Part shown: positions 1 through 58,965 of the stretch, in pieces
How positions within the stretch are numbered: the stretch's first letter is position 1
How the letters are laid out: every line of letters starts with the position of its first letter
Source: a virus
Lineage: Duplodnaviria; Caudoviricetes
Reading direction: 5' to 3' (one strand)
Length of the DNA stretch: 58,965 bases
IMG/VR virus record: IMGVR_UViG_3300044654_000030
Location: 1-58,965 of that record
Made by a program: the position numbers and the translations under genes
The notes under the pieces: generated by a model
The model's input: only the letters and a program-made list of their open reading frames with translations
The model's database searches: none
Told to the model about the DNA's origin: nothing

Positions 1-120
1 ACGTCTGAGTAATTATTTTACAACCCCGAGCCCCGGGCGGGGCCCCCCCCCGCCCCCCCGCTCCCGTCGTTCCGCCAGCCGTTCTTCCGCGAGGAGCTGG
101 ACGACCTGTACCGCGACCCC

Positions 121-2418
121 GTGGCCCACGACGTCGTCATCGCCGACGACGCGGGGCGCCCGCTGTTCACCCAGGAGGGCGTCCTCGCCCCGCGGGGCTG
201 GAGCCCCCGCGCCGTCCAGATCGCCGCCTCGAAATACCTGCACGGCGACCCCGCCCAGGGCCGCGACCCCACGGCCGGCGGCCGCGAGTCGTCGATCTAC
301 CACCTCCACGAGCGGGTCGCCAACTTCATCGCCCGCAAGGGGGAGGAGCTCGGCTACTTCCCCGACCCGTACGTCGCCGAGCGGTTCCGCCTGGAGCTCC
401 TGGGCCTGACCCTCGGCCAGTCCGCCGCGTTCAACTCCCCCGTCTGGTTCAACGTCGGCGTGGGCGACTACGGGATCGTCGGCGACAACCGGGCCTGGGC
501 CTGGGTCCCCGGCGGCGACCCGGAGGGCGGGGCCGTCTGCGAGGTGCGGGACACGTACCGCTACCCCCAGGGCTCGGCCTGCTTCATCCAGTCCGTGGAA
601 GACGACCTCGAAAGCATCATGGAGCTGGCCCGCAACGAGTGCATCATCTTCAAGCACGGCAGCGGCACGGGGACCGACTTCTCCAAGATCCGCTCCCGCA
701 AGGAGAAGCTGTCCAACGGCGGCACCCCCAGCGGGCCGGTGTCGTTCCTGAAGGTCTACGACCGCATCGCCGCCACCATCAAGTCGGGCGGGCGCACTCG
801 TCGGGCCGCGAAGATGCAGACCCTGGGCATCTGGCACCCCGACATCCTCGACTTCATCCGCGCCAAGGGGCGCGAGGAGCTGAAGGTCCAGGCCCTGATC
901 GAGGCCGGCTACCCCGCCGACTTCAACGGGGAGGCGTACGACACGGTCGCGTTCCAGAACGCGAACTTCTCGGTGCGGGTGCCCCGGAGGTTCTTCGACC
1001 ACCTGGACGCCGGCCGGCCCTGGCCCCTGGTCGCCGTGACGACCGGGGCGGTGATCGAGCGGGTCGATCCGGCCGAGCTCTGGCGGGCCGTCGCCCTGGA
1101 GACCTGGCGGTGCGGCGACCCGGGCGTCCAGTTCAACGACACGATCAACGACTGGCACACGACGCCCTTCGCCCGCGACGGCACCCCCACGCCGATCAAC
1201 TGCTCGAACCCGTGCAGCGAATACCTATCGATCGATGATTCCGCATGTAATCTGGCGTCCCTGAACCTGATGCGGTTCCTCACGCCCGACGGCCGGGGCT
1301 TCCGGCCGACGCGGCTGATGGCGGCGGTGCGGCTGCTGGTGGTCGCCCAGGACATTTTAGTGGACTCGTGCAGCTACCCGACCGAGGCGATCGCCCGCAA
1401 CGCGCACGCCTGCCGCCAGCTCGGGCTCGGGTTCTCGAACCTGGGGGCGCTGCTCCAGTCCTGGGGCGTCCCGTACGACAGCGACGCCGGCCGCGACCTG
1501 GCCTCGGCGCTGACGGCGTTGATCTGCGGACAGGCGTACCGCACCTCGGCGCGGCTGGCCCGGGCGCTGGGGCCGTTCGACGCCTGGTCCGTCAACCGCG
1601 AGGCGATGTCCCGCGTCATCGACAAGCACGCCGAGGAGCTCGACCGCCTGCTGAGGCGCCTGCCCGACGGGCCGGCCGTCCGGTCGCGGGCCGAGGCCGT
1701 CGCCCGCGACGTCGCCGGGTATGCCCTCTCCGCCTGGGACGAGGCCCAGGCCCTCGGCGACGACACCGGCTTCCGCAACGCGCAGGTCACGGCGATCGCC
1801 CCCACGGGGACGATCTCGTTCATGATGGACTGCGACACGACCGGGATCGAGCCCAACCTCGCCCTGGTCGCCGTCAAGCACCTGGCCGGCGGGGGGTCGA
1901 TCCCGGTCGTCAACCGCGTCGTCGCCCGGGCGCTGGAGGCGCTCGCGTATGACGAGCCGACGCGGGCGAAGGTCTGCGCCTACATCCTCCGCCACGGCAC
2001 CGCCGAGGGCTGCCCCGACCTGGACCCCGCCGACCTGCCGGTCTTCGACACCTCGTTCGCGCCGCCCGGCTTCAGCAGGACCCTCCGATGGGAGGCGCAC
2101 CTGCTGATGACCGCGGCGGTCCAGCCCTGGGTGACGGGAAGCATCTCGAAGACGGTCAACGTCCCGCACGAGTTCTCCGTCGATCAGGTCGCCGCCTGCT
2201 ATCGCCTGGCCCACGACCTGGGCCTGAAGTGCGTCGCGATCTACCGCGACGGCAGCAAGGGCTCGCAGCCCCTGGTCGCCGCCAACGGGGCGGCCCCCGC
2301 GCCGGCGGAGGGCGATCCGGAGTCCACCTGCCCCTCCTGCGGGCACGTCGGCACCCACCCGGCCGGCACCTGCCGGATCTGCCCGAACTGCGGCACCCCC
2401 GACGGCGGGTGCGCCTAA
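121..2418 (+). CDS. nrdJ: Class II (adenosylcobalamin-dependent) ribonucleotide reductase
   Basis: Motifs FNSPVWFN, PQGSACFI, KSGGRTRRAAKM, SNPCSEY (catalytic Cys/Glu), ACNLASLN, IAPTGTISF and ISKTVN, plus a C-terminal CxxC...CxxC zinc ribbon. NrdJ-like sequence seems to continue about 25 codons upstream of the GTG. Confidence 0.93.
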   Translation: MAHDVVIADDAGRPLFTQEGVLAPRGWSPRAVQIAASKYLHGDPAQGRDPTAGGRESSIYHLHERVANFIARKGEELGYFPDPYVAERFRLELLGLTLGQSAAFNSPVWFNVGVGDYGIVGDNRAWAWVPGGDPEGGAVCEVRDTYRYPQGSACFIQSVEDDLESIMELARNECIIFKHGSGTGTDFSKIRSRKEKLSNGGTPSGPVSFLKVYDRIAATIKSGGRTRRAAKMQTLGIWHPDILDFIRAKGREELKVQALIEAGYPADFNGEAYDTVAFQNANFSVRVPRRFFDHLDAGRPWPLVAVTTGAVIERVDPAELWRAVALETWRCGDPGVQFNDTINDWHTTPFARDGTPTPINCSNPCSEYLSIDDSACNLASLNLMRFLTPDGRGFRPTRLMAAVRLLVVAQDILVDSCSYPTEAIARNAHACRQLGLGFSNLGALLQSWGVPYDSDAGRDLASALTALICGQAYRTSARLARALGPFDAWSVNREAMSRVIDKHAEELDRLLRRLPDGPAVRSRAEAVARDVAGYALSAWDEAQALGDDTGFRNAQVTAIAPTGTISFMMDCDTTGIEPNLALVAVKHLAGGGSIPVVNRVVARALEALAYDEPTRAKVCAYILRHGTAEGCPDLDPADLPVFDTSFAPPGFSRTLRWEAHLLMTAAVQPWVTGSISKTVNVPHEFSVDQVAACYRLAHDLGLKCVAIYRDGSKGSQPLVAANGAAPAPAEGDPESTCPSCGHVGTHPAGTCRICPNCGTPDGGCA

Positions 2419-2451
2419 CCCGGCCCCTCCCGCGAATTTCGCGAACTCCCC

Positions 2452-2479
2452 TTGAAATCTCCGACGACCGCCGTATCCT
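2452..2479 (+). promoter_or_regulatory. sigma70-like promoter
   Basis: TTGAAA-16 bp-TATCCT, preceded by palindrome CGCGAA-T-TTCGCG (2431-2443). Confidence 0.55.
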
Positions 2480-2602
2480 GGTTGGTACGCCTTCTTAGGT
2501 AGGATAGCCGCCAGGATTGGCGGCTGCTGGCCGCGTCCCGTGGTCGGCGGACCGCGGGGACGTGCTCATCGTCGCTGATCGGATGGCCCCAGGAGTGGCA
2601 CC

Positions 2603-2857
2603 ATGCCCGAGCACCCCTGGGTCCGGGTGGACCTCGCGCGTCGCAGCGTCGAGTGTCGTCGCTGCCGGACCGTGCTCCCCACCCCATCGACCCGGGACCC
2701 CGCGGACCTCCTTCGTTTCCTCAGGGCGTTCACCTATGTCCACCGATTCTGCCAACCCCGGCCTCCCCTGGATCGACGTCGAGGGGGACGACCTCGTCTG
2801 CCGGGCCTGCGGGACGCGGGCCGCCGTGCCGCGCGGCCTGGGGGCCGACCAACTTGA
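2603..2857 (+). CDS. Small CxxC/HxxC zinc-binding protein
   Basis: RBS CAGGAG; PW...CRRC...HRFC. Confidence 0.6.
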   Translation: MPEHPWVRVDLARRSVECRRCRTVLPTPSTRDPADLLRFLRAFTYVHRFCQPRPPLDRRRGGRPRLPGLRDAGRRAARPGGRPT

Positions 2858-2996
2858 GGCGCTGATCCGCAAGCACGTCGCGGACCACACCCACCCCGAG
2901 CGGTTCGACCTGCCCGGGGGCCCGAGTCAGCCCGGGGGCGGTCCTCGGGCCGGGGGCGAGCCGCCCGCCCCGACACCGACCGGCGGCGACCCGTGA
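2736..2996 (+). CDS. Small CxxC zinc-binding protein, paralog of the preceding gene
   Basis: MSTDSANPGLPWIDVEGDDLVCRACG...HVADH; internal ATG of track ORF 2517..2996. Confidence 0.55.
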   Translation: MSTDSANPGLPWIDVEGDDLVCRACGTRAAVPRGLGADQLEALIRKHVADHTHPERFDLPGGPSQPGGGPRAGGEPPAPTPTGGDP

Positions 2997-3193
2997 GGAG
3001 GGAGCCTATGGCCCATCGGGCAGGACCGTAGAGGGGTCCGCCCCACTCTTGACGCATAGCCCACGGCCCGGCCCGCCCCACCCTGACGGGGTGCCTTTCC
3101 CGAAACCCCGCCCGGGACGACCTCACCGGCGGGCCGGGCCCGACCATCGGCCCCGGATGGACCCCGACCGCACCCCCCCCAGGACCAACCTCC

Positions 3194-3940
3194 ATGATCG
3201 ACACCGACGCTGCGCCCGCCGCCGTCCGCGCCGCCCGCCGGCTCAAGGAGCACACCGTCTCGGCCGGCCGTCCCTTCCTCCCCCCCGTGATCGCCACGGA
3301 GCATGCCGGGCGGCTCGCCTGGCTGGCGATCGCCCCCGAGGCGGACATCGAAGCCGCCCTCGTCGCCGCGGAGATCGCCTGGACCAGCGGCACCTGGGAC
3401 GCCCTGTCCTTCGCGATGGACACCTGCTTCGTCCTGGGCGCCATCGGCGAGTCGCCCGAGGCGATCCGCCGCCGCTACCCGCCCGGGGCCATCCAGGACG
3501 CCTGGGAGCGGGGCGGGCCGGCCGCCCGGGAGGTCGGCCACGCCCTGATCGTCCACCACCAGGCCAGGGCCGGCGCCCGGCACATCGCCCTGCTCCCCTA
3601 CCGCCCCGGCACGCCCGGCCGGGCCTTCGCTTGGCTCGACGAGGGCGCCATCGCCGCCCGCCTCGGCCGCGGCGTCCGCCGCCCGGAGGCCGGCGGGCCG
3701 ATCCTCGACCGCCTCCGCCGGGTCGTCCGCCGGCCTCCCGAGATGGAGGCCGAGGACGTCCGCGCGGTCTGCCGGGAGCAGGGGATCGGCCCCCGGCTGG
3801 CCCGCGCCATCGCCCGCGACGTCGCCGACCAGGTCCTCCGCGGCTACGGCTACGCGGTCCTGGGCGAGCGGGTGCTCCGCGCCTGGTTGGACGGGGAACA
3901 TCTCACGGAGCGGGAAGTTCAAGAAGTCCTGGGGCTCTGA
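3194..3940 (+). CDS. Hypothetical protein
   Basis: 248 aa, normal composition, high GC3. Confidence 0.7.
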   Translation: MIDTDAAPAAVRAARRLKEHTVSAGRPFLPPVIATEHAGRLAWLAIAPEADIEAALVAAEIAWTSGTWDALSFAMDTCFVLGAIGESPEAIRRRYPPGAIQDAWERGGPAAREVGHALIVHHQARAGARHIALLPYRPGTPGRAFAWLDEGAIAARLGRGVRRPEAGGPILDRLRRVVRRPPEMEAEDVRAVCREQGIGPRLARAIARDVADQVLRGYGYAVLGERVLRAWLDGEHLTEREVQEVLGL

Positions 3941-3997
3941 CCGACATGGGAAAGCATCGGGCGCGCGGCGCGCCCCGTATCCCCCGAGGACCCCACG

Positions 3998-4543
3998 ATG
4001 TTCCCCTGGATGCTCTGCTGCGCCCTGGCGGTCGGGACCGAGGACAGCGTCCCCCCGCCGCCGCCGGCCCCCGCCCGCGGCTACGAGACGATCCCCCAGG
4101 CCCAGGCCGTGGGCCAGCTCCCGGTCGCGATCCCGGCCCCGGCGCCGGCGGCCCCGGCGCCGACCCCGCAGGTCATCGTCGTGGCCCTGCCGGCGGCGGC
4201 CGTGGCCCCCAGCCCCCAGGCCCCGATCACGGCATCGCCCCAGGTCGCGCCCGTCGCCATGCCGACTCAGGCGATCCAGACCACTACCGTCGTCCGCGCC
4301 CCGGGCCCGTTCCGGGCGTGCTTGGGTCGGATCGGCCAGAAGCTGATCGCCTGCGCCCAGCCGCGGACGACCACCACCCAGACCGTCGTGACCACCACCC
4401 CGGTCCAGATGCCGCTGCCGGTCGCCGCCCCGTGCGCCCCGGCCGCCAAGGCGCCCCCGGTGCCGGCGGTCGCCCCGGTCGCCCTGCCGGCGAAGGCCGC
4501 GCCGACCTGGACCTACCCCAACTTCGGATACGCACCACGATGA
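3998..4543 (+). CDS. Pro/Ala/Thr-rich protein with possible signal peptide
   Basis: N-terminus MFPWMLCCALAVG; RBS GAGG; ATGA overlap with next gene. Confidence 0.65.
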   Translation: MFPWMLCCALAVGTEDSVPPPPPAPARGYETIPQAQAVGQLPVAIPAPAPAAPAPTPQVIVVALPAAAVAPSPQAPITASPQVAPVAMPTQAIQTTTVVRAPGPFRACLGRIGQKLIACAQPRTTTTQTVVTTTPVQMPLPVAAPCAPAAKAPPVPAVAPVALPAKAAPTWTYPNFGYAPR

Positions 4544-4797
4544 CCGAGTCGCCCGTCTTCGCCCTCGACCATCTCCCCGAGCCCATGCGATCCCAGGTCC
4601 GGAGGCGGGCCGACGCCCTGGCCGACTCCTTCAACACCAGCCGCCGCGCGATCGTCCGGTTCGACCCGGACGTCACCGACCTGCGGCTCTTCCAGGCGTT
4701 CGCGCTCCAGCAGCTCGCGATCTGCTTCGTCCTGATCGCGGAGCTGACCGCCACGATCGAGACGCTCGCCCGCGATGCGGCGCCGGACGGCCCTTGA
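4540..4797 (+). CDS. Hypothetical protein
   Basis: MTESPVFALDHL..., translationally coupled (ATGA). Confidence 0.65.
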   Translation: MTESPVFALDHLPEPMRSQVRRRADALADSFNTSRRAIVRFDPDVTDLRLFQAFALQQLAICFVLIAELTATIETLARDAAPDGP

Positions 4798-4807
4798 GGA
4801 GGCCCCC

Positions 4808-5140
4808 ATGAGGATCACCATCCTGGACCACCACCAGTTCGTCGTGGTCGGCCAGCTCCTGGCCGGGGAGCAGCCCGGCCCCCGGCTCCAGCGGCGGCTC
4901 GCCGAGGCCGGCATCCCGATCCGGGGCTACTGGAGCTTCCGCCGGAAGCTCCAGATGTTGGAGCTGGCCGGCCTGGTCGTCAGCCGCCGCGAGGAGGCCA
5001 CGACCGAGGGCCACTGCGCCAGCACCGGGGCCCCGCGGGCCGTCGCCACCCGGTGGCGGGTCTACACCCTGACCGACGCGGGCCGGCTGGCCTGGGCGCG
5101 GACCCGCGACTTCTACCGCCTGCACGGGGAGCCCGCCTGA
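4808..5140 (+). CDS. PadR-like winged-helix DNA-binding protein
   Basis: LQMLELAGLVVS...RVYTLTDAGRLA wHTH signature; RBS GAGGAGG. Confidence 0.7.
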   Translation: MRITILDHHQFVVVGQLLAGEQPGPRLQRRLAEAGIPIRGYWSFRRKLQMLELAGLVVSRREEATTEGHCASTGAPRAVATRWRVYTLTDAGRLAWARTRDFYRLHGEPA

Positions 5141-5180
5141 AGAGGGCCGGGCCGTCTGGGAGGCGCACCGGGATCTCGAC

Positions 5181-5210
5181 TTGACGGAGGGGCCCGCCTG
5201 AAGGTACGCT
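5181..5210 (+). promoter_or_regulatory. sigma70-like promoter facing attP, antisense to the integrase
   Basis: TTGACG-18 bp-TACGCT. Confidence 0.45.
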
Positions 5211-5231
5211 GGTCCCCGTCTTGGGGAGACG

Positions 5232-5278
5232 CGAAACCGCCGGAAGGGGTGGCCCCCGCCACCTCCCCGGCGGTCTTC
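5232..5278. terminator. Long hairpin between convergent genes
   Basis: GAAACCGCCGG-AAGGGGTGGC-CCCC-GCCACCTCC-CCGGCGGTCTTC. Confidence 0.55.
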
Positions 5279-5285
5279 GTTGCGC

Positions 5286-6956
5286 TCAGAAGACGAGCCA
5301 GGCGCGCTCGCAGTTGGTTCGAGTGGTTGAACATCCCGTTGATGGAACTGCGAGCGCGCCGTCGTCCCCCAAGCCCAAGTCCAGACACAAGTTCAGGTGA
5401 TGGCCGTCCCCCAGGAACCGGGCGTCGAGCCAGTCCAGGATGTGCCGTCGCTGGTCCCACGTCTGGGCAGCCTGGTTCTCCAGCCCGGCACGGACCTGCG
5501 CGGCGTGCCGGGCCAGGGCCTCCGCCTTCGCGTCGATCGCGTCGTAGCCGGCCAGCAGCCCCTGGAGCTGCGCGATGCGGGCCGCGTGGCCGTCGCGCTC
5601 GCGATTCGCCTGGGCGACCTCGCGGAGGATCATGTCGCGCAGCTCGGGGTCGTCCTGCCTGCCGAAGCTCTCCATCATGTTCTGCGCCCGGCGCTCCGCG
5701 TCCTGCTTCGCCCGCTCGGCCGCGGCCAGGCTCTCGCGATGCAGGGCCTCGCCGGGCTTGTCCCGCGTCATCCGGGCGATCTCCTGCTCGATCAGCCCCG
5801 CGGTGGTGAGCACCCGGACGACCTCGGCCCAGGCGACGTCGCGGATCTCGTCGTCGTAGACGGCCCGGACGGGGCAGGCGGGCGTGCCCGGGGTGCGGAG
5901 GTGTCGGTTGCAGCGATAGCAGGGCCGGTACGCGGGCCCGTCGCCGGCGCGACGATCGCGCGTGTAGGAGACCCACATCGGGCCGCGGCAGGCCATGCAG
6001 TAGATCCGCCCCCGCAGGAAGGTGGAGGCGCGGGCGGCGCGGCCGGCGGCGTGCCCGATGCGGGCGTGATGGCGGGCGGACATCGCGGCGACGGCCCGGT
6101 CCCAGGTCGCGGCGTCCACCAGGGCCTCGGTCTTGGCGTCGTGGGCGACGGTCCAGCGCTCCCGGGGCAGCTTGCGGTACTTCTTCCGACCGATCGTCTC
6201 GTACCGGAGGTGGGTGCTGACGCCCTTGTAGACCTCGTCCCGGACGAGGGCGTGGATGATGCCCGTGGTCCAGCGGGCCCGGCGCGACCGCGGCGGCAGG
6301 CCGCGCCGGGCGCCCGGGGTCGGGACCTGGTGCCGGTTCAGCTCATCGGCGATCTCCGTCAGGGTCCAGCCCTGGTTGGCGAGCCAGTCGTAGATCCGGC
6401 GGACCCAGGGGGCGATCCGGGGGTCCGCGACGCGGGTCCGGGTCTTCTTGTCCCAGGTCAGGCCGTACCGCCCGCCGCCTTCGCCGACGAGCTGCCCGGC
6501 GTCGCGGATCTCCTTCTTGACGCGCATCGTCCGTTCCTGGATCAGCTCCCACTCGACCTCATGGGCCCACCCCCGGATGGCGAGCATCACCTTGCCGGTC
6601 GAGTTGTCCTCGATCGGGACCAGGACGCAATGGACCCGGCAACCCCGGCGGCGGAACTCCTCGACGAGGACCTGGAGATCGGTCATGTCGCGCGCCAAGC
6701 GTTCGGTGTTGTGGACGATCACGCCGCCGATGGCCCCGACGCGGGCCAGCTCGCGGATACGCCCCAGCCCGGGGCGGATGTCGGCGGTCTTCATGCCGGA
6801 GAAGCGCTCGAAGACGACGAGATCGGGCGGGATCTCCAGGCCGCGGGCGTCGGCGAACTGGCGGATCGACGCGAGCTGGGTGTGCAGGGAATCGTCGGCG
6901 TCGCCGTGCTCATCCGAGACGCGGCAATAGGCGGCAAAGGGCTTGGTCTGGCTCAT
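5286..6956 (-). CDS. Large serine recombinase (integrase)
   Basis: YCRVS catalytic motif, SG...RPGL, ERLARD; recombinase domain; zinc ribbon (CMAC...YRC...C); coiled coil. Confidence 0.95.
   Translation of the reverse strand: MSQTKPFAAYCRVSDEHGDADDSLHTQLASIRQFADARGLEIPPDLVVFERFSGMKTADIRPGLGRIRELARVGAIGGVIVHNTERLARDMTDLQVLVEEFRRRGCRVHCVLVPIEDNSTGKVMLAIRGWAHEVEWELIQERTMRVKKEIRDAGQLVGEGGGRYGLTWDKKTRTRVADPRIAPWVRRIYDWLANQGWTLTEIADELNRHQVPTPGARRGLPPRSRRARWTTGIIHALVRDEVYKGVSTHLRYETIGRKKYRKLPRERWTVAHDAKTEALVDAATWDRAVAAMSARHHARIGHAAGRAARASTFLRGRIYCMACRGPMWVSYTRDRRAGDGPAYRPCYRCNRHLRTPGTPACPVRAVYDDEIRDVAWAEVVRVLTTAGLIEQEIARMTRDKPGEALHRESLAAAERAKQDAERRAQNMMESFGRQDDPELRDMILREVAQANRERDGHAARIAQLQGLLAGYDAIDAKAEALARHAAQVRAGLENQAAQTWDQRRHILDWLDARFLGDGHHLNLCLDLGLGDDGALAVPSTGCSTTRTNCERAWLVF
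5301..5360. mobile_element. Candidate attP of the serine integrase
   Basis: Perfect 15-bp inverted arms GGCGCGCTCGCAGTT / AACTGCGAGCGCGCC around a 30-bp partly symmetric lower-GC core centred on TG-AA-CA (5330-5331). Confidence 0.7.
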
Positions 6957-6992
6957 GGGCTCCTCCTCCGGGTGTCGGGCGACGAACGGATC

Positions 6993-7022
6993 ATTTTAGC
7001 ACGAATCGGACCGCCCCGTCAA
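6993..7022 (-). promoter_or_regulatory. Integrase promoter (extended -10)
   Basis: TTGACG-18 bp-TAAAAT with TGn extension; RBS GGAGGAG before the ATG. Confidence 0.65.
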
Positions 7023-7184
7023 GGGGGCCCGATCGATCCACCGGAGGATCGCCTGCATGGCGCGGTCGCGGGCGGCGATCCGGGCCGGCGTCAGGGGCGT
7101 GCGGATGATCGTCGTGGTGATCCTGACGGCGTCGGGGGACTTGAAAGGTTGGCGGGGGTTGCGTGGTTTGCGTGGGCTGGGCAT
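6996..7184 (-). CDS. Small basic protein, possible recombination directionality factor
   Basis: MPSPRKPRNPRQPF..., between the excisionase-like genes and the integrase. Confidence 0.45.
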   Translation of the reverse strand: MPSPRKPRNPRQPFKSPDAVRITTTIIRTPLTPARIAARDRAMQAILRWIDRAPLTGRSDSC

Positions 7185-7186
7185 CG

Positions 7187-7474
7187 TCACGCCCTCCGCT
7201 CGGTGGCCGCGAGGAGCTCCAGGAGGGCGGCCCCGCGGACCCGGAGGGCCTGCCGCTTGCCCGGCGACGCGATGTCGATCGCGGGGAGGACGCCGCGCTT
7301 CCAGAGGTTGCGGATGTGGTCCGGGCTGCATTGCAACAGCCGGGCGGCCTCCTGGCGATCGAACAGGGCGTCGGGGTCGATCGTCGGGGGTTTGGCACCC
7401 AGGACGGCGGCCTCCAGGGCGTCCAGGCGGGCCACCAGGCGGGCCTCCAGGGCGGCACAGTCGGGGCAGGTCAT
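7187..7474 (-). CDS. Excisionase-like HTH (MerR/HTH_17-type) protein 2
   Basis: LFDRQEAARLLQCSPDHIRNLWKRGVLPA. Confidence 0.75.
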   Translation of the reverse strand: MTCPDCAALEARLVARLDALEAAVLGAKPPTIDPDALFDRQEAARLLQCSPDHIRNLWKRGVLPAIDIASPGKRQALRVRGAALLELLAATERRA

Positions 7475-7754
7475 CGATACGGCCTCCGCTCGCGGGCCGC
7501 GTGCCACGCCAGGACGGCGGCCCCGGTGGTCCGGAGGGACTTGTTCCGCCGGCCCCCCGGCGTGACGTCGATGGCGGGGAAGTCGCCCCGCGTGACGAGG
7601 ATGCGGGCGTGGGACACGCTGCACCCCAGCAGCCGGGCGACCTCCGGGATCGTGTACAGGGCCTCCGGGTCGATCTTCGGGGTCCGGGCCGCCTGGGCGG
7701 CCTCCAGGGCGGCGACGCGAGGTTCCAGGGCGGCACAGTCGGGGCAGGTCATCG
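7446..7754. repeat. 31-bp direct repeat (7446-7476, 7724-7754) covering the starts of both HTH genes
   Basis: TCCAGGGCGGCACAGTCGGGGCAGGTCATCG occurs twice. Confidence 0.9.
7471..7752 (-). CDS. Excisionase-like HTH (MerR/HTH_17-type) protein 1
   Basis: LYTIPEVARLLGCSVSHARILVTRGDFPA. Confidence 0.75.
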   Translation of the reverse strand: MTCPDCAALEPRVAALEAAQAARTPKIDPEALYTIPEVARLLGCSVSHARILVTRGDFPAIDVTPGGRRNKSLRTTGAAVLAWHAARERRPYR

Positions 7755-7861
7755 GCGGCTCTCCACGCGGCTCGGGTGCCGGCGCGAACGTCGGGCCGGC
7801 GCGTCCCCATCATCGGCGGCGACCCCGCCGCGTCGGCTAGTTTTCTCCGGGGAGGTGGCGG

Positions 7862-8272
7862 ATGGGCGACGACATCCGGAGCGCGTTCGCGAAGGCCGGC
7901 GGCGACCCGCAGGGGGCGCTGCTGGAAGTGCTGATGTTGTTCCTGAGGCACCAGCGGGACTCGAACACCGCGATCGCCGCGCTCTCGCAGGCGATCCAGA
8001 CGCAGCGCGACGACAAGCGGCTGTCGAAGATCGAGTCGCTGGTGGAGGAGTGCCGGGAGCGGCTCACGCGGCTGGAGCAGGAGATCCGGGGCCTGGTCGT
8101 GATCCTGGAGCCGGGGCTGCGGCCGGCGCTGGCGGAGCTGGCGGTCGAGCCCGAGAAGATCCTGCGCGACGCCCTGCACCGGCCGGGGGAGGGGGTGCGC
8201 CCGGCCCCGGCCATGAATCCCCAGAAGGCGACGGAGGGGACCACTTGGGGGCCGGGCGCACGGCCATCCTAG
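7862..8272 (+). CDS. Hypothetical coiled-coil protein
   Basis: RBS GGAGGT; helical composition. Confidence 0.65.
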   Translation: MGDDIRSAFAKAGGDPQGALLEVLMLFLRHQRDSNTAIAALSQAIQTQRDDKRLSKIESLVEECRERLTRLEQEIRGLVVILEPGLRPALAELAVEPEKILRDALHRPGEGVRPAPAMNPQKATEGTTWGPGARPS

Positions 8273-8577
8273 GCCAGCGGGTCCGGGCGCGTCAAGGGGG
8301 CCGGGGGCCAGTCCGCGGGCGGGGTCCAGCCGAGGCGCTCGGCCAGGCTCAGGATCTGGATCGCCGTGGGGAACCGGCAGCCCGACTCGCGGCGCCAGGC
8401 GTCGAGGGCGCGCAGGAAGGCGGCGTGGCGGTCGAGGTAGACGGCGCAGGGGGCGGTGGAGGGGTCGGCATAGGTGGGGCTGCGCCCCTTGCTGCCGGCG
8501 CGGTTGGCGGGGTTGTAGGCGCGGGGGTAGAAGTCGCGGGGGCGGTCGTGCAGCACGCCGGGCTTCCGGGTGCCCAT
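8269..8577 (-). CDS. Homolog of a Planctomycetota small conserved protein
   Basis: DPST...FLRALDAWRRESGCRFPTAIQILSLAERLGW resembles, from recall, the DPTTC...FMxAMDxYKRxSGRxFPTxSEVL...LGY family. Confidence 0.65.
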   Translation of the reverse strand: MGTRKPGVLHDRPRDFYPRAYNPANRAGSKGRSPTYADPSTAPCAVYLDRHAAFLRALDAWRRESGCRFPTAIQILSLAERLGWTPPADWPPAPLTRPDPLA

Positions 8578-8668
8578 GCGGGCCTCCGTCGGGTTCGGGC
8601 CGGGCGCCCGCCCCGGGGACCCCACGTCGGGGCTGCTCCGTCGCAGCGGGCCGGGCGCGACGGGGGAC

Positions 8669-8696
8669 ATTCTAGGCGGGCCGCCCGGCGAGTCAA
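8669..8696 (-). promoter_or_regulatory. sigma70-like promoter
   Basis: TTGACT-16 bp-TAGAAT. Confidence 0.65.
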
Positions 8697-8728
8697 GCCT
8701 GATCTGGCCGGGCGGCCCGCGGGCCGGC

Positions 8729-9328
8729 TCAGCGGCCGAAGACCCGGGCGTTGATCTTGGTGTCGGCCGAGGTCGAGGTCTGGGCCTGGTCGGCGCGGCC
8801 GACGATGGCGACGACGTCGGCGGCCGTCGGCGAGCCGGCGTACTTGTTGATGCGGCCGGCGTCGGAGCTGGTCGCGGAGGTGCCGCTGGCGGCCTCGACG
8901 CGGTCGCCGATGGCGATGTTCGACAGGCCGCTGGCGACCGACTGGACGGTCGTGGGGCCCTCGATGACGACATAGAAGAGGTCGTTGTTGACCACCCCGG
9001 CGGCCGGCAGGAACTCGTCGATCACCCCGGCGATCGCCTCGGTGGCGGGCGCCGAGACGTAGCCATCGACGTAGCAGCCGTGCGGGCTGGTGGCGGCGAA
9101 CCGGGCGAGCCGCTTGGGCAGGAGGTTCTGCCCGGAGGTGTTCCTCACGACCTTCACCCGGATGCGGCGGCCGGACGGATCGTTCTGGGCATATCCGTCC
9201 GGGGCGTTCACCTCGAACGTATATTCCTTGCCCTCCAGGTTCGGGCCGCCGAGGTTGGTCGTATCGATCGTCCCGCCATTGTAGAAGGTTTCCCCCCTAG
9301 CGAATGGCGGTGCTTCGTCGCGGGCCAT
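8729..9328 (-). CDS. Probable capsid decoration/cement protein
   Basis: 199 aa, beta-rich, downstream of the major capsid gene. Confidence 0.55.
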   Translation of the reverse strand: MARDEAPPFARGETFYNGGTIDTTNLGGPNLEGKEYTFEVNAPDGYAQNDPSGRRIRVKVVRNTSGQNLLPKRLARFAATSPHGCYVDGYVSAPATEAIAGVIDEFLPAAGVVNNDLFYVVIEGPTTVQSVASGLSNIAIGDRVEAASGTSATSSDAGRINKYAGSPTAADVVAIVGRADQAQTSTSADTKINARVFGR

Positions 9329-9338
9329 GAGCGGGTCC

Positions 9339-9566
9339 TTATGAGAGATGCCGGGCCAGGGTCGCCAGACCCGCGCGGTTGAACAGGACGCCGAGGGCGG
9401 CCAGGACGCTCTGGACGGCGGCGTCGTACTGCTTCTGGGTGGCCTGGTAGACCGCCAGCCCGATCAGGCCGGCGGCGGCCAGGTAGGTCTTGTAGCCGTG
9501 GGGCCCGGCGGGGGCGGGGTCCGGCACGATGGGCCCGTGGGGCGGGTCGAGGTAGGTCGTGCTCAT
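9339..9566 (-). CDS. Holin-like small membrane protein
   Basis: GYKTYLAAAGLIGLAVY plus a second hydrophobic helix; 75 aa. Confidence 0.5.
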   Translation of the reverse strand: MSTTYLDPPHGPIVPDPAPAGPHGYKTYLAAAGLIGLAVYQATQKQYDAAVQSVLAALGVLFNRAGLATLARHLS

Positions 9567-9727
9567 GGCGTCCTCGGGGGCCGGGTCGCCCCGGGCTCGA
9601 CCCCGGCCCCGGGGCTGACGGCGGGGCGTGGGGCGTCGTGGGGCGGCGGGGGCGACTTGACGTTGCCGCGGGGCTTGCGCGAGCCCGCGGGGCCGGACTG
9701 GTGGGCGGAGCGGGGCTTCTTGGGCAT
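9563..9727 (-). CDS. Small basic Pro-rich protein
   Basis: MPKKPRSAHQ..., coupled to neighbours. Confidence 0.4.
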   Translation of the reverse strand: MPKKPRSAHQSGPAGSRKPRGNVKSPPPPHDAPRPAVSPGAGVEPGATRPPRTP

Positions 9728-9729
9728 CG

Positions 9730-9888
9730 TCACTTCCCCTTCCGGCCCTCGCCGTCGTGGGCCTCGATCGCACGGCGCTGGGCCTCGGCCTGGGCCCGGG
9801 ACTGGGGCTTCTTGCTGAAGCCGCCGGGGTGGTGGGGGCTCGTGACCTTGTACCCGCCCCCGGCGACCTTCTTGACCTTGTATGGCAT
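9730..9888 (-). CDS. Small basic phage protein (52 aa, not in ORF track)
   Basis: Translated by hand: MPYKVKKVAGGGYKVTSPHHPGGFSKKPQSRAQAEAQRRAIEAHDGEGRKGK. Confidence 0.65.
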   Translation of the reverse strand: MPYKVKKVAGGGYKVTSPHHPGGFSKKPQSRAQAEAQRRAIEAHDGEGRKGK

Positions 9889-9908
9889 AGCTGGGTGGTC
9901 GATCCGGC

Positions 9909-11006
9909 TTAGGTGAGCTTCTTGAAGGCGACCTGAAATTTCGGATTAAACACACAGTTGCCATAAAAATCCACAGAGAACCGCCAGCTCTTGGTGGCGA
10001 TGTCGAGGTCGGGGCCCTCGGGGACGAAGACCTGCGCCTGCTGCGACCTGAGCTCCATCATGTCCACGTTGAAGCCGTAGCCGGTCGCGGGCGTGATCCC
10101 GTACTCCCAGGTGATATCAACACCATCTTGATTGATGATATCAGAGAACCCCAGCGCGATCAGCGGGCTCTTGTCGGCCTGGCGCTCGACGACGATCCGC
10201 TCCTTGGTCCGGTAGAGGGCCTTGTACGAGCGGAACATCTCGTCGTCGCACATGATGACGTCGAGCATGCCCTTCTGGCTCTTCGACTTCTTGGCCTTCA
10301 CGATGCCGAAGCTGATGGCCTCGACGCTGTTGTTGGCCCAGGTGTTGTTGGGGCTGGCGCCGCCGGGGAACAGGCTGTCGCCGTAGTCAACGACGATGGG
10401 GCTCCAGAAGTCGAACTGCGCGTCGCCGCGGCCGTTGGGCCACGCGGGCAGGCTGCCCGGGTTCCAGGTGCCGCCGTAGAAGCCGGGGACGCAGGAGATG
10501 CCGGCGTAGGTCGCCGTCGGGGCGCCGGCGCCGTTGCCGGCGACCGCGTTGGCCGACAGGAACGACTCGATCCCGTGCATCCGCTTGGAGTTCGCGGGAT
10601 CATATCCATTGGTGTAGAATTCTTCCCCGAACGCATCTTCCATATCATCAATCAAGTCTTTACTGATATCGTCGTAAAGCTTGATGATAGCTTCAGTTGA
10701 ACGATTCTGCAAATACTCACCCTTGGTCATGGAGTCCGTGGTCGAGTACCCGCGCCAGTCGAGGAAGGCGGTCTTGTACCGGTCCTTCCGGCTGAACTCC
10801 AGCGTGTCGCCGTCGGCGAACGGGGTCAGCTTGACCCGCTTGTACTTGACCTTCCAGTCCATGCCGATGCCGGACCAGTTGAAGCTGATGCGCCCCTTCG
10901 ACTTGAGCAGGGCGGTCAGCTTACGATTGCGTAAAATATTAATTTCACGCTCTTTGATGTAATTCCGGATGGTGGAATTCACGATCCGGGACCAGGGCGC
11001 CGGCAT
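9909..11006 (-). CDS. Major capsid protein (HK97 fold)
   Basis: 365 aa; RMHGIESF, LGFSDIINQDGVDITWE, C-terminal GNCVFNPKFQ; follows a scaffold-like gene; strong RBS GGAGGT. Confidence 0.8.
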   Translation of the reverse strand: MPAPWSRIVNSTIRNYIKEREINILRNRKLTALLKSKGRISFNWSGIGMDWKVKYKRVKLTPFADGDTLEFSRKDRYKTAFLDWRGYSTTDSMTKGEYLQNRSTEAIIKLYDDISKDLIDDMEDAFGEEFYTNGYDPANSKRMHGIESFLSANAVAGNGAGAPTATYAGISCVPGFYGGTWNPGSLPAWPNGRGDAQFDFWSPIVVDYGDSLFPGGASPNNTWANNSVEAISFGIVKAKKSKSQKGMLDVIMCDDEMFRSYKALYRTKERIVVERQADKSPLIALGFSDIINQDGVDITWEYGITPATGYGFNVDMMELRSQQAQVFVPEGPDLDIATKSWRFSVDFYGNCVFNPKFQVAFKKLT

Positions 11007-11033
11007 ATGTTCACCTCCAAGGGTGAATATGTG

Positions 11034-12161
11034 TTACGCGATCTGCTGGAAGTCCGCGTCGGTGATCCCCTCGGCGGCGAACTGCTCTCGGAGGACCTCG
11101 GCCAGCGACCGGCCGCCGGTGGCCGGGGCGGTGGCGCCCGGGACGGAGCCGCGGCGGCCGGGCTCGACGGCCTGGCCCGGGTTGACGTCGGGGCGGCCGC
11201 GGGCGTGCCGCGCCTGGGCGCCGGCGCCGCCGGCCTGGGCCTGGGCCACGGCGAGCTCGCCCTGGAGCAGGCTGCGGGCGAGGTGGTCCTGGGCCCGGGG
11301 GTCGGTGACGCCGGCCGCCCGCAGGGACTGGAGGTGGGCGATGTACCGGGCGCCCAGCGGGGTGGGCACGTACCGCCCGTCGGCGCCGACCAGGCGCCGG
11401 CCGTGGGCGTCCACCTGGTAGATCCAGGGGGCGTTCTGCTCGACGATGGAGGAGACGGTCGCCTGGACCTGGTAGCCCTGGTACTGCTCCTGGACGACCT
11501 GGCGGGCGATCTCCTGGGCGCGGGCCTCGACCATCGGGGCGATCATGCCCATCGGGTCGCGCTGGAACCGGCCCATCCAGTCGGCGTACGCCTGCACCGC
11601 CTCGGCATATTCGGGGTTGACGCCCGGCTTGGCGCGCCACAGGCCGGTCGCCTCGTCGCGATCCACGAGGTTCAGCCACCGCTCATCGAACGGCGGCGGC
11701 TGCCACGCGGGGGGCGCCTCGGGGGCCTGCGCCTGCTGCGCCTGGGCGGCCTGGGCCCGGAGGTACTCCTGGACGCCGCGGTAGTGGGGGGCGAGCTGGC
11801 GGCCGAGCTGGGTGTAGTAGTCGTCCTGGCGGGCCGCCTGGGCGGCCTGGACCAGCGCGACGAAGGCGGCGTGGTCGTCGGCGTGCTGCGAGAGGTCGAG
11901 GCCGTAGTCGCGGGCGGCGTCGCGGATCGACCGCGGGGCGGCCGGGGCCAGGTTCGGGTCGGCCGGAGCCGCCGAGGCGACACCGGACGCGGCCGGTGCT
12001 TCGGCGGCCTCCGAGCCGTCGAGGAATTCGGGCCGGTCCGCCGACGGGCCGACGGCCGGCTCGCCGCCCGATCCGGCGTCCGGGGGCGGGGCGGATTCGG
12101 GCGGCGCGCCCCCGCCCTCGGCGGCGAGCGGGTCCAACAGCAGGAGCCTCGACAGGTCCAT
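11034..12161 (-). CDS. Capsid scaffolding protein
   Basis: Acidic Pro-rich N-terminus, Ala/Gln-rich helices, directly upstream of the capsid gene. Confidence 0.7.
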   Translation of the reverse strand: MDLSRLLLLDPLAAEGGGAPPESAPPPDAGSGGEPAVGPSADRPEFLDGSEAAEAPAASGVASAAPADPNLAPAAPRSIRDAARDYGLDLSQHADDHAAFVALVQAAQAARQDDYYTQLGRQLAPHYRGVQEYLRAQAAQAQQAQAPEAPPAWQPPPFDERWLNLVDRDEATGLWRAKPGVNPEYAEAVQAYADWMGRFQRDPMGMIAPMVEARAQEIARQVVQEQYQGYQVQATVSSIVEQNAPWIYQVDAHGRRLVGADGRYVPTPLGARYIAHLQSLRAAGVTDPRAQDHLARSLLQGELAVAQAQAGGAGAQARHARGRPDVNPGQAVEPGRRGSVPGATAPATGGRSLAEVLREQFAAEGITDADFQQIA

Positions 12162-12241
12162 CGCGTCCTCGGATCGGCGGTTGCGGCGTGGGGGCGGGCC
12201 GCGCCCGCCCGAGAATACCTACCCCGCGGCCCGGGGCCCTC

Positions 12242-12270
12242 TTGCCTTTTTCGGCATCACGCCATAAATT
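12242..12270 (+). promoter_or_regulatory. sigma70-like promoter
   Basis: TTGCCT-17 bp-TAAATT in the divergent intergenic region. Confidence 0.55.
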
Positions 12271-12336
12271 GTCAGGCGAGCCCCGGGGAGGCGCCCGGCG
12301 GCCGGCAACCGGACGAACATCCAGGAGGTGGCGGCG

Positions 12337-12615
12337 ATGATGCTGGCGATGGGCTTCGGCGAGAAGGCGAGCGTGAACCGGGTGGAGACCTTGTACCTGG
12401 TCGTCGCGGCCGACGAGGCGGGCCAGGAGGCCGTCGGGTTCGCGCAGTTCCCCAACGGGATGCGGTGCCCGCTGGTCTCGGGGCGGCTCCCCGAGGCCAT
12501 CAACCTGGCGACCGAGTCGGCCAACCGGATGGGGGTGCCGACCACGATCGTGCGGTTCGCGCGGGGGTCGGTCGTGGCCGAGATCCGGCCCGAGGCGGAG
12601 GCGCCCCGACGATGA
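12337..12615 (+). CDS. Hypothetical protein
   Basis: RBS AGGAGGT. Confidence 0.6.
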   Translation: MMLAMGFGEKASVNRVETLYLVVAADEAGQEAVGFAQFPNGMRCPLVSGRLPEAINLATESANRMGVPTTIVRFARGSVVAEIRPEAEAPRR

Positions 12616-12747
12616 GCCGCGACCATCGCGCCGAGAAACTCAGCGCGCCCGGACGTTTCGGCCCGATGATGCCCAGGCACGCGAGCCCGGCGAGAGGCGA
12701 TCGCGACCGCGATCGGCCGGGGATGGTGCGTGCCACGGGGGCAGGCG

Positions 12748-13374
12748 ATGAGCAAGGCGCAGTGGTATCCGACGCCGGAGATCGAGCGGGCGTACGCCAA
12801 CTATTCCCACGGGCTCAGGAGCCGGGTCCGGCAGCTCATGGAGGCCCTCGGGCTGACCGACGAGGAGCTCAGCCTCAAGATGGAGCGGACCGACTCCTAT
12901 ATCCGCCAGCTCCTGAGGGAGGGATTCATCCCGAGGCGGGGCGCCATCCAGGCGATGGCGCGGGTCCTGGGCGTGACGGAGGAGTACCTGCGGTTGGGCA
13001 CGATTTCCGCCGCCCCGGGGGCGGCCGGCGACGTCGAGGGCGGGGACGATGATCAGCACGACGAGGAGGACGAGGACGTGACGCCGAATCATGAGACCAC
13101 CCCGAAGGACGGGGCCGTGCTCCCGGCGACGACGACGGCCGTGCCGACCGAGCGGCCCTGCGGGGCCGAGCGGGCGGCCGCGGACGATGGGCACCTCCGG
13201 GTGCCCCCGGCGCTGGTCCAGTACGCCTACCGGTCGGGGCTCCCGCTCCCCCATGCGGACGCCCTGCTCCTGATCTGGGAGAATGCCCTGGAGACGACCG
13301 CGTTGACCAAGCGACGCGAGCCGACGGCGGAGGACTGGGGGAAATTCCACGCGGCCTTCAAGGATTTCCTGTGA
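12748..13374 (+). CDS. XRE-family HTH regulator (candidate repressor)
   Basis: RVRQLMEALGLTDEELS...IRQLLREG..P....IQAMARVLGVTEEYLRLG. Confidence 0.75.
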   Translation: MSKAQWYPTPEIERAYANYSHGLRSRVRQLMEALGLTDEELSLKMERTDSYIRQLLREGFIPRRGAIQAMARVLGVTEEYLRLGTISAAPGAAGDVEGGDDDQHDEEDEDVTPNHETTPKDGAVLPATTTAVPTERPCGAERAAADDGHLRVPPALVQYAYRSGLPLPHADALLLIWENALETTALTKRREPTAEDWGKFHAAFKDFL

Positions 13375-13394
13375 TCTGAAGGGAGGAGGAGCCG

Positions 13395-14015
13395 ATGTCG
13401 CGACCGTACCTGATCGGCGACCTGGTCCGGGTCGGCGGCTCGTGGGGCGGGATGCAAGCCCTGGTCAAGCTGGTCCACGGCTCGGCCGTGGAGGTCCGGC
13501 TGGCGAACGGGCTCTGCACGACCGTGGACGCCGGGGACCTGACGCCGGTGCCGATGTTCGACGACAGGACCCTCGACGAGACGGCGAACTTCGCCGAGGA
13601 GGTGGCCGCCGCGGGGGACCCGGGCCCCGCGGCGCTGCTCCTGCAAGTCCAGCGCGAGGCGATGACCGACATGATCGCCAAGGCCCTGGGGCAGTGGCCG
13701 GAGTGGGCGCCCGTGGTCCGGGCGTTCCTCGACGACGTCGCCCGGGTCCCGGGCATCCGGGTCGGGCAGCGGGCGACCCTGCTGCGGAGCCGGCTGCTCC
13801 AGGAGATGGGCGGCCTGGGCGTGAAGGAGGGGCACCGCCTCGGCTTCGCGGTGCTGATGTTCGAGGTCGCGCTCCAGGTCGTCAACTGGGACCGGCTCAT
13901 CGACGTCCTGTCCGGCCGGCGGCCCCTGGGGTGGGAGCCGGCCCGGCACGCCGCCCCGGAGCACGAGCGGAAGATCCTGGCCGGCCCGGTCGCCGAGGAG
14001 GTGGAGGCCCCATGA
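13395..14015 (+). CDS. Hypothetical protein with KOW/SH3-like N-terminus
   Basis: IGDLVRVGGSWGGMQALV; RBS GGAGGAG. Confidence 0.65.
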   Translation: MSRPYLIGDLVRVGGSWGGMQALVKLVHGSAVEVRLANGLCTTVDAGDLTPVPMFDDRTLDETANFAEEVAAAGDPGPAALLLQVQREAMTDMIAKALGQWPEWAPVVRAFLDDVARVPGIRVGQRATLLRSRLLQEMGGLGVKEGHRLGFAVLMFEVALQVVNWDRLIDVLSGRRPLGWEPARHAAPEHERKILAGPVAEEVEAP

Positions 14016-14365
14016 CGATCCCGACCGAGCCCCCGACCGAGGAGGACCTGACCCCGACGATCGCCGTGGACGGATACGCGATCGGGATCGCCGACCCCCG
14101 CGACGGCCACGCCCTCCCCGGGCGGGAGATCCACGTCCTCCTGGAGTTCCCGCGCCCGTTGCTCCACGATGTGCAGGGTGATACGGTCCAGGTCGCCCTG
14201 CGCCTCGGCTCGACCGAGTCCGTCGCCGAGCTGATCGGGTTCCTGAAGTCGTTGTGCCCGGTGGCCTGGCCCGAGGAGTCCCCGACCAATGGATCGCAAG
14301 AGCGACCGGACGCGCAGCCCGTACCCGATCCCGGAGCCGGACCGGACGCCGCAGAACCTGGATGA
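14012..14365 (+). CDS. Hypothetical protein (paralog of next gene)
   Basis: MTIPTEPP...; ATGA coupling. Confidence 0.6.
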   Translation: MTIPTEPPTEEDLTPTIAVDGYAIGIADPRDGHALPGREIHVLLEFPRPLLHDVQGDTVQVALRLGSTESVAELIGFLKSLCPVAWPEESPTNGSQERPDAQPVPDPGAGPDAAEPG

Positions 14366-14600
14366 GATCGGGGTGCCGGCCTACGTCGTGGATGCGTACG
14401 GGGTGGCGTCCTGGTGCCCCGCGCGGGACGGGACGGGGCCGGCCACGCAGGTCCACCTCTGGTTCGAGGCCGGCGGCGTCCGGTTCGTCATCCGCCTGAA
14501 GTCGCCCCAGGAGTGCGACCGCCTGATCGCCATCCTGGAGCGTCACCGCCTCGACGTCTGGCCCGAGGAGGCGTCCGATGCCCCGCACCCGCCCGCGTGA
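14289..14600 (+). CDS. Hypothetical protein
   Basis: RBS GAGGAG; VIRLKSPQECDRLIAIL. Confidence 0.65.
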   Translation: MDRKSDRTRSPYPIPEPDRTPQNLDEIGVPAYVVDAYGVASWCPARDGTGPATQVHLWFEAGGVRFVIRLKSPQECDRLIAILERHRLDVWPEEASDAPHPPA

Positions 14601-14922
14601 GCGGCCGCTCCCCGTGATGCCCTCGCAGTGTCCGTCCTGCATCTTCCGCACCGACGGCCACCAGGCCGAGCTGCGCCCGGGCCGGCTGGACGAGATCCGG
14701 GCGTACCTGATCGCCGGCGCGCCCCACGCCTGCCACTGGCCGCAGACGCACGGCGGGCCCCGCCGCGCCTGCCGGGGCGGGCGGGACTTCCAGCTCCAGT
14801 GCTGGCATCGCATGGGCATGATCCCCGAACCGACCGACGCGGCCCTGGCCGAGGCCATGCGGTCCTATGGCTTGTTGCCCCCCGAGCCGGAGACGACCGA
14901 TGAGCCTGCCGTTCCATCCTGA
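14578..14922 (+). CDS. Cys/His-rich metal-binding phage protein
   Basis: CPSCIFR...HACH...CRG. Confidence 0.65.
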   Translation: MPRTRPRERPLPVMPSQCPSCIFRTDGHQAELRPGRLDEIRAYLIAGAPHACHWPQTHGGPRRACRGGRDFQLQCWHRMGMIPEPTDAALAEAMRSYGLLPPEPETTDEPAVPS

Positions 14923-15310
14923 AGACCCGGAGCTCCTCTGGGCCCGCTACCCCGCGGCCCTCACCCGAGTCTTCCGGGCCGAGGAGATCGCCGCCGGGGG
15001 CGAGCGTCCGGGGGAGCTCCGGGTCCACGTCTTCGACTGGCCCGACGGCCTGCGGATGATCATCAGCCGCGAGGACGTGGGGACCGGGCGGGCCGTGCTG
15101 CACGTCAGCGCCTCGTTCGAGCCCGGGACCCCTCTCTTCCACGACATGATGAACCAGCCCGACCCGCTCTCCAGCCTCCTGGAGCTCGTCCCCGTCCGCT
15201 TCCGGGAGCTCAGCGGGGACGACCGCCCGCTCCTCATGGCGGCCATCGACCTCAACGCGATGACCCCGCACTGGGTCATGCTCCGCGACGAGCCCGCCCC
15301 CGATGCCTGA
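14900..15310 (+). CDS. Hypothetical protein
   Basis: MSLPFHPEDP...LHVSASF. Confidence 0.6.
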   Translation: MSLPFHPEDPELLWARYPAALTRVFRAEEIAAGGERPGELRVHVFDWPDGLRMIISREDVGTGRAVLHVSASFEPGTPLFHDMMNQPDPLSSLLELVPVRFRELSGDDRPLLMAAIDLNAMTPHWVMLRDEPAPDA

Positions 15311-15527
15311 GACGCCCGGGGAGTGGCTGCTGCGGGTCGAGGCGCCGCACTTCGTCGCCGGGGCGATCTTCCGGCGGACGCCGGCGCGGGGCTGGACCTG
15401 CGTCCGCGCGGCCCCCATCCTCGACTGGATGACGGGGAAGGCCCTCATCTCCGTGAAGCCGTACCTGGACCGCAAGGGGTGGGGGCAGACCTGGTCCCCG
15501 CCCCCCGGCGGCACGGGTGGCGTTTAG
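15303..15527 (+). CDS. Small phage protein
   Basis: APHFVAG...AAPILDWMTGK. Confidence 0.6.
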   Translation: MPETPGEWLLRVEAPHFVAGAIFRRTPARGWTCVRAAPILDWMTGKALISVKPYLDRKGWGQTWSPPPGGTGGV

Positions 15528-15535
15528 GCGTGAAC

Positions 15536-15736
15536 ATGGAAATCATCATCCGGCTCCAGGTGTCGAAGCCCTGCACGATCCTCCCCGGGGAGCGGTTCGA
15601 GTTCCGCGCCCGCCCGATGGCCCACCAGGATGGGGGCGAGGCGGCGCACCTGTACCTCGCGTTCCTCGCCTCGGTCTCGCAGATCTCCGGGCGGCCGATC
15701 GTCATCGACCTCGTCGAGCCGCCGGACCGGGGCTGA
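15536..15736 (+). CDS. Hypothetical protein
   Basis: MEIIIRLQVSKPC... Confidence 0.5.
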   Translation: MEIIIRLQVSKPCTILPGERFEFRARPMAHQDGGEAAHLYLAFLASVSQISGRPIVIDLVEPPDRG

Positions 15737-16173
15737 AGGCCGAGTGTGTAGCGGCAAAAATCGGGGAGGGGAAGATTAGTAACCCGTGCGCGCGATTGGG
15801 GGCCGGAGGGGGTCGCCGCAAGTCCAGGTAGGGCTTTGGGTTACGTTGGACACTACCGGTCGAAGACGTGTCCAGCTTGCCCAGATTACCCAGATTAACG
15901 ACGAATCGCCTCCGCCTAGCGCCCGTCCAGGCATGGACGCCTGCCCACCTATCCGCCTGCATACCTGATCGCCTACCCATCTGATCATCAGCTCACTGCT
16001 CCCAGCACTCTAGGGAACCGCGGGCGCGTGCGCCCGGGCGTGTTCCTCTATGGCACGCGGGACGGCGGGGGAGTGTGGCTTTTTCGCCACGCCAGTCCCG
16101 CACGGTCAGGCGTGGCGTATGATGGGTGTAGAGGCGAGAGAGAGCAACGACAGGCACACCTGAGGAGCGACCG

Positions 16174-16473
16174 ATGGAGTATCCGTACACGCTTTACGAG
16201 ACTTACCACGGTGGCATCGTGGAGCACGGTGGCATCGTGGAGATCGAAAACTTCCCGACGCTCGGGGAGGCGATCGACAACGTGACCGGCTACGGCGGTT
16301 GGTGGGAGGAGGATGAGGAGCGGTCCCGCGGGCAAGTCGGCTGGATTACGGGCCCCGGTGGGCGCGTCGAGGCGACGTTCTTCGAGCGCGGCCCCGGGCG
16401 GGATCTCGTCGTCACGCTGGCGAACGGCGAGACCACCGTCTACCCGATGCCGGTCGAGTACGTGACGGACTGA
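16174..16473 (+). CDS. Acidic early protein
   Basis: RBS GAGGAG; 99 aa. Confidence 0.7.
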   Translation: MEYPYTLYETYHGGIVEHGGIVEIENFPTLGEAIDNVTGYGGWWEEDEERSRGQVGWITGPGGRVEATFFERGPGRDLVVTLANGETTVYPMPVEYVTD

Positions 16474-16478
16474 CCACA

Positions 16479-16530
16479 TCCCGGTTGTGTGTGTCGAAAA
16501 TTCGCAACGCGACGACACACACAACCGGGA
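16479..16530. repeat. 18-bp perfect inverted repeat
   Basis: TCCCGGTTGTGTGTGTCG-16 bp-CGACACACACAACCGGGA. Confidence 0.85.
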
Positions 16531-16581
16531 GTGACGTAGAGTCGAGTGACGGGCAAGCGACACACACCTGAGGAGCGAGCG

Positions 16582-16851
16582 ATGTACGCCATCGGCACGG
16601 TTGACGCCTACGGGCACGCCATCCCCTGCACGCGCATCGGTTGCCTGGAAACTTGGCGCTTCGGCAAGCGCCAGATCGAGTTGAGCGGGACGCCGGAGCG
16701 CGGTTTTCGGGTCCGAACCTGGCATCAGGTCTGGCCCGACATGCCGGCCTCACTGGAGTTCGACGAGACCACACCTTGGCGCCGGGAAGCGCTGGCGTGG
16801 GTCCGCGCCGAGCTGAAGTTGGCGGTCCGGCTGGCGAACCGGGGCGAGTGA
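16582..16851 (+). CDS. Early hypothetical protein
   Basis: RBS GAGGAG; MYAIGTVDAYG. Confidence 0.65.
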   Translation: MYAIGTVDAYGHAIPCTRIGCLETWRFGKRQIELSGTPERGFRVRTWHQVWPDMPASLEFDETTPWRREALAWVRAELKLAVRLANRGE

Positions 16852-16944
16852 TGCTTTTTCGCCACGCGACGACACGCACGACAGAGAACGACGTATATTC
16901 GGGTGACGGGAACGAGAGGCACGCATCCGAAGGGAGAGAGCGAG

Positions 16945-17136
16945 ATGGGTTACGCGCAGGTTCCGATGGTCATTCGTCCGTTCCGGTGGCTGTTCTCGCG
17001 AACTTGGGACCGCGTCCCATGCTTCGGCGACGTGAATCACAAGACGGGCGGCTGGCGCGATCGCGCCGATGAAGCGATCTGCCGGTTGGCGGAGCTGTTC
17101 CCGGATTCGTGGTACGACCAGAACGATCCGTGTTAG
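16945..17136 (+). CDS. Early hypothetical protein
   Basis: MGYAQVPMVIRPF; followed by hairpin 17147-17172. Confidence 0.55.
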   Translation: MGYAQVPMVIRPFRWLFSRTWDRVPCFGDVNHKTGGWRDRADEAICRLAELFPDSWYDQNDPC

Positions 17137-17364
17137 GGATCACCCCGCCCACCTGCCCACCGGCAGGTGGGCCCACTCCCGGGCCCGGAACGCCGGGCCT
17201 GAGAGCGGGCCCACAAGCCCACCGGATCGGCCGCAACGGCGGTCAATCCCGAGTGCCGACGTGCAACCCCTGATGACAACCCGCCACGCGGCGGGACGGG
17301 GGACGGACCGCCCCGAGGGGCCCCAACAATGCATTGTTCGGCGCGACCAGCAAGCGAAGGAGTC

Positions 17365-18348
17365 ATGACCGTGGCAGACGAGATGCAACCCCAACCCGAC
17401 CAGCCGCAACCCGACCAGCCGCAAGGCGCCGACGCCGGGGGCCCGCTCCCGGAAGTCGATGAGGCGACCGCCAAGAAATTGGCGAAGAACGATGAGGCCA
17501 TCGCGAGGATCGTCAACCTGGCGATCGCGACACTTGACCCGCGCGACATGCTCAAGAAGTATGCGAAGCTGGGCAAGGCTGCCGCGGACCATGCGATCTG
17601 GCAGAAGGCGCAGTTTCCATCGTGGGGCGCCGAAGACTTCGACCGGCTCTGCGATCAGATCGCGGATCGGGTCAAGATGCAGGTCGCGATCCAATCGGTT
17701 CGGATCTCGACCTACGTTCGCGTCCATTTCTGGCTTGAGGCGGTCAAGCCGATGGTCCCGGACGCGGACAAGCTGTCTTACTATCAGGTCGTCAATCATT
17801 TCCTCCCGACCCTCTCGTTCAACCCCGTGGACTTGGCGGGCAAGATCAAGGATGGGTGGGTCGATGTGGTGCGCGATCTGGTCGCGCAACAGATCGGCGA
17901 CAACCCGCTCCCCATCAAGGAGCTGAAGGCTATCCTTCAGGACCATGCCGACGCGATGGCCGCGGAGCGCGATGCCCAGAAGGGCCCCGAGAAGCTGGCC
18001 GAAGAGAACCGCAAGAAGTCGGTTCGTAAGGCCACCCGGGAGGAGAACAAGCTGCGCGAGCAGATTACGATGGGGATCGACTCCGCGCTCGGCGGGACCC
18101 TGGAACCGGAGTCGGTGGTCGGCATCCTCCAGAAGGTGGCCGCGGACCGCGGTGTGACGCTCCCCAAGGTGGGGGTTGACCCGCACGCGATGGCGCCGAA
18201 ACAGGTCCCGCAGTTCGTGGCGGCGCTCAAGGCCCGTGGGGACGTCGCTCTGGTCAGGGCCCTGCGCGACCAGCTTGACGCGCTCATCGCCGAACTGGAG
18301 ACTCCGGCCACGACAGGGGACTTGCAAGCCGAGCGGACCGCCGCTTGA
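17365..18348 (+). CDS. Hypothetical helical protein, lower GC3
   Basis: RBS AAGGAG; QPDQP repeat at N-terminus. Confidence 0.8.
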   Translation: MTVADEMQPQPDQPQPDQPQGADAGGPLPEVDEATAKKLAKNDEAIARIVNLAIATLDPRDMLKKYAKLGKAAADHAIWQKAQFPSWGAEDFDRLCDQIADRVKMQVAIQSVRISTYVRVHFWLEAVKPMVPDADKLSYYQVVNHFLPTLSFNPVDLAGKIKDGWVDVVRDLVAQQIGDNPLPIKELKAILQDHADAMAAERDAQKGPEKLAEENRKKSVRKATREENKLREQITMGIDSALGGTLEPESVVGILQKVAADRGVTLPKVGVDPHAMAPKQVPQFVAALKARGDVALVRALRDQLDALIAELETPATTGDLQAERTAA

Positions 18349-18459
18349 ACGGCCCCCTCGACTCGTCGGCGGACGGCGCGGTCGCGCCGCTCCGCCGACA
18401 CCGATCGGGATGCGGCGGGTCAACCCGGTGCCGACTAGGGACCGGGCGAGCCTGCCCTC

Positions 18460-18490
18460 AAGCCCCTCAGGATCGCTCCTGAGGGGCTTT
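18460..18490 (+). terminator. Hairpin terminator
   Basis: AAGCCCCTCAGGA-TCGC-TCCTGAGGGGCTTT. Confidence 0.55.
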
Positions 18491-18891
18491 CGCATGCGCC
18501 CCGACCGTTCACCGGGGAGGCATGCCCCGAGGGCCCCTGAGGGGCGCAGGGGCCCCAACAATGCATTGTTGGGGCGGGGTTGACCCGCCCCGGTCCCGGG
18601 CCGGTCCGCTCTCGCGAGTGGGCCGGCCCGTCGTCGTTTCCCGCCCCTCCGGCGGGCCCTCGGGCCCGCCGGGCCGATCCGCCCGGGCCCACTCGGGGCA
18701 TCCCCGAGCATGGGCGATCGGCCGTCCTAGGCTGCTCAGTTCGGTCGGCATGTCCCGCATCGGAGCCGTTTGCGGTTCCTGGATGCGGGACATTCCACGC
18801 GCCGCGCCCCGATCTTGACCGATCGGGGCGCGGCTTGCCGCCGCGGCACGGTGCCGCGCGTGGCGTTCCAGGCTAGGCAAGGAGACTCGGC

Positions 18892-19116
18892 TTGAAACCG
18901 TTCGAGATTCAGGCGGATGAGACGGCCCTCTTGCGGGCCCGCGCCGCCGTGCATCGGGCCCGGGTGGGATTCCGGATGGAGTGCGAGGACCGGGATGGCG
19001 CCCCGGACCCCGCCAACCGGGATTGCTGGGGCACGTTCTGGGTGAACGCCCGTGGGCTCCAAGAGGACTTGGCCGGACTCATCTCCATCCTGAACCGCGA
19101 GTTCGGGGAGGGATGA
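18892..19116 (+). CDS. Hypothetical protein
   Basis: TTG start with RBS AAGGAG. Confidence 0.55.
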   Translation: MKPFEIQADETALLRARAAVHRARVGFRMECEDRDGAPDPANRDCWGTFWVNARGLQEDLAGLISILNREFGEG

Positions 19117-19161
19117 TCGGACCGCCCCATCCCCATCCCGACCGACGAACGGAGGCTCGAC

Positions 19162-19440
19162 ATGGACCTGAGCCGGATGGACCCCTACGAGGCCGAGTGC
19201 CTCGCGACGGACCAGGTGGTCCGGGAATGGGCGGCGTCGATCGACGCCGCCCACCGGGCCGCCCAGCGGGCCCTCGCCCACCTCAGTCACTTGAGGATGC
19301 GCCGGGCCGAGCTGGAAGCCTGGCGGGAGCTGTGCATCGCCGCGGAGTCGGCGAGCGGACCGTTGAAGGAGCTGGGAGAGCTGCTCCGCCGCGAGACCAA
19401 CGCGATCATCGCGGCGATCATGAAGGAGGCCCAATCATGA
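19162..19440 (+). CDS. Hypothetical protein
   Basis: RBS GGAGG; helical. Confidence 0.6.
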   Translation: MDLSRMDPYEAECLATDQVVREWAASIDAAHRAAQRALAHLSHLRMRRAELEAWRELCIAAESASGPLKELGELLRRETNAIIAAIMKEAQS

Positions 19441-19679
19441 CCATCGTCCCCGCCTACGGGCGTGACTACAAGACCCAGGCGGAAGTCCTGGAAGATTTCC
19501 TCGTCAATCGCGACTTCATCATCTCCGACCATTTCTGCCCCTACGACGGCAAGCCGACCAACCTGTCGGACTTGCGGAAGGCGGGCGAGCGGAAGGTGAT
19601 GGTCCGCTACCACGGCCTGCGCAAGATCGTGTTCCTCGCGATCACCGACGACGGGGCCAAGGTCCACCGGCCCCGCTGA
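19437..19679 (+). CDS. Small phage protein (PAYGRDYK motif)
   Basis: MTIVPAYGRDYKTQAEV...VRYHGLRK. Confidence 0.7.
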   Translation: MTIVPAYGRDYKTQAEVLEDFLVNRDFIISDHFCPYDGKPTNLSDLRKAGERKVMVRYHGLRKIVFLAITDDGAKVHRPR

Positions 19680-19775
19680 CGAGTGCCGCAGGGAGGCTCG
19701 GGCATGCCGGTTGCGTCCCCGACCCGTCGCCGTGCGGGCCGGGGACGGTTCGTCCCCACGGCGCAGGAACGCATC

Positions 19776-21245
19776 ATGTTTGAACACCAGGTGGCGATCG
19801 GCCCCGAGTTCTTCCGCAAGTCGATGAACGACTATGCGGAGCCTCACTGGGCCTTCGTGCGAGAGATCATGCAGAATTCGATGGACTGCGGCTCGCGCGT
19901 CATCGACGTGCAAATCCAGGACATCGACATCGACGACGTGGAGCTGACCCGCGTCATCGTCACGAACGACGGCCGCCCGATGGACCGGGCGGAGATCACG
20001 GAGAAGCTGCTCGCGCTCGGGAGCAGCGGCAAGGACTTCCGGGACGGGGCGGTCGGGGGGTTCGGGCGTGCGAAAGAGATCTTGTACTTCGCCCACGCGA
20101 AGTACCAGATCGAGTCCGGGTGCTGGCGGGTCGCCGGGAGCGGCGCCGGCTACGACCTGACCGAGTCCCCGACGAGCATCATCCCCGGGACGCGCAGCAC
20201 GGTCTGGTGGGACGGACACCGCGCCGAGGCCCTGCGCGTGACGTTCCGCCGGTTCGTCGAGCTGGCGGGCCGCCAGTGGGGCGGCACGTTCCGGCTCGAC
20301 GGGGAGGAGCACCGCGGGGGCCTGCCCCTCGGGGCGTTCCGACGCGAGCTGGCCCGCGACGAGGAGACCTGGGCCCGGGTGTACACCTCCAGGGCGCCGG
20401 ATCACTCCGTGGTGGTGCGGGTCAACGGCATCCCGATGTACCGGCGCGTCACGCGGTACTCGGGGTGCGTCACGGTCGAGCTGCTGGGGACGTCGGCCGA
20501 GCGGCTGACGTCCAACCGCGACCGGCTGAAGCATCCGTTCGACGACCAGCTCGACGAGCTGATCGACCAGCTCTCGACCCATCGCAGGAAGGCGCTCCGG
20601 CCGAGCGAGCCGGCCTACCACCGCTTCGGGGGCGGGCTGCTGCGCTGGACCCCGCCCGAGCCGGAGCCGGACGGGCCCGTCGCGGTCCGGGTGGCCCCGG
20701 ACACGGCGGTCAACGGGGCGCTCCACGGGGCGCTCGTGACGACCTGCCCGCACCGGGAGTACGTGCATCGGCCGGAGGACCCGGCCCAGCCGGCGACCCT
20801 CCTCGGGTTCGCCTTCGTGTTGAAGAACGCCCGGCGGCAGGCCGTCCCGGGGTGGCTCGACCCGGCGCGGCCGCGGGCCTTCAGCCCGCACGCCGCGTGG
20901 CTCGCCCGAGCCTGGGCGGGCGTCCTCCTGGAGCTGCACGGGCTGCACCACATCACGCGGGGTTTCTGCGTCGGCTTCGTCCTGGACGACGAGGCCGACG
21001 CCCAGTACGAGGAGGGTCCGGGCGGCACCCGGACGTTCCTGATCAACCCGGCGAAGCCGGGGAAGCGGGGCCTGATCCGCAAGTTCCGCGTCGCGGACCG
21101 CGACGCGATCGTGGCGATGGCCGCGCACGAGTTCGTGCACGGCGGCATCGGCGAGATGTACCATGACGAGGACTTCGCCAATCGCCTGACGGAGGTCATG
21201 GCGAAGGCGCTGCGCCATCGTCGGCAGTTCCTGCGCCATTTCTGA
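19776..21245 (+). CDS. GHKL (HSP90/MutL-like) ATPase with C-terminal HExxH metallopeptidase-like domain
   Basis: REIMQNSMD, NDGRPM, GSSGK...GGFGRA, GTRSTV; C-terminal AHEFVH...HDEDF. Confidence 0.8.
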   Translation: MFEHQVAIGPEFFRKSMNDYAEPHWAFVREIMQNSMDCGSRVIDVQIQDIDIDDVELTRVIVTNDGRPMDRAEITEKLLALGSSGKDFRDGAVGGFGRAKEILYFAHAKYQIESGCWRVAGSGAGYDLTESPTSIIPGTRSTVWWDGHRAEALRVTFRRFVELAGRQWGGTFRLDGEEHRGGLPLGAFRRELARDEETWARVYTSRAPDHSVVVRVNGIPMYRRVTRYSGCVTVELLGTSAERLTSNRDRLKHPFDDQLDELIDQLSTHRRKALRPSEPAYHRFGGGLLRWTPPEPEPDGPVAVRVAPDTAVNGALHGALVTTCPHREYVHRPEDPAQPATLLGFAFVLKNARRQAVPGWLDPARPRAFSPHAAWLARAWAGVLLELHGLHHITRGFCVGFVLDDEADAQYEEGPGGTRTFLINPAKPGKRGLIRKFRVADRDAIVAMAAHEFVHGGIGEMYHDEDFANRLTEVMAKALRHRRQFLRHF

Positions 21246-21258
21246 GAGGAGGTCCGAC

Positions 21259-21519
21259 ATGGGGAAGCGCACACGGCCCGAGCTCCCCAAGGGCCCGCCG
21301 CCGGAGCGGCGGGACTTCACCCCGGAGGACATCGACCAGGCGATCGGGCGGCTCCGGCCGACCGAGCGCGATCGCGTGCTGTTCGATGTGCTCACCGACC
21401 TCATGCGTCGGGACATCGACGGCCGGACGACCTATCGGTTCGAGGGCGCGCCGGCGGTCCGGGAGGTCCGGACCCTGTTGGCGCTCCTGCGCCGGAAGCT
21501 GTTCCCCGAGGAGGCTTAA
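21259..21519 (+). CDS. Hypothetical protein
   Basis: RBS GGAGGT. Confidence 0.6.
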   Translation: MGKRTRPELPKGPPPERRDFTPEDIDQAIGRLRPTERDRVLFDVLTDLMRRDIDGRTTYRFEGAPAVREVRTLLALLRRKLFPEEA

Positions 21520-21520
21520 C

Positions 21521-21796
21521 ATGGCAGCGAAGTTTCCGCTCGGCCGGGTCATCGCCACGCCCGGCGCGCTCCGGGCGATGGAGCGGGCCCACCAGGGGCC
21601 GCTGGCCTTCCTGGCGCGGCACCAGGCCGGCGACTGGGGCGACATCGACCCCGAGGACGCCGGCCTCAACGACCGGTCGCTGATCGACGGGACGCGGCTC
21701 CTCAGCGCGTACACGCTGAAGACCGGCGTCAAGATCTGGCTGATCACGGAGGCGGACCGGAGTCAGACCACCTTCCTCCTCCCCGAGGAGTATTGA
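21521..21796 (+). CDS. Plasmid/ICE-related small conserved protein
   Basis: FPLGRVIATPGA...RHQAGDWG...SAY...IWLITEADRSQTTFLLPEEY. Confidence 0.8.
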   Translation: MAAKFPLGRVIATPGALRAMERAHQGPLAFLARHQAGDWGDIDPEDAGLNDRSLIDGTRLLSAYTLKTGVKIWLITEADRSQTTFLLPEEY

Positions 21797-21797
21797 C

Positions 21798-22031
21798 ATG
21801 AAGGCGAGGGACTTCGTGGTCTACGGGTTCTCGGATGGGAACGCCGACGAGGAAGGGCGATACGCCCTGAGCTCGCGGTGGTTCACGACCTCCTACCGGG
21901 CGGCGCGGAGGCGCTCCGCCCGGACGGGGTGGCTGATCGTGGCCTTCCAGGTTGACGGGGATTCGATCGGGGCCTCCGGCCCCGCGCATTCGGAGGAGTT
22001 CGACGATGGTGGCACGACCACGACCGCTTGA
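21798..22031 (+). CDS. Hypothetical protein
   Basis: RBS GAGGAG. Confidence 0.5.
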   Translation: MKARDFVVYGFSDGNADEEGRYALSSRWFTTSYRAARRRSARTGWLIVAFQVDGDSIGASGPAHSEEFDDGGTTTTA

Positions 22032-22221
22032 CGTCCGCGTCATGGACCACGGAGCGGTCGTGGTCTTCGTCCTGATGACCAAGGCCGCCCGCGACTGGGT
22101 GGACCGGTCCGTGGACATCCCGTCCTACCTGAGGATGGGGTCGTTCCAGTTCGCCTGCGAGCACAGGTACGCGCCGGACATCATCACGGGCATGCAGGAG
22201 GCCGGGCTCGCCGTGGCGTGA
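22006..22221 (+). CDS. Small phage protein
   Basis: DHGAVVVF...AARDWV...EHRYAPDIITGM. Confidence 0.6.
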   Translation: MVARPRPLDVRVMDHGAVVVFVLMTKAARDWVDRSVDIPSYLRMGSFQFACEHRYAPDIITGMQEAGLAVA

Positions 22222-22342
22222 GCCCGCCGGGCGCGACGCGGCGCCCACCCGACAACCCGTCTCGCCCCGGCGGCGCCGACGCCGCGCGTGCCGCGTGTCG
22301 CCGCCGGGGCCGTCTCACGGTTCTCCTCCGAAAGGAGTTGCG

Positions 22343-23047
22343 ATGAGTCCACGCGCACGATCCGGGCCGCGCGGCATGTTGGTGCTGGGCAACCGGCATC
22401 TCGGGCCCGACATCTGGTCGTTCAGCATCCCGGCCTTCGCGACGTGCCCGGGGTGCTCGTTCCCCTGCCTGGCGGTCTGCACCGCCATGCGGGGGCACTA
22501 CATGCACCAGGCCGTTCGGGACTTCCACCGGGAGAACTGGGAGCGGTCCCTCGACCCGCCACGCTTCCAGCGGGACATGATCCGCGAGATCAAGTCCCGG
22601 TTCGTCCGGGACTTGAGGGTCCACGTCGCGGGGGACTTCTACGACGTCCCCTACGTCCAATCGTGGACGCGGATCGTCCGGCGGTGCCGGACGACCACGT
22701 TCCTGGCCTACACCAGGAGCTGGCGGCGGCCGGAGCTGCTCGACCCGCTGGTCGAGCTGTCCCGGCTCCCGAACATGCGGATGTTCTGGTCGGAGGACGC
22801 CCAGACGGGCGCCTGCGACCGGCCGGAGGGGCGCCGGGCGTTCCTCTGCGCGACGGCCGCCGACGAGCTGGTCGTCCCGCGGGAGCCGATCCTCGTGTTC
22901 CGGGACGACACGCGGTCCGTCCGGAAGTGGTTCGGCCCCGCGTGGGTCTGCCCCAAGGAGCAGGGGACCCCGACGCTGATCACGTGCAGCGCCTGCCGGC
23001 GCTGCCTCCTGCCCGACCCCCTGCCCCGCAACCCGAGGAAACCATGA
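22343..23047 (+). CDS. GP88-like Cys-rich (Fe-S/radical-SAM-like) protein
   Basis: SFSIPA..TCPG....CLAVC, RVHVAGDFYD, AYTRSW, CPK...TCSACRRC; RBS AAAGGAG. Confidence 0.75.
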   Translation: MSPRARSGPRGMLVLGNRHLGPDIWSFSIPAFATCPGCSFPCLAVCTAMRGHYMHQAVRDFHRENWERSLDPPRFQRDMIREIKSRFVRDLRVHVAGDFYDVPYVQSWTRIVRRCRTTTFLAYTRSWRRPELLDPLVELSRLPNMRMFWSEDAQTGACDRPEGRRAFLCATAADELVVPREPILVFRDDTRSVRKWFGPAWVCPKEQGTPTLITCSACRRCLLPDPLPRNPRKP

Positions 23048-23298
23048 GTCGCCGGTTGACGAACCTTCGGTTGGTGAAGATGAAGTCCGGCTCGCTCGGC
23101 TGGGACGGCTACACGCCGCCGACCTGGGCGGTGCTGTTCGAGCGCAACGGCCAGAGCTGCCGGGTGGACGTCCGCATCCGCCGTGAGGGCGCATCCCGCC
23201 CGACGGGGCAGGAAGTCCTCGACGCCATGCGGGACTTCCTCCGGCGCCGGGAAGTCACGGAGCACCAGTTGTTCGACGACCTTCATGTCGTCGAATAG
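23044..23298 (+). CDS. Hypothetical protein
   Basis: ATGA coupling; MSRRLTNLRL. Confidence 0.55.
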   Translation: MSRRLTNLRLVKMKSGSLGWDGYTPPTWAVLFERNGQSCRVDVRIRREGASRPTGQEVLDAMRDFLRRREVTEHQLFDDLHVVE

Positions 23299-23306
23299 GA
23301 GAAGCA

Positions 23307-23903
23307 ATGAGCACACGAGCCTGCATCGCCCGCCTCACGGGGCGGCACCCCCTCGCGTTCGAGGGGCGTTACCATCACTGGGATGGCTACCCCAGCGGCC
23401 TGGGCCACGCCCTCTACCACGCCTACGGCGGGCCGTTCGACGGGGACCTGGAGCGGATGCTCCGGGTCCTGATCGACGAGCACCCGGCGGGGTGGTCCAC
23501 GATCGTGGGGGCGGACTGGTCCCTCCCGCCCGGCTTCATCGAAGACCCGGCGACCCGGCACGACAACGCGGACCGGGACGTCCAGCCGCCGCTGTGCTAC
23601 TGCCACGGCGATCGGCACGAGGAGCCCCACCTGCTGACGCACGCCGACGCGGCGGGCTGCGGCGTGGAGTACACTTACGCCTTCGACCGATCGCCCAGGG
23701 TCGGGCACCCGAGGATGACCATCCTCTCGTCCCGGGGCCGGGACGGGAGCAAGATGATCGGGTTCGCCGGGTACGGCGACCCGGAATCCACCTGGCACGT
23801 CGTGGCCCGCGTCCGGCTCGACGCCCCCGAGCCGGACTGGGGTCGGCTCGACTTCTGGGGGCGGCACGCGACCCGGGCGCCCCGCCCGGGGGAGGAGGGC
23901 TGA
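23307..23903 (+). CDS. Phage protein of YxHxDGYP family
   Basis: MSTRACI...RYHHWDGYPSGLG...EYTYAF. Confidence 0.75.
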   Translation: MSTRACIARLTGRHPLAFEGRYHHWDGYPSGLGHALYHAYGGPFDGDLERMLRVLIDEHPAGWSTIVGADWSLPPGFIEDPATRHDNADRDVQPPLCYCHGDRHEEPHLLTHADAAGCGVEYTYAFDRSPRVGHPRMTILSSRGRDGSKMIGFAGYGDPESTWHVVARVRLDAPEPDWGRLDFWGRHATRAPRPGEEG

Positions 23904-23904
23904 G

Positions 23905-24126
23905 ATGTCCGCGGACGAATCCTGGTACACGCCCTGCAACCTGGACGGCCTCTCCTCGGAGGAGCTGCTGCGTTTGTGGGACGTGTATCGACACCTGGCG
24001 GTGTACTGCCGCCTGCGGGCCTGGGCGATGGATCGCCGCGCGGCCGGCGACATCCCGGGCGCCCTCGCCTCGGAGGCGGAGGCCGAAGGACGCTACAAGC
24101 TGCTCCCCGAGTGGGCGAGGTGGTGA
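23905..24126 (+). CDS. Hypothetical protein
   Basis: RBS GGAGGAGG; C-terminal LPEWARW. Confidence 0.6.
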   Translation: MSADESWYTPCNLDGLSSEELLRLWDVYRHLAVYCRLRAWAMDRRAAGDIPGALASEAEAEGRYKLLPEWARW

Positions 24127-24127
24127 C

Positions 24128-24373
24128 ATGGCGAAGTTCATCATCCAGCATTACGAACCCTACTGGAGGGAGTGCCGGTTCGAGGTGGAGGCCGCCGACG
24201 AGGCGGCCGCCCGTCGCCTGCTGCTGGATGAGGTCCGGCTCCGGGCGCTGGAGGAGCACGCCCAGGAGGCCGGCCGGGCCCGCGTCGAGGACGCGGGCCC
24301 CGTCCCGTGGTTGGACGAGGAATGGACGATGAAGGACGAGGCGGGGCGCGAGGTCGCGTCCCGCCGCACCTGA
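24128..24373 (+). CDS. Hypothetical protein
   Basis: MAKFIIQHYE...FEVEAADEAAAR. Confidence 0.6.
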   Translation: MAKFIIQHYEPYWRECRFEVEAADEAAARRLLLDEVRLRALEEHAQEAGRARVEDAGPVPWLDEEWTMKDEAGREVASRRT

Positions 24374-24385
24374 ACGGAGGATTCC

Positions 24386-24646
24386 ATGCCGGAGACGTTT
24401 CGCATCACGTTCCGCGAGGCGGTCATCCTGAAGACCGAGTTCGAGGTCTCCCTGGACCCTGGGCTCGCCAGGAGCGTCCTGGACGATGACCCGGACATCC
24501 TGGAGTCGCTCAAGGACCGGGCGGTCCAAGAGGGCCGGGCCCGACCCGAGTCCGAGTCGGCGCTCGACGAGTATGATACGTACTGGGAGATCCACGATCA
24601 GGACGGCCGCCTGATCGCGACCGACAAGACGGAGGACTGCCCGTGA
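24386..24646 (+). CDS. Hypothetical acidic protein (paralog of preceding gene)
   Basis: FEV...WEIHDQDGRLIA. Confidence 0.6.
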   Translation: MPETFRITFREAVILKTEFEVSLDPGLARSVLDDDPDILESLKDRAVQEGRARPESESALDEYDTYWEIHDQDGRLIATDKTEDCP

Positions 24647-24942
24647 ACCTGACACCCTTCCAGGAGTTGCTGGCGGCCCTGGACGCCGCGCTGACGAAGA
24701 AGGACGACCCGACGGTCCGCCGCACCGCCGGGGCCCAGGCGATGACGCCGGAGGACCTCTACGGCGGGATCTACTACCTGTCGGACGGCGGCTACTCGCG
24801 CCTCATCTTCTCCGCCGACGAGGGGCGGCTGTTACTCACGTCCGATTCCCTCGCGGGCCCGGTGGCGTCCTGGGACGACTGCCGGGACCGGGTCGCCGCC
24901 GTCGAGGCGGCGATGCGGCGCTGGATGGAGGGGGCGGGCTAG
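24643..24942 (+). CDS. Hypothetical protein
   Basis: GTGA coupling. Confidence 0.55.
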   Translation: MNLTPFQELLAALDAALTKKDDPTVRRTAGAQAMTPEDLYGGIYYLSDGGYSRLIFSADEGRLLLTSDSLAGPVASWDDCRDRVAAVEAAMRRWMEGAG

Positions 24943-25020
24943 GCGCGAAGATTCCCAACCCGCCGGCCGGCCCCCCGGGCGATAGTGCTTGTGCCCGGGG
25001 ACCACCGGCGGGGGTGCGCC

Positions 25021-25362
25021 ATGAGCTACCACTTGACCGACGACGAGATGCTGGAGATCCGCCGCCGCGGCCGCACCTATCGCGTCCGCATGCGGATCTG
25101 GCGGGGGGCCGGCCTGCCCGCCCTGGTCCTGATCGATGCCGACCGCGGCGATGCGCTCGGCACGATCAGCACCGCCCTGGCCGACCTCATCTGGGCCGGC
25201 TACCTCGGGTACACCCCCGAGGAGTGGCGGTACTTCGAGCGGGAGGGCGGCCGGCTGTACCGGGTGACGTTCGCCGGCTTCGGGCCGCGGGCCCGGTTGC
25301 GGCACGCCAACCCGGTCTCGACCCCCGTGGACCCACGGGTCCTCGGGGTCCTCGCGTCATGA
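25021..25362 (+). CDS. Hypothetical protein
   Basis: MSYHLTDDE... Confidence 0.6.
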   Translation: MSYHLTDDEMLEIRRRGRTYRVRMRIWRGAGLPALVLIDADRGDALGTISTALADLIWAGYLGYTPEEWRYFEREGGRLYRVTFAGFGPRARLRHANPVSTPVDPRVLGVLAS

Positions 25363-25814
25363 CCGGCTACTTCGAGCCCTGGGCGGCCGAGCGGTCGCGG
25401 TCCTGGCGCCCGCCCTGGCCGGCCCACCCGGCGGGCCTGCCGGCCGAGGTGTACGAGGAGATCACCTCCAAGTGCGCCAAGCTGGAGGCCGACGCCGACT
25501 GGCTCCTCTGGGGCACCGGCGTCGCCGAGCCGGCCGTCGTCACCAGCCTGGAGGGCACCCTCGGGGCCACCTCCGGCCGGGGGATCGTCGCCTCGGTGTC
25601 CAAGATCCCGGCCAACGACCGCGACGCGCCGACCCACGAGGCGGTGGCGCGGCGGATCTGCGCCTGCGTCAACGCCCTGGCCGGCGTCGCCGAGCCCGAG
25701 CGGGCGCTGGCCGAGGTCCGGGCGTTCCTCCTCGGGCTGCTCGCCGGCACGACCGCGCCCGACGAGGCGGCCCTGGTCCGGCTCGTGGCGCTGATCCATC
25801 CTCAGGCATGTTGA
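25359..25814 (+). CDS. Hypothetical protein
   Basis: ARRICACVNALAGV motif common in phage proteins. Confidence 0.6.
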   Translation: MTGYFEPWAAERSRSWRPPWPAHPAGLPAEVYEEITSKCAKLEADADWLLWGTGVAEPAVVTSLEGTLGATSGRGIVASVSKIPANDRDAPTHEAVARRICACVNALAGVAEPERALAEVRAFLLGLLAGTTAPDEAALVRLVALIHPQAC

Positions 25815-25859
25815 TATTTGTCAACATGCCGTGACAAGCCTGTTGCGTTTTGGTAACAT
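25805..25859. promoter_or_regulatory. Paired inverted repeats overlapping the recombinase promoter
   Basis: GGCATGTTGA-TATTTG-TCAACATGCC, then TGTTGC-GTTTTG-GTAACA; GTGACA-17 bp-TAACAT. Confidence 0.55.
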
Positions 25860-25915
25860 ATGAGGAGGAACCGATCTCATTTCCTGCGGACGCCCCGCGG
25901 GGCGGCGGAGGGCCG

Positions 25916-26677
25916 ATGCCGGACAGGACACCAGTGACGTACGCCTATATCCGCATGTCGAAGGCGAGCCAGGTGGGCTCGCCGGACGACCAGCGGGACA
26001 CGATCGGCCGCACGGCGGCGGCCGACGGCCGCTCGGTGGACATCTGGATCACCGACGCGGCGATCAGCGGCAAGGTCCCCCTCCTGAAGCGGGAGGGGGG
26101 CCGCGAGCTCGACGCCCGGCTCAAGAAAGGGGACCACGTCTACATCGCCCGGCTCGACCGGATGTTCCGCCGGGCGAGCGACTGCGCGCTGATCATCGAC
26201 CGCTGGCAGCGGATCGGCGTCCACCTCCATGTGTGCAACCTCATGGGGATGGGCATCGACCTCAGCTCGGCGGTCGGCCGGTTCATCGCGCTGATCCTGG
26301 CGGCGGTGGCCGAGCTGGAGCGGGAGTTCATCGCCGAGCGGACCCGCGACAGCCTGGCCCGCCGCCGCCGCACGGGCGGCGCGTGCGGCCGGTACGCCGG
26401 CTACGGGTGGAAGTGGCGCAAGCTGTGGGACCCCGAGAAGGGTCGCCACGTCAAGACCAAGGTGCGCAACGAGGAGGAGCGCGCCATCATGAGGGAGATC
26501 GTCAAGTGGCGGGCCGAGGGCCACAGCTTCGACGAGATCTCCCAGCATCTCACGTACACCCTGAAGGTGTTGACGTGGGAGGGCAAGGAATGGACGCTGA
26601 AACGGTGCCAGCGGGCCTACGTGGCGGAGCTGAAGTTGCAGCTCGCCGAGGCCCGCCGGGGCGACCACGAGGCATAA
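25916..26677 (+). CDS. Small serine recombinase (resolvase/invertase family)
   Basis: YAYIRMS, ISG....R, KGD.....RLDRMFR, AELEREFIAERTR; short recombinase-type DNA-binding tail. Confidence 0.9.
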   Translation: MPDRTPVTYAYIRMSKASQVGSPDDQRDTIGRTAAADGRSVDIWITDAAISGKVPLLKREGGRELDARLKKGDHVYIARLDRMFRRASDCALIIDRWQRIGVHLHVCNLMGMGIDLSSAVGRFIALILAAVAELEREFIAERTRDSLARRRRTGGACGRYAGYGWKWRKLWDPEKGRHVKTKVRNEEERAIMREIVKWRAEGHSFDEISQHLTYTLKVLTWEGKEWTLKRCQRAYVAELKLQLAEARRGDHEA

Positions 26678-26749
26678 TGGAATGCACCGTGCGAGGGAGT
26701 GCGTGTCCTGCCGCGCGATTCATCGCGCACTTCGCGTAGGAGTCCGATC

Positions 26750-27358
26750 ATGACCGAGACGAATGCGACGACGACCGGCACCCTGTTCCACCTCCTGCTC
26801 AGGCTGGAGAACCCGGGCGGCTATCACGCCCACGGCCCGTGGCTGAAGGGGGTCCAGGCCCTCGACTTCCGGAGGCGGCACCGCCTGGGGGACGGCAACG
26901 TGGTCCCGCACGCCCGGTCGTTCAACGGCACCCGGCTGGCACGCCTCGTCCCGCTCCCCGAGGAGGTGGCGCGGCGCCTGCTGAAGCCGGACCAGAACGA
27001 GCGGGAGGTGGAGATCCCGGTGGACCTGCTCCGGGACGGCGAGCTCGCCCTGGGGTGGTCGAACGGCCGCTACGACGCCCCTAGGGACGACAAGGATGAG
27101 CCGCTGCTGGGCCTGGCGGAGATCGGCCTGGACCGCGCCCTGGAGCTGGTCGCGGCGGTCGAGGAGCGGGACCGCGAGCGGGACCGCCAGCACGAGGAGA
27201 AGAAGCTCCGGGAGGAGGCGGGCCGCCTGGCGCGGCGGGTCGCCGCGCTGGAGGAGACGAACGAGTTCCACCTGCGCCGGATCGCCGAGCTGGAGGACCT
27301 GGTCGCGCAGCTCCGGGGCGACGAGGACGAGGACGCGGCGGGCGACGACGACGCCTGA
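26750..27358 (+). CDS. Hypothetical protein with C-terminal coiled coil
   Basis: RBS AGGAG. Confidence 0.65.
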   Translation: MTETNATTTGTLFHLLLRLENPGGYHAHGPWLKGVQALDFRRRHRLGDGNVVPHARSFNGTRLARLVPLPEEVARRLLKPDQNEREVEIPVDLLRDGELALGWSNGRYDAPRDDKDEPLLGLAEIGLDRALELVAAVEERDRERDRQHEEKKLREEAGRLARRVAALEETNEFHLRRIAELEDLVAQLRGDEDEDAAGDDDA

Positions 27359-27427
27359 CGCCGGCCAGGGACGGCGCCCCGGGCAGGGACGCCCACCCCT
27401 GGACCTCCCGAAGGAGGGTGATGCACC

Positions 27428-27955
27428 ATGCCCGAAGTCCCAGCCTGCCGCCTCTGCGAGGCGCCCGGGGTCGCGGCCCTGGGCCTCTGCAACAAGCACT
27501 ACCACCGCTACCGCGCCGCCGGCAAGCCCGCGCTGGAGCCCTGGATCGAGGGCCAGCTCGCGCTCGAACGCGACGGCGGGCCGTCGCGCCGCAGGCGCTG
27601 CCTCGTCTGCGGCCAGCCCGCCGACGCCTGGGGCCTGTGCCACAAGCACGCCGAGCGCTATCGGCGGGCCGGCAAGCCCGAGCTGGAGCCCTGGGTCGCC
27701 CGGCAGCGGGCGCAGGACGACCTCCGGGTCGCCTGCGTCATCTGCGGGACGCCGTTCCACGCCTACCAGGGGCGCCTGACGTGCTCGCGAGCCTGCTACG
27801 AGGAGCGCCTCCGCCGGGCGGCGCGGGCGAGGCTCCACGCCGAGACCCCCGACCGGCGGGCGGAGCGGCTGCGCCGCCGCAACGAGCGCGACCGCCTCCG
27901 GCGGGCGGCGCCCCCGGGGGACGACGCCCCCGGGGGCGGGACGCCCACCCCTTGA
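27428..27955 (+). CDS. Multi zinc-finger protein 1
   Basis: 2x CxxC...GLCxKH plus CxxC...CSxxC. Confidence 0.7.
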   Translation: MPEVPACRLCEAPGVAALGLCNKHYHRYRAAGKPALEPWIEGQLALERDGGPSRRRRCLVCGQPADAWGLCHKHAERYRRAGKPELEPWVARQRAQDDLRVACVICGTPFHAYQGRLTCSRACYEERLRRAARARLHAETPDRRAERLRRRNERDRLRRAAPPGDDAPGGGTPTP

Positions 27956-27980
27956 CGGTCCGCGGGCCGTCGCGTAGGAT
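27952..27980 (+). promoter_or_regulatory. sigma70-like promoter
   Basis: TTGACG-17 bp-TAGGAT. Confidence 0.6.
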
Positions 27981-28111
27981 GTCGGATTCGCCGGGCCGCC
28001 GGGCGTGAACGGGCGGCGAGGCCGCCGGGGGGCCGCATCCCCGGGAGGTACGGACCATGCACCCACCCTCACGAGGGCCGGCCCCTCCGCTCGCGCCGGC
28101 TCCCCTCCCCG

Positions 28112-28789
28112 ATGCCTGAGAAACCGTGCCGGGTCTGCGGGCGCCCCGCGACGGCGGCGCGGGGCCTCTGCCAGGCCCACTACCACCGCTGGACCAAGGC
28201 CGGCCGGCCCGACCTGGACGCCTGGCCCGCCGAGCAGCGGGCGCGGGAGGCGGCCCCGCCGCCCCCGCCGCCCGCGTGCCGCGTCTGCGACCGCCCCGCC
28301 GAGCAGCGGGGCCTGTGCCACGCCCACTATGAGCGCTGGCGGCGATGGGGCCGGCCCGACCTCGACGAATGGGTCGCGGCGTTCCGCGAGGGACGCCTCA
28401 ACATCTGCACCATCTGCGGCCGGGGCTACAACGGCTACCACGGGAGTCAGACGTGTTCCCGGGCGTGCGACCAGGAGCGGCGCCGCCGCGCCGCCCTGGC
28501 GTACTTCTACGCCCTGCCGCCCGAGCAGCGGGAGGAGGTGTACCGCCGCCAGATGGACCGCAACCGGCGGGCCAGCGAGGCCCGCCAGGTCGAGATCCGG
28601 TGCCAGGGACCGGGCTGCGACGTGACGTTCCGGGGGATGCCGGGCCGGAAGTTTTGTTCCAAGCGATGCCGGGACCGCGAGGCCGCCCGGCACCGCGACG
28701 AGATCCGGAAGCGGGTCCGCGACTTCGACGCCGCCCGGCTGGCGACGGAGCTGATCCGCAAGCTCGAAGGAGAGGACGAGGGATCATGA
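28112..28789 (+). CDS. Multi zinc-finger protein 2
   Basis: 2x CRVC...RGLCxAHY.RW plus two CxxC/CSxxC modules. Confidence 0.7.
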   Translation: MPEKPCRVCGRPATAARGLCQAHYHRWTKAGRPDLDAWPAEQRAREAAPPPPPPACRVCDRPAEQRGLCHAHYERWRRWGRPDLDEWVAAFREGRLNICTICGRGYNGYHGSQTCSRACDQERRRRAALAYFYALPPEQREEVYRRQMDRNRRASEARQVEIRCQGPGCDVTFRGMPGRKFCSKRCRDREAARHRDEIRKRVRDFDAARLATELIRKLEGEDEGS

Positions 28790-29577
28790 CCCATGAGATC
28801 GTGCCCGCCGGCGCGGGGGACGTGCTCCGCGCCGAGCTGGACGAGTTGTCGCTCCTCAGCACCGAGGAGCTGAAGGCGGAGCTGGCGCGGGCGATGGAGA
28901 TCACCGTCGCCGCGCTCCGCCGGATGGCCGCCATCGTGCGGGTCCTCGAAGAGCGGGGGGAGGACCTGTCCGACCTCAAGAACGGCCTCCTCCACTACCT
29001 CCGGAGGATCGCCTACGAGCAGTGCCTCCCGGAGACGGTGGTCCGGTTCGGGAACGTCCCGATCCTGGTCCGCAACGTCTCGAAGCTACCCCTGCCCGAC
29101 CAGCGGAAGCTGGCGGGCGGGGAGCCGGTCCCGCTGGTCGTCCGCGGGCCGGATGGGCGATTCGAGTTGCGCCAGGCCGACCCGCTCGGCCTCTCGGGCG
29201 CCCAGGTGGCCCAGGTCTTCGCCCCGGACCACGTCCGGGACCAGTCGGAGCAGATCCTCTGGCTGGAGATGCGGGGCATGAAGCCGGCGCGGAAGCCCCG
29301 CCGGTCGGAGCGGGTCCGCCCGTCCCCGACGGGGGACGGCGTCATCGTGGGGAAGGTCCACCTCCCCTCGGCGCTCGTCGTGGAGGCGCTCGCCGCGCTG
29401 CGGGGCCCGGCCCCCGGCGACGACGAGGACCTGACCCAGGTCGGCATCCGCATGACCGAGGCGGAGCATGTCGCGTTGAAGAAGGCCGCCGCCGACGGCG
29501 GCACGAACGTCAGTCTCCTGGTCCGGCGCGCCCTGCGCGCCTACGGCCTGTTCGGGAAGGAGGTCAGCGATGGATGA
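28786..29577 (+). CDS. Phage protein with possible C-terminal ribbon-helix-helix
   Basis: VGIRMTEAEHVALKKAA...NVSLLVRRAL. Confidence 0.65.
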   Translation: MTHEIVPAGAGDVLRAELDELSLLSTEELKAELARAMEITVAALRRMAAIVRVLEERGEDLSDLKNGLLHYLRRIAYEQCLPETVVRFGNVPILVRNVSKLPLPDQRKLAGGEPVPLVVRGPDGRFELRQADPLGLSGAQVAQVFAPDHVRDQSEQILWLEMRGMKPARKPRRSERVRPSPTGDGVIVGKVHLPSALVVEALAALRGPAPGDDEDLTQVGIRMTEAEHVALKKAAADGGTNVSLLVRRALRAYGLFGKEVSDG

Positions 29578-30010
29578 AACGGAACCGACGGTCGAGACGG
29601 CCAGCCACGTCGTCCCCCGCACGGGCGAGCTCCCGTTGCGGTTCACGGGCGTACTCCTGGCGCACGTCAGCACGGCGAGCGACCAGGGCCCCGGCAACCA
29701 CCGATGGCACCACGTCCGCGTGTACCGCACCGTCGGGGGACGGTACATCCTGGCCGTCGCCTTCCGCACCTGCTGGTCGGGCGAGCTCGACCACGACTGG
29801 GCGTACGAGTGCGCCGACGCCCGGGAGCTGGGCCTCGCCCTGGGCGAGTCGCCGAACGCCTTCATCCCCGACGCGATCGGCTACCCGGACCGGGAGCCGT
29901 ACCGCGAGCGCCAGCACAAGCTGCTGGCGCACCTGCGGGCCCGGTTCCACGTGGCCGTGTCCGAGCTGTACCGCCGGCTCGGCGACGAGTTCGCCGAGGA
30001 GGTGGCCTGA
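29570..30010 (+). CDS. Hypothetical protein
   Basis: PLRFTGVLLA...RVYRTVGGRYIL. Confidence 0.65.
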   Translation: MDETEPTVETASHVVPRTGELPLRFTGVLLAHVSTASDQGPGNHRWHHVRVYRTVGGRYILAVAFRTCWSGELDHDWAYECADARELGLALGESPNAFIPDAIGYPDREPYRERQHKLLAHLRARFHVAVSELYRRLGDEFAEEVA

Positions 30011-30219
30011 TGGGGCGCAAGTCGCTGAAACCCGCGGAGCGGGATGACCTGCACCGGCAGCTCGCCCGCCTGATCCTCCCCGTGCTGCGGTGCGCCGAGC
30101 ACGACCGGGCCGAGCTGGAGGAGGAGGCCCGCGCGCTGGGCGTGGGCTACCTGGACTATCTGGCCTGGCTCTGCGCCGGGGCACTCTGCGACGACCCCGA
30201 CGACCCGGAGGCCAACTGA
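30010..30219 (+). CDS. Hypothetical protein
   Basis: TGATG coupling. Confidence 0.55.
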   Translation: MGRKSLKPAERDDLHRQLARLILPVLRCAEHDRAELEEEARALGVGYLDYLAWLCAGALCDDPDDPEAN

Positions 30220-30440
30220 TGGGCGACCCCTTCAACCCGGTGGACCGCGACCGCCTGGTCCGGTCCTTCACCAAGACGATCGCCCTGGTCCTGCGCCAGG
30301 TGGAGCGGGATCGGGCCGCCTACGAGGCGGAGGCCCGCGACCGGGGCCAGGAGTTCAACATCTATCTGGCCGGGCTCATCGCCGAGCTCTTGATGGACCC
30401 CATCCCCGACGACGAGGCCCCGGACCAGGAGGCCCACTGA
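30219..30440 (+). CDS. Hypothetical protein (paralog of preceding gene)
   Basis: TGATG coupling; shared E.DRA..E.EAR..G....YLA. Confidence 0.55.
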   Translation: MGDPFNPVDRDRLVRSFTKTIALVLRQVERDRAAYEAEARDRGQEFNIYLAGLIAELLMDPIPDDEAPDQEAH

Positions 30441-30697
30441 TGAGCAAATGGGATAAGTGGGAGTTCGTTCACGACAACGCCTGCGAGGTGAACGGCTTCG
30501 CCGTCGATTTCATCGACGGCACGATGTCGTCGGGGATCGGCCACCTGCACGGGCTGCCGGTGAGCTGGGACGGCGACACGATCACCGTCCACGGCACCGA
30601 CGGCTTCTACCGCGCCGGGGACGGCGCCGCGTGGGAGGTCGCCAAGCACCGGGGGACGCGCACCCTGCGGTGGCGGCGCTGCCGCCACGACGAGTAA
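30440..30697 (+). CDS. Hypothetical protein
   Basis: TGATG coupling. Confidence 0.55.
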   Translation: MSKWDKWEFVHDNACEVNGFAVDFIDGTMSSGIGHLHGLPVSWDGDTITVHGTDGFYRAGDGAAWEVAKHRGTRTLRWRRCRHDE

Positions 30698-30709
30698 AGG
30701 AGGTGGACG

Positions 30710-31240
30710 ATGGCCGAGTACACGCTGGAACTGCGGGACGAATCCGGGTACAGCGAGTTCACCACCCTGGAGGCGGAGGGACCCGAGGCGGCCGCCGAGC
30801 GGGCGTACGCGACGCTGGAGGGATGGATTCGGGGCGGCGACTGGGGCGACGCGGGGGCGTGCGTCGGGGCCGGCTGGCTCCTCTACGACGTGGACGCCGA
30901 GGAGGGCGACGACCCGATCGACACCGGGTCGATGGAGGTCGCGATCGAGCCCGACCACCGGGCGCTCATCCGGCGGGCGGGCGGCGATCCCGACTGCGAT
31001 CACGAGTGGGTCTCCACGGCCCGGATCGACGGGGGACTCCGGGAGAACCCCGGCGTCTTCTCGGCCGGCGGCACGACCATGATCCTCTCCGATCACTGCC
31101 GCCTCTGCGGCCTGCGGCGGACCCGGACGCACCTCGGTCGCCAGCGGAACCCCGGCGAGGCGGACACCGTGCGGTATCAGCAGCCCGGGTCCTGGTGCCC
31201 GAGCTGCGAAGCGGAGCATGAGCCCTGCGCCGAGGACTGA
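30710..31240 (+). CDS. Acidic Cys-containing phage protein
   Basis: RBS AAGGAGGT; CDHEW, ENPGV, CRLCG. Confidence 0.65.
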   Translation: MAEYTLELRDESGYSEFTTLEAEGPEAAAERAYATLEGWIRGGDWGDAGACVGAGWLLYDVDAEEGDDPIDTGSMEVAIEPDHRALIRRAGGDPDCDHEWVSTARIDGGLRENPGVFSAGGTTMILSDHCRLCGLRRTRTHLGRQRNPGEADTVRYQQPGSWCPSCEAEHEPCAED

Positions 31241-31258
31241 CGACGACCGGGACATCCC

Positions 31259-31294
31259 AGGCCAGGCGGCTCGCGAGCCGCCTGGCCTTTTTTT
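31259..31294 (+). terminator. Rho-independent terminator
   Basis: Perfect palindrome AGGCCAGGCGGCTCGCGAGCCGCCTGGCCT followed by a T run. Confidence 0.85.
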
Positions 31295-31323
31295 GTTTCT
31301 CGCCAAAAAATGTCTAAGGCGTC

Positions 31324-31352
31324 TTGACCCCGGGGCGGCGCCCCGGTATCCT
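31324..31352 (+). promoter_or_regulatory. sigma70-like promoter
   Basis: TTGACC-17 bp-TATCCT. Confidence 0.6.
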
Positions 31353-31500
31353 GGCACATGGCTCGCGGGGTGGGCCGTAGCGACACACCCCCCCGGGGGC
31401 CGCCCGGCACGCGGCGGGCCTCATGTCCCGGGGCACGGGCCGCGATCGCCCGCCGCGTCGCCGGGTCGTATGTCGATCCGTCAGAAGGAGGAGCATCTTG

Positions 31501-31905
31501 ATGTCACAGGGCAGCAGCAACCAGGACGTTTATGGCGGTTCCGCCCCCGAGGTCGGGGGCACGGCGACGGCGATGGAGGCGCCCCACCTGAGGACGGTCC
31601 AGCCGGCGGCCGGGGCCGGGGCCGGGGCGGCGCAGCCGGGGGCGAAGCCGGGCCGGCGCGGGGGTCGCGGCCGGGGCCGGCGCCGCCGTGGGGGTCGCGG
31701 CGGCGCCGGGGGCCCGGCGGCACGGCTCCAGGACCCGGGCCTCCAGGGCCAGCTCGCCGCGGCGGTCATCAACCAGCTCGGGGGCAAGGCCATCCGCGGG
31801 GTCGGCGCCGGGATCTGCATGGGGATCGGCCTGGCCGTGGCGGGGGCGATCTTCGGCCGGGCCGCTGGGATGGGGCCCCGGTCGATGACCGGCCTCGGCG
31901 AGTAG
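31501..31905 (+). CDS. Gly/Arg-rich protein with C-terminal hydrophobic helix
   Basis: RBS AAGGAGGAG; RGG-rich segment; GVGAGICMGIGLAVAGAIFG. Confidence 0.6.
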   Translation: MSQGSSNQDVYGGSAPEVGGTATAMEAPHLRTVQPAAGAGAGAAQPGAKPGRRGGRGRGRRRRGGRGGAGGPAARLQDPGLQGQLAAAVINQLGGKAIRGVGAGICMGIGLAVAGAIFGRAAGMGPRSMTGLGE

Positions 31906-32092
31906 CATCGCCCGGGGCCGGCCGGCATCCGCCCCGGGTCCCGGGACCCCCGCACCGGGGGTGGTCGGGGCACCCCCGGGCCCGGGGTCGGGGCCGGGAT
32001 GGACGACACACCGTGCCGACGCGGCGGCCCTTGCCCATCGGGCCGCCTCGACCGGCCCCGGGGGATGGGTCACGTCCCCCGGGGCCCTCCCC

Positions 32093-35000
32093 TCAGAGGC
32101 CCGCCGCCCGCCGCTTCTCCTCCGCCGCCCGCTTCGCCGCCTGCTTGTACCAGTTGAACAGGCCCAGGCGCTCGGCCAGCTCGGGCGTGACGTGCCCCTT
32201 CTGGTCGGGCCGGAGGTAGTAGTTCGTGAACTCGGCGACCCGCGGGTCGCTCCTCAGGAGCCGCTCCAGCACCCGCCGGGCCTCGATGTCCCGCTGCTTC
32301 TCCTGGTCCACGTCGGTCAGCTTGAACCCCGTGAGGAAGTTCAACGCCTTGGCGCCGACCCCCTTGCGGGGGTCCTGGAGGCGGTCGGCCGTCGAGACGA
32401 ACCGCGACAGCGGGGAGCCGGCGACCAGCTCGGAGAGGGGCTGGGCGTACTCCTCGGGGATCAGGCCGTACCCGCCGGCCAGGCCCTTCGTGTACAGGTC
32501 GGAGAGCCGCCGCCCGGTGTGGAGCTGGGTGTCGAAGGCCATCTCCAGCGGGAGCTTCACGAGCGGCCCCGCCTGCCCGAGCAGCCGCTGCGTCGTCTGC
32601 CCGAACGACGGCGCCGTCACCACCCGCCCATTCGGCAGCTCGTACCCCCGGAACTGGAGCCGCTCCAGCGCCTCCTCGAACGGCAGGCCCAGCTTCGCCA
32701 GGTAGCGTTGCGTCCCGCCCTGCTCCTCGCCCACCGGGATCGCCGCGCCGGAGGCGAGATACTCGGGGACCCAGCCGCGCCCCGAGGCGTTGCCGACGGC
32801 GCGGAGGGACGGCACGATCTTGCCCGGTTGCTGCGTCAGGAGCCGGAGCTGCTCGGGGAGGTTCTTGCGCGTGAACGTATAAAAAGGAATGAGCGACTTC
32901 ATCACGTTCCGCTCGAACGGGGTGAGGTCGCCGTAGTCGAAGTGGATCGCCTTGGTCAGCCGGCCCGCCGCGTCGGAGGCCATCCCCCGGCGGAGGTTGC
33001 CCAGGTAGTTCGCCAGGCGGACGGCGTCCTCGATCTTGGTCCCGGCCGTGCGGCCCAGGACCAGGGGGGCGAAGGTGTCGTCGAGCCGGCCGAAGACGCC
33101 GGCCTGGTTCCGCGGGTCCCAGGCCCCCGGGCGGGTCAGGGCCGTCTTGAGGTCCCAGGGGACGGGGCCGGGCGCCCGGGGGATGATGCGGTCGAGGCCG
33201 CCGGTGTCTACCCGGTCCAGGCCCTTGACGCCGACGCGGTCGGTGTAGGCGTTGAGGCCGTGGTGAACCCCGGCGTCGGCGTACGCCCCGCGGGCCAGCG
33301 CCTGGGCCCGCGCCTCCGGGCTCATCACGGCGGTCAGGCCGGGGTACTCCAGGTGGTGGATGCCCCGCCCGCCCAGGATGTCGAGGGCGTCGCGGTACGC
33401 CGTCAGGGGCGTGCCGTGAATCCAGTTGTTGTACAGGGCGCTGATGGCGTTGCGGACGTGGCTGGCGGGCCACATCGGGTAGACGGCGTTCTTGAAGAGG
33501 GTCTGGAGCCCCTCCAGCTTGCCCAGGAACGGCTTCACCTCGCTGGGGGCGATCCAGCCCTTCATGAACCGGGTCAGGGCGCCGGCGTCCTCGTCGGCGA
33601 GCCCCCACTGGTTGAGGGCGTCCACCGGGTTGACGCCGCCCCGGGTGGCCTCGTACCCCGGGCCGAAGCCGCGGCGGGCCATCGCCTCGTAGGCCCGCTG
33701 GGTGGCCCCCTCGTAGGCCGTCGCCTGGAGCGCCCGGCGGGTGGCGGCGGGGATCTGCGGGATGAGGTGGGCCTTGGGGTGCGGCGTCGAGGACCGCATC
33801 AGGGCCGACCGCGCCTCGTCGGCGTCGGCGAACCCGAGGGACTGCAAGTGGGCCAGCTCGCCCGCCTCCAGGGGGGCGGCGATCGGGGTGCTCTCCAGGC
33901 CGGCCGCCTCCAGGACCTCGGGGATGGTCCGCCGCTTGACGCCGGCCGCGTCGAGCTCCGCGATCGGCTTCGCCATGCCGGCCAGGGCGCGGTAGTAGGT
34001 CTGGGCCGGGCCGAGGACCTGGGCGTGCCGCCGGCCGCGGGCGACCAGGTCGCCGATCAGGTCGGGGTTGAAGTAGGGGATGCCCCGCTCGGCGTGCGCC
34101 GCCGGCACGGTGGTCAGCCACCGCGCCATCGCGTCCGCCTGGGCGGCCAAGTCCTCCAGGTCGGCCGGCGCCGTCCCGGTCCGCCAGGTCCGGTTGCGGA
34201 CCATGTCCTGGAGGATCTCCCGCGCCGCCCGGTCCACCGGCAGCCGCCCCGGGCCGCCCAGGGGGCCGGAGAGGCGGGGGTCCATCGCCCAGTCGTTGAT
34301 CGCCTCGGTGCCCCCCTCGATCTCGCGGAGCACCTCCTGGCGGCGGAGGTTCGAGCCGTGGTGGGTGGGCAGGAGCTTGTACTGGTCGGACCCCTGGAAC
34401 GCCGGGTTGGCGGCGATGTACCGCCGGGCGGCATACTCGATCGTCGGGTCGTCCAGGGCGGCGTCGGGCACGCCGTAATGCCGGGCCGAGGGGCGCAGCT
34501 CCGCGCCGAAGGCGCGGACCTCGCGGCCGATGCCGGCCAGGTCGTTCCAGTGGGCGCGGACGTGGGCCTCGACGGCATGCGGGTCGGCGACGCCCGGGGC
34601 CAGGCCCAGGGCGTGGCGGCGGTGGAACTCCGCCGCCCAGCGGTTCGGGTCGGCGAACTGCGGGGCGTCCTCGGCCGCGCCCCGCATCACCTTCAGCGCC
34701 TCCAGCTCCGAGCCGGGCAGGTCCTTCCCGGCCCGCAGGACCTGCTCCAGGCGGTGGCGCAGGTCGAACTCGCGGGCCCAGGTCTGCGACTGGAACGCCT
34801 CCGTCGTCGGCTTCCCGGCCGCCTCGAAGGCCCGCTGCACCTCGGGGTGGGTCGCCCGCCCGGCCTTGGTGTCGAGGATGTCCCGGAGGTTGCGGATGCC
34901 GGGCGCGAACTTGATCGCGTCCTTGGCGACGTCGAAGGCGCCGGCGACCCCCTTCGAGATCCCGCCGTGCCCGAGGGTGAACCGCGGGTCGCCGAAGGGC

Positions 35001-35710
35001 AGGCCGACGCCGACCAGGCCGGCCAGCGGCTTGCGGGCGACGTCGGTGATCCCCTTCGCGGCGGCGGCGTTCACCAGGTCGGCCGAGGCGACGCGCCTCC
35101 CCCGGTCGATCAGGTGCCCCACGGCGCCGGCGGCGGCCTCGGGGCTGGCGCCGGCGGCCCGCGCGGCGGCCTCGACGGCGGGGGCGGCGTGCTCGAAGCC
35201 CTCGATCAGTGCCCGGTGGCCCAGGCCCTTCGTCGCCCCCAGGCCCTCGGCGACCTTGCCCAGGGGCGTCAGCGCCTTGGTGCCGAAGCTCAGGTAGCTC
35301 AGCGGGTCGGTGGCGACCTCGGCGGCGATCGGCGCCAGGTTGCGGGTCGCCCAGTTCCCCCGGCTCGTGTCCCAGCCGAAGTGCTTGAGCAGGTCCTCGC
35401 CGGAGGTCCGGTCGCGCTCGTAGTCGGTCAGGCCGAGCGAGTCGGAGAACGGGACGACCGAGAGCAGCTCGCGGGGCCGGCCGGCCAGGGCGCCGCGGAT
35501 CGCCCGGCCGCCGAACTTGTCGGCCACCGAGCCGACGTACGACAGCCCGGAGACGACCCGGTGGAGGAAGTTGTCGGTCAGGCCGGGGATCTCCTCCGGG
35601 TCGGGCGGCGGGAAGGCGGCCTCGGGCGCGGGGCGGCGGCCCCGGGGCAGCCCGAAGTCGATGCGGAACGGGTCCGTCCCGCCGAACGGGTCGTCGAACA
35701 GGCCGGCCAT
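32093..35710 (-). CDS. Large internal virion (ejection) protein, LPD38-like C-terminus
   Basis: 1205 aa; FDYGDLTPFERNVMKSLIPFYTFTRKNLP; last gene of the late block. Confidence 0.65.
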   Translation of the reverse strand: MAGLFDDPFGGTDPFRIDFGLPRGRRPAPEAAFPPPDPEEIPGLTDNFLHRVVSGLSYVGSVADKFGGRAIRGALAGRPRELLSVVPFSDSLGLTDYERDRTSGEDLLKHFGWDTSRGNWATRNLAPIAAEVATDPLSYLSFGTKALTPLGKVAEGLGATKGLGHRALIEGFEHAAPAVEAAARAAGASPEAAAGAVGHLIDRGRRVASADLVNAAAAKGITDVARKPLAGLVGVGLPFGDPRFTLGHGGISKGVAGAFDVAKDAIKFAPGIRNLRDILDTKAGRATHPEVQRAFEAAGKPTTEAFQSQTWAREFDLRHRLEQVLRAGKDLPGSELEALKVMRGAAEDAPQFADPNRWAAEFHRRHALGLAPGVADPHAVEAHVRAHWNDLAGIGREVRAFGAELRPSARHYGVPDAALDDPTIEYAARRYIAANPAFQGSDQYKLLPTHHGSNLRRQEVLREIEGGTEAINDWAMDPRLSGPLGGPGRLPVDRAAREILQDMVRNRTWRTGTAPADLEDLAAQADAMARWLTTVPAAHAERGIPYFNPDLIGDLVARGRRHAQVLGPAQTYYRALAGMAKPIAELDAAGVKRRTIPEVLEAAGLESTPIAAPLEAGELAHLQSLGFADADEARSALMRSSTPHPKAHLIPQIPAATRRALQATAYEGATQRAYEAMARRGFGPGYEATRGGVNPVDALNQWGLADEDAGALTRFMKGWIAPSEVKPFLGKLEGLQTLFKNAVYPMWPASHVRNAISALYNNWIHGTPLTAYRDALDILGGRGIHHLEYPGLTAVMSPEARAQALARGAYADAGVHHGLNAYTDRVGVKGLDRVDTGGLDRIIPRAPGPVPWDLKTALTRPGAWDPRNQAGVFGRLDDTFAPLVLGRTAGTKIEDAVRLANYLGNLRRGMASDAAGRLTKAIHFDYGDLTPFERNVMKSLIPFYTFTRKNLPEQLRLLTQQPGKIVPSLRAVGNASGRGWVPEYLASGAAIPVGEEQGGTQRYLAKLGLPFEEALERLQFRGYELPNGRVVTAPSFGQTTQRLLGQAGPLVKLPLEMAFDTQLHTGRRLSDLYTKGLAGGYGLIPEEYAQPLSELVAGSPLSRFVSTADRLQDPRKGVGAKALNFLTGFKLTDVDQEKQRDIEARRVLERLLRSDPRVAEFTNYYLRPDQKGHVTPELAERLGLFNWYKQAAKRAAEEKRRAAGL

Positions 35711-35711
35711 C

Positions 35712-36092
35712 TCAGTACCCCGACATCATCCCGGCGGGCGCGGGCGCGCCGGGCAGGGGTGGCCGGCCCATGCCCATCCCCGGCGGCAGCGCGCCGGGTG
35801 GCATCCCGCCGGGCGGCCCCTGGTCGGCGCCGCCCAGGCCGGCGTCGGCCAGGCCGAGCATGTGCAGGAGGTCTTCCAGGCCCATCTGCGGGTCCTGGGG
35901 GCCGACGTTCAGGTCGGTCGGGTCGGGGCCCAGGCTGGCCGCCAGGGCGGCCAGGAGCGGGCTGTCGGCGAAGTCGCCGTCGGGCGGGAGCGACCCGCCC
36001 GGGGGGAGCTGCGGGCCGGGGGGCATCCCGGCGCCGGGGGGCGGGCCCATCGGGCCGGGGCCCATCATCGGATGCGGTGCGGGCGGGAACAC
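35712..36092 (-). CDS. Pro/Gly/Met-rich small protein
   Basis: Fills the gap between late genes; RBS GGAGG. Confidence 0.6.
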   Translation of the reverse strand: MFPPAPHPMMGPGPMGPPPGAGMPPGPQLPPGGSLPPDGDFADSPLLAALAASLGPDPTDLNVGPQDPQMGLEDLLHMLGLADAGLGGADQGPPGGMPPGALPPGMGMGRPPLPGAPAPAGMMSGY

Positions 36093-36095
36093 GGA

Positions 36096-38648
36096 TCAAC
36101 CTCCCGGGGGAATGATGCCGAACTGCTGCAAGAAGGCGCGCCGCTGGAGGTGCTGGGGGTGCCCCGCGCCGTACCAGCCGGTGACGTCCTGGAACCACGA
36201 CGCCGGGGTGTAATACGACTCCAGGGCGGCCTGGCCGTAGCGCTGGGGCAGGAGCTGGCGGATCGTCTCGTGCATCGGGCTGCCGGGGACCGTCGCCCCG
36301 GGGATGCGCATCAGCTCGTCGATCGCCTCCTCGTGGGACTGCTTCTCGTTGTACCCCGGGTGCGACTTGTCGAAGTACCGGCCCAGGACCGAGAGGTTCG
36401 GGTCGGAGCGGATCGCCTGGTACGGGTCGGCCCCGGCGCCGGCGGCCGGGTTCATGGCCCGCTGCACGGCCGGGATGTCCTCGGCCTTGCCGCCCTGCGT
36501 CAGCACGAACGGGGCGAGCAGCCGCGGGTCGTTGGCGACCGCCCGCAGGGAGGCGAGCGGGTCGCGGGCCGCCTGGACGGCCTGGGCCCGGTAGTGCTCC
36601 CCCTGGGCAGCGGCGAGCTGGGCCTCGGACGCGGCCCGCTGCCGGGCCAGGTCCCCTTCCTGGAGGGCCTGGAAGGCGGCGACGGCCTGGTCCGGCGAGC
36701 CGTGAGCCGCCATCCATCCCAGGCGCCACCGGCCCTCCGTCATGGGGTCGAGCGTCGGTTGCGGCGGGCGGGACGCGAGGGGGTCGGGGCCGCGCCCGTC
36801 CAGCCACCGCAACGTCGGCGAGTCCCGCTCCTGGGAGGCCGGTGCCGGGGCCGGGGCGGCGCCGGCGGCAGGCGCCTCGGCCGGGGACTCCGACGTCTGG
36901 CGCAAGAGCTGGGCCCGGCCCGCGCCCGGGGCGCCGGCCGCCCGGGCGACGGCGGCGGCCGGCGGCGCCGTGGCATCCCGGGGCATGAGCTGGCCGGGGT
37001 GCTCCTCCGCCCAGCGGATCTCCGCCAGCTCGTCCGCGCGACTGCGGTTCGGGTCCGGCGGCGGCGATTGCGTGCCCGCGATCGACGCCGGCTCGCCCGC
37101 GGCGAGGACGGGGGCGGGGACGGTCGGGGCCGCCGGCGCCGCGGGCGCGGCCCCCGGCTCCCAGGAGCGCTTCAGGGCCAGGCCCTCCTCCGGCGTCAGG
37201 TCCCGCCCCCGGGTCGCCGCCGAGTGGAGGCGTGCGCCGCCGAGCTGGAGCATCTGCCGGAACCCGGCGGGGTCCGCCCAGGCCGGGCCGAGCACGTACT
37301 GGCCGAAGTTCCAGGCCGCCCGCGCGGGGATGGTGACGATGCCGTGGAGCGGAGTGGTCAGGTCATACCACTCCTTCGCGGTCTGCGGGCGCCGTCCCGG
37401 TCCCATGCCGGTGGTCGCCTTGAAGGCGTCGCTCACCTGTTGGAGGGCGCCCTGGCCCATGCCCCGGAGCGTCGCGCCGGGGTGCGTCATCAGGCCCATC
37501 AGGGCCTCGCCCGTCTCGTCGGGGTAGGCTAAGGCGCCGACGGCCGCCGCGTTGATAGCGGGCATCGCCCGGCCCATGAACCGGTCCGCCCGCGCCCCGA
37601 GCCCCGGCCGGGGCGTCGCGGCGGCGGCCGCGCCCTCGGCGGCGGCGGGCGGGGCGGCGGCGGGCGGGGCGTGGGCGGCGGTGGTGGTCGTGGTCGTCGC
37701 GGTCGGGTCGGGGGGCGGGGTGCCGCCGGTCGGGGGCGGGGTCGCACCAGCGGTCGGGGGCGGGGTCGCGGACGGCGGGACGACCGGCGCCGTCGGGGGT
37801 GGCGGGGCGGCCGGTGCGGGCCGGGTGGCCCCCCCTCGCGGGGAGGGCACGACCGCCCCCGCCCAGGACCGCATCCGCTGCGCCCAGGACCGCGGGGCAG
37901 CCGGGGCGGGCGCCGCGGCCGATGGAGTCTGGGCGTGGGGCGGCATGTAGGGCGGCGGCTGTCGGGGCGGTGCCGATGCGGAAGCCGGGGTCGCGGGCGG
38001 TGCGCCGGCCGGCGCCCGCCTGGGCAGCCGGGCCGCGGCGGCGGCCGGGGTCGTGACCGGACGGGGCGTTCGCGGCAGGGCCGCCGCCGCCGGGGTCGTG
38101 GGCGGGGCGCCGGCCGGCGCCTGCGGGGCCGGGGTCCGGTAGGGCGTGTAGTCGGAGCCCGTGGACCGGCCGCCCTGGGGGGACGGCACCCGCGGCGGGT
38201 GGTACGGCGCGTAGCCGCCCGTGGACCGGCCGCCCTGGGCGGACGAGGGCGTGAACCCCGGACCCGGCGGGGTCGGGCCCGGCAGCGGGATCGCCGGCCG
38301 CTGCGGGCCGGGCGCCGGGAGGGCCGCCGTCGGGCGGCCCGGGGGCAGGGCGCGCGGCCCGGTCGCCTGCTGGTAGGTCGGGCCCGGGAGGGTGTATCGG
38401 GGGCCGGGAGGCGTCGCGATCGGCACGGGGTCGGGGGAGAGGGCGGCGCCCCGGGTCGGATCGAACCGCCGGGGCGGCCGGGCGAGCAGGGCCGCCGGAT
38501 CGGACGCGGGGGTGGGGACGCGGACCGGCCTCGCCGCGCCCCGGGCGGGGTCGAACCGCCGGGGCGGCCGCTCGACCTGGCCCCGCCAGAAGTCGGCGGC
38601 CGACTCGTACGGCCAGGTCGGGCCGGGGAGGGTGTACGGCGGGGGCAT
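36096..38648 (-). CDS. Low-complexity Pro/Ala-rich putative internal virion protein
   Basis: 850 aa; internal duplicated motifs. Confidence 0.6.
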   Translation of the reverse strand: MPPPYTLPGPTWPYESAADFWRGQVERPPRRFDPARGAARPVRVPTPASDPAALLARPPRRFDPTRGAALSPDPVPIATPPGPRYTLPGPTYQQATGPRALPPGRPTAALPAPGPQRPAIPLPGPTPPGPGFTPSSAQGGRSTGGYAPYHPPRVPSPQGGRSTGSDYTPYRTPAPQAPAGAPPTTPAAAALPRTPRPVTTPAAAAARLPRRAPAGAPPATPASASAPPRQPPPYMPPHAQTPSAAAPAPAAPRSWAQRMRSWAGAVVPSPRGGATRPAPAAPPPPTAPVVPPSATPPPTAGATPPPTGGTPPPDPTATTTTTTAAHAPPAAAPPAAAEGAAAAATPRPGLGARADRFMGRAMPAINAAAVGALAYPDETGEALMGLMTHPGATLRGMGQGALQQVSDAFKATTGMGPGRRPQTAKEWYDLTTPLHGIVTIPARAAWNFGQYVLGPAWADPAGFRQMLQLGGARLHSAATRGRDLTPEEGLALKRSWEPGAAPAAPAAPTVPAPVLAAGEPASIAGTQSPPPDPNRSRADELAEIRWAEEHPGQLMPRDATAPPAAAVARAAGAPGAGRAQLLRQTSESPAEAPAAGAAPAPAPASQERDSPTLRWLDGRGPDPLASRPPQPTLDPMTEGRWRLGWMAAHGSPDQAVAAFQALQEGDLARQRAASEAQLAAAQGEHYRAQAVQAARDPLASLRAVANDPRLLAPFVLTQGGKAEDIPAVQRAMNPAAGAGADPYQAIRSDPNLSVLGRYFDKSHPGYNEKQSHEEAIDELMRIPGATVPGSPMHETIRQLLPQRYGQAALESYYTPASWFQDVTGWYGAGHPQHLQRRAFLQQFGIIPPGG

Positions 38649-38651
38649 CGC

Positions 38652-39710
38652 TCAGCCTCCGGGCAGGTTGTAGCCCCGGGGGCCCGGCCCGATCCGGACG
38701 CCGCCCTGGGGCTGGAAGCCGCGCGGGGCCTGGAGGAGCTGCGGCTGGGGCTCGCCCGCGAACGCCTCGCGAATCCGGTCGTAGCCCCGGGCCATCGTGT
38801 CGGCGTACGCGGTCGGGCTGGTGACGAGCGTCCCCAGCGCGTTCAGGGTGTTCCGGGCCGCCGCCGCCGGCCCCGCCACCTGGGGCGACACCACGGCGCT
38901 CGCCAGGTCGCCCCAGCCCTCGCCGGACGCGAGCCGGCCCAGGCCGGCGTTGAACGTGTTGTGGTGGCCGGTGTCGTACCCCAGCGCCCCGGCGACGGCG
39001 TCGTACGGCGACCGCAGGAAGTCCGTCGAGGCGGGGCCCAGGGCATCGACGGCCCCGCCGATCGTCTCCATCGGGTGGCTCGCGAACCGGAGGGCCCCCT
39101 CGGGGTCGGCCGCCGCGGCGGTCGCCAGGTTCAGCCCGACCCGGCCCGCCATCCCGCCGGGGGTCCGCAGCAGCCCGCGCCCGGGCGCGGCGGCCGGCTC
39201 GCGGCCGGCGACGAGCCCGGGGCGCACGGCCGGCTCCGGGAAGCCGAGCCGGGACGCCCCCGAACGGATCGGGCCGCGGGCGGGGGCGGGGGGGCGCGCC
39301 GGGGAGGCCGGGCCCGTCCCGGCGGGGTACACGGGATGGGCCGGGTCGAGCGGCCGCAAGGGGGCGGCGACCGGCCCCGGGGGGGTCGGACGCCGGATGG
39401 GATAGGCCCCGAACGGCATCTGCGCGATCCGCTCGTCGGCGAGGTGATCCACCAGGCCCTCGTAGCCCGTGCGCGGCAGGGGCCGCACCGGGAACATCCG
39501 CTCGCCCAGTCGGGCGCCCGCCTTCTGGATCGTCTCGCCGAGGAGGGTGTCGTCGCCGCCGCGGCGGCCGATCGTCCCCGGGCCGGCGGACAGGGCCGGG
39601 GAGAGGCGGCGGAGCACCCCGCCGGCGCGCCGGAGCATCCCGCCGCCGGGGCCGCCCGCGGCGGGGGCGGGCGGGTTCGCCGCCTGGGAATCGGGCTGGT
39701 CAAGAGGCAT
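38652..39710 (-). CDS. Putative internal virion protein
   Basis: 352 aa, Gly/Ala/Pro-rich; synteny. Confidence 0.55.
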   Translation of the reverse strand: MPLDQPDSQAANPPAPAAGGPGGGMLRRAGGVLRRLSPALSAGPGTIGRRGGDDTLLGETIQKAGARLGERMFPVRPLPRTGYEGLVDHLADERIAQMPFGAYPIRRPTPPGPVAAPLRPLDPAHPVYPAGTGPASPARPPAPARGPIRSGASRLGFPEPAVRPGLVAGREPAAAPGRGLLRTPGGMAGRVGLNLATAAAADPEGALRFASHPMETIGGAVDALGPASTDFLRSPYDAVAGALGYDTGHHNTFNAGLGRLASGEGWGDLASAVVSPQVAGPAAAARNTLNALGTLVTSPTAYADTMARGYDRIREAFAGEPQPQLLQAPRGFQPQGGVRIGPGPRGYNLPGG

Positions 39711-39720
39711 CGGCCGACCC

Positions 39721-41418
39721 TCAGAGGAGCCCGCCGATCATGGTCGCGACCGCCTGGAGGACGCCGACCTGGCGGGTGATGTTGTTGCGGTCGTCGTCCA
39801 GGAGCACCTGCTCCTGCTCGTGGAACTGCTGGGACAGCGCCTGCTGGCCGCGGAAGGTCGCATCGACGTTCGCCTGGGCCGCCTGGAGGCGGACCTGGCT
39901 GGCGGCCTCGAACGACGCGCGGAGCTGGCTGCCGACCAGGCCGGCCTGGAGCGCCAGGGCCAGCGGGCTGGCGGCGCCGAAGCCGCGGCCGGCCAGGTCC
40001 CCCTGGAGCTGGCGGATCGCCGCCTGGGTGCGGGCGTCGTTGCGGGCGTAGATCGCGTTGACCTGCTGCTGGAGCTGCGCCGGCGTGAACACCCCCCGGG
40101 CCGAGATGTACGGGGCGTTGACCCGCGCGAGCTGCGTCACCGACCCGCCCCCGCCCACCCCGCCGCCGTTGGGCGGGTCGAGCGGGCCCATCCGCAGCGG
40201 CGAGCGGGGGGCGTGAGCCCCCTGGCCGGCGACGCCACCCGGGGCGTCGGGCAGGAACCGGGACCGCGCGGGCGGGGCCGACACCCGGCCGTAGAAGCCG
40301 ACCTGGTCGCCGCCGGTGTCGCCGCCGGATGCCGACATCCGCACGACAGGGGGCTGACGCCCCCCGCTCGCATCGGCGGCCTGGGCGCGGAAGCCGAGGC
40401 CGCCGCCGGAGCCGGCGCCGCCGGTCAGGAAGGTGTCGGCGGCGCCCACGGCCTGCGTCACCAGCGGGAAGATCGCGTTGAACTTGTCGTTCGCGAACCC
40501 GAGCTTGAGGTTCAACCGGGCCGTCTCGGACTGCTCGTGGAGCTGGGCGGCGGCGTACTGGCGGTCGGCGGCGTAGGTCTGGGCGCCCGCCTCGGTGGTG
40601 GCGACCGTCGTCCGAGCGGCATACTCCTGGTCGGCGGCGTGGAAGGCCGAGTCCTTGGAGCGGTCGGCGCCGTAGTTCCGGGCGGCGGCGTCGATCGTGG
40701 CGACCGCCTGCTGGGCCGTGGAGTTGATGGTCGCCACGGTCGAGGCGGAGTTGGCCCCGATGGTGGCGACGTCGCGCTGGGCCTGGGCGCCGGTCGTGGC
40801 GACCGAGACCTCGGCGTTGGCCTGGATGGTGGCGACGTCCTTGCGGCTGCCGGCGTCGAGGGTGGCGACGTCGCGCTGGGCCTGGGCGCCGGTGGCGGCG
40901 ACGTTCTGGCTGGCGGTCGCGGAGGTCTCGGCGGCGGAGATCGTCGCCCCGGCCTGCGCCTGGGCGGCGCCGAGGTGGGCGTTCGCCTCGGTGGCGGCGA
41001 TCGACGTGTCGAACCCGCCCCGGGCGTTGAGCTGCGCCAGCTCGGCCGCGTTGCGGTCGGTGGCGATCCCCTTCTGGGTGTCGGCCTCGTAGAGGGAGGC
41101 GATCCGCTGCTGGTCGGCCGCGTACCGCCGCCACCCGTCCTCGATCAGCGCCAGCGCCTGGTCGGTCTGGTACTTGAGGGGGTTGATCGACTGGAATTCG
41201 AGGATGTGGCCTTGCGCCTCGATCGCGGGCAGGGCGAGTCGGGTCTCCGCCTCGATCTCCGCGACCGCGATCGCCGCCTCCTTGTTGCGGTCGGCGCCGT
41301 ACTTCTGGGCCAGCGCCTCCTCGTGGGCCGCCACGTAGGCCGCCTGGATGCGCGCGGCGGCGTCCTGCTGCGCCAGCGCCAGCGCCGATTCGAGGTTCGC
41401 CAGGCCGATGTCGGACAT
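39721..41418 (-). CDS. Ala/Thr/Gln-rich helical virion protein (ejection/pilot-like)
   Basis: 11-residue periodicity; TGAQAQRDVAT repeated. Confidence 0.6.
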   Translation of the reverse strand: MSDIGLANLESALALAQQDAAARIQAAYVAAHEEALAQKYGADRNKEAAIAVAEIEAETRLALPAIEAQGHILEFQSINPLKYQTDQALALIEDGWRRYAADQQRIASLYEADTQKGIATDRNAAELAQLNARGGFDTSIAATEANAHLGAAQAQAGATISAAETSATASQNVAATGAQAQRDVATLDAGSRKDVATIQANAEVSVATTGAQAQRDVATIGANSASTVATINSTAQQAVATIDAAARNYGADRSKDSAFHAADQEYAARTTVATTEAGAQTYAADRQYAAAQLHEQSETARLNLKLGFANDKFNAIFPLVTQAVGAADTFLTGGAGSGGGLGFRAQAADASGGRQPPVVRMSASGGDTGGDQVGFYGRVSAPPARSRFLPDAPGGVAGQGAHAPRSPLRMGPLDPPNGGGVGGGGSVTQLARVNAPYISARGVFTPAQLQQQVNAIYARNDARTQAAIRQLQGDLAGRGFGAASPLALALQAGLVGSQLRASFEAASQVRLQAAQANVDATFRGQQALSQQFHEQEQVLLDDDRNNITRQVGVLQAVATMIGGLL

Positions 41419-41443
41419 GCGGTCGCCCCCCGGGGTGCCCCTC

Positions 41444-41465
41444 CCCCGGGGTAACTACCCCGGGG
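41444..41465. repeat. Intergenic palindrome
   Basis: CCCCGGGGTA-AC-TACCCCGGGG. Confidence 0.7.
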
Positions 41466-41468
41466 CGG

Positions 41469-43028
41469 TCACGAGGGGCTCTGGTCCTTGAAGTACGCCT
41501 TCACGTACTTCACGATCGCGTCGGCGGTCAGCAGCGACGAGCAGTCCCCCTTGTACTGCACGTACTGGGGGAGGTTGATGTCCTTGACCATCGCCCGGAA
41601 GAGCTGCCGGGTGCCGGGCTCGATCCCGGCGTAATACTTCTGGACCTGGCCGATGATCGGCGGGGCCTGGACGCCGACGGCGTCCAGGAACTCGTCGTGC
41701 GGCGGGTCGAGGACCCGCTTGGCCGCGAACCCGTCGGTGGGGTCGTCGCCGGGGTACGGGTAGTAGAAGAGGTCCGGCCCCCCGAACGTCGCGTTCATGT
41801 AGGCATAACTGTACGGGAAGATGAACTGGAAGCTGTGCAGGCTGGCCCGGTCGGCGTTGATCGCCCCGGCGTCGAAGTCGGGCGGCGTGATGTCGGGGAA
41901 GGTGAAGATGTGCGTGACGAGGTTGCGGTACTTGGCGGCGTTCTGGGCGTAGGAGGACGCCTGGACCCGGCAGATGGCGTCGTACCCCTGGTCGTGGTAC
42001 AGGTTGTCGCCGGAGCCGTCGGGCCCGAAGCCGAGGTCGGCCATCAGCCCCGGCGGGCGCCACTCTCGCCGCTGGCCGTCGAAGGCCGGCAGGTCGGCGC
42101 GGAGGTAGGTCCCCAGGAACACGTCCCCGTACGCCTGCCCCTCGGGCACCATCGGCCACCCCGTGTAGCTGTACAGGTCGGCGCCGGGGTCGGTCCGCCA
42201 GGCGAAGTGGCCGATGTACAGGTGCAGGACGTTGCAGCCGAAGTGCGGCGGCCCCGACAGCAGGCAGGGCACCCCGCCGAAGTGGAAGTCGAGCTGGTTG
42301 CCGGTGTCGAGGGGGACGGGGAAGCTGGAGTCGATCGGCCCGAAGTCCGTGTAGAAGACCCCCTCGTCGCCGGTGTGGTTCTTGGGATTCTGCGGGACGT
42401 TGTTCGGGTTGTGGTCGATCAGGTGCGGGAACGACGGGACGGTCCGCCACTGGAAGTCGGCGGCCCGCGGCACCCAGTGCGGCACGACGCAGAAGACCGG
42501 GTCGGGGCCGGACTCCAGGGTCTTCTTGGCCTGGTCGAAGGCTTGGCCGAGCTGCTGGACCCAGTTCCACCAGGGGTTGACCCACCGGCACACGATGCGG
42601 CGGTAGCGGATGTTGGGGTTGACCAGGCCGAGGTCGGGGTCCTCGTTGTACTGGAGCATGTGCCAGTAGTGCGTCGGCCCCCGGGTGCCCACCCCGATGT
42701 TGATCCCGATCGTGTCGTAGGGGAAGATCCAGACGCCCTGCTTCCAGAGCAGGGTCCAGTTCGCCAGGACGGAGAGGATGACGACCTTCGGGACCCGCAG
42801 CAGCGAGTCGGCCTTGAGCCAGTCCTGGGGGTAGTCCTTCATCACGCCCAGGTCGTAATTCTGGAGGACGTCCAGGCTCTGGGCCGAGCCGAACATCGTG
42901 TGCCCCTTGGTCTTCGCGGAAGGCCGGTCGCTCCAGAGGAACTGCGACCGGCGCATGCTGCGCGTGCCGTCGCCGTCGTTCTGGAGGATGCCCTGGGCGA
43001 CGTTCCGCTGGGCCGGGGGTGGGCTCAT
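41469..43028 (-). CDS. Hypothetical virion-associated protein
   Basis: 519 aa, aromatic/Asp-rich, in tail module. Confidence 0.7.
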   Translation of the reverse strand: MSPPPAQRNVAQGILQNDGDGTRSMRRSQFLWSDRPSAKTKGHTMFGSAQSLDVLQNYDLGVMKDYPQDWLKADSLLRVPKVVILSVLANWTLLWKQGVWIFPYDTIGINIGVGTRGPTHYWHMLQYNEDPDLGLVNPNIRYRRIVCRWVNPWWNWVQQLGQAFDQAKKTLESGPDPVFCVVPHWVPRAADFQWRTVPSFPHLIDHNPNNVPQNPKNHTGDEGVFYTDFGPIDSSFPVPLDTGNQLDFHFGGVPCLLSGPPHFGCNVLHLYIGHFAWRTDPGADLYSYTGWPMVPEGQAYGDVFLGTYLRADLPAFDGQRREWRPPGLMADLGFGPDGSGDNLYHDQGYDAICRVQASSYAQNAAKYRNLVTHIFTFPDITPPDFDAGAINADRASLHSFQFIFPYSYAYMNATFGGPDLFYYPYPGDDPTDGFAAKRVLDPPHDEFLDAVGVQAPPIIGQVQKYYAGIEPGTRQLFRAMVKDINLPQYVQYKGDCSSLLTADAIVKYVKAYFKDQSPS

Positions 43029-43041
43029 TTGACGGCCATTT

Positions 43042-44037
43042 TCACTTGATCCAGACCGGCGGCTGGGCGTAGTAGGTGCCGTCGGTGCCGAGCCGGGCGA
43101 TCGGGAAGAGCCAGGTGTCCTGGGGGATCTCGTCGTCCTTGCTGATCTGGAGGATGACCACCTCCACGTCGTCGCCGCGATCCCCCTGGGGGCCGTCGGG
43201 GTAGAGCGTCACCTTGTAAGTGTCCCCGTTCCGGTACTTCCCCCCCATGTCGGCGGTGAACTTGGAGACGACCTTGCCGGCCAGGACGCCGGCGCCGCCG
43301 TCGCCGGGGTTGTCCACGTCGAGCGTGGGCCAGTCGGCCCGCGTCCCCTTCAGCGGCACGTACCGCTTCGCCTTCGGGTTCCAGACCTCGGGCGGGTGCT
43401 CGAACCGCACCGGGGCGGCCCGGAACGACGCCGGCCCGTCCACCTCGAAGATCGGCCCGGACCCGGCCGGGGCGGGGGCGGGCGTGCGGGCGGAGGCGGA
43501 CTGGACCCGGCGCCCGGCCGGCGCCGGGCGGGCATCGGCCGGGGCGGGCGTCGGCCCCGGGGGCGGCGCCGGGACGTCCCGCCGCTCGGACGCCTCCGGG
43601 AACGCGAACGCCCCCGCGGGGATCTCGTAGGTCCCCTCGGGCTGGGCGAAGAGGCCCTCGGGCGTCGCGAACGTGCCCGGGGGCGCCAGGAGCGTCCCCT
43701 CCGGGATGTTGAACGTCCCCTCCGGCAGGGCGAAGGTCCCCTCGGGGGTGGAGAACGTCCCCTCGGGGAGGGCGAAGGAGCCCGGGCGCATCGCGAAGGT
43801 GCCCTCGGGCAGGGTGGTCTTCACCAGGGCGGGCGGCGGCGGCGCGGGGGCCTCCCGGCGCCCGGCCCGCTCGATCCGCAGCCCGACCTGGCCCTCGGGC
43901 ACGCGGATCGTGACCGGGCCGTCGTGCTCGGCGGGCCGCGGGGTGCGGTCCGCGAGCATGGCGTACAGCTCGCGGACGAAGCCCCGCCAGTCCTGGAACG
44001 GCGCCAGCAGGCGTTGGGGATTGCGGATGCCGAACAT
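43042..44037 (-). CDS. Tail-associated protein with heptapeptide (xPEGTFx) repeats
   Basis: Likely start MFGIRNPQ at 44037; about 10 repeats. Confidence 0.7.
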   Translation of the reverse strand: MFGIRNPQRLLAPFQDWRGFVRELYAMLADRTPRPAEHDGPVTIRVPEGQVGLRIERAGRREAPAPPPPALVKTTLPEGTFAMRPGSFALPEGTFSTPEGTFALPEGTFNIPEGTLLAPPGTFATPEGLFAQPEGTYEIPAGAFAFPEASERRDVPAPPPGPTPAPADARPAPAGRRVQSASARTPAPAPAGSGPIFEVDGPASFRAAPVRFEHPPEVWNPKAKRYVPLKGTRADWPTLDVDNPGDGGAGVLAGKVVSKFTADMGGKYRNGDTYKVTLYPDGPQGDRGDDVEVVILQISKDDEIPQDTWLFPIARLGTDGTYYAQPPVWIK

Positions 44038-44069
44038 GACCGACAGGGGGCTCACGCCCCCCGCTCGCT

Positions 44070-44810
44070 TCAGCCGAGCACCAGGTAATTCCACTTGTAG
44101 GTCGTGGTGGCGGTCAGGGCGGCCGACCCCGACGTCACCGTGAAGGCGGTCGTCGAGATGCCGGCGGCGCCGGCGAAGACCTGCGTCGTGCCCGTGAGGG
44201 CCGCCGCGTTCGCCTCGGCCGGGGTCAAGAGCACCGTCTTGGGGGCGGCGGCCCGCGCGGCGCTGAAAGTCACGGTCACGATCGTGGCGCCGGTCGCCGG
44301 GCTGGCCCCCGCCGTCACGGTGATGACGCCGTTGGTGTCGGTGCCGCTGATCGAGACCGTCGGGCTGGTGCCGGCGCCGGCCCCGGCGGCGATCGTCGGC
44401 GTCGTGTTGCCGGTGAACGGCCGGCCCAGGCTGTCGAGGCCGAACAGGACGGCGGCGGACGAGTTCTGGGCCTCCAGCAGGTCGGCCGTCTGGCCGGCGG
44501 CCGCCGTGACGACCAGCCCCTTGTGGGCCGCGGCGTCGATCGTGATCGTCTGGGGCGCGACCGTGAAGGTGTTCGCCACGCCCAGGCCGGGGTACGTGGC
44601 GACCAGGCTGGGGATGTCGGCGGCGACCAGGGCCCGGAACGTCGGCGCCGCGGCGCCGCCGGAGGTCGGGCCGGCGTAGACCTGGTTGGCCGACTGGGTC
44701 GCCTGGGCCAGGCCGGCGCCGGCGGCGATCTGGGTGGCGATGTCCTGGGCGGCGGGGGCGCTCGCCAGGGCGGTCGTCAGGATCTGCTGGGTGTTGTACG
44801 AGATGCTCAT
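44070..44810 (-). CDS. Ala/Thr/Gly-rich tail fibre/spike-like protein
   Basis: ANQVYAGPTSGGAAAPTFRALVAADIP and GTDTNGVITVT motifs typical of phage fibre proteins; RBS GAGGA. Confidence 0.7.
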   Translation of the reverse strand: MSISYNTQQILTTALASAPAAQDIATQIAAGAGLAQATQSANQVYAGPTSGGAAAPTFRALVAADIPSLVATYPGLGVANTFTVAPQTITIDAAAHKGLVVTAAAGQTADLLEAQNSSAAVLFGLDSLGRPFTGNTTPTIAAGAGAGTSPTVSISGTDTNGVITVTAGASPATGATIVTVTFSAARAAAPKTVLLTPAEANAAALTGTTQVFAGAAGISTTAFTVTSGSAALTATTTYKWNYLVLG

Positions 44811-44856
44811 GGGTGCGTCCTCAAGCGAGCGGGGGGCGTGAGCCCCCTGTCGGTCG

Positions 44857-47187
44857 TCAGGGCGACTCCGCCCCGGAGATGGTGATCTGGTGGATGCGGA
44901 CCGGGGCGCCGGCCGCGACGCCGGAGAGCTGCACGCGCACGAAGCGGTCGGGGTGGGCGTACGGGTCGGCGTGCCCGGCGAGCCGCTGCACGGCGTACCC
45001 CTTGGGGGTGTCCAGGTCGAAGGTGATGTCCGGGCTGCCGGCCCGGGTGACGACCTGGTCGCTGGCGCGGTCCAGCGCCCAGGTGCGGGCGGCCGGCTCG
45101 TGGTCGAAGCCGAGCTGCAAGTCCACCAGGGTCGGGACGGCCGTCGGGGTGTAGACCAGCGCGACGTCCCGGGCGTTGTCGCGCTCGTCGGGGACCAGCT
45201 CGTGCCAGCCGCCGGCCCAGGTCCAGGGGATGCCGCCGACGCGGTAGGCGCTGGTGGCGTCGGGGATGGTGTCCCAGGGGCGGACGACCTCGATCCGGGT
45301 CGCCGAGTTGCCGGCGACGCGGCGGAGCTGGCCCGCGCCCGTGCCGGCGACGATGGCGATCGGCGCCCCTTCGAGGTCGTCGAAGCTCGCCGTCGCGTCG
45401 GTCAGGCTGATCGCGTCGGCGGCGGTGGCGGACCCGGCGGTGGTGCCGGCGCCGGAGATGCCGTCGTAGGTCCCCTCCCCCAGGCAGACGACGCGGCGGG
45501 CGACCGTCCCGGCCAGGCTGCGGCGGGCGCCGGCGAGCGGGGGGCATGAGCCCCCCGTCGGCACGGTGGCGGCCGCCGAGGCGGTCATCGCCGCCGGATA
45601 GGCTTCCACCCACCACCGCCCGGAGCGGTAGTCGAGGCCGATGGCGTGCCGCGGCACCCCGCCGTCGCCGACGAACGCCACGAACCACCGGATCGTGTCC
45701 CGCAGCGGGTCGGCCGCCGCGTGCCAGGTGCGTTGGTCGGCGGCCCAGTCCACCCGCAGGGGGCCCTCGCCGTCGGGCAGGAAGAGGTCCTGGATCGGCG
45801 TGGACGCCGCCTCCGACCCCTCCCCGTCGAACTTCCAGATCCCCGCCTCGTCGAGGAGGTAGACGTCGCCGTCGGCCCGCGCCCAGCACCGGGCGTTGAG
45901 GCAGCCGCGGTGGGCGACCAGGAACACGAAGCCGTCGCGGCCCGGGTCCTCCTCGTACGCCAGGTAGTAGACGTGCCGCCGCTGGAGGACGTACAGGAAC
46001 TGCCCCCGGACCATCAGGCCGGTCACGTCGTCGTCGTCCTCGGGCAGGGCGACGGCGTTGGTGATCGGCCAGGCGTCCGGCAGCGCCGGCTCGGAGTAGT
46101 ACAGGAGCTTGCGCTGGCCCGGGGCCGGGCGGATCGCGTAGGCGGCGTAGGGGGCCGGCCGCTCGAAGTACGGGGTCGCCAGGGTCAGGACCTGGTTGAC
46201 CGGGTCCACCGCGGCGATCGGGTACGCCTGGGTGGCCCCGGCGACGTAGAGCCACCGGCCGGCCAGGCTCGCCGGCCACGCGGTGCCGACCCCGGCCATC
46301 GTCGCCTGGTTGAACCGCGGCAGGACGTGGCCGTCGGCGTAGGTGGCCTCCCCGGCGGCGAAGGCGCGGCCCTTGTGGCAGGCGACGACGGCGCGGTGGC
46401 TGGGGGGCACGCCGTAGCGGGCGGCGTACGGCAGCTCGGCGTCGCCGTAGGTCCAGGGGACCGCCTCCTGCTGCGCCAGCGTCTCGTCGTCGAGGGTGCT
46501 GGTGAAGGTCGTGCTCGCCAGGTCGGTCGTGTCGATGTCCACGTACCAGACCGACGCATCCCCGCCGAGGTTGCGCAGGACCTGGCGGCGGACGACCTTC
46601 GCCTCGACGGGGGTCGGGACGTTCGCGTAGGCGATCGCCGCGACGCCCAGGGTCCACGCGCCGCCCTGGTTGTACCGGCCGCTGGTGATCCGGAGGCCGT
46701 TGATCGTGAAGGTGTCGCCGTCGGCCACGGTGATCGTCCAGGAGCCGTTGGCGAGCACCAGGCCCTCGACGCCCTCGATCGTGACCACCTGGCCGGTCGC
46801 CAGGCCGTGGGCGGCGGAGTGGACGGCGACGACGCCGGACGACGTGTCGTACGAGACGTCGTCGATCCAGCCGTCGCGGCCCAGGTCCACGGCGGCGGCG
46901 ATCGGGCTCGGGGAGGACGGGTTGCCGTCGGCGTCGAGGAACCGGACCCACGCGGCGTACTGGCCCGAGAGCAGGCCGACGCCGACGCCGGCCAGGGTCG
47001 GGGCGGACCCCGGCGGCTGGACGCCGACGGTGGTGGCGGCCGGCCGGGGCGGGGTCCACTTGAGCATCGGGTCGATGCCGTTGGCGGCCAGGACGACCCC
47101 CTCGGGGGTCTCGGCGAAGCTCAGGGGGAAGGAGCCGGAGATCCCCGCCGCGAGGATCGCCTGGAGGCCGGCGCCGGGCTCGGTCAT
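44857..47187 (-). CDS. Tail nozzle/stabilisation-like beta-propeller protein with E1-FCCH-like insert
   Basis: HGLATGQVVTIEGV...NGSWTITV.DGDTFT; LYYSEP..PDAWP; GCLNARC. Confidence 0.6.
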   Translation of the reverse strand: MTEPGAGLQAILAAGISGSFPLSFAETPEGVVLAANGIDPMLKWTPPRPAATTVGVQPPGSAPTLAGVGVGLLSGQYAAWVRFLDADGNPSSPSPIAAAVDLGRDGWIDDVSYDTSSGVVAVHSAAHGLATGQVVTIEGVEGLVLANGSWTITVADGDTFTINGLRITSGRYNQGGAWTLGVAAIAYANVPTPVEAKVVRRQVLRNLGGDASVWYVDIDTTDLASTTFTSTLDDETLAQQEAVPWTYGDAELPYAARYGVPPSHRAVVACHKGRAFAAGEATYADGHVLPRFNQATMAGVGTAWPASLAGRWLYVAGATQAYPIAAVDPVNQVLTLATPYFERPAPYAAYAIRPAPGQRKLLYYSEPALPDAWPITNAVALPEDDDDVTGLMVRGQFLYVLQRRHVYYLAYEEDPGRDGFVFLVAHRGCLNARCWARADGDVYLLDEAGIWKFDGEGSEAASTPIQDLFLPDGEGPLRVDWAADQRTWHAAADPLRDTIRWFVAFVGDGGVPRHAIGLDYRSGRWWVEAYPAAMTASAAATVPTGGSCPPLAGARRSLAGTVARRVVCLGEGTYDGISGAGTTAGSATAADAISLTDATASFDDLEGAPIAIVAGTGAGQLRRVAGNSATRIEVVRPWDTIPDATSAYRVGGIPWTWAGGWHELVPDERDNARDVALVYTPTAVPTLVDLQLGFDHEPAARTWALDRASDQVVTRAGSPDITFDLDTPKGYAVQRLAGHADPYAHPDRFVRVQLSGVAAGAPVRIHQITISGAESP

Positions 47188-47196
47188 CGGGACCTC

Positions 47197-48234
47197 CTAG
47201 TGGGGCAGGCCGCCGCCGGGCGGGAGGAGTGCGGGGGCGCGCCGCCAGGGGAGGACGACCACCCCGTCGGCGCGGTCGATGAAGGCCAGGGCGCCGGACG
47301 CCGCGCCCCGGGCGCCGCGGCCGGGCAGCGCCCGCGCGGCCAGGGCCAGCCGGCTGGCGGCCGCCGGCCGGAGCATCTGGTTCGACTTGGCGGCCGGGGA
47401 CAGGACGATCGCCGACGCCGCGGCGACGCTGGCCGCCCGGGACGCGGTCGCGGCCGGGCCGAGCGCCACGCGGGACGCGGCGGCGGCCAGGCCGGCGCGG
47501 ACCTGGCCCGCCGCCGGGCCCAGCTTGATCGCATTGGCGGCGGCCAGGGGGTAGGCGCGGGCGACCCACGCCGAGGCGGTCGCGTGGACCCCCAGGCCGC
47601 TGGCCGACCCGTCGCGATCGACCCGCGTCGGGTTCGCCACGCACCACGAGCCGGCCAGCGCCAGGCGGCTGGCGGCGGCCGGGCGCCAGAACCGGGGGGC
47701 GGGCACGCACGTCGCCCCCAGGCTCAGGCGGGTCGTCGCGGACGCCGGCCGGCCGTGGGGGAAGACGTAGGCGTCGCACAGGACCGCGAACGTCAAGTCG
47801 GGCGGGAGCCCCGACGACGCCGGCTCGGCCGAGAGGTAGATCTTGGAATTGTAGGCGTCGTCGGCCGCCCAATAGTACAGGTGGTTGGCGGCCGCGACGG
47901 TGAAGGTGTGGACCGGGTTGCCGTTGTCCCAGACGTTGAAGACGACCGTGTTGGCGGCGTGCGGGAAGATCCAGCGGACCTGGCCGGCGGCCGGGCCCAG
48001 CCGGACCCCGGAGGCCGCCGTCACGTACGCCCCCTTGAACGTGCCCGCGACCGGGGCGAGGAGGATGCCCGAGCTCGCCGCCAGGGCGACGGCCGAGTCC
48101 TGGTGCATCGCCTGCGGGGCGAGGACCACCCCCGACGACGACCCGACGATCCAGGCGGTGGCGCCCCGGGCGTCGCCGAGGATCAGGCCGCCGAGCTGGG
48201 CCGTCGCGCCGCCGAGGACCGCGGTGTTGGACAT
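47197..48234 (-). CDS. Ala-rich repeat tail protein
   Basis: Repeated AASxxxLxP.A units. Confidence 0.6.
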   Translation of the reverse strand: MSNTAVLGGATAQLGGLILGDARGATAWIVGSSSGVVLAPQAMHQDSAVALAASSGILLAPVAGTFKGAYVTAASGVRLGPAAGQVRWIFPHAANTVVFNVWDNGNPVHTFTVAAANHLYYWAADDAYNSKIYLSAEPASSGLPPDLTFAVLCDAYVFPHGRPASATTRLSLGATCVPAPRFWRPAAASRLALAGSWCVANPTRVDRDGSASGLGVHATASAWVARAYPLAAANAIKLGPAAGQVRAGLAAAASRVALGPAATASRAASVAAASAIVLSPAAKSNQMLRPAAASRLALAARALPGRGARGAASGALAFIDRADGVVVLPWRRAPALLPPGGGLPH

Positions 48235-48256
48235 CGGCTCGCCCCCCGCGGCCCCG

Positions 48257-49366
48257 TCATGCGCCCTGCACGAACGACATCACCGTGATCGCGCAGTCGG
48301 CGAAGGATTGGTTCGGGGTGTACACGTAGAAGCCGATCTGGTCCGGGGTGATGAAGTCGGACCGCGCGATCGCCAGCCACCGGGCGAAGAAGATCCCGTC
48401 GCCCGAGAGCGACACCGTCCGGGTGGTGCCGTCGTCGCGGATGCGATGGAACCGGGCCAGGGTGTAGGGGTAGAGCCGGCGGTTGTCGTAGATGCCGTTG
48501 AACGACGTCGGGCTGTTCCAGGTGAACGACCCGATCTCGCAGGTGATGCCCCCGTTGGCGTTGGCGTCGGTGAGGAAGTTGTAGGTGATCAGCTTCCCCG
48601 AGGCGCTGTCGCGCAGGATCATCCCGCACTCGCTGGCGTACGTCGGCGCGTAGGTCGGGAGCATCTGCACGGTGATCGTGTACGGCGGCGCCGGCAGCGC
48701 CCGGACGAACCCGGAGATGCCGTTGGAGTAGCCGCTGATCGAGACCGTCATGGGCCCGCCGGGGAGGAACGACTGCACGGCGGCCCCGGGGTTGACCGCC
48801 GTCCAGGCGGTGGCCGGGGGCGGCGTCTGGGGCCAGAGCGGGCCGAGCTGATTCCAGGCGGCCCCGGTGTCGTACCACAGCACCGTGCCGTCGGTGGGGA
48901 AGTAGAACCGCCCCTGCTGCGTCGCGTTGGGCCGGCTGATCGCCCCGCCGCTCTGGAAGCAGGAGATCGTCGCGGACAGGTCGCAGGCGTCGGTGGTCGG
49001 GTTGTCGGCCAGGCTCCAGGCGATCCCGCCCCCGGACTTGTAGTTCGTCTCGCGGCGGGCGGAGACGTTGGTGGAGTCCTGGGTCTGGCGGACCAGGTGC
49101 CGCAGCGACTGGTCGGTCAAGACCCCCTGGACGACGGTGCCGATGCCGTAGCTCCCGGCGGTCGTCCCCTCCTGCGCCCGGGCGACGGCCCAGGTCGTCG
49201 AGCCCAGGCCGCCCGTGACGAGCATGATCTCGTTGCCGACCTTGATGGTCGTCTGCCCGGACGCCGGGAACCCGGTGGACGACGCGACCGAGATCGAGGT
49301 GTCGCCGGAGGCGACGGTGTTGGCGAGCGTCGTGCTCGCCAGGTTCGCGTAATTCTCCCTCGCCAT
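48257..49366 (-). CDS. Tail fibre/receptor-binding-like protein
   Basis: ASTTLA...SVASSTGFP...VARAQEGT N-terminal module; beta-sandwich-like C-terminus. Confidence 0.65.
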   Translation of the reverse strand: MARENYANLASTTLANTVASGDTSISVASSTGFPASGQTTIKVGNEIMLVTGGLGSTTWAVARAQEGTTAGSYGIGTVVQGVLTDQSLRHLVRQTQDSTNVSARRETNYKSGGGIAWSLADNPTTDACDLSATISCFQSGGAISRPNATQQGRFYFPTDGTVLWYDTGAAWNQLGPLWPQTPPPATAWTAVNPGAAVQSFLPGGPMTVSISGYSNGISGFVRALPAPPYTITVQMLPTYAPTYASECGMILRDSASGKLITYNFLTDANANGGITCEIGSFTWNSPTSFNGIYDNRRLYPYTLARFHRIRDDGTTRTVSLSGDGIFFARWLAIARSDFITPDQIGFYVYTPNQSFADCAITVMSFVQGA

Positions 49367-49396
49367 CGGCCCGGCCCCCTACGACCGCGGATCGGA

Positions 49397-49975
49397 TCAG
49401 GTGCTCGACGACGAGACGCTGTAGGTGGTCTTGAGCGTGTCGCCGTTGTTGCACGTCTGATTGCCCCCGCTGAAGGCCGCGGTGGCGAACAGCTTGCCGG
49501 CGGTCCCGCCCTTGGTCGAGTCGCTGACCAGGAACAGGCCGCGGACCGTCAGGGCCGACGTCGGGGTCATGTGGAAGTCGCAGGTCGTGCCGTTCGTGAC
49601 CGTCTGGCCCGAGCTGGCGCCGGGGCTCCAGGCGATGCGGGTGGCGTCGGAGTAGTTCCCCGAGGCGACCTCGCTCCACCCGGTGTGCGACGTCATGCTG
49701 TCGGTGTTGGCGAACGCCGTGAAGCCGGCGTTGTCCACCAGGCCGAGATACCACTGGGTGACGGGGGCCTGGTTGCGGAGGTAGACGTTCAGGACGTCGT
49801 CCAGGGCGGCGAGGACGACCATGTTCTTGGCCGTGTCCTCCCACTTCAGGACCCCGTCGGGGCCGAAGCACTGGACGTGGAACTCGCCGCCGATCGCCAG
49901 GCCGGAGCTGTACTGCTCGGGGCGGGCGCGCTCGACGACGCCCTCGGCGACGTCGGAGAAACTCATGCAGTCCAT
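49397..49975 (-). CDS. Conserved phage tail protein
   Basis: LKWEDTAKNMVV...WYLGL...GDTLKTTY. Confidence 0.7.
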   Translation of the reverse strand: MDCMSFSDVAEGVVERARPEQYSSGLAIGGEFHVQCFGPDGVLKWEDTAKNMVVLAALDDVLNVYLRNQAPVTQWYLGLVDNAGFTAFANTDSMTSHTGWSEVASGNYSDATRIAWSPGASSGQTVTNGTTCDFHMTPTSALTVRGLFLVSDSTKGGTAGKLFATAAFSGGNQTCNNGDTLKTTYSVSSSST

Positions 49976-50007
49976 CGGGGGGCCTCGGGGGCAGGTCGGC
50001 TTCGACC

Positions 50008-51516
50008 TCAGATTCGGGGGTTGCGGCCGCGGACCAGGAGGCCGCCGGTGAGCTGCGCCAGGATGTACCGCGCCTCGGGCCGCTCGACGGCGTGCAGCGC
50101 CGTCACGGCGCCGCCGGGGTCGCCCCCGGGGACCACGTCGAACCGCGCCGTGGCGCCGCCGGGCACCCCGGCGGTCGCGTACGCGAACGTCACCCGGTAA
50201 CTACCCCCCAGGACGCCGACGCCCAGCGGGAGCCGGAGCAACCACCGGGTCCCGTCGGAGCCGGGGGCCAGCGGCACGAGGGGCGTCTGGCCCGACAGGA
50301 CGCTGCCGGCCGGGCCGGCGATCCCCGCCGTCGGGGTGGCGTCGGGCGGCGTCGGCAGGTTGCCGGGCCCGAACGTCGTCAGGGGGATCGCGACCACGTC
50401 GCCGAGCTGATACCGCCCCAGGGCGTCGCCGCCGCCGGAGGGGGCCAGGACGAACCCCGACGCCGCCGCCGCGACCGCGGCGCGGACCTCGCGCGCCGCC
50501 GGCCGGAGGGCCAGGCGCGACGCCGCCCCCACGGCCCGCGGGCCGGGGAGCCACCCCGACGCCGGCAGGACGAACGCGCTGGCGGCCGACGCGACGGCCC
50601 ACCGATGCTCGGAGCCGGCCTGGGACAGGACCAGCCCCGAGGCCGCGGTCGGGAAGCCCCACCGGACCTCGGCCCCGGCCGGGGACAGGACGACGCCGGA
50701 CGAGGCGGCCGGGAAGATCCACCGGACCGCGGAGTCGGCCTGGGAGAGGACGACCCCGGAGGCGGCCGACACGGGGTAGGCGTGCGTCTGGGACGACAGG
50801 AAGACCCGCGGCGCCGGGGGCCGGACGACGCCGTACGGCTCGACCTGGAGCCGGGCCAGCTCGGCGGCCGAGAGGGCGCGGCCCCAGGCCGCCACCCAGG
50901 CGACCTGGCCGCCGGCCAGCAGGTAGTGCCCGAACCCGTACGACCCGCCGATCCAGAGGTGGGCCGAGGCGCTGGGGATCGCCCCCGTGAGGCCCCCCGT
51001 CGCCTGGCTGACGCCGTCGAGCCAGAGGGTCAGGGTCGCCCCGTCGTAGGTCCCGGCGATCGTGTGCCAGGTGTTGGCGGCCGGCGTGCCCGACATCTGC
51101 GCCAGGACGGAGCCGCCGGAGAAGTCGAGGTTGCCGTTGCCGTTGATCCGCAGCGCCCAGCCGAAGGGGGAGCTGCCGGCCTCCTTGGAGACGATGGACT
51201 GGCCGGCGGCGGTGCCGGCGAAGCTCACCCGCGCGGCGACCGTCAGGGCGGTCGCGTTGAACGCCGGGTCGGCCCCGCAATCGAGCGCGCCGGCGCCGCC
51301 GAAGGTCAGGACGCCCCCCTCGGGCGACCCGCCCCACGTCGGCCCGGTCCCGGTCGGGGTGCCGTGGTGGCCGCCGGCCAGGTCGGCGGCCAGCGGCCCG
51401 GACCCCTCGACCAGGGGCCAGTAGCCGAGCAGGCCGGCGGCCAGCGGGTGCGTCGGGTCGAGCCGGGCCCCGGCGGGCGGCTTCGCCCGCCAGCGGGCCT
51501 TGGAGGAGACGATCAC
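50008..51516 (-). CDS. LamG/ConA-like domain tail protein with Ala-rich repeats
   Basis: LLGYWPLVEGSG, WHTIAGTYDGATLTLWLDG, WGRALSAAE. Confidence 0.75.
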   Translation of the reverse strand: MIVSSKARWRAKPPAGARLDPTHPLAAGLLGYWPLVEGSGPLAADLAGGHHGTPTGTGPTWGGSPEGGVLTFGGAGALDCGADPAFNATALTVAARVSFAGTAAGQSIVSKEAGSSPFGWALRINGNGNLDFSGGSVLAQMSGTPAANTWHTIAGTYDGATLTLWLDGVSQATGGLTGAIPSASAHLWIGGSYGFGHYLLAGGQVAWVAAWGRALSAAELARLQVEPYGVVRPPAPRVFLSSQTHAYPVSAASGVVLSQADSAVRWIFPAASSGVVLSPAGAEVRWGFPTAASGLVLSQAGSEHRWAVASAASAFVLPASGWLPGPRAVGAASRLALRPAAREVRAAVAAAASGFVLAPSGGGDALGRYQLGDVVAIPLTTFGPGNLPTPPDATPTAGIAGPAGSVLSGQTPLVPLAPGSDGTRWLLRLPLGVGVLGGSYRVTFAYATAGVPGGATARFDVVPGGDPGGAVTALHAVERPEARYILAQLTGGLLVRGRNPRI

Positions 51517-51531
51517 GGGCGCCTCACCTCA

Positions 51532-52113
51532 TCACGTCAGGGTGTCGAGGGTCGCCTCGATCGTCACCGCGTTGGTCGCGTCGAGGTTGGTGGCCCGGGC
51601 GAAATACTTGCCCTGGGGCAGGTACAGCTCCTTGCTGTACACCGTGTTGGCCGCGTAGGTGCCGGCCGCGGAGCCGGGCTGGACGGTCGTCGTCGCCGCC
51701 TGCTCGACGAGGTACACCAGGTCGTTGGCGGCGTAGGCGTTGGTCGTCGCCGAGACGGTCAGGGTCGTGCCCGAGATCGCCGAGATGGTGACGGTCTCGC
51801 CGACGTTGGCCCCCGCCTGCTTCAGGCCGATGACCTGGCCGACCTGGAGGCCGGCGGCCGAGGCGACCGCCAGCGACGTGGCGCCGGCCGCGGCCCCCGA
51901 GGACAGGGTCGTCGAGCCGTAGACGTGGAAGACCTCCCACTTCACCCCGGCGACGGCGGCGACGGTGCCGCCGGTCTGCATCTTGCAGTGGAGCTGCCCC
52001 TCCCAGGCGGCGGTCAGGTCCACGAGGGTGCCGAGGACCTTGGAGGCCCCGAGGCTGGTGCCCGAGGCGATGGTGTTCCCGAGCGCGCCCGGGGTGTAGG
52101 TCGGTGCAGGCAT
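51532..52113 (-). CDS. Virion structural protein
   Basis: Thr/Ala-rich beta protein. Confidence 0.65.
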   Translation of the reverse strand: MPAPTYTPGALGNTIASGTSLGASKVLGTLVDLTAAWEGQLHCKMQTGGTVAAVAGVKWEVFHVYGSTTLSSGAAAGATSLAVASAAGLQVGQVIGLKQAGANVGETVTISAISGTTLTVSATTNAYAANDLVYLVEQAATTTVQPGSAAGTYAANTVYSKELYLPQGKYFARATNLDATNAVTIEATLDTLT

Positions 52114-52117
52114 GAGT

Positions 52118-52618
52118 TCACATCACCCGGAAGAGGTCGTCGAGCGTGATCACCACCCCCGGCCCGAAGAGCGCCTCGGCGCGACTGGCGGGGACGACGG
52201 CGAGGGCCAGCAGGTCGGCCTTGAGGGTCGCCGGGACGCCCGGCACGGTCGCGAGCACGTCCACGACCCCGGCCGGGCTGGGGCCGGTGCCGAAGACCCG
52301 CGGGTCGAGCGTGTCCAGGGCCGTCTGGAGCTGGAAGATCGCCAGGGCGGAGCGGGCGGCCGACCGCTGGGCCGGGGTCAGGTTGACGTTGCCGGCGGCG
52401 GCGATCAGGGCGTCGAAGAGCCCCGTCCCCCCGGCGTAGACCAGGAGCTGGGGCAGGGCGACGTACCGGACGTCCTTGGCCCAGGGCTGGGGCGGGCCGA
52501 GCCGGTCGGCCGGCGTGTTCAGCAGGGAGACCACCTGGCCGCGGGTCTTGCCGGCGTAGCCCAGGTTCGCCGGGTCCACCGCGATCTCCGCCTTCAGGGC
52601 GGCGTAGTCGAGCGCCAT
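52118..52618 (-). CDS. Hypothetical virion-associated protein
   Basis: LKAEIAVDPANLGY...SRAEALFG. Confidence 0.65.
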   Translation of the reverse strand: MALDYAALKAEIAVDPANLGYAGKTRGQVVSLLNTPADRLGPPQPWAKDVRYVALPQLLVYAGGTGLFDALIAAAGNVNLTPAQRSAARSALAIFQLQTALDTLDPRVFGTGPSPAGVVDVLATVPGVPATLKADLLALAVVPASRAEALFGPGVVITLDDLFRVM

Positions 52619-52627
52619 CGGGAGTCC

Positions 52628-52822
52628 TCACTCGGGGTCGAAGGAGACGACGGCGTACCCGGGGCGGACCCGCAGCTCGCCCGGCCGCCACGACAGGGCG
52701 TTGACCTGGAGCGACGCCGCCCCCGGGGGCAGGTCGTGGGGATCGACGTGCGCCACCAGGCCGGCGAAGTCGCGGATGACGACCCGGTCGTCCGGGTCCC
52801 TCGGGTCGGGGCGGCGGGGCAC
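52628..52822 (-). CDS. 64-aa protein resembling the N-terminus of tail nozzle proteins
   Basis: DFAGLV..VDPHDLPPGA...N......GELRVRPGY; RBS AGGAGGT. Confidence 0.65.
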   Translation of the reverse strand: MPRRPDPRDPDDRVVIRDFAGLVAHVDPHDLPPGAASLQVNALSWRPGELRVRPGYAVVSFDPE

Positions 52823-52832
52823 GGGACACCTC

Positions 52833-53996
52833 CTACGCCAGGCTGGCGGCCTCGGACAGGTCGATCGGCATGTCCCGCAGCCGCTGGCGCAAGGGCGCCT
52901 GGTGGCCGGCGGACCGGCCCTGGAACGAGCGGCTGTCGGTCGCCTTGGCCTCCCGCAGCGCCTGCGCCGCCAGGGCCAGGGCGTCGGCCTTGGACTCGGC
53001 GTTGCGCAGGACCGCCAGGCGGGCCTCGGCGGCGCGGAGGAACGCCGTGAGCATCGCGCCGGGCTCCAGGTCCACCGGGTCGGAGATCACATAGGGGCTC
53101 GCCGGCAGCGTCGCCGGCGCCGGGTCGGCCAGGGTCAGGTCGGCGGCGTCCTGGTAGCCGACGATCATCGTCTCGAAGACGGCCGGGTTCAGCCCCTCCG
53201 GGCCGGTCGGCATCAGGCTCGGCGTCCCGAGCCGGAAGACCGAGCCGACCAGGTCGGGAGTCCACGTCGCCCCGGGGCCGAAGACCGACGCCACCCCGGC
53301 GGTCACGACCGCCTGGCCGACGCCGACCTTCGCCACCCGCAGGGGACGGGGCTGGCGCAGGTAGATGAAGTCGATCGACCGGACCTCGGTCGGCACCGGC
53401 AGGAGCCGGATCACCATCCGCCCGGGGTACTGCCGGTCGCCGGTGAAGGTGTAGCACCGCGGCACGCCCTCGGCGAACACGTAGCGGTTCTCGAACAACC
53501 ACGTGCGCGGATGGACATATTCCATCCCGCCGAAGTTCAGCTCGTAGGACGCCCGGTCGGCCGCGACGAAGTCGGCCGGGAGCGGGTACGTGTCCTGGTA
53601 CAGGGTGTAGGCCGTGCCGGCGGGCAGGTCCTGCCCCGGGTTGACCTCCTCCTCCAGGGTGAGCTGCGTCGCGTTGACCACCGACGCCACGCGGTACGCC
53701 ACCGTGCCGACCCGGAGGTAGCCGCCCGCCGCCCAGGCCGGCCAGGTCCCGCCCGTCAGGGTGACGAGCCGGGGTACGGACCCGGACGAGTGCTGATAGG
53801 CGATGGTGCCGGCCGAGGCCGGGGCGTTGGTGACGATCCGGCCGTGGCGGAGGAGGTACGTCCAGGTGTGGGCGGCGGCGACGTCGCGGTACGCCTCCTG
53901 GATCGCCCGCCGGCAGTCGCGCTGCACCGCCTCGGCGGGGTTGCCGCCGAGGTAGTCCACCAGCCGGTCGAGCACGTCCTGGTACGTCACGGGCAT
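52833..53996 (-). CDS. Head-tail adaptor (tail tubular A-like)
   Basis: TYQDVL...AIQEAY...WTYL; YPLPADF; GVPRCY...LLPVP. Confidence 0.65.
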   Translation of the reverse strand: MPVTYQDVLDRLVDYLGGNPAEAVQRDCRRAIQEAYRDVAAAHTWTYLLRHGRIVTNAPASAGTIAYQHSSGSVPRLVTLTGGTWPAWAAGGYLRVGTVAYRVASVVNATQLTLEEEVNPGQDLPAGTAYTLYQDTYPLPADFVAADRASYELNFGGMEYVHPRTWLFENRYVFAEGVPRCYTFTGDRQYPGRMVIRLLPVPTEVRSIDFIYLRQPRPLRVAKVGVGQAVVTAGVASVFGPGATWTPDLVGSVFRLGTPSLMPTGPEGLNPAVFETMIVGYQDAADLTLADPAPATLPASPYVISDPVDLEPGAMLTAFLRAAEARLAVLRNAESKADALALAAQALREAKATDSRSFQGRSAGHQAPLRQRLRDMPIDLSEAASLA

Positions 53997-54451
53997 CGGG
54001 GCGGCCCCTCATCCCCCGGGGGACGCCCCGAGGGGAACACGAACACGGCGATCAGCAGGCACACGAAGGCGACGACGGCGCGGACCCAGTCCCAGGCCGC
54101 CCGGATCAGGGACATGGCCGCCCCCGATCCCGCCAGTCCGCGAGGACCGCGGCGACCAGGACGACGACCAGGATGCCGACGCAGGCGGCGACCTGGAGGA
54201 CGGGGTTCACGTCGTGAGCAGGGGGCATCGGCACTCCTCCCGGGGGGGCGCCAGCCCGGCGATCGCCCGGCGGGCGAACGCGACGAGGCGGCGGGCCAGG
54301 TCGTAGATCGTGACGAGCGTGACGAGCGCGCGGATCAGGAACATGGCGGCCTCCGGAAGAAGGCGCCCACGACGGAGACGACCATGAGGCCGACCAGGGC
54401 GCCGGAGCCGAGCAGGACGATCACCAGGAGGAAGGTCACGGGGTCGGGCAT
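53987..54451 (-). CDS. Four overlapping hydrophobic micro-ORFs (54335-54451, 54207-54344, 54106-54228, 53987-54115)
   Basis: Hand-translated 38, 45, 40 and 42 aa; overlapping starts and stops; RBS GGAGGAG before the third. Confidence 0.55.
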
Positions 54452-55050
54452 GGGTCGCTCACCAGCAGGGGGCTCTCGTCCACCAGGCCGGACCGGAGGG
54501 CCCGGACGTCCTCCGCGACGTCCTCGCGCCGGCGGCCCGGGTCGAGGGCCAGGACCTCGTCCACCTCGCGGGCCACCAGGTCGTCGGCCAGGCCGACCTC
54601 GGGGATCGGCTCCACCTCGGGGGGCGTGTACTCCACCAGGCCCTCGACCTTCAGGCCCTTCCTGCGGGCCACGGCGAGCACGTCGTGGCGGTCCGCAACC
54701 CATGCCTCGGGGTCGCCGGGGTACTCCGCCAGGGCGGCGCTGTAATACTTGCCGGTGGTGCTGACCCCGGCCGCCTCGGCGGCCCGACGGTAATAGTCGC
54801 CCAGCCCCGGGCAGCGCTCGAACTGGTTGCCGTTGCACCGGCCCCGGTTGAACTCGACGTCGGTCCGCACCCCGGGGAACTGCCCGGTCGCCAGGACGAT
54901 CGCCAGCCGGTGGGCGGTCCCCTCGGCCCGGCAGGTCATGTACCGCACGTAGGCCGCCGCGGGCAGGGCGTGGACCTCCGCGTGCTCGTCGTCCGTGAGC
55001 GTCGCCAGGGCCGCCAGGCACGCCGCCCCGAACTCGGTCCGGTCAGTCAT
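54436..55050 (-). CDS. Conserved phage protein
   Basis: GKYYSAALA.YPGDPEAWV. Confidence 0.7.
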   Translation of the reverse strand: MTDRTEFGAACLAALATLTDDEHAEVHALPAAAYVRYMTCRAEGTAHRLAIVLATGQFPGVRTDVEFNRGRCNGNQFERCPGLGDYYRRAAEAAGVSTTGKYYSAALAEYPGDPEAWVADRHDVLAVARRKGLKVEGLVEYTPPEVEPIPEVGLADDLVAREVDEVLALDPGRRREDVAEDVRALRSGLVDESPLLVSDPCPTP

Positions 55051-55234
55051 CGCCGGCCGGCGCGAGCGCCGCCCCCATCGCCTCGGCGTGCGTCTTCCCG
55101 GCTAGCAGCGCGTCGCAGTAGCGGTGGTAGGGCGCGTCGGGCAGGTCCAGCACCGCCTCCGCCTCGTCGGCGGAGAGGGCGAGGAACTTCGCCACCAGCC
55201 TTTCGTCGATCTCGGACGCCTCGAACTCGGCCAT
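55043..55234 (-). CDS. Small protein similar to the N-terminus of the next gene
   Basis: LALSADEAEAVLDLPDAPYHRY versus LATLTDDEHAEVHALPAAAYVRY. Confidence 0.6.
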   Translation of the reverse strand: MAEFEASEIDERLVAKFLALSADEAEAVLDLPDAPYHRYCDALLAGKTHAEAMGAALAPAGDD

Positions 55235-55243
55235 CGCGTCACC

Positions 55244-57172
55244 TCAGTCGGGGAGTCCCGGCACCGGCTCGCCCTGCGGGGTCTGCTCCTGCACCGGCGG
55301 CGGCGGGGCCTGCGCGAGCTGATACCGCGCCGGGTCGAGGTCGCGGGACTTCGCCCAGTCGGCCAGCAGGTTGTTCAAGGGGCCCAGGTCGCCGGTGGCC
55401 TGGGCGTAGGTCAAGAGGGGCTGGAGCATCACCTGGATCGCCTCGTTCATCCGGGCGACCTGCCCCTCCTTGTTCGGCTTGCGGGTCGAGCCCGCCTCGA
55501 TCCGGTACTCCAGCTCGCGGCACGCCGCGTTGGTGTCGGCCGTGTGGACGAACTGGTCCCAGAGCACGGCCGCCGCGTCGCCCAGGATCGGCTGGACGTC
55601 GGCGCCGCCGAGGTGGTAGCGGGAGAGGATCGCCTCCTTGATGGAGGCCCGCGTCATCCAGGACTCCACCACCTTCGCCATGTCGTCGGGCCGGACCGCC
55701 ATGCCCGAGGAGCGGATCGACGCCTCCTCGGCCGAGCGGATCTGGACGTCGGGGTTGGAGCCGTACATCAGCTCCGTCAAGCCGACTCTTTTATCAAAAT
55801 TCGTCTCGACCGCCTCGATCACCTTCCAGATGTCGCCGTTGATCTCCGGGTGCTGGAGGAACTGCACCAGCTCCTGGATCGTCCCCGGGTGGGACGCCTC
55901 GATCTCCAGCAGGGTCAGGTCGCGGCCTTCGAGGATCGCGGTCTTGATCTCCTCGGAGACCTCCTTCTTCACCGCGATGAAGTCCCGCGTGGTGGTCCTC
56001 ACCTTGCCCGCCAGGAAGCTCGTCGCCCAGTTGAGGAACTTCAGCTCGCCCAGGCCGGCCTTCAGGTGGCTCATGGGCCAGGGGGTGTTCCACACCGGGT
56101 GGAAGTCCAGGCAGGTGACGGGCCAGTCGCCGGCCGCCCAGTACGGCGTGGGCCAGGCGACGCGGTCGAGGACCTCGGACGGGTCGCCCTCGAACCCGGC
56201 CGCCTCCTGGACCTCGGGCGGGAGGTTCAGCGGGTAGGGGACGTCCTTGGCGATGATCAGGTAGACGTAGTCGCCGAAGATCTCCAGGGGCGCCCGGTAG
56301 CGGCGGTTGATCCCGGAGAGCCGGCCGCCGATGCCGAGCTTGGAGTACACCTTCCAGTAGGTCAGCAGGTCGCAACTGACGCCCCGCTTGCGGTCGTACA
56401 GGACGTCGTCGTCCACCAGGGCGGACGCCTGCACCGCCTGCGACTCCAGGTTGCCGCGGAGGCTCCCCGGGCGCAGGCCCAGGTCGCGCTCGACCTGCCA
56501 GGTCGGGTGGACGCACCGCCGGGCGATCCAGAGCGCCGAGTCGAGGGACCGGGCGTCGGGGTCGATGGAGAGGTCGTCCACGCTCATCCAGTCGGTGCAG
56601 GCGACGCGGAACGACTGGCCCGGCGGGGTGCGTAGCTCGGTCCAGAGGCACCCGCGGCCCTTGACCAGCGCCTCCTCGATCGCCAGCCGGCTGGCGCGGC
56701 CCAGGTCGTTCTCGATCGGCGTCCAGTTCAGGTAGGAGGCCAGCAGGGCGGCCCGCAGGGCGTCGGCCGCCAGGCGGACCTGCTCCTGCTGCTGGTAGGC
56801 GAACTCCGTGGTCGGGTCGCCGAACGCCCCCTGGGGGATGTCGATCGGCGCCCGGGGCGTCACGGTGCGGACCGGGTTCTGGAAGTACAGCGCCGGGCCG
56901 AAGAGCGTCACCAGCTCGAAGGCTTTGTTGACGCTGATCTTGAACAGGGGGTCGGGGATGTCCTCCCCCACGCTGATGGACCGCGGGCCGTACATCAGCT
57001 CGTCCCACGACCGCGGCCCGTTGTAGAAGCTCATGCACTCGTCGGCATCATTCTGGAAGACCTGCCGCTTGTGCTGGCGGGCCTGCTCCAGCTTCGCCAC
57101 CCACTGGGCGCAGCACGCCCGCAGGACGGGGTCCTCGTCACGCCGGCCGGTGCCGAGCTCGGGGTCGGGCAT
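55244..57172 (-). CDS. Portal protein
   Basis: 642 aa downstream of terminase; SVDDLSIDPDA; largely helical C-terminal half. Confidence 0.75.
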   Translation of the reverse strand: MPDPELGTGRRDEDPVLRACCAQWVAKLEQARQHKRQVFQNDADECMSFYNGPRSWDELMYGPRSISVGEDIPDPLFKISVNKAFELVTLFGPALYFQNPVRTVTPRAPIDIPQGAFGDPTTEFAYQQQEQVRLAADALRAALLASYLNWTPIENDLGRASRLAIEEALVKGRGCLWTELRTPPGQSFRVACTDWMSVDDLSIDPDARSLDSALWIARRCVHPTWQVERDLGLRPGSLRGNLESQAVQASALVDDDVLYDRKRGVSCDLLTYWKVYSKLGIGGRLSGINRRYRAPLEIFGDYVYLIIAKDVPYPLNLPPEVQEAAGFEGDPSEVLDRVAWPTPYWAAGDWPVTCLDFHPVWNTPWPMSHLKAGLGELKFLNWATSFLAGKVRTTTRDFIAVKKEVSEEIKTAILEGRDLTLLEIEASHPGTIQELVQFLQHPEINGDIWKVIEAVETNFDKRVGLTELMYGSNPDVQIRSAEEASIRSSGMAVRPDDMAKVVESWMTRASIKEAILSRYHLGGADVQPILGDAAAVLWDQFVHTADTNAACRELEYRIEAGSTRKPNKEGQVARMNEAIQVMLQPLLTYAQATGDLGPLNNLLADWAKSRDLDPARYQLAQAPPPPVQEQTPQGEPVPGLPD

Positions 57173-57180
57173 GCGTCACT

Positions 57181-57501
57181 TCACTTCTTGACGGCGGCCT
57201 TGAGGGCGTCGAGCTGGCGGCCGTGGTGCTCCAGGACGTCGAGGAGCCACCGCGTCTCCGCGGTGTCATCCCACACGCCGCCGTCGGGCTGCATCGTCGC
57301 CAGGTCGGGGTCGGACCAGTGCCGCACGCCCGAGCGGGGCGTGCCGGCGCGGCTGTCCGTCGGGAACATGATCAGCCCCAGGGCGCGGTCGCCCGCCTGG
57401 GTGACGATCGCCGGGGCGCAGCCCCCGGACCGGGTGCGGTCGTGATACCAGAGGACGACCTGCCCCACGTGGACCTGGGGCATCTTGTACGGCTCGGACA
57501 T
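57181..57501 (-). CDS. Small phage protein (PxVGxxVxY...AIVT type)
   Basis: PQVHVGQVVLWY...PAIVT; RBS GGAGGT. Confidence 0.7.
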   Translation of the reverse strand: MSEPYKMPQVHVGQVVLWYHDRTRSGGCAPAIVTQAGDRALGLIMFPTDSRAGTPRSGVRHWSDPDLATMQPDGGVWDDTAETRWLLDVLEHHGRQLDALKAAVKK

Positions 57502-57519
57502 GCGGACCTCCCGAGGAAA

Positions 57520-58965
57520 CTAGCCCAGGCGGATCGAGTCGCCCCAGCCGGGGTCGCGGCCCCGGGCCCGCTCCCGGCGCCGCTTCGCCTCCAGGGCGTC
57601 GGTGGTGTACCCCTTCGCGCGGGGCTTGACGGCGGGCCGGCGGTACGGGAGCCGCGCCATCGCCAGGTAGCGCCAACAATCGATCAGGTGATCGTTCGCC
57701 TTGATCGGCTCGTCGGTGACGATGCCCGAGGGGAGCTTCTTGTAGCTGTACCGCTCGGCCTCCCAGAGGAGCATGGGGCACGAGTCGCGGAACACGACCC
57801 ACTTCGAGCGCCCCTCGGCGTCGAGGTGCAGGCCCGCCCGCACCGCCTCGATCCCGGCCCGGACGTCGTCGCCGCCCGAGGCGGTGGACCAGGTGAACCC
57901 GGTCAGGTGCCCGGGGCGGAAGACCCCGGCCTGCGCCAGGGCGCGGCGGTACTGCTCCTCGTGCGTCACCCCCGAGCCGATCTCGGTGATGCGCCCGGCC
58001 CGCATGTCGATGATCGCCTTGTGGACCACCTGATCGCCTAGTTTTCTCCGCAATTCCTCCGCGAACCGGGCGGCGGTCGCCTGGCGGATGTAGAGCTCGT
58101 CGTACAGGAACACCCGCCCGGCGTGGGGCGAGCCCGGCGGCGGCACGGCGGCGAACAGGACGGCGCAGACCTGCCGGCCCGGGTCCACGGCGATGTAGCG
58201 GGTCCAGTCGCTCGGGATCGGGAAGGCGTCGCACCCGTGCGGCCCGCGGGGCGCGAACTCGGCGTAGACCCGCGTGCCCAGCAGGGCGAAGTCGCCCAGC
58301 ACCCGGATGCGGTACTCGTCGGCCGAGAGCTTGGCCGCGAAGTCCCGCTTCTCCTTCTCCCCCAGGTGCGGGTTCTCCAGCAGGGTCAGGTGGAACTCCC
58401 GCACCGGCGGGTCCTCCACCCCGGCCGCCTCCAGCTCGTGCGCCCGGCAGTGCAGGTCGTACAGGTGCTGCGTCCCCGCCTGGGGCGTCGCCGTCCAATA
58501 AAAGAATCCTTTCCTGTCAATGATCCGGGCGCTGGTCTCGGTGTACCAGGACGGGTGGTCGATCTCCTCGTCGAACCAGGCGGCATCGACGTCGATGCCC
58601 TGGCGGGGCTCGCCCACGCTGGAAAAGAACAGGAGCTCCCAGCCGTTGTGCAGCAAGACCTTGCGCGGGATGCCCGACTTCTTGTCCTCCCACGCGACGC
58701 CCTTGATCAGGTTGGTCGGCAGCAGCGGCGGGGCCGGCTTGGCGCGGGCGGCGTGGGCGGCGTCCCAGGGGTCGTGCGGCCGGAAGGCACGCCAGGCGCC
58801 GTCGGGGCCGCGGATGATCTTGAAGGCGCCGGGCCGCACCAGCTTGCGCCACATCACCTCGCCGCAGTGGTTGAGGTCCTTGCCGCACAGGAGGAACCGG
58901 CCGTGCTCCTTCGGGGCGCGGGGATTCAGGCCGCGGACCGTGCGGGCGCACATCACGGCGCCGAT
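57520..58965 (-). CDS. terL: Terminase large subunit (5' truncated by window edge)
   Basis: Walker B AAWFDEE, TATP coupling motif, ENPHL, RNase H-like IAVDPG, DHLIDCWRY; frame open to the window end. Confidence 0.9.
   Translation of the reverse strand: MGAVMCARTVRGLNPRAPKEHGRFLLCGKDLNHCGEVMWRKLVRPGAFKIIRGPDGAWRAFRPHDPWDAAHAARAKPAPPLLPTNLIKGVAWEDKKSGIPRKVLLHNGWELLFFSSVGEPRQGIDVDAAWFDEEIDHPSWYTETSARIIDRKGFFYWTATPQAGTQHLYDLHCRAHELEAAGVEDPPVREFHLTLLENPHLGEKEKRDFAAKLSADEYRIRVLGDFALLGTRVYAEFAPRGPHGCDAFPIPSDWTRYIAVDPGRQVCAVLFAAVPPPGSPHAGRVFLYDELYIRQATAARFAEELRRKLGDQVVHKAIIDMRAGRITEIGSGVTHEEQYRRALAQAGVFRPGHLTGFTWSTASGGDDVRAGIEAVRAGLHLDAEGRSKWVVFRDSCPMLLWEAERYSYKKLPSGIVTDEPIKANDHLIDCWRYLAMARLPYRRPAVKPRAKGYTTDALEAKRRRERARGRDPGWGDSIRLG

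Follow-up and report, generated by a model that had tools for sequence, protein, structure and literature searches.

The large serine recombinase (LSR) gene of a temperate soil phage ends in a 60-bp dyad, at positions 5301-5360, which we take, with slightly more confidence than doubt, to be the attP of that phage. The putative site overlaps the 3' end of the integrase gene, and a crossover at its centre would exchange the last 14 residues of the enzyme for host-encoded sequence. The sequence-only reading had called the repeat attP-like, and its position, size, geometry, codon anomaly, uniqueness and a parallel in a homologue speak for that description. Our searches found neither an attL/attR junction, nor an attB, nor a close relative, and therefore the assignment is plausible, but unproven.

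The window analyzed here is a complete IMG/VR virus record of 58,965 bp, a linear contig from soil with a CheckV completeness of 88% and a G+C content of ~72%. Its annotation shows the layout of a temperate tailed phage, comprising a terminase, a structural block, early genes and a lysogeny corner. The early genes are located on the plus strand (12 to 31 kb) and include an HTH_3 repressor-like gene (12730-13374). The structural genes, with tail-fibre-like matches among them, occupy the minus strand from 32 to 59 kb, where the large terminase is encoded at positions 57520-58956. The lysogeny corner lies entirely on the minus strand and consists of the integrase gene and, upstream of it, two tandem paralogous HTH_17 (excisionase/MerR-type) genes at 7471-7752 and 7187-7474 (Pfam HTH_17, E ~9e-8 each). 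Both fall in the PHROG category 'excisionase and transcriptional regulator', and the pair (7187-7752) provides candidates for Xis, directionality factors or regulators.

The genes at the left end of the window have no matches among phage family profiles. One of them, at positions 121-2418, encodes a class II ribonucleotide reductase (RNR) of a short, 765-residue form that lacks the TSCPD domain. Other short forms, encoded on small contigs, share 58-60% identity with it, and the ~1000-residue cellular enzymes of Isosphaeraceae (Isosphaera, Paludisphaera, Singulisphaera) share 51-53%. Because the protein is short, lacks TSCPD and is only 51-53% identical to the Isosphaeraceae enzymes, we assign the left 5.3 kb to the phage, and not to flanking host DNA. 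The host is probably an Isosphaeraceae planctomycete, judging from the RNR, and an earlier guess of a planctomycete host agrees with the RNR comparison.

The integrase gene (5286-6956, minus strand) encodes a protein of 556 amino acids with all elements of an LSR: the catalytic domain, the recombinase domain, and the zinc-ribbon domain with an inserted coiled coil. The Pfam domains, all above cut-offs, are Resolvase (PF00239, residues 8-155), Recombinase (PF07508, residues 182-294) and Zn_ribbon_recom (PF13408, residues 314-379), and in the AlphaFold2 model long helices (residues 403-492) are placed between the zinc-ribbon strands. A sigma-70-like promoter match (6993-7022, minus strand; TTGACG-18-TAAAAT, with TG), which is a match to the consensus only, precedes the start codon of int by 37 nt.

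Relatives of the integrase are numerous and distant. A HMMER search of 1.84 billion representatives returned 10,461 sequences at E ≤0.001, none of them more than 38% identical, and the closest (33-38% identity) all come from JGI or Logan metagenome contigs. With the integrase as a single-protein query, no relatives were found in viral contigs or genome contigs. Of two alignments of the integrase family used as queries, A2 retrieved no relatives from genome contigs or viral contigs, and A1 retrieved loci L009 and L010 as its sole matches among viral contigs. The best identity in a word-index protein search was 31%, matches to cultured phages by tblastn (at most 27% identity) were uninformative, and a PDB sequence search matched the protein over the catalytic domain only.

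The AlphaFold2 model, based on a 51-sequence alignment, has a mean pLDDT of 88, and its last secondary-structure element is a strand at residues 521-525. The alignments with the six best HMMER relatives stop at query residues 527-534. The last three 10-residue blocks have pLDDT values of 50, 42 and 32, with residues 539-556, up to the C-terminal WLVF, below 50. The conserved fold ends around residue 529, and the tail beyond it looks disordered.

The inverted repeat starts a few residues after the end of the fold, inside the low-confidence tail, and spans codons 533-552. Its two arms, found by repeat search and by direct reading, are 15 nt long, 100% complementary and 30 nt apart. The left arm (5301-5315, GGCGCGCTCGCAGTT) encodes NCERA (residues 548-552, minus strand) and is the proposed outer motif of the P half-site, at positions 16-30 from the centre; the right arm (5346-5360, AACTGCGAGCGCGCC) encodes GALAV (residues 533-537) and is the proposed outer motif of the P' half-site. 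The 30-bp spacer (5316-5345) has 16/30 G+C, which places it in the lowest 3.4% of 30-nt windows. At its middle, positions 5328-5333 read TGAACA, with the dyad centre at 5330|5331 and AA as the proposed crossover dinucleotide. The int reading frame crosses this centre between Cys542 and Ser543 and continues for 14 codons. These codons (543-556; 5289-5330, minus strand), translated as STTRTNCERAWLVF, would be exchanged for host sequence by a crossover at 5330/5331, the presumed position. The sequence-only reading had described the perfect arms, the lower-GC core and the location within the last ~25 codons correctly, and its arithmetic for the replaced residues was right. It had also placed the centre correctly. 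The inner 15+15 positions around TGAACA are symmetric at 7/15, barely above background.

Perfect inverted repeats of at least 15 bp with a spacer of at most 60 nt occur at three places in the window (5301-5360, 16479-16530 and 31259-31288), compared with an expectation of 0.065 per sequence from Markov shuffles; 5.5% of 200 shuffles contain any. When the whole window is scored for 30+30 dyads (mean 9.1, sd 2.7), the centre at 5330 reaches 22/30 (z 4.7) and shares the top rank with a centre at 17190. On the basis of the shuffles and the dyad score, we conclude that the repeat at 5301-5360 did not arise by chance. It is not a repeated operator either, because the exact arm motif is found in the window in the two arms alone (with up to 3 mismatches there are 9 matches, 6.5 being expected). 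The repeat also leaves a mark on codon usage. GC3 is 0.93 over the whole int gene, and 10-codon windows with a GC3 of 5/10 or lower are found only at starts 532-541 (codons 532-550), with a minimum of 2/10. This collapse indicates that the DNA itself is constrained here, over and above its coding role.

An LSR attP is expected to adjoin the recombinase gene, within ~500 nt, and to be a partly symmetric stretch of 40-60 bp with a non-palindromic centre. The dyad in the window is located inside the last 25 codons of the gene, measures 60 bp, is symmetric at 22/30 positions and has AA at its centre. In Durrant 2022, only LSRs at most 500 nt away from their site were kept, as a quality filter (PMC10083194). 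The structure of LI integrase with attP shows a 25-bp half-site with a 9-bp ZD motif at positions 16-24 (PMC3783163). The perfect arms in the window begin exactly at position 16 from the centre, where the zinc-ribbon motif of the LI half-site (positions 16-24) also begins. Nearer the centre, where a motif for the recombinase domain would be expected, the symmetry is only 7/15. They extend to position 30, and in being perfect and reaching that far they are atypical for an LSR attP.

Characterized integrases served as controls. In the Bxb1 record, the string that we take to be the Bxb1 attP stops 1 nt short of the int start codon (ATG), the TP901-1 record starts ~30 nt from the int stop codon, and the phiC31 site is located ~60 nt upstream of int. 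The Bxb1 string is given as 'Site1/Site2' beside attB in 10.1101/110254. In the dyad scan of Bxb1, a terminator ranked first and attP second, and the phiC31 attP tied for second rank. Since these attP sites are outranked, and the window contains other strong dyads, the scan is not specific for attP.

The parallel at the DNA level rests on one homologue, the LSR of L010 (and L009), which has 570 amino acids and is 31% identical to the window integrase. Its tail, formed by the last 36 codons, contains a 17-nt inverted repeat (15/17) with a 14-nt spacer, 48 bp in total and with AA at the centre. This repeat is the top dyad of the 11-kb locus (18/24, z 4.7); it differs in sequence from the one in the window and occupies the same place in the tail. 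In a wider survey, 31 high-GC viral loci were retrieved with a motif pattern; 22 of them encode an LSR as judged by HMM, and 14 of these were analyzable. We left out L018 and L020, where the match was partial; L021, L026 and L030, where the 3' end ran off the locus; L022 and L044, which had no DNA downstream; and L034, whose protein is that of L027. In only 3 of the 14 LSR loci (L028, L038 and L041), versus ~0.5 expected, was the top local dyad located in the tail zone, which lends no more than modest support. In L033 the tail-zone dyad ranked second, and in five other survey loci a top-three dyad was found 120-360 nt past the stop codon.

The repeat could instead be a regulatory nucleic-acid hairpin and not a recombination site: a 3'-end stem of the int mRNA that attenuates convergent transcription or serves as a stability element or RNase III target, a cruciform, or a site for a protein unrelated to Int. 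We regard this as unlikely, yet it has to be taken seriously. The 81-nt stretch holding the repeat folds at -40.4 kcal/mol on the int strand and at -44.3 kcal/mol on the plus strand (z -4.7 and -5.5), none of 200 shuffles folds as well, and the perfect 15-bp stem can be extended by ~5 more pairs with a bulge. Arms that are perfect to position 30 are longer and cleaner than the 25-bp half-site contacted by protein, and would be expected under selection for a hairpin, which they resemble more than they do a binding site. Strong hairpins are frequent in the window (5239-5275, 8195-8261, 16479-16530 and 31259-31288, the last with a T-run), and the top dyad in the Bxb1 control is a terminator. However, the repeat lies inside a coding region, has a 30-nt loop and no T-run, and no terminator was called there. 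A better terminator hairpin is found 25 nt further on, between the convergent gene at 4775-5140 (plus strand) and int (minus strand). This G+C-rich hairpin (5239-5275) is likely a bidirectional terminator; the region 5225-5290 folds at -39.4 kcal/mol (z -3.2), with a terminator-like call at 5256-5273 plus TCTTCGTT. A hairpin alone also does not explain the low G+C and low GC3 of the spacer, nor the repeat of other sequence at the same place in the 31%-identical integrase. The roles of hairpin and attP are not exclusive.

It is rather improbable that the real attP is located elsewhere, with the repeat in the int tail being incidental. The candidates would be the inverted repeat at 16479-16530, the imperfect palindrome at 17163-17218, or a site in the missing 12% of the genome, the contig being ~88% complete. 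The first of these is intergenic and has a size typical of attP (52 bp, with 18-bp arms and a 16-nt A+T-rich centre), but, lying 6 nt past a stop codon and 50 nt ahead of the following gene, it resembles an intergenic RNA hairpin. The second, whose centre at 17190 ties for the top dyad score (22/30), lies in a 480-bp non-coding gap. Both are 9.5-10.2 kb away from int, whereas LSR sites are normally found within a few hundred bases of the gene, and neither has a parallel in L010.

That the window represents an integrated prophage, with host DNA at positions 1-5330 and a hybrid attL/attR junction at the dyad, is hardly credible: int does lie 5.3 kb from the contig end, the left genes lack phage-family matches and equal depth on both sides would be expected in this case too, but the arms are identical and symmetric, whereas a B/P' hybrid would have its ZD motifs offset by 5 bp (PMC3783163; the outer ZD motifs of attB are shifted 5 bp inwards relative to attP), and the short, TSCPD-less RNR (121-2418) is not a host copy.

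The assembled reads show the dyad in contiguous form. In Logan contigs of the source soil runs, a contig of 2,672 bp crosses the site with 0 differences from the window, and its depth is even across the site, at 18-23, the same as in neighbouring positions, in keeping with a left flank made of phage DNA. Among the joints and loose ends listed for these runs (contigs only), none is located at 5330. Logan contigs drop rare forms, and the contiguous form found there says nothing about integrated copies. The search for prophage junctions by half-site, as suggested by the sequence-only reading, was unproductive: the exact int-side half-site gave 0 matches in metagenome contigs and viral contigs, and the other half-site gave 0 in metagenome contigs. 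Both arms with a gap of 26-34 nt gave 0 matches in viral contigs. A pattern resembling attB, in which 16-26 nt separate the arms, had three matches in viral contigs, all in unrelated context and at about chance level, and was discarded.

If the dyad is the attP, an integrase dimer would occupy both of its half-sites. The zinc-ribbon domains would contact the perfect outer arms (positions ≥16), and the recombinase domains the inner part, where symmetry is weak. The enzyme would cleave the DNA at the AA in the centre (5330-5331), and strand exchange would take place with an attB of the host, probably an Isosphaeraceae planctomycete. In the phage genome, with its 72% G+C, the int frame would stay open across attP for another 25 codons, beyond the fold, which ends at ~529. 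After integration, int would be located at the extreme edge of the prophage, which is the classical arrangement, with host sequence in place of its last 14 codons. The int mRNA would at the same time lose the 15-bp stem and the terminator hairpin further downstream (5239-5275), from which the gene would be parted by integration at 5330/5331. We infer the binding by Int, the position of the cut and any effect on the stability or activity of Int.

An att site in the 3' end of the integrase's own gene is a layout with precedents, and is not new in kind. The sequence-only reading contrasted the window with the BPs-type switch only, and thereby overstated its difference from known systems, as att sites inside the integrase 3' end have been published for DsiB, Mx8 and SSV. 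The Dehalococcoides LSR gene dsiB overlaps attL/attP with its 3' end (McMurdie et al., 2011; PMC3146451). In that paper, the authors consider that the protein is perhaps fully functional in one state only, and that the overlap may affect regulation. With the layout proposed for the window, DsiB has in common that an LSR gene carries an att site in its own 3' end. It differs in belonging to mobilizable ssrA-specific islands, where it targets the tmRNA gene with a direct repeat of 20 bp and has a small recombinase, DsiA, as its partner. DsiB is known from integrated copies, whereas the window is a tailed phage in unintegrated form, with a perfect dyad and an overlap of 25 codons.

Among tyrosine integrases, reading frames extend across attP in Mx8 and SSV (PMC6070905, PMC4383910), and for Mx8 experiments are reported in which integration creates a new int 3' end with changed properties (IntP/IntX; PMC6070905). 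Unlike the window, these are tyrosine recombinases with another att architecture and with tRNA genes as targets. In the work of Tojo in 1996, Mx8 is reported to exchange a far larger C-terminal part. In integration-dependent immunity (BPs, Brujita, CyranoPS and M. abscessus prophages), attP is located in the 3' end of a gene, the phage form of which carries a degradation tag (PMC8092301; CyranoPS preprint). The proposed layout shares with the BPs-type systems that phage and prophage products differ at the C-terminus. However, the gene concerned there encodes the repressor, the integrase is a tyrosine recombinase and the effect of the tag has been demonstrated, whereas an effect on stability in the window would be speculation.

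Bxb1, TP901-1 and phiC31 share with the proposed layout a short, partly symmetric attP directly beside int. They differ in that the crossover is located outside the reading frame, so that phage and prophage encode the same protein, and in that the arms are imperfect and the sites measure ~40-50 bp. In phage lambda, the retroregulatory element sib is located beyond attP, outside int, and acts via RNase III. The proposal for the window has in common with sib that integration parts int from a downstream RNA hairpin and ties the fate of the mRNA to the integration state; in the window, unlike in lambda, the stem itself would be split.

Our literature text searches turned up no serine integrase of this layout in a tailed phage, DsiB being the sole serine case; the searches covered the main texts, and supplements such as the table of Durrant 2022, with 6,207 LSR-site pairs, could hold more. 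If the dyad is the attP, the window would add one more case, and the sole tailed-phage one found, of a serine integrase gene that is rewritten by its own reaction. The enzyme would exist in two forms, one in the phage and one in the prophage, which would amount to a built-in record of the integration state. For repressors (BPs/Brujita) and the tyrosine integrase of Mx8 the same logic has been proven, and for DsiB it has only been suggested. The dyad would also provide a 60-bp attP candidate for an integrase that is very divergent (≤38% identity among 1.8 billion representatives), which may interest collectors of orthogonal integrases. Given an unproven site and a layout already known from other elements, we consider the assignment plausible, as a reasonable annotation and not a discovery.

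We speculate, from the hydrophobic and seemingly disordered C-terminus, that the tail may act as a degron or stability switch, as the sequence-only reading had proposed. A broader form of this idea would be that the clade has its attP placed on purpose between the enzyme fold and a hydrophobic, strand-like C-terminal motif. In that case, the integrase of the free phage would have a module (a degron, an element for autoinhibition or a strand that binds a partner) without counterpart in the prophage form, and integration would reset stability or directionality. We consider this a long shot; if true, serine integrases would have their own equivalent of Mx8 IntP/IntX and integration-dependent immunity. 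Hydrophobic motifs were counted in the last 30 residues of 143 relatives (92 versus 50 expected), but this count was confounded by the conserved zinc-ribbon strands, and we replaced it with a count in the tails only. In the LSR clade, 37 of 51 members have a tail of at least 15 residues after the conserved end, and 22 of these 37 long tails contain an alternating hydrophobic (strand-like) motif, versus 9.2 expected when each tail is shuffled. The tail of the window integrase does not contain the strict alternating motif. A hydrophobic end beyond the dyad centre is formed by WLVF in the window, by IVAFGF in L010 and by VLEVWL in L033.

Many relatives of the large serine recombinase (LSR) encoded in the window carry, past the conserved fold, a linker rich in Ser, Thr and Arg and, after it, a motif of alternating hydrophobic residues, as seen in an alignment of the LSR clade (A3, 51 members). 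LSLGW, FTLAF, ITLGF and IVAFGF are among the examples. The motif is found in 22 of the 37 long tails (at least 15 aa past the conserved end), versus 9.2 expected. In all three cases with DNA, the window (codons 530-556) and the viral contig loci L010 (6546-6650) and L033 (about 8572), it lies beyond the dyad. The hydrophobic motif is a semi-conserved protein feature of the clade.

Directly upstream of the integrase gene are two tandem paralogous HTH_17 (excisionase/MerR-type) genes on the minus strand (7187-7474 and 7471-7752), the stop and start of which overlap (ATGA). Both may encode excision or directionality factors, or else regulators. Variant contigs were recovered from the lower-depth soil runs X3 and X5, so related strains of the phage share one soil. 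The differences cluster at 2488-4285 and at 6945-7169, the latter stretch being located just upstream of the integrase start; among the matches listed, no differences appear in the interval 4788-6944.

Two further symmetric elements lie among the early genes. A perfect inverted repeat (16479-16530), with an 18-bp stem (arms CCCGGTTGTGTGTGTCG ... CGACACACACAACCGGG) and a 16-nt A+T-rich loop, starts 6 nt past the stop of the plus-strand gene 16174-16473, and the next gene follows about 50 nt on. It folds with -40.8 kcal/mol (z -7.1) and has no T-run. Possible roles are those of an RNA hairpin between genes, an operator, or an alternative att site or ori. The second element, an imperfect G+C-rich palindrome (about 17163-17218, centre 17190), is located in a non-coding gap of ~480 bp (16852-17328) with plus-strand early genes on both sides, where the G+C of the genome is at its lowest (0.65). 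Its dyad score, 22 of 30 symmetric positions, is the joint highest in the window; an origin or an operator are possible roles.

The minus-strand gene 9909-11006, which has a partial match to the PHROG 'major head protein' family (residues 5-157, E 2e-19), is located in the lysogeny/early region, distant from the structural module. Its G+C content is unusually low at first and second codon positions (0.50 and 0.42), and the gene could represent either a moron or a remnant. Within the structural module, G+C reaches 0.79-0.81 at 36000-40000, where the minus-strand ORFs 36096-38648 and 38652-39710 gave no family matches.

The phage also carries a class II (B12-dependent) ribonucleotide reductase (121-2418, plus strand) that lacks the C-terminal TSCPD domain present in its closest cellular relatives. 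These relatives are from Isosphaeraceae (51-53% identity), and the enzyme points to a planctomycete host.

Follow-up and report, generated by a model that had tools for sequence, protein, structure and literature searches.

The locus considered here raises the question of why a single phage gene should be enclosed exactly by two perfect inverted repeats. The gene encodes a protein of 246 amino acids (44070..44810, minus strand, from ORF calling) and lies in a viral stretch of 58,965 nucleotides, the whole of which was analysed and is referred to below as the window. The first-pass annotation had proposed that the arrangement might be an invertible ON/OFF cassette for a receptor-binding component, a cassette captured through REP elements, or a long-range mRNA duplex or processing signal setting the stoichiometry of tail proteins. 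The analysis indicates that the arms are very probably copies of a host REP element at the junctions of an extra gene, rather than the ends of a programmed invertible switch.

The inverted repeat and the gene between its arms

The 33 nt at 44038-44070 on the plus strand recur as their reverse complement at 44823-44855 with 0 mismatches and with exactly two occurrences in the window, and none of 100 shuffles held any match to the 33-nt string, so that the perfect repeat originally described is confirmed; a repeat search stretches the pairing of the arms from 33 to 36 nt at 97%. A reading of the sequence also confirms that the arms enclose solely the RBS, the 246-aa gene and its stop, and that they make up the whole of one intergenic gap (32 nt) and most of the other (33 of 46 nt). 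The downstream arm (44038..44070, minus strand, in F orientation on the sense strand) overlaps the TGA of the 246-aa gene (44070-44072) by one base and fills the entire 32-nt gap because the ATG (44037-44035) of the following 331-aa gene (43042..44037, minus strand, with an N-terminal MFG... domain) abuts it directly. The upstream arm (44823..44855), which is in F orientation on the plus strand and hence R on the sense strand, lies 1 nt past the stop (44857-44859) of a conserved structural gene of 776 aa (44857..47187, minus strand, with an E1_FCCH-like domain at residues 117-179), and after it, within the repeat-bounded block, comes the RBS of the 246-aa gene, GAGGA (44818..44822, minus strand); the gap from that stop to the ATG at 44810 is 46 nt, of which 33 nt are arm and the rest contains GAGGA. 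The order across the block on the sense strand is thus R-gene-F, divergent, with the feet pointing inward and each arm a singleton.

On the sense strand the downstream arm consists of a 5' foot AGCGAGCG, a stem GGGGGC/GCCCCC, a loop GTGA and a tail TGTCGGTC, and is predicted to form a local RNA hairpin of -25 kcal/mol in 51 nt; the corresponding prediction for the upstream arm is -21.1 kcal/mol. Outside the arms there is no target-site duplication such as a MITE or a composite transposon with terminal inverted repeats would have, the sense-strand flanks (...CCCTGAC and ATGTTCG...) containing no direct repeat. An Rfam scan of 39000-47000 with E up to 1 gave a single match at chance level, and a scan of 43500-45700 for sigma-70-like promoters and intrinsic-terminator-like sites, which covered those promoter types only, returned 0 of each. 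The only ORF on the opposite strand of the block (44104..44679, plus strand) has its third codon positions in common with the minus-strand gene and is therefore a shadow ORF.

The 246-aa protein is a mosaic. At residues 35-91 it has a motif that is widespread in phages and was matched in 12 phage loci, and residues 77-246 form a beta-rich C-terminal domain showing 76% identity to a gene of phage contigs that are otherwise unrelated and are without the repeat. In BFVD the predicted model of this domain (pLDDT 70-94) matched phage proteins at E 1.3e-10, among them some that bear the name tail fibre (E 4.8e-4), and a fold search of the PDB gave nothing at E 0.001 or better. Pfam and PHROGs were almost blank over ten tail-region proteins and gave no match to this one. 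The label "tail-fibre-like" is thus moderately supported, by the phage motif and the BFVD fold matches to the predicted model but not by Pfam or PHROGs. A tblastn search revealed no paralogues of the protein in the window, and a genome scan with it revealed no donor locus, the sole match being a distant one in a Saccharimonadia MAG.

A REP-type family in Planctomycetota and its copies in the phage

The arms are not the only copies of their kind in the window. The repeat unit is a 30-nt hairpin, GGCGAGCG-GGGGGC-GTNA-GCCCCC-YGTCGG, with an 8-bp GC stem and a 4-nt loop; in the phage copies the stem is longer, at 11 bp, and includes a bulged G. At up to 3 mismatches the window has five occurrences of a 28-nt core where 0 would be expected, and allowing up to 8 mismatches in 30 still yields exactly five copies, all within 40.2-45.6 kb and none of them degenerate; these copies are regarded here as recent. 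Two of the five near-intact copies are the arms and the other three lie inside two tail-region genes, so that only 2/5 are extragenic. The third copy (45532..45561, plus strand), within the 776-aa gene, is an exact, clean in-frame insertion of 30 nt encoding PTGGSCPPLA, where 11 of the 13 aligned homologues of the protein have a gap of 10 columns. The fourth (40343..40372, minus strand, translated ASGGRQPPVV) and fifth (40199..40228, plus strand, translated GQGAHAPRS) lie in a conserved structural gene of 565 aa (39721..41418, minus strand). The fourth swaps a near-invariant GF for VV in a variable linker of the protein, and is not a clean insertion because native sequence of equal length has been replaced; the fifth falls in a 12-column insertion relative to the homologues, and the stretch between the two is native conserved coding sequence.

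The two arms are identical to each other over 33 nt, both having a non-consensus A at position -8, and show 2-4 differences in 30 positions when compared with the three remaining phage copies. Selection for pairing, instead of common descent, may be behind this extra identity; within the family, pairs of copies that agree over 33 nt are not uncommon, numbering 13 of 496 in Gemmata algarum. All five phage copies have the foot GCGA, and the phage-type unit, with the tail YGTCG, ends in ...CCCCCTGTCGG. The stem is followed by CGTC in one copy of the five (45533), by TGTC in three others and by GTAG in none, and the unit lacks the unpaired terminal tetranucleotide of the GTAG- and CGTC-tagged REP superfamilies (Di Nocera et al. 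2013).

Exact matches to the motif were found in at least 120 stretches of GTDB genomes, all 80 record titles among the matches listed being those of Planctomycetota, and in 20 IMG/VR stretches. Whole-genome counts at up to 2 mismatches gave 58, 194, 237, 15 and 143 copies in five genomes, with 0 for the reversed control. The first-pass annotation had allowed that its proposals would fail if there were no inverted reads or swaps in relatives and the motif were simply an abundant host REP inserted independently; this is largely what is seen, the motif being an abundant host REP-type repeat with 15-237 copies per genome in these five. A consensus from 198 host copies has a sharp outer edge and reads YGNT after the stem, and the stem variants GGAGGGC/GCCCTC, GCGGGGC/GCCCGC and GGCGGGC/GCCCGC are compensatory by inspection. 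Close pairs in the hosts (<400 nt) are mostly convergent (46/56), with starts 30-73 nt apart, and neighbours spaced 300-3000 nt apart are in R...F orientation in 9 cases out of 12. In Gemmata algarum the copies occupy intergenic gaps, 1-18 nt from the ends of ORFs, and a crude GC3 classifier placed 155 of 168 host copies in non-coding sequence. The family is patchy: 6 of 301 genomes drawn evenly from the phylum had any copy and 2 had 10 or more, and a near-identical 21-nt core occurs in records titled Gemmataceae, Pirellulaceae, Planctomycetaceae and Isosphaeraceae. A GTDB search for the phage-type tail YGTCG produced 7 stretches, and no sampled host contained the exact subfamily in number.

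The repeat can be classed as a REP-type element because copies of it flank a divergent Y1 transposase gene, with the HUH motif NHFH/NHVH, in two genomes. The transposase in one of these (P0002, on contig C3 of genome G005) scores 25.2 bits against Pfam Y1_Tnp, for which the cut-off is 23, and the other (G001:C99) is frameshifted and scores 22.6 bits, under the cut-off; each has 5-7 flanking copies. Such flanking was seen at two of the five homologues examined and at none of the 10 loci of stronger, canonical Y1_Tnp matches, and there was no Y1 transposase gene among 20 phage proteins scanned against Pfam. The unit thus has the attributes expected of a REP, namely dispersed host copies, an imperfect palindrome, extragenic location, inverted doublets and a flanked Y1/HUH gene. 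Judged by sequence, both arms belong to a REP-type element that multiplies in the intergenic gaps of some Planctomycetota chromosomes. The host of the phage is presumably a planctomycete, and the repeat family gives a hint of the host of a virus that is otherwise without assignment.

The junction in related phages and the origin of the arrangement

Relatives of the phage were found by alignment-based scans, single-protein scans with the 331-aa and 776-aa proteins having drawn a blank in IMG/VR as well as in the first metagenome scan, and 57 loci of at least 9 kb, from 78 fetched, were scanned. In these 57 there was neither a copy of the REP nor any homologue of the 246-aa gene. An MFG-type gene lay within 30 nt after the homologue of the 776-aa gene in 14 of 25 informative loci (some of which are one contig filed in two collections), with a predicted gap of -7 to +13 nt compared to 819 nt in the phage. 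In one relative (L230) the stop and start at this junction overlap as TAATG, and in another (L247) a different gene, of 112 aa, occupies the same position. Four relatives with gaps of 249-349 nt at the junction had no flanking repeats, and a local 16-bp hairpin was found in L197 only. The comparison with related phages that had been recommended thus found the gene absent and its neighbours abutting exactly at the boundaries of the block, and because 0/57 relatives have the repeat or the gene and the neighbours abut in 14/25, the 819-bp REP-gene-REP block is best regarded as a lineage-specific, moron-like insertion, the gene itself being moron-like in that it is wedged between conserved genes that abut in relatives. 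It should be borne in mind that even the nearest relatives reach no more than about 53% identity over the 776-aa protein, and that the order of events at the junction is read across a long distance.

The apparent packaging of the gene between repeats would therefore be a by-product of REP biology, and there are two ways in which this may have come about. One, to which a little under an even chance is given, is that the arms were captured together with the gene, on a piece of DNA with one end at the midpoint of a REP doublet and the other at the midpoint of the doublet that follows; such a capture predicts the R-gene-F order that is observed, with the tails of the repeat outermost. As regards the REP-mediated captured cassette suggested at the outset, the presence and absence of the gene exactly at these boundaries and the host-type R-gene-F order lend it partial support. 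The other, which is only somewhat less probable, is later colonisation, in which the gene arrived first and single REPs then settled in the two permissive junctions that it had created.

Of the five REP copies, three are accommodated in the reading frames of two tail-region genes whose function is unknown, and two occupy the junctions of the tail-fibre-like gene. In the late tail transcript each arm would probably fold into a stable GC-rich hairpin, directly after one cistron and directly before the next start codon, and by analogy with REPs elsewhere this could have a buffering effect on mRNA decay or lead to translational coupling; with 33 bp of identity, homologous recombination could also, on rare occasions, invert or delete the gene. 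A more far-reaching and unlikely proposal is that REP doublets are break-and-join points for accessory tail genes in phages of Planctomycetota, a doublet-centre fragment being pasted into a tight junction, and that the phages are in turn the vehicle by which the REP family spreads. This would explain how a 21-nt core can be shared by four families when only 6 of 301 genomes have a copy.

Among the rival explanations, the one that fares best, improbable as it is, holds that the arms pair in the late polycistronic transcript as a perfect helix of 33-36 bp, looping out the 246-aa cistron and serving as an RNase III-type substrate or a block to ribosomes, so that the helix would determine how much of the 246-aa protein is made compared with its neighbours, and the 331-aa gene would depend on it for translation. 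In the 891-nt sense RNA the arms are paired over about 36 bp in the MFE fold and the centroid fold alike (z of -4.94 relative to 20 shuffled sequences), the match between the arms runs past the 30-nt unit, and the downstream ATG abuts an arm in a gap without a separate RBS. However, the predicted fold is not independent evidence, because any perfect inverted repeat gives such a fold, and the thermodynamic prediction does not show that a duplex is used. Each arm can also fold by itself (-21 to -25 kcal/mol) and the local hairpins would form first during transcription, ribosomes traverse the 741-nt ORF that separates the arms, none of the 57 scanned relatives has such arms, and the motif belongs to a host repeat family in which copies are often the same in sequence.

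It is a good deal less probable that the arrangement is an assembly chimera, in which the 246-aa gene came from a co-occurring genome and was spliced in via the shared 33-bp repeat. The stretch occurs in eight runs as Logan contigs (k=31), with no RNA run among those listed, and four runs of one sample were compared over 39000-47500. Among the 15 joints listed none changes strand, but since the contigs break at the arms this carries no information on inversion. The contig pieces listed end short of both arms, none of them bridging the arms, and the repeat is common in the soil sample, the bin with the pair at 40136-40419 having a depth of 52-124 compared to about 7-34 nearby. Joints at 40224/40346 that skip 121/122 have sides of 18-26 letters and are read here as REP doublets of other organisms. 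Against a chimera, the gene type, strand, module, RBS and stop/start spacing all fit, and a 33-bp repeat is below the largest k of the usual metagenome assemblers; the listed X1 contig within the gene (44198-44336) has a depth of 18.6 against 16.8 and 17.2 for those flanking it, which is weak evidence with one figure per contig.

The phage does encode a second serine recombinase, as had been noted: in addition to a large serine recombinase (5286..6956) there is a small one (25850..26677, plus strand) scoring 96.7 bits on Pfam Resolvase, for which no link to the repeat was found. That this enzyme flips the gene and its RBS out of the late operon as a programmed ON/OFF cassette is hardly credible, for although there are perfect inverted repeats around one receptor-binding-type gene, internal dyad symmetry in each arm and a candidate invertase in the Resolvase-domain protein, the arm repeat has 15-237 copies in the five host genomes counted and is linked there to a Y1 transposase, the unit recurs at three further phage sites in essential-looking genes that recombination would break, the recombinase gene is 18 kb from the block, the segment contains neither a second gene that would be expressed after flipping nor opposite-strand coding, and the arrangement is found in no related phage (57 loci). 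The private sites, adjacent invertase gene and dual-orientation coding of a serine-invertase system are all lacking, and the proposed cassette thus found no support. Two other candidates were dropped, a tyrosine-recombinase site, since such sites have a spacer of 6-8 bp and the 4-nt loop is too short for it, and a giant REPIN, for which the arms face the wrong way with their feet inward. The reading of the arms as host REP copies removes a false lead, replacing a phase-variable receptor-binding gene with selfish hairpin DNA of the host colonising a phage, and the lesson for annotation is that perfect inverted repeats around a gene of a high-GC planctomycete phage call first of all for a comparison with the repeat families of the host.

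Comparison with known systems

In the invertible segments of Mu (G/Gin), P1 (C/Cin) and p15B (Min), inverted repeats of ~26-34 bp flank host-range genes with alternative fibre ends in both orientations, the invertase gene is adjacent and the sites are private to the element. The block shares with these its inverted repeats and a phage serine recombinase, but has no alternative ends, adjacent invertase or private sites. PeSL cassettes of T4-type phages are said, in work associated with Arbiol, Comeau and Krisch, to be promoter-plus-stem-loop units in direct orientation that are thought to promote gene shuffling. They resemble the block in that repeated stem-loops bound single accessory genes in plastic regions, whereas the repeats around the 246-aa gene belong to a host chromosomal family and are inverted. 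The morons of lambdoid phages, known from Juhala and Hendrix, are extra genes with their own promoter and terminator. Here too there is an extra gene between genes that are adjacent in relatives, and L247 has a different gene at the same place, but no promoter or terminator was detected for the 246-aa block, which is bounded instead by inverted REP copies.

The intragenic copies also have parallels. Ogata and colleagues reportedly described, in 2000, palindromic elements of Rickettsia that are inserted in frame and translated in conserved proteins. Intragenic REPs, as described by Di Nocera et al. 2013 (PMC3733652), are likewise in-frame palindromic units translated as short extra loops. The phage differs from both in that the targets are tail-region genes, the insert is a single 30-nt hairpin (10 aa) and as many as 3/5 of the copies are intragenic.

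The closest resemblance is to the transposase-associated hairpins of bacterial chromosomes. According to Quentin et al. 2018 (PMC6006769), class 3 TnpA_Y1 with flanking high-copy hairpins are found principally in Planctomycetes, Acidobacteria and Proteobacteria, and the planctomycete Y1 transposase fits a class-3-like assignment on the basis of its sequence, the taxon, a protein of ~180-200 aa, the HUH motif NH[VF]H and several flanking dispersed hairpins all being shared. Compared by text description, the class 3 foot "CnGA" is matched by C[CT]GA in G005, whereas GCGA in the phage, G001 and Gemmata differs. With the REP/BIME/REPIN and RAYT (TnpA_REP) systems of Proteobacteria, as described by Bertels & Rainey 2011 (PMC3116915), Di Nocera et al. 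2013 (PMC3733652) and Bertels & Rainey (bioRxiv 10.1101/2021.07.10.451892), the family shares a short imperfect palindrome in tens to hundreds of copies, extragenic location near ORF ends, inverted doublets, a flanked Y1 transposase gene and occasional in-frame intragenic copies. It differs from those accounts in that the phage and planctomycete unit lacks the GTAG tag and has the 5' foot GGCGAGCG, and in that the family is patchy in one phylum, has a near-identical core and includes copies on a phage genome. RAYTs are stated in the last of these sources to be absent from horizontally mobile elements and REPINs to be vertically inherited; the presence on a phage of REP copies from a phylum-patchy family makes horizontal spread testable.

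The repeat-bounded block and its junction

The 58,965-bp window holds exactly two copies of the 33-nt sequence GACCGACAGGGGGCTCACGCCCCCCGCTCGCTT, a plus-strand copy at 44038-44070 and a minus-strand copy at 44823-44855, with 0 mismatches, and 100 shuffles yielded none; a repeat search extended the pair to 36 nt at 97%. Between these arms lies a 246-aa ORF (44070..44810, minus strand) whose TGA shares a single base with one arm, and that arm makes up the entire gap to the next gene (331 aa, 43042..44037, minus strand), the ATG of which, at 44037, directly adjoins it. The other arm begins 1 nt past the stop of the upstream 776-aa gene (44857..47187, minus strand) and is followed by GAGGA, with the ATG 7 nt further on. 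The claim of the first-pass annotation that a perfect 33-bp inverted repeat encloses only an RBS, this tail-fibre-like gene and its stop was borne out by the search. A scan of the block region found no promoter-like or terminator-like site. The 246-aa protein is a mosaic, its C-terminal 170 residues sharing 76% identity with a gene from two contigs that have unrelated neighbours and lack the repeat, and none of 94 matches is a close full-length relative.

The window corresponds to an entire IMG/VR virus record (73% GC, estimated completeness 88%), and its minus-strand structural genes form, by codon-position GC, one uninterrupted run from about 32 to 59 kb. A 502-aa gene contains repeats with a 60-nt period (50569-50773). 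It also carries a class II (B12-type) ribonucleotide reductase (121-2418) and a large serine recombinase (5286-6956; Resolvase, Recombinase and zinc ribbon) that is presumably the phage integrase. Three copies of a 49-82-nt repeat (GTAGAG...CACCTGAGGAGCGA..ATG) at 16128-16941, each ending at the start codon of a small plus-strand gene, look like a repeated promoter/leader unit of an early region.

Single-protein scans with the flanking 331-aa and 776-aa genes found no relatives; a search with an alignment of the 776-aa family yielded 42 metagenome and 36 IMG/VR loci, at least 8 being the same contig in both collections. Scanning covered the 57 loci that reach 9 kb (the other 21 are shorter), and the gene order portal ... 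776 ... 565 ... 1205 is common to all of them. The MFG... N-terminal domain of the 331-aa gene could be recognised downstream of the 776-aa homologue in 25 of 66 loci; the predicted gap between the two is 32-127 nt in 7 of these and 249-349 nt in another 4. In the nearest relative (L230, 53% identity) the stop overlaps the start as TAATG. In the window the same two genes stand 819 nt apart, which to within one base on each side is arm, RBS, gene and arm. Comparison of related phages for presence, absence or swap of the gene, as the first-pass annotation had proposed, found no homologue of the 246-aa protein and no REP copy (at up to 3 mismatches in 21) in any of the 57 loci, the neighbouring genes at a predicted distance of -7 to +13 nt in 14 of the 25, and a different gene in one locus (L247, 10277-10615; 112 aa, MKLIIAGGRNY...), placed exactly at this junction with overlapping stop and start. 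The 776/331 junction thus accepts insertions repeatedly, and since it is tight in 14 of the 25 informative relatives and the 819-nt gap is a repeat-bounded block, the block is read as a lineage-specific insertion of a moron-like gene.

Copies of the repeat in the phage and in Planctomycetota

With up to 3 mismatches allowed, the 28-nt core GCGAGCGGGGGGCGTGAGCCCCCTGTCG has five copies in the window where 0 are expected (40200, plus; 40344, minus; 44041, minus; 44825, plus; 45533, plus), and allowing 8 mismatches in 30 returned the identical five sites and no decayed copies, shuffled sequence giving 0-2 such matches. Every copy folds into an 8-bp GC stem with a 4-nt loop, the stem reaching 11 bp with a bulged G in the phage copies. 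Three copies are intragenic, with the GC3 of the genes that hold them (0.94-0.99) maintained across the copies, and since these are read in different frames the conserved entity is DNA or RNA, not a peptide. Aligned against 13 homologues, the 776-aa protein shows the copy at 45532-45561 as an added stretch of exactly 10 residues (PTGGSCPPLA), which makes the unit 30 nt long and its insertion frame-preserving. At this position 11 of the 13 have a gap (bordered by a single residue in P0034, P0035 and P0038), P0029 carries an insert of unrelated sequence, and in P0039 the gap is shifted by one column. Residues 117-179 of this protein match Pfam E1_FCCH (32.1 bits, cut-off 29.5), which describes a small beta domain from ubiquitin-activating enzymes, and a precomputed match to this family is also present in several of its homologues.

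In the 565-aa gene (39721..41418, minus strand) the 116 nt between its two copies encode a VRMS...D.QVGFYGR segment present in all 11 aligned homologues; a single inserted doublet was rejected here in favour of two separate singletons around native sequence. The copy at 40199 lies within a 12-column insertion relative to homologues, and that at 40343 takes the place of native residues of equal length, a near-invariant GF becoming VV. The Ala/Gln-rich N-terminal half of the gene has a 99-nt period (40687-41000), with a number of units that varies among homologues.

The degenerate motif GAGCGGGGGGCNTNAGCCCCCYG has exact matches in 20 IMG/VR stretches from 17 contigs and in at least 120 stretches of GTDB species genomes, and all 80 titles among the GTDB matches listed are of Planctomycetota (Gemmataceae, Fimbriiglobus, Zavarzinella, Pirellulaceae, Planctomycetaceae and Isosphaeraceae). 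A set of 198 copies gives the consensus GGCGAGCG-GGGGGC-GTNA-GCCCCC-YG.T, which is sharply delimited on the outside. When 2 mismatches are allowed, five whole genomes hold 58 (Gemmata algarum), 194, 237, 15 and 143 copies, the reversed motif giving 0 in the same five; both-sided stem variants in this list comprise GGAGGGC...GCCCTC and two others. That the motif might simply be an abundant host REP had been named at the outset as weighing against a special role for the arms, and at 15-237 copies per genome in these five this is largely what was found. Pairs less than 400 nt apart are convergent in 46 of 56 cases, with a start-to-start spacing of 30-73 nt. The G. algarum copies occupy intergenic gaps, 1-18 nt from ORF ends, and 155 of 168 host copies were classed as non-coding by a crude GC3 classifier, which missed one known intragenic phage copy and is regarded as conservative.

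The unit is patchy: in an even sample of 301 genomes across the phylum, 6 hold at least one copy and 2 hold at least 10. That a near-identical 21-nt core spans four planctomycete families by record title, yet reaches so few of these genomes, is odd for a vertically inherited REP family and hints at horizontal carriage. The phage-type tail YGTCG is rare in GTDB (seven stretches), the closest resemblance being in an Isosphaeraceae MAG with copies ending ...CCCCCTGTC. An array form of the family, eight head-to-tail copies with a 39-bp period and inverted copies on both ends, is found in an Isosphaeraceae MAG contig from GTDB (L183, 4465-4776), its tail being the nearest to the phage copies among those observed.

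Origin and present effect of the arms

Capture of the gene together with its arms is tentatively placed first, with a chance put a little below even. A fragment running from the centre of one REP doublet to the centre of the next would have the order R - gene - F (F and R being the orientations of the unit on the sense strand) with the repeat tails outermost, which is the order observed. Among neighbouring host copies separated by 300-3000 nt, 9 of 12 cases show the R...F order, which prevails at gene-length spacing because genes sit between convergent doublets (F R - gene - F R). Capture would also account for copies at both junctions of one gene and for the arms being each other's closest relatives; a genome scan with the 246-aa protein found no donor locus. 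Also plausible, and held with only slightly less confidence, is later colonisation of both junctions by singletons, which would have inserted at the new junctions, probably the most permissive sites. The three other phage copies prove that singletons do insert into the phage genome, and 33-nt identity is not rare in the family: in G. algarum, whose units have a species-specific tail, 13 of 496 pairs show it. An assembly chimera formed through the repeat is possible but unlikely, as the 246-aa gene fits in kind, strand and spacing and the one listed contig inside it has a depth of 18.6, similar to the 16.8 and 17.2 of flanking phage contigs (run X1); the k=31 contigs listed for the region end before reaching either arm. 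A programmed inversion switch at the arms, suggested at first, is very improbable because its sites are a host repeat and also lie inside two conserved genes of the same phage, a Resolvase-domain gene is 18 kb away, and the segment has nothing to express once flipped.

Whether captured or colonised, the arms are predicted to pair in the sense RNA into a helix of about 36 bp, and each also folds alone. Such pairing, or the lone hairpins, may stabilise the upstream message or may tie the start of the 331-aa gene to ribosomes completing the 246-aa ORF, roles suggested by effects described for REPs elsewhere (Di Nocera 2013).

Relation to Y1 transposases and known REPs

A Pfam Y1_Tnp search of four repeat-bearing genomes gave 18 matches, and two weak ones sit exactly between motif clusters. 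The first, on contig C3 of genome G005, is a 199-aa ORF (P0002; HUH motif NHFH, 25.2 bits with the cut-off at 23) with five motif copies around it, split three and two between its sides; the second, on contig C99 of G. algarum, is a frameshifted gene homologous to P0002 (NHVH, 22.6 bits, cut-off 23) with seven copies split four and three. Among the loci compared the motif flanks 2 of 5 P0002 homologues, and it flanks stronger, canonical Y1_Tnp matches in 0 of 10. Y1 transposase-like ORFs in two host loci (L177, 1383-1982; L157, 1961-2588) extend into the flanking REPs, their last 20-30 residues being translated repeat, and the Gemmata copy of such an ORF is split by a frameshift.

The motif-flanked Y1 genes fit the description of 'class 3' TnpA_Y1 given by Quentin et al. 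(2018). The motif is accordingly classed as a REP-type element. The motif foot is C[CT]GA in G005 and GCGA in Gemmata and the phage, class 3 being compared by its text description; the GTAG tag is absent from the motif, and CGTC follows the stem in one phage copy only. No paper on REP copies in phage genomes was found in the literature searched, the reach of which was limited. Published work covers REPs from the PVC group and, for Planctomycetes, class-3 transposases, and in-frame REPs within genes have already been described (Di Nocera et al. 2013, PMC3733652). Against these known systems the novelty is mild and lies in where the repeat is found: on a phage genome, at both ends of an acquired tail gene, and as three translated copies inside two genes of the tail region.
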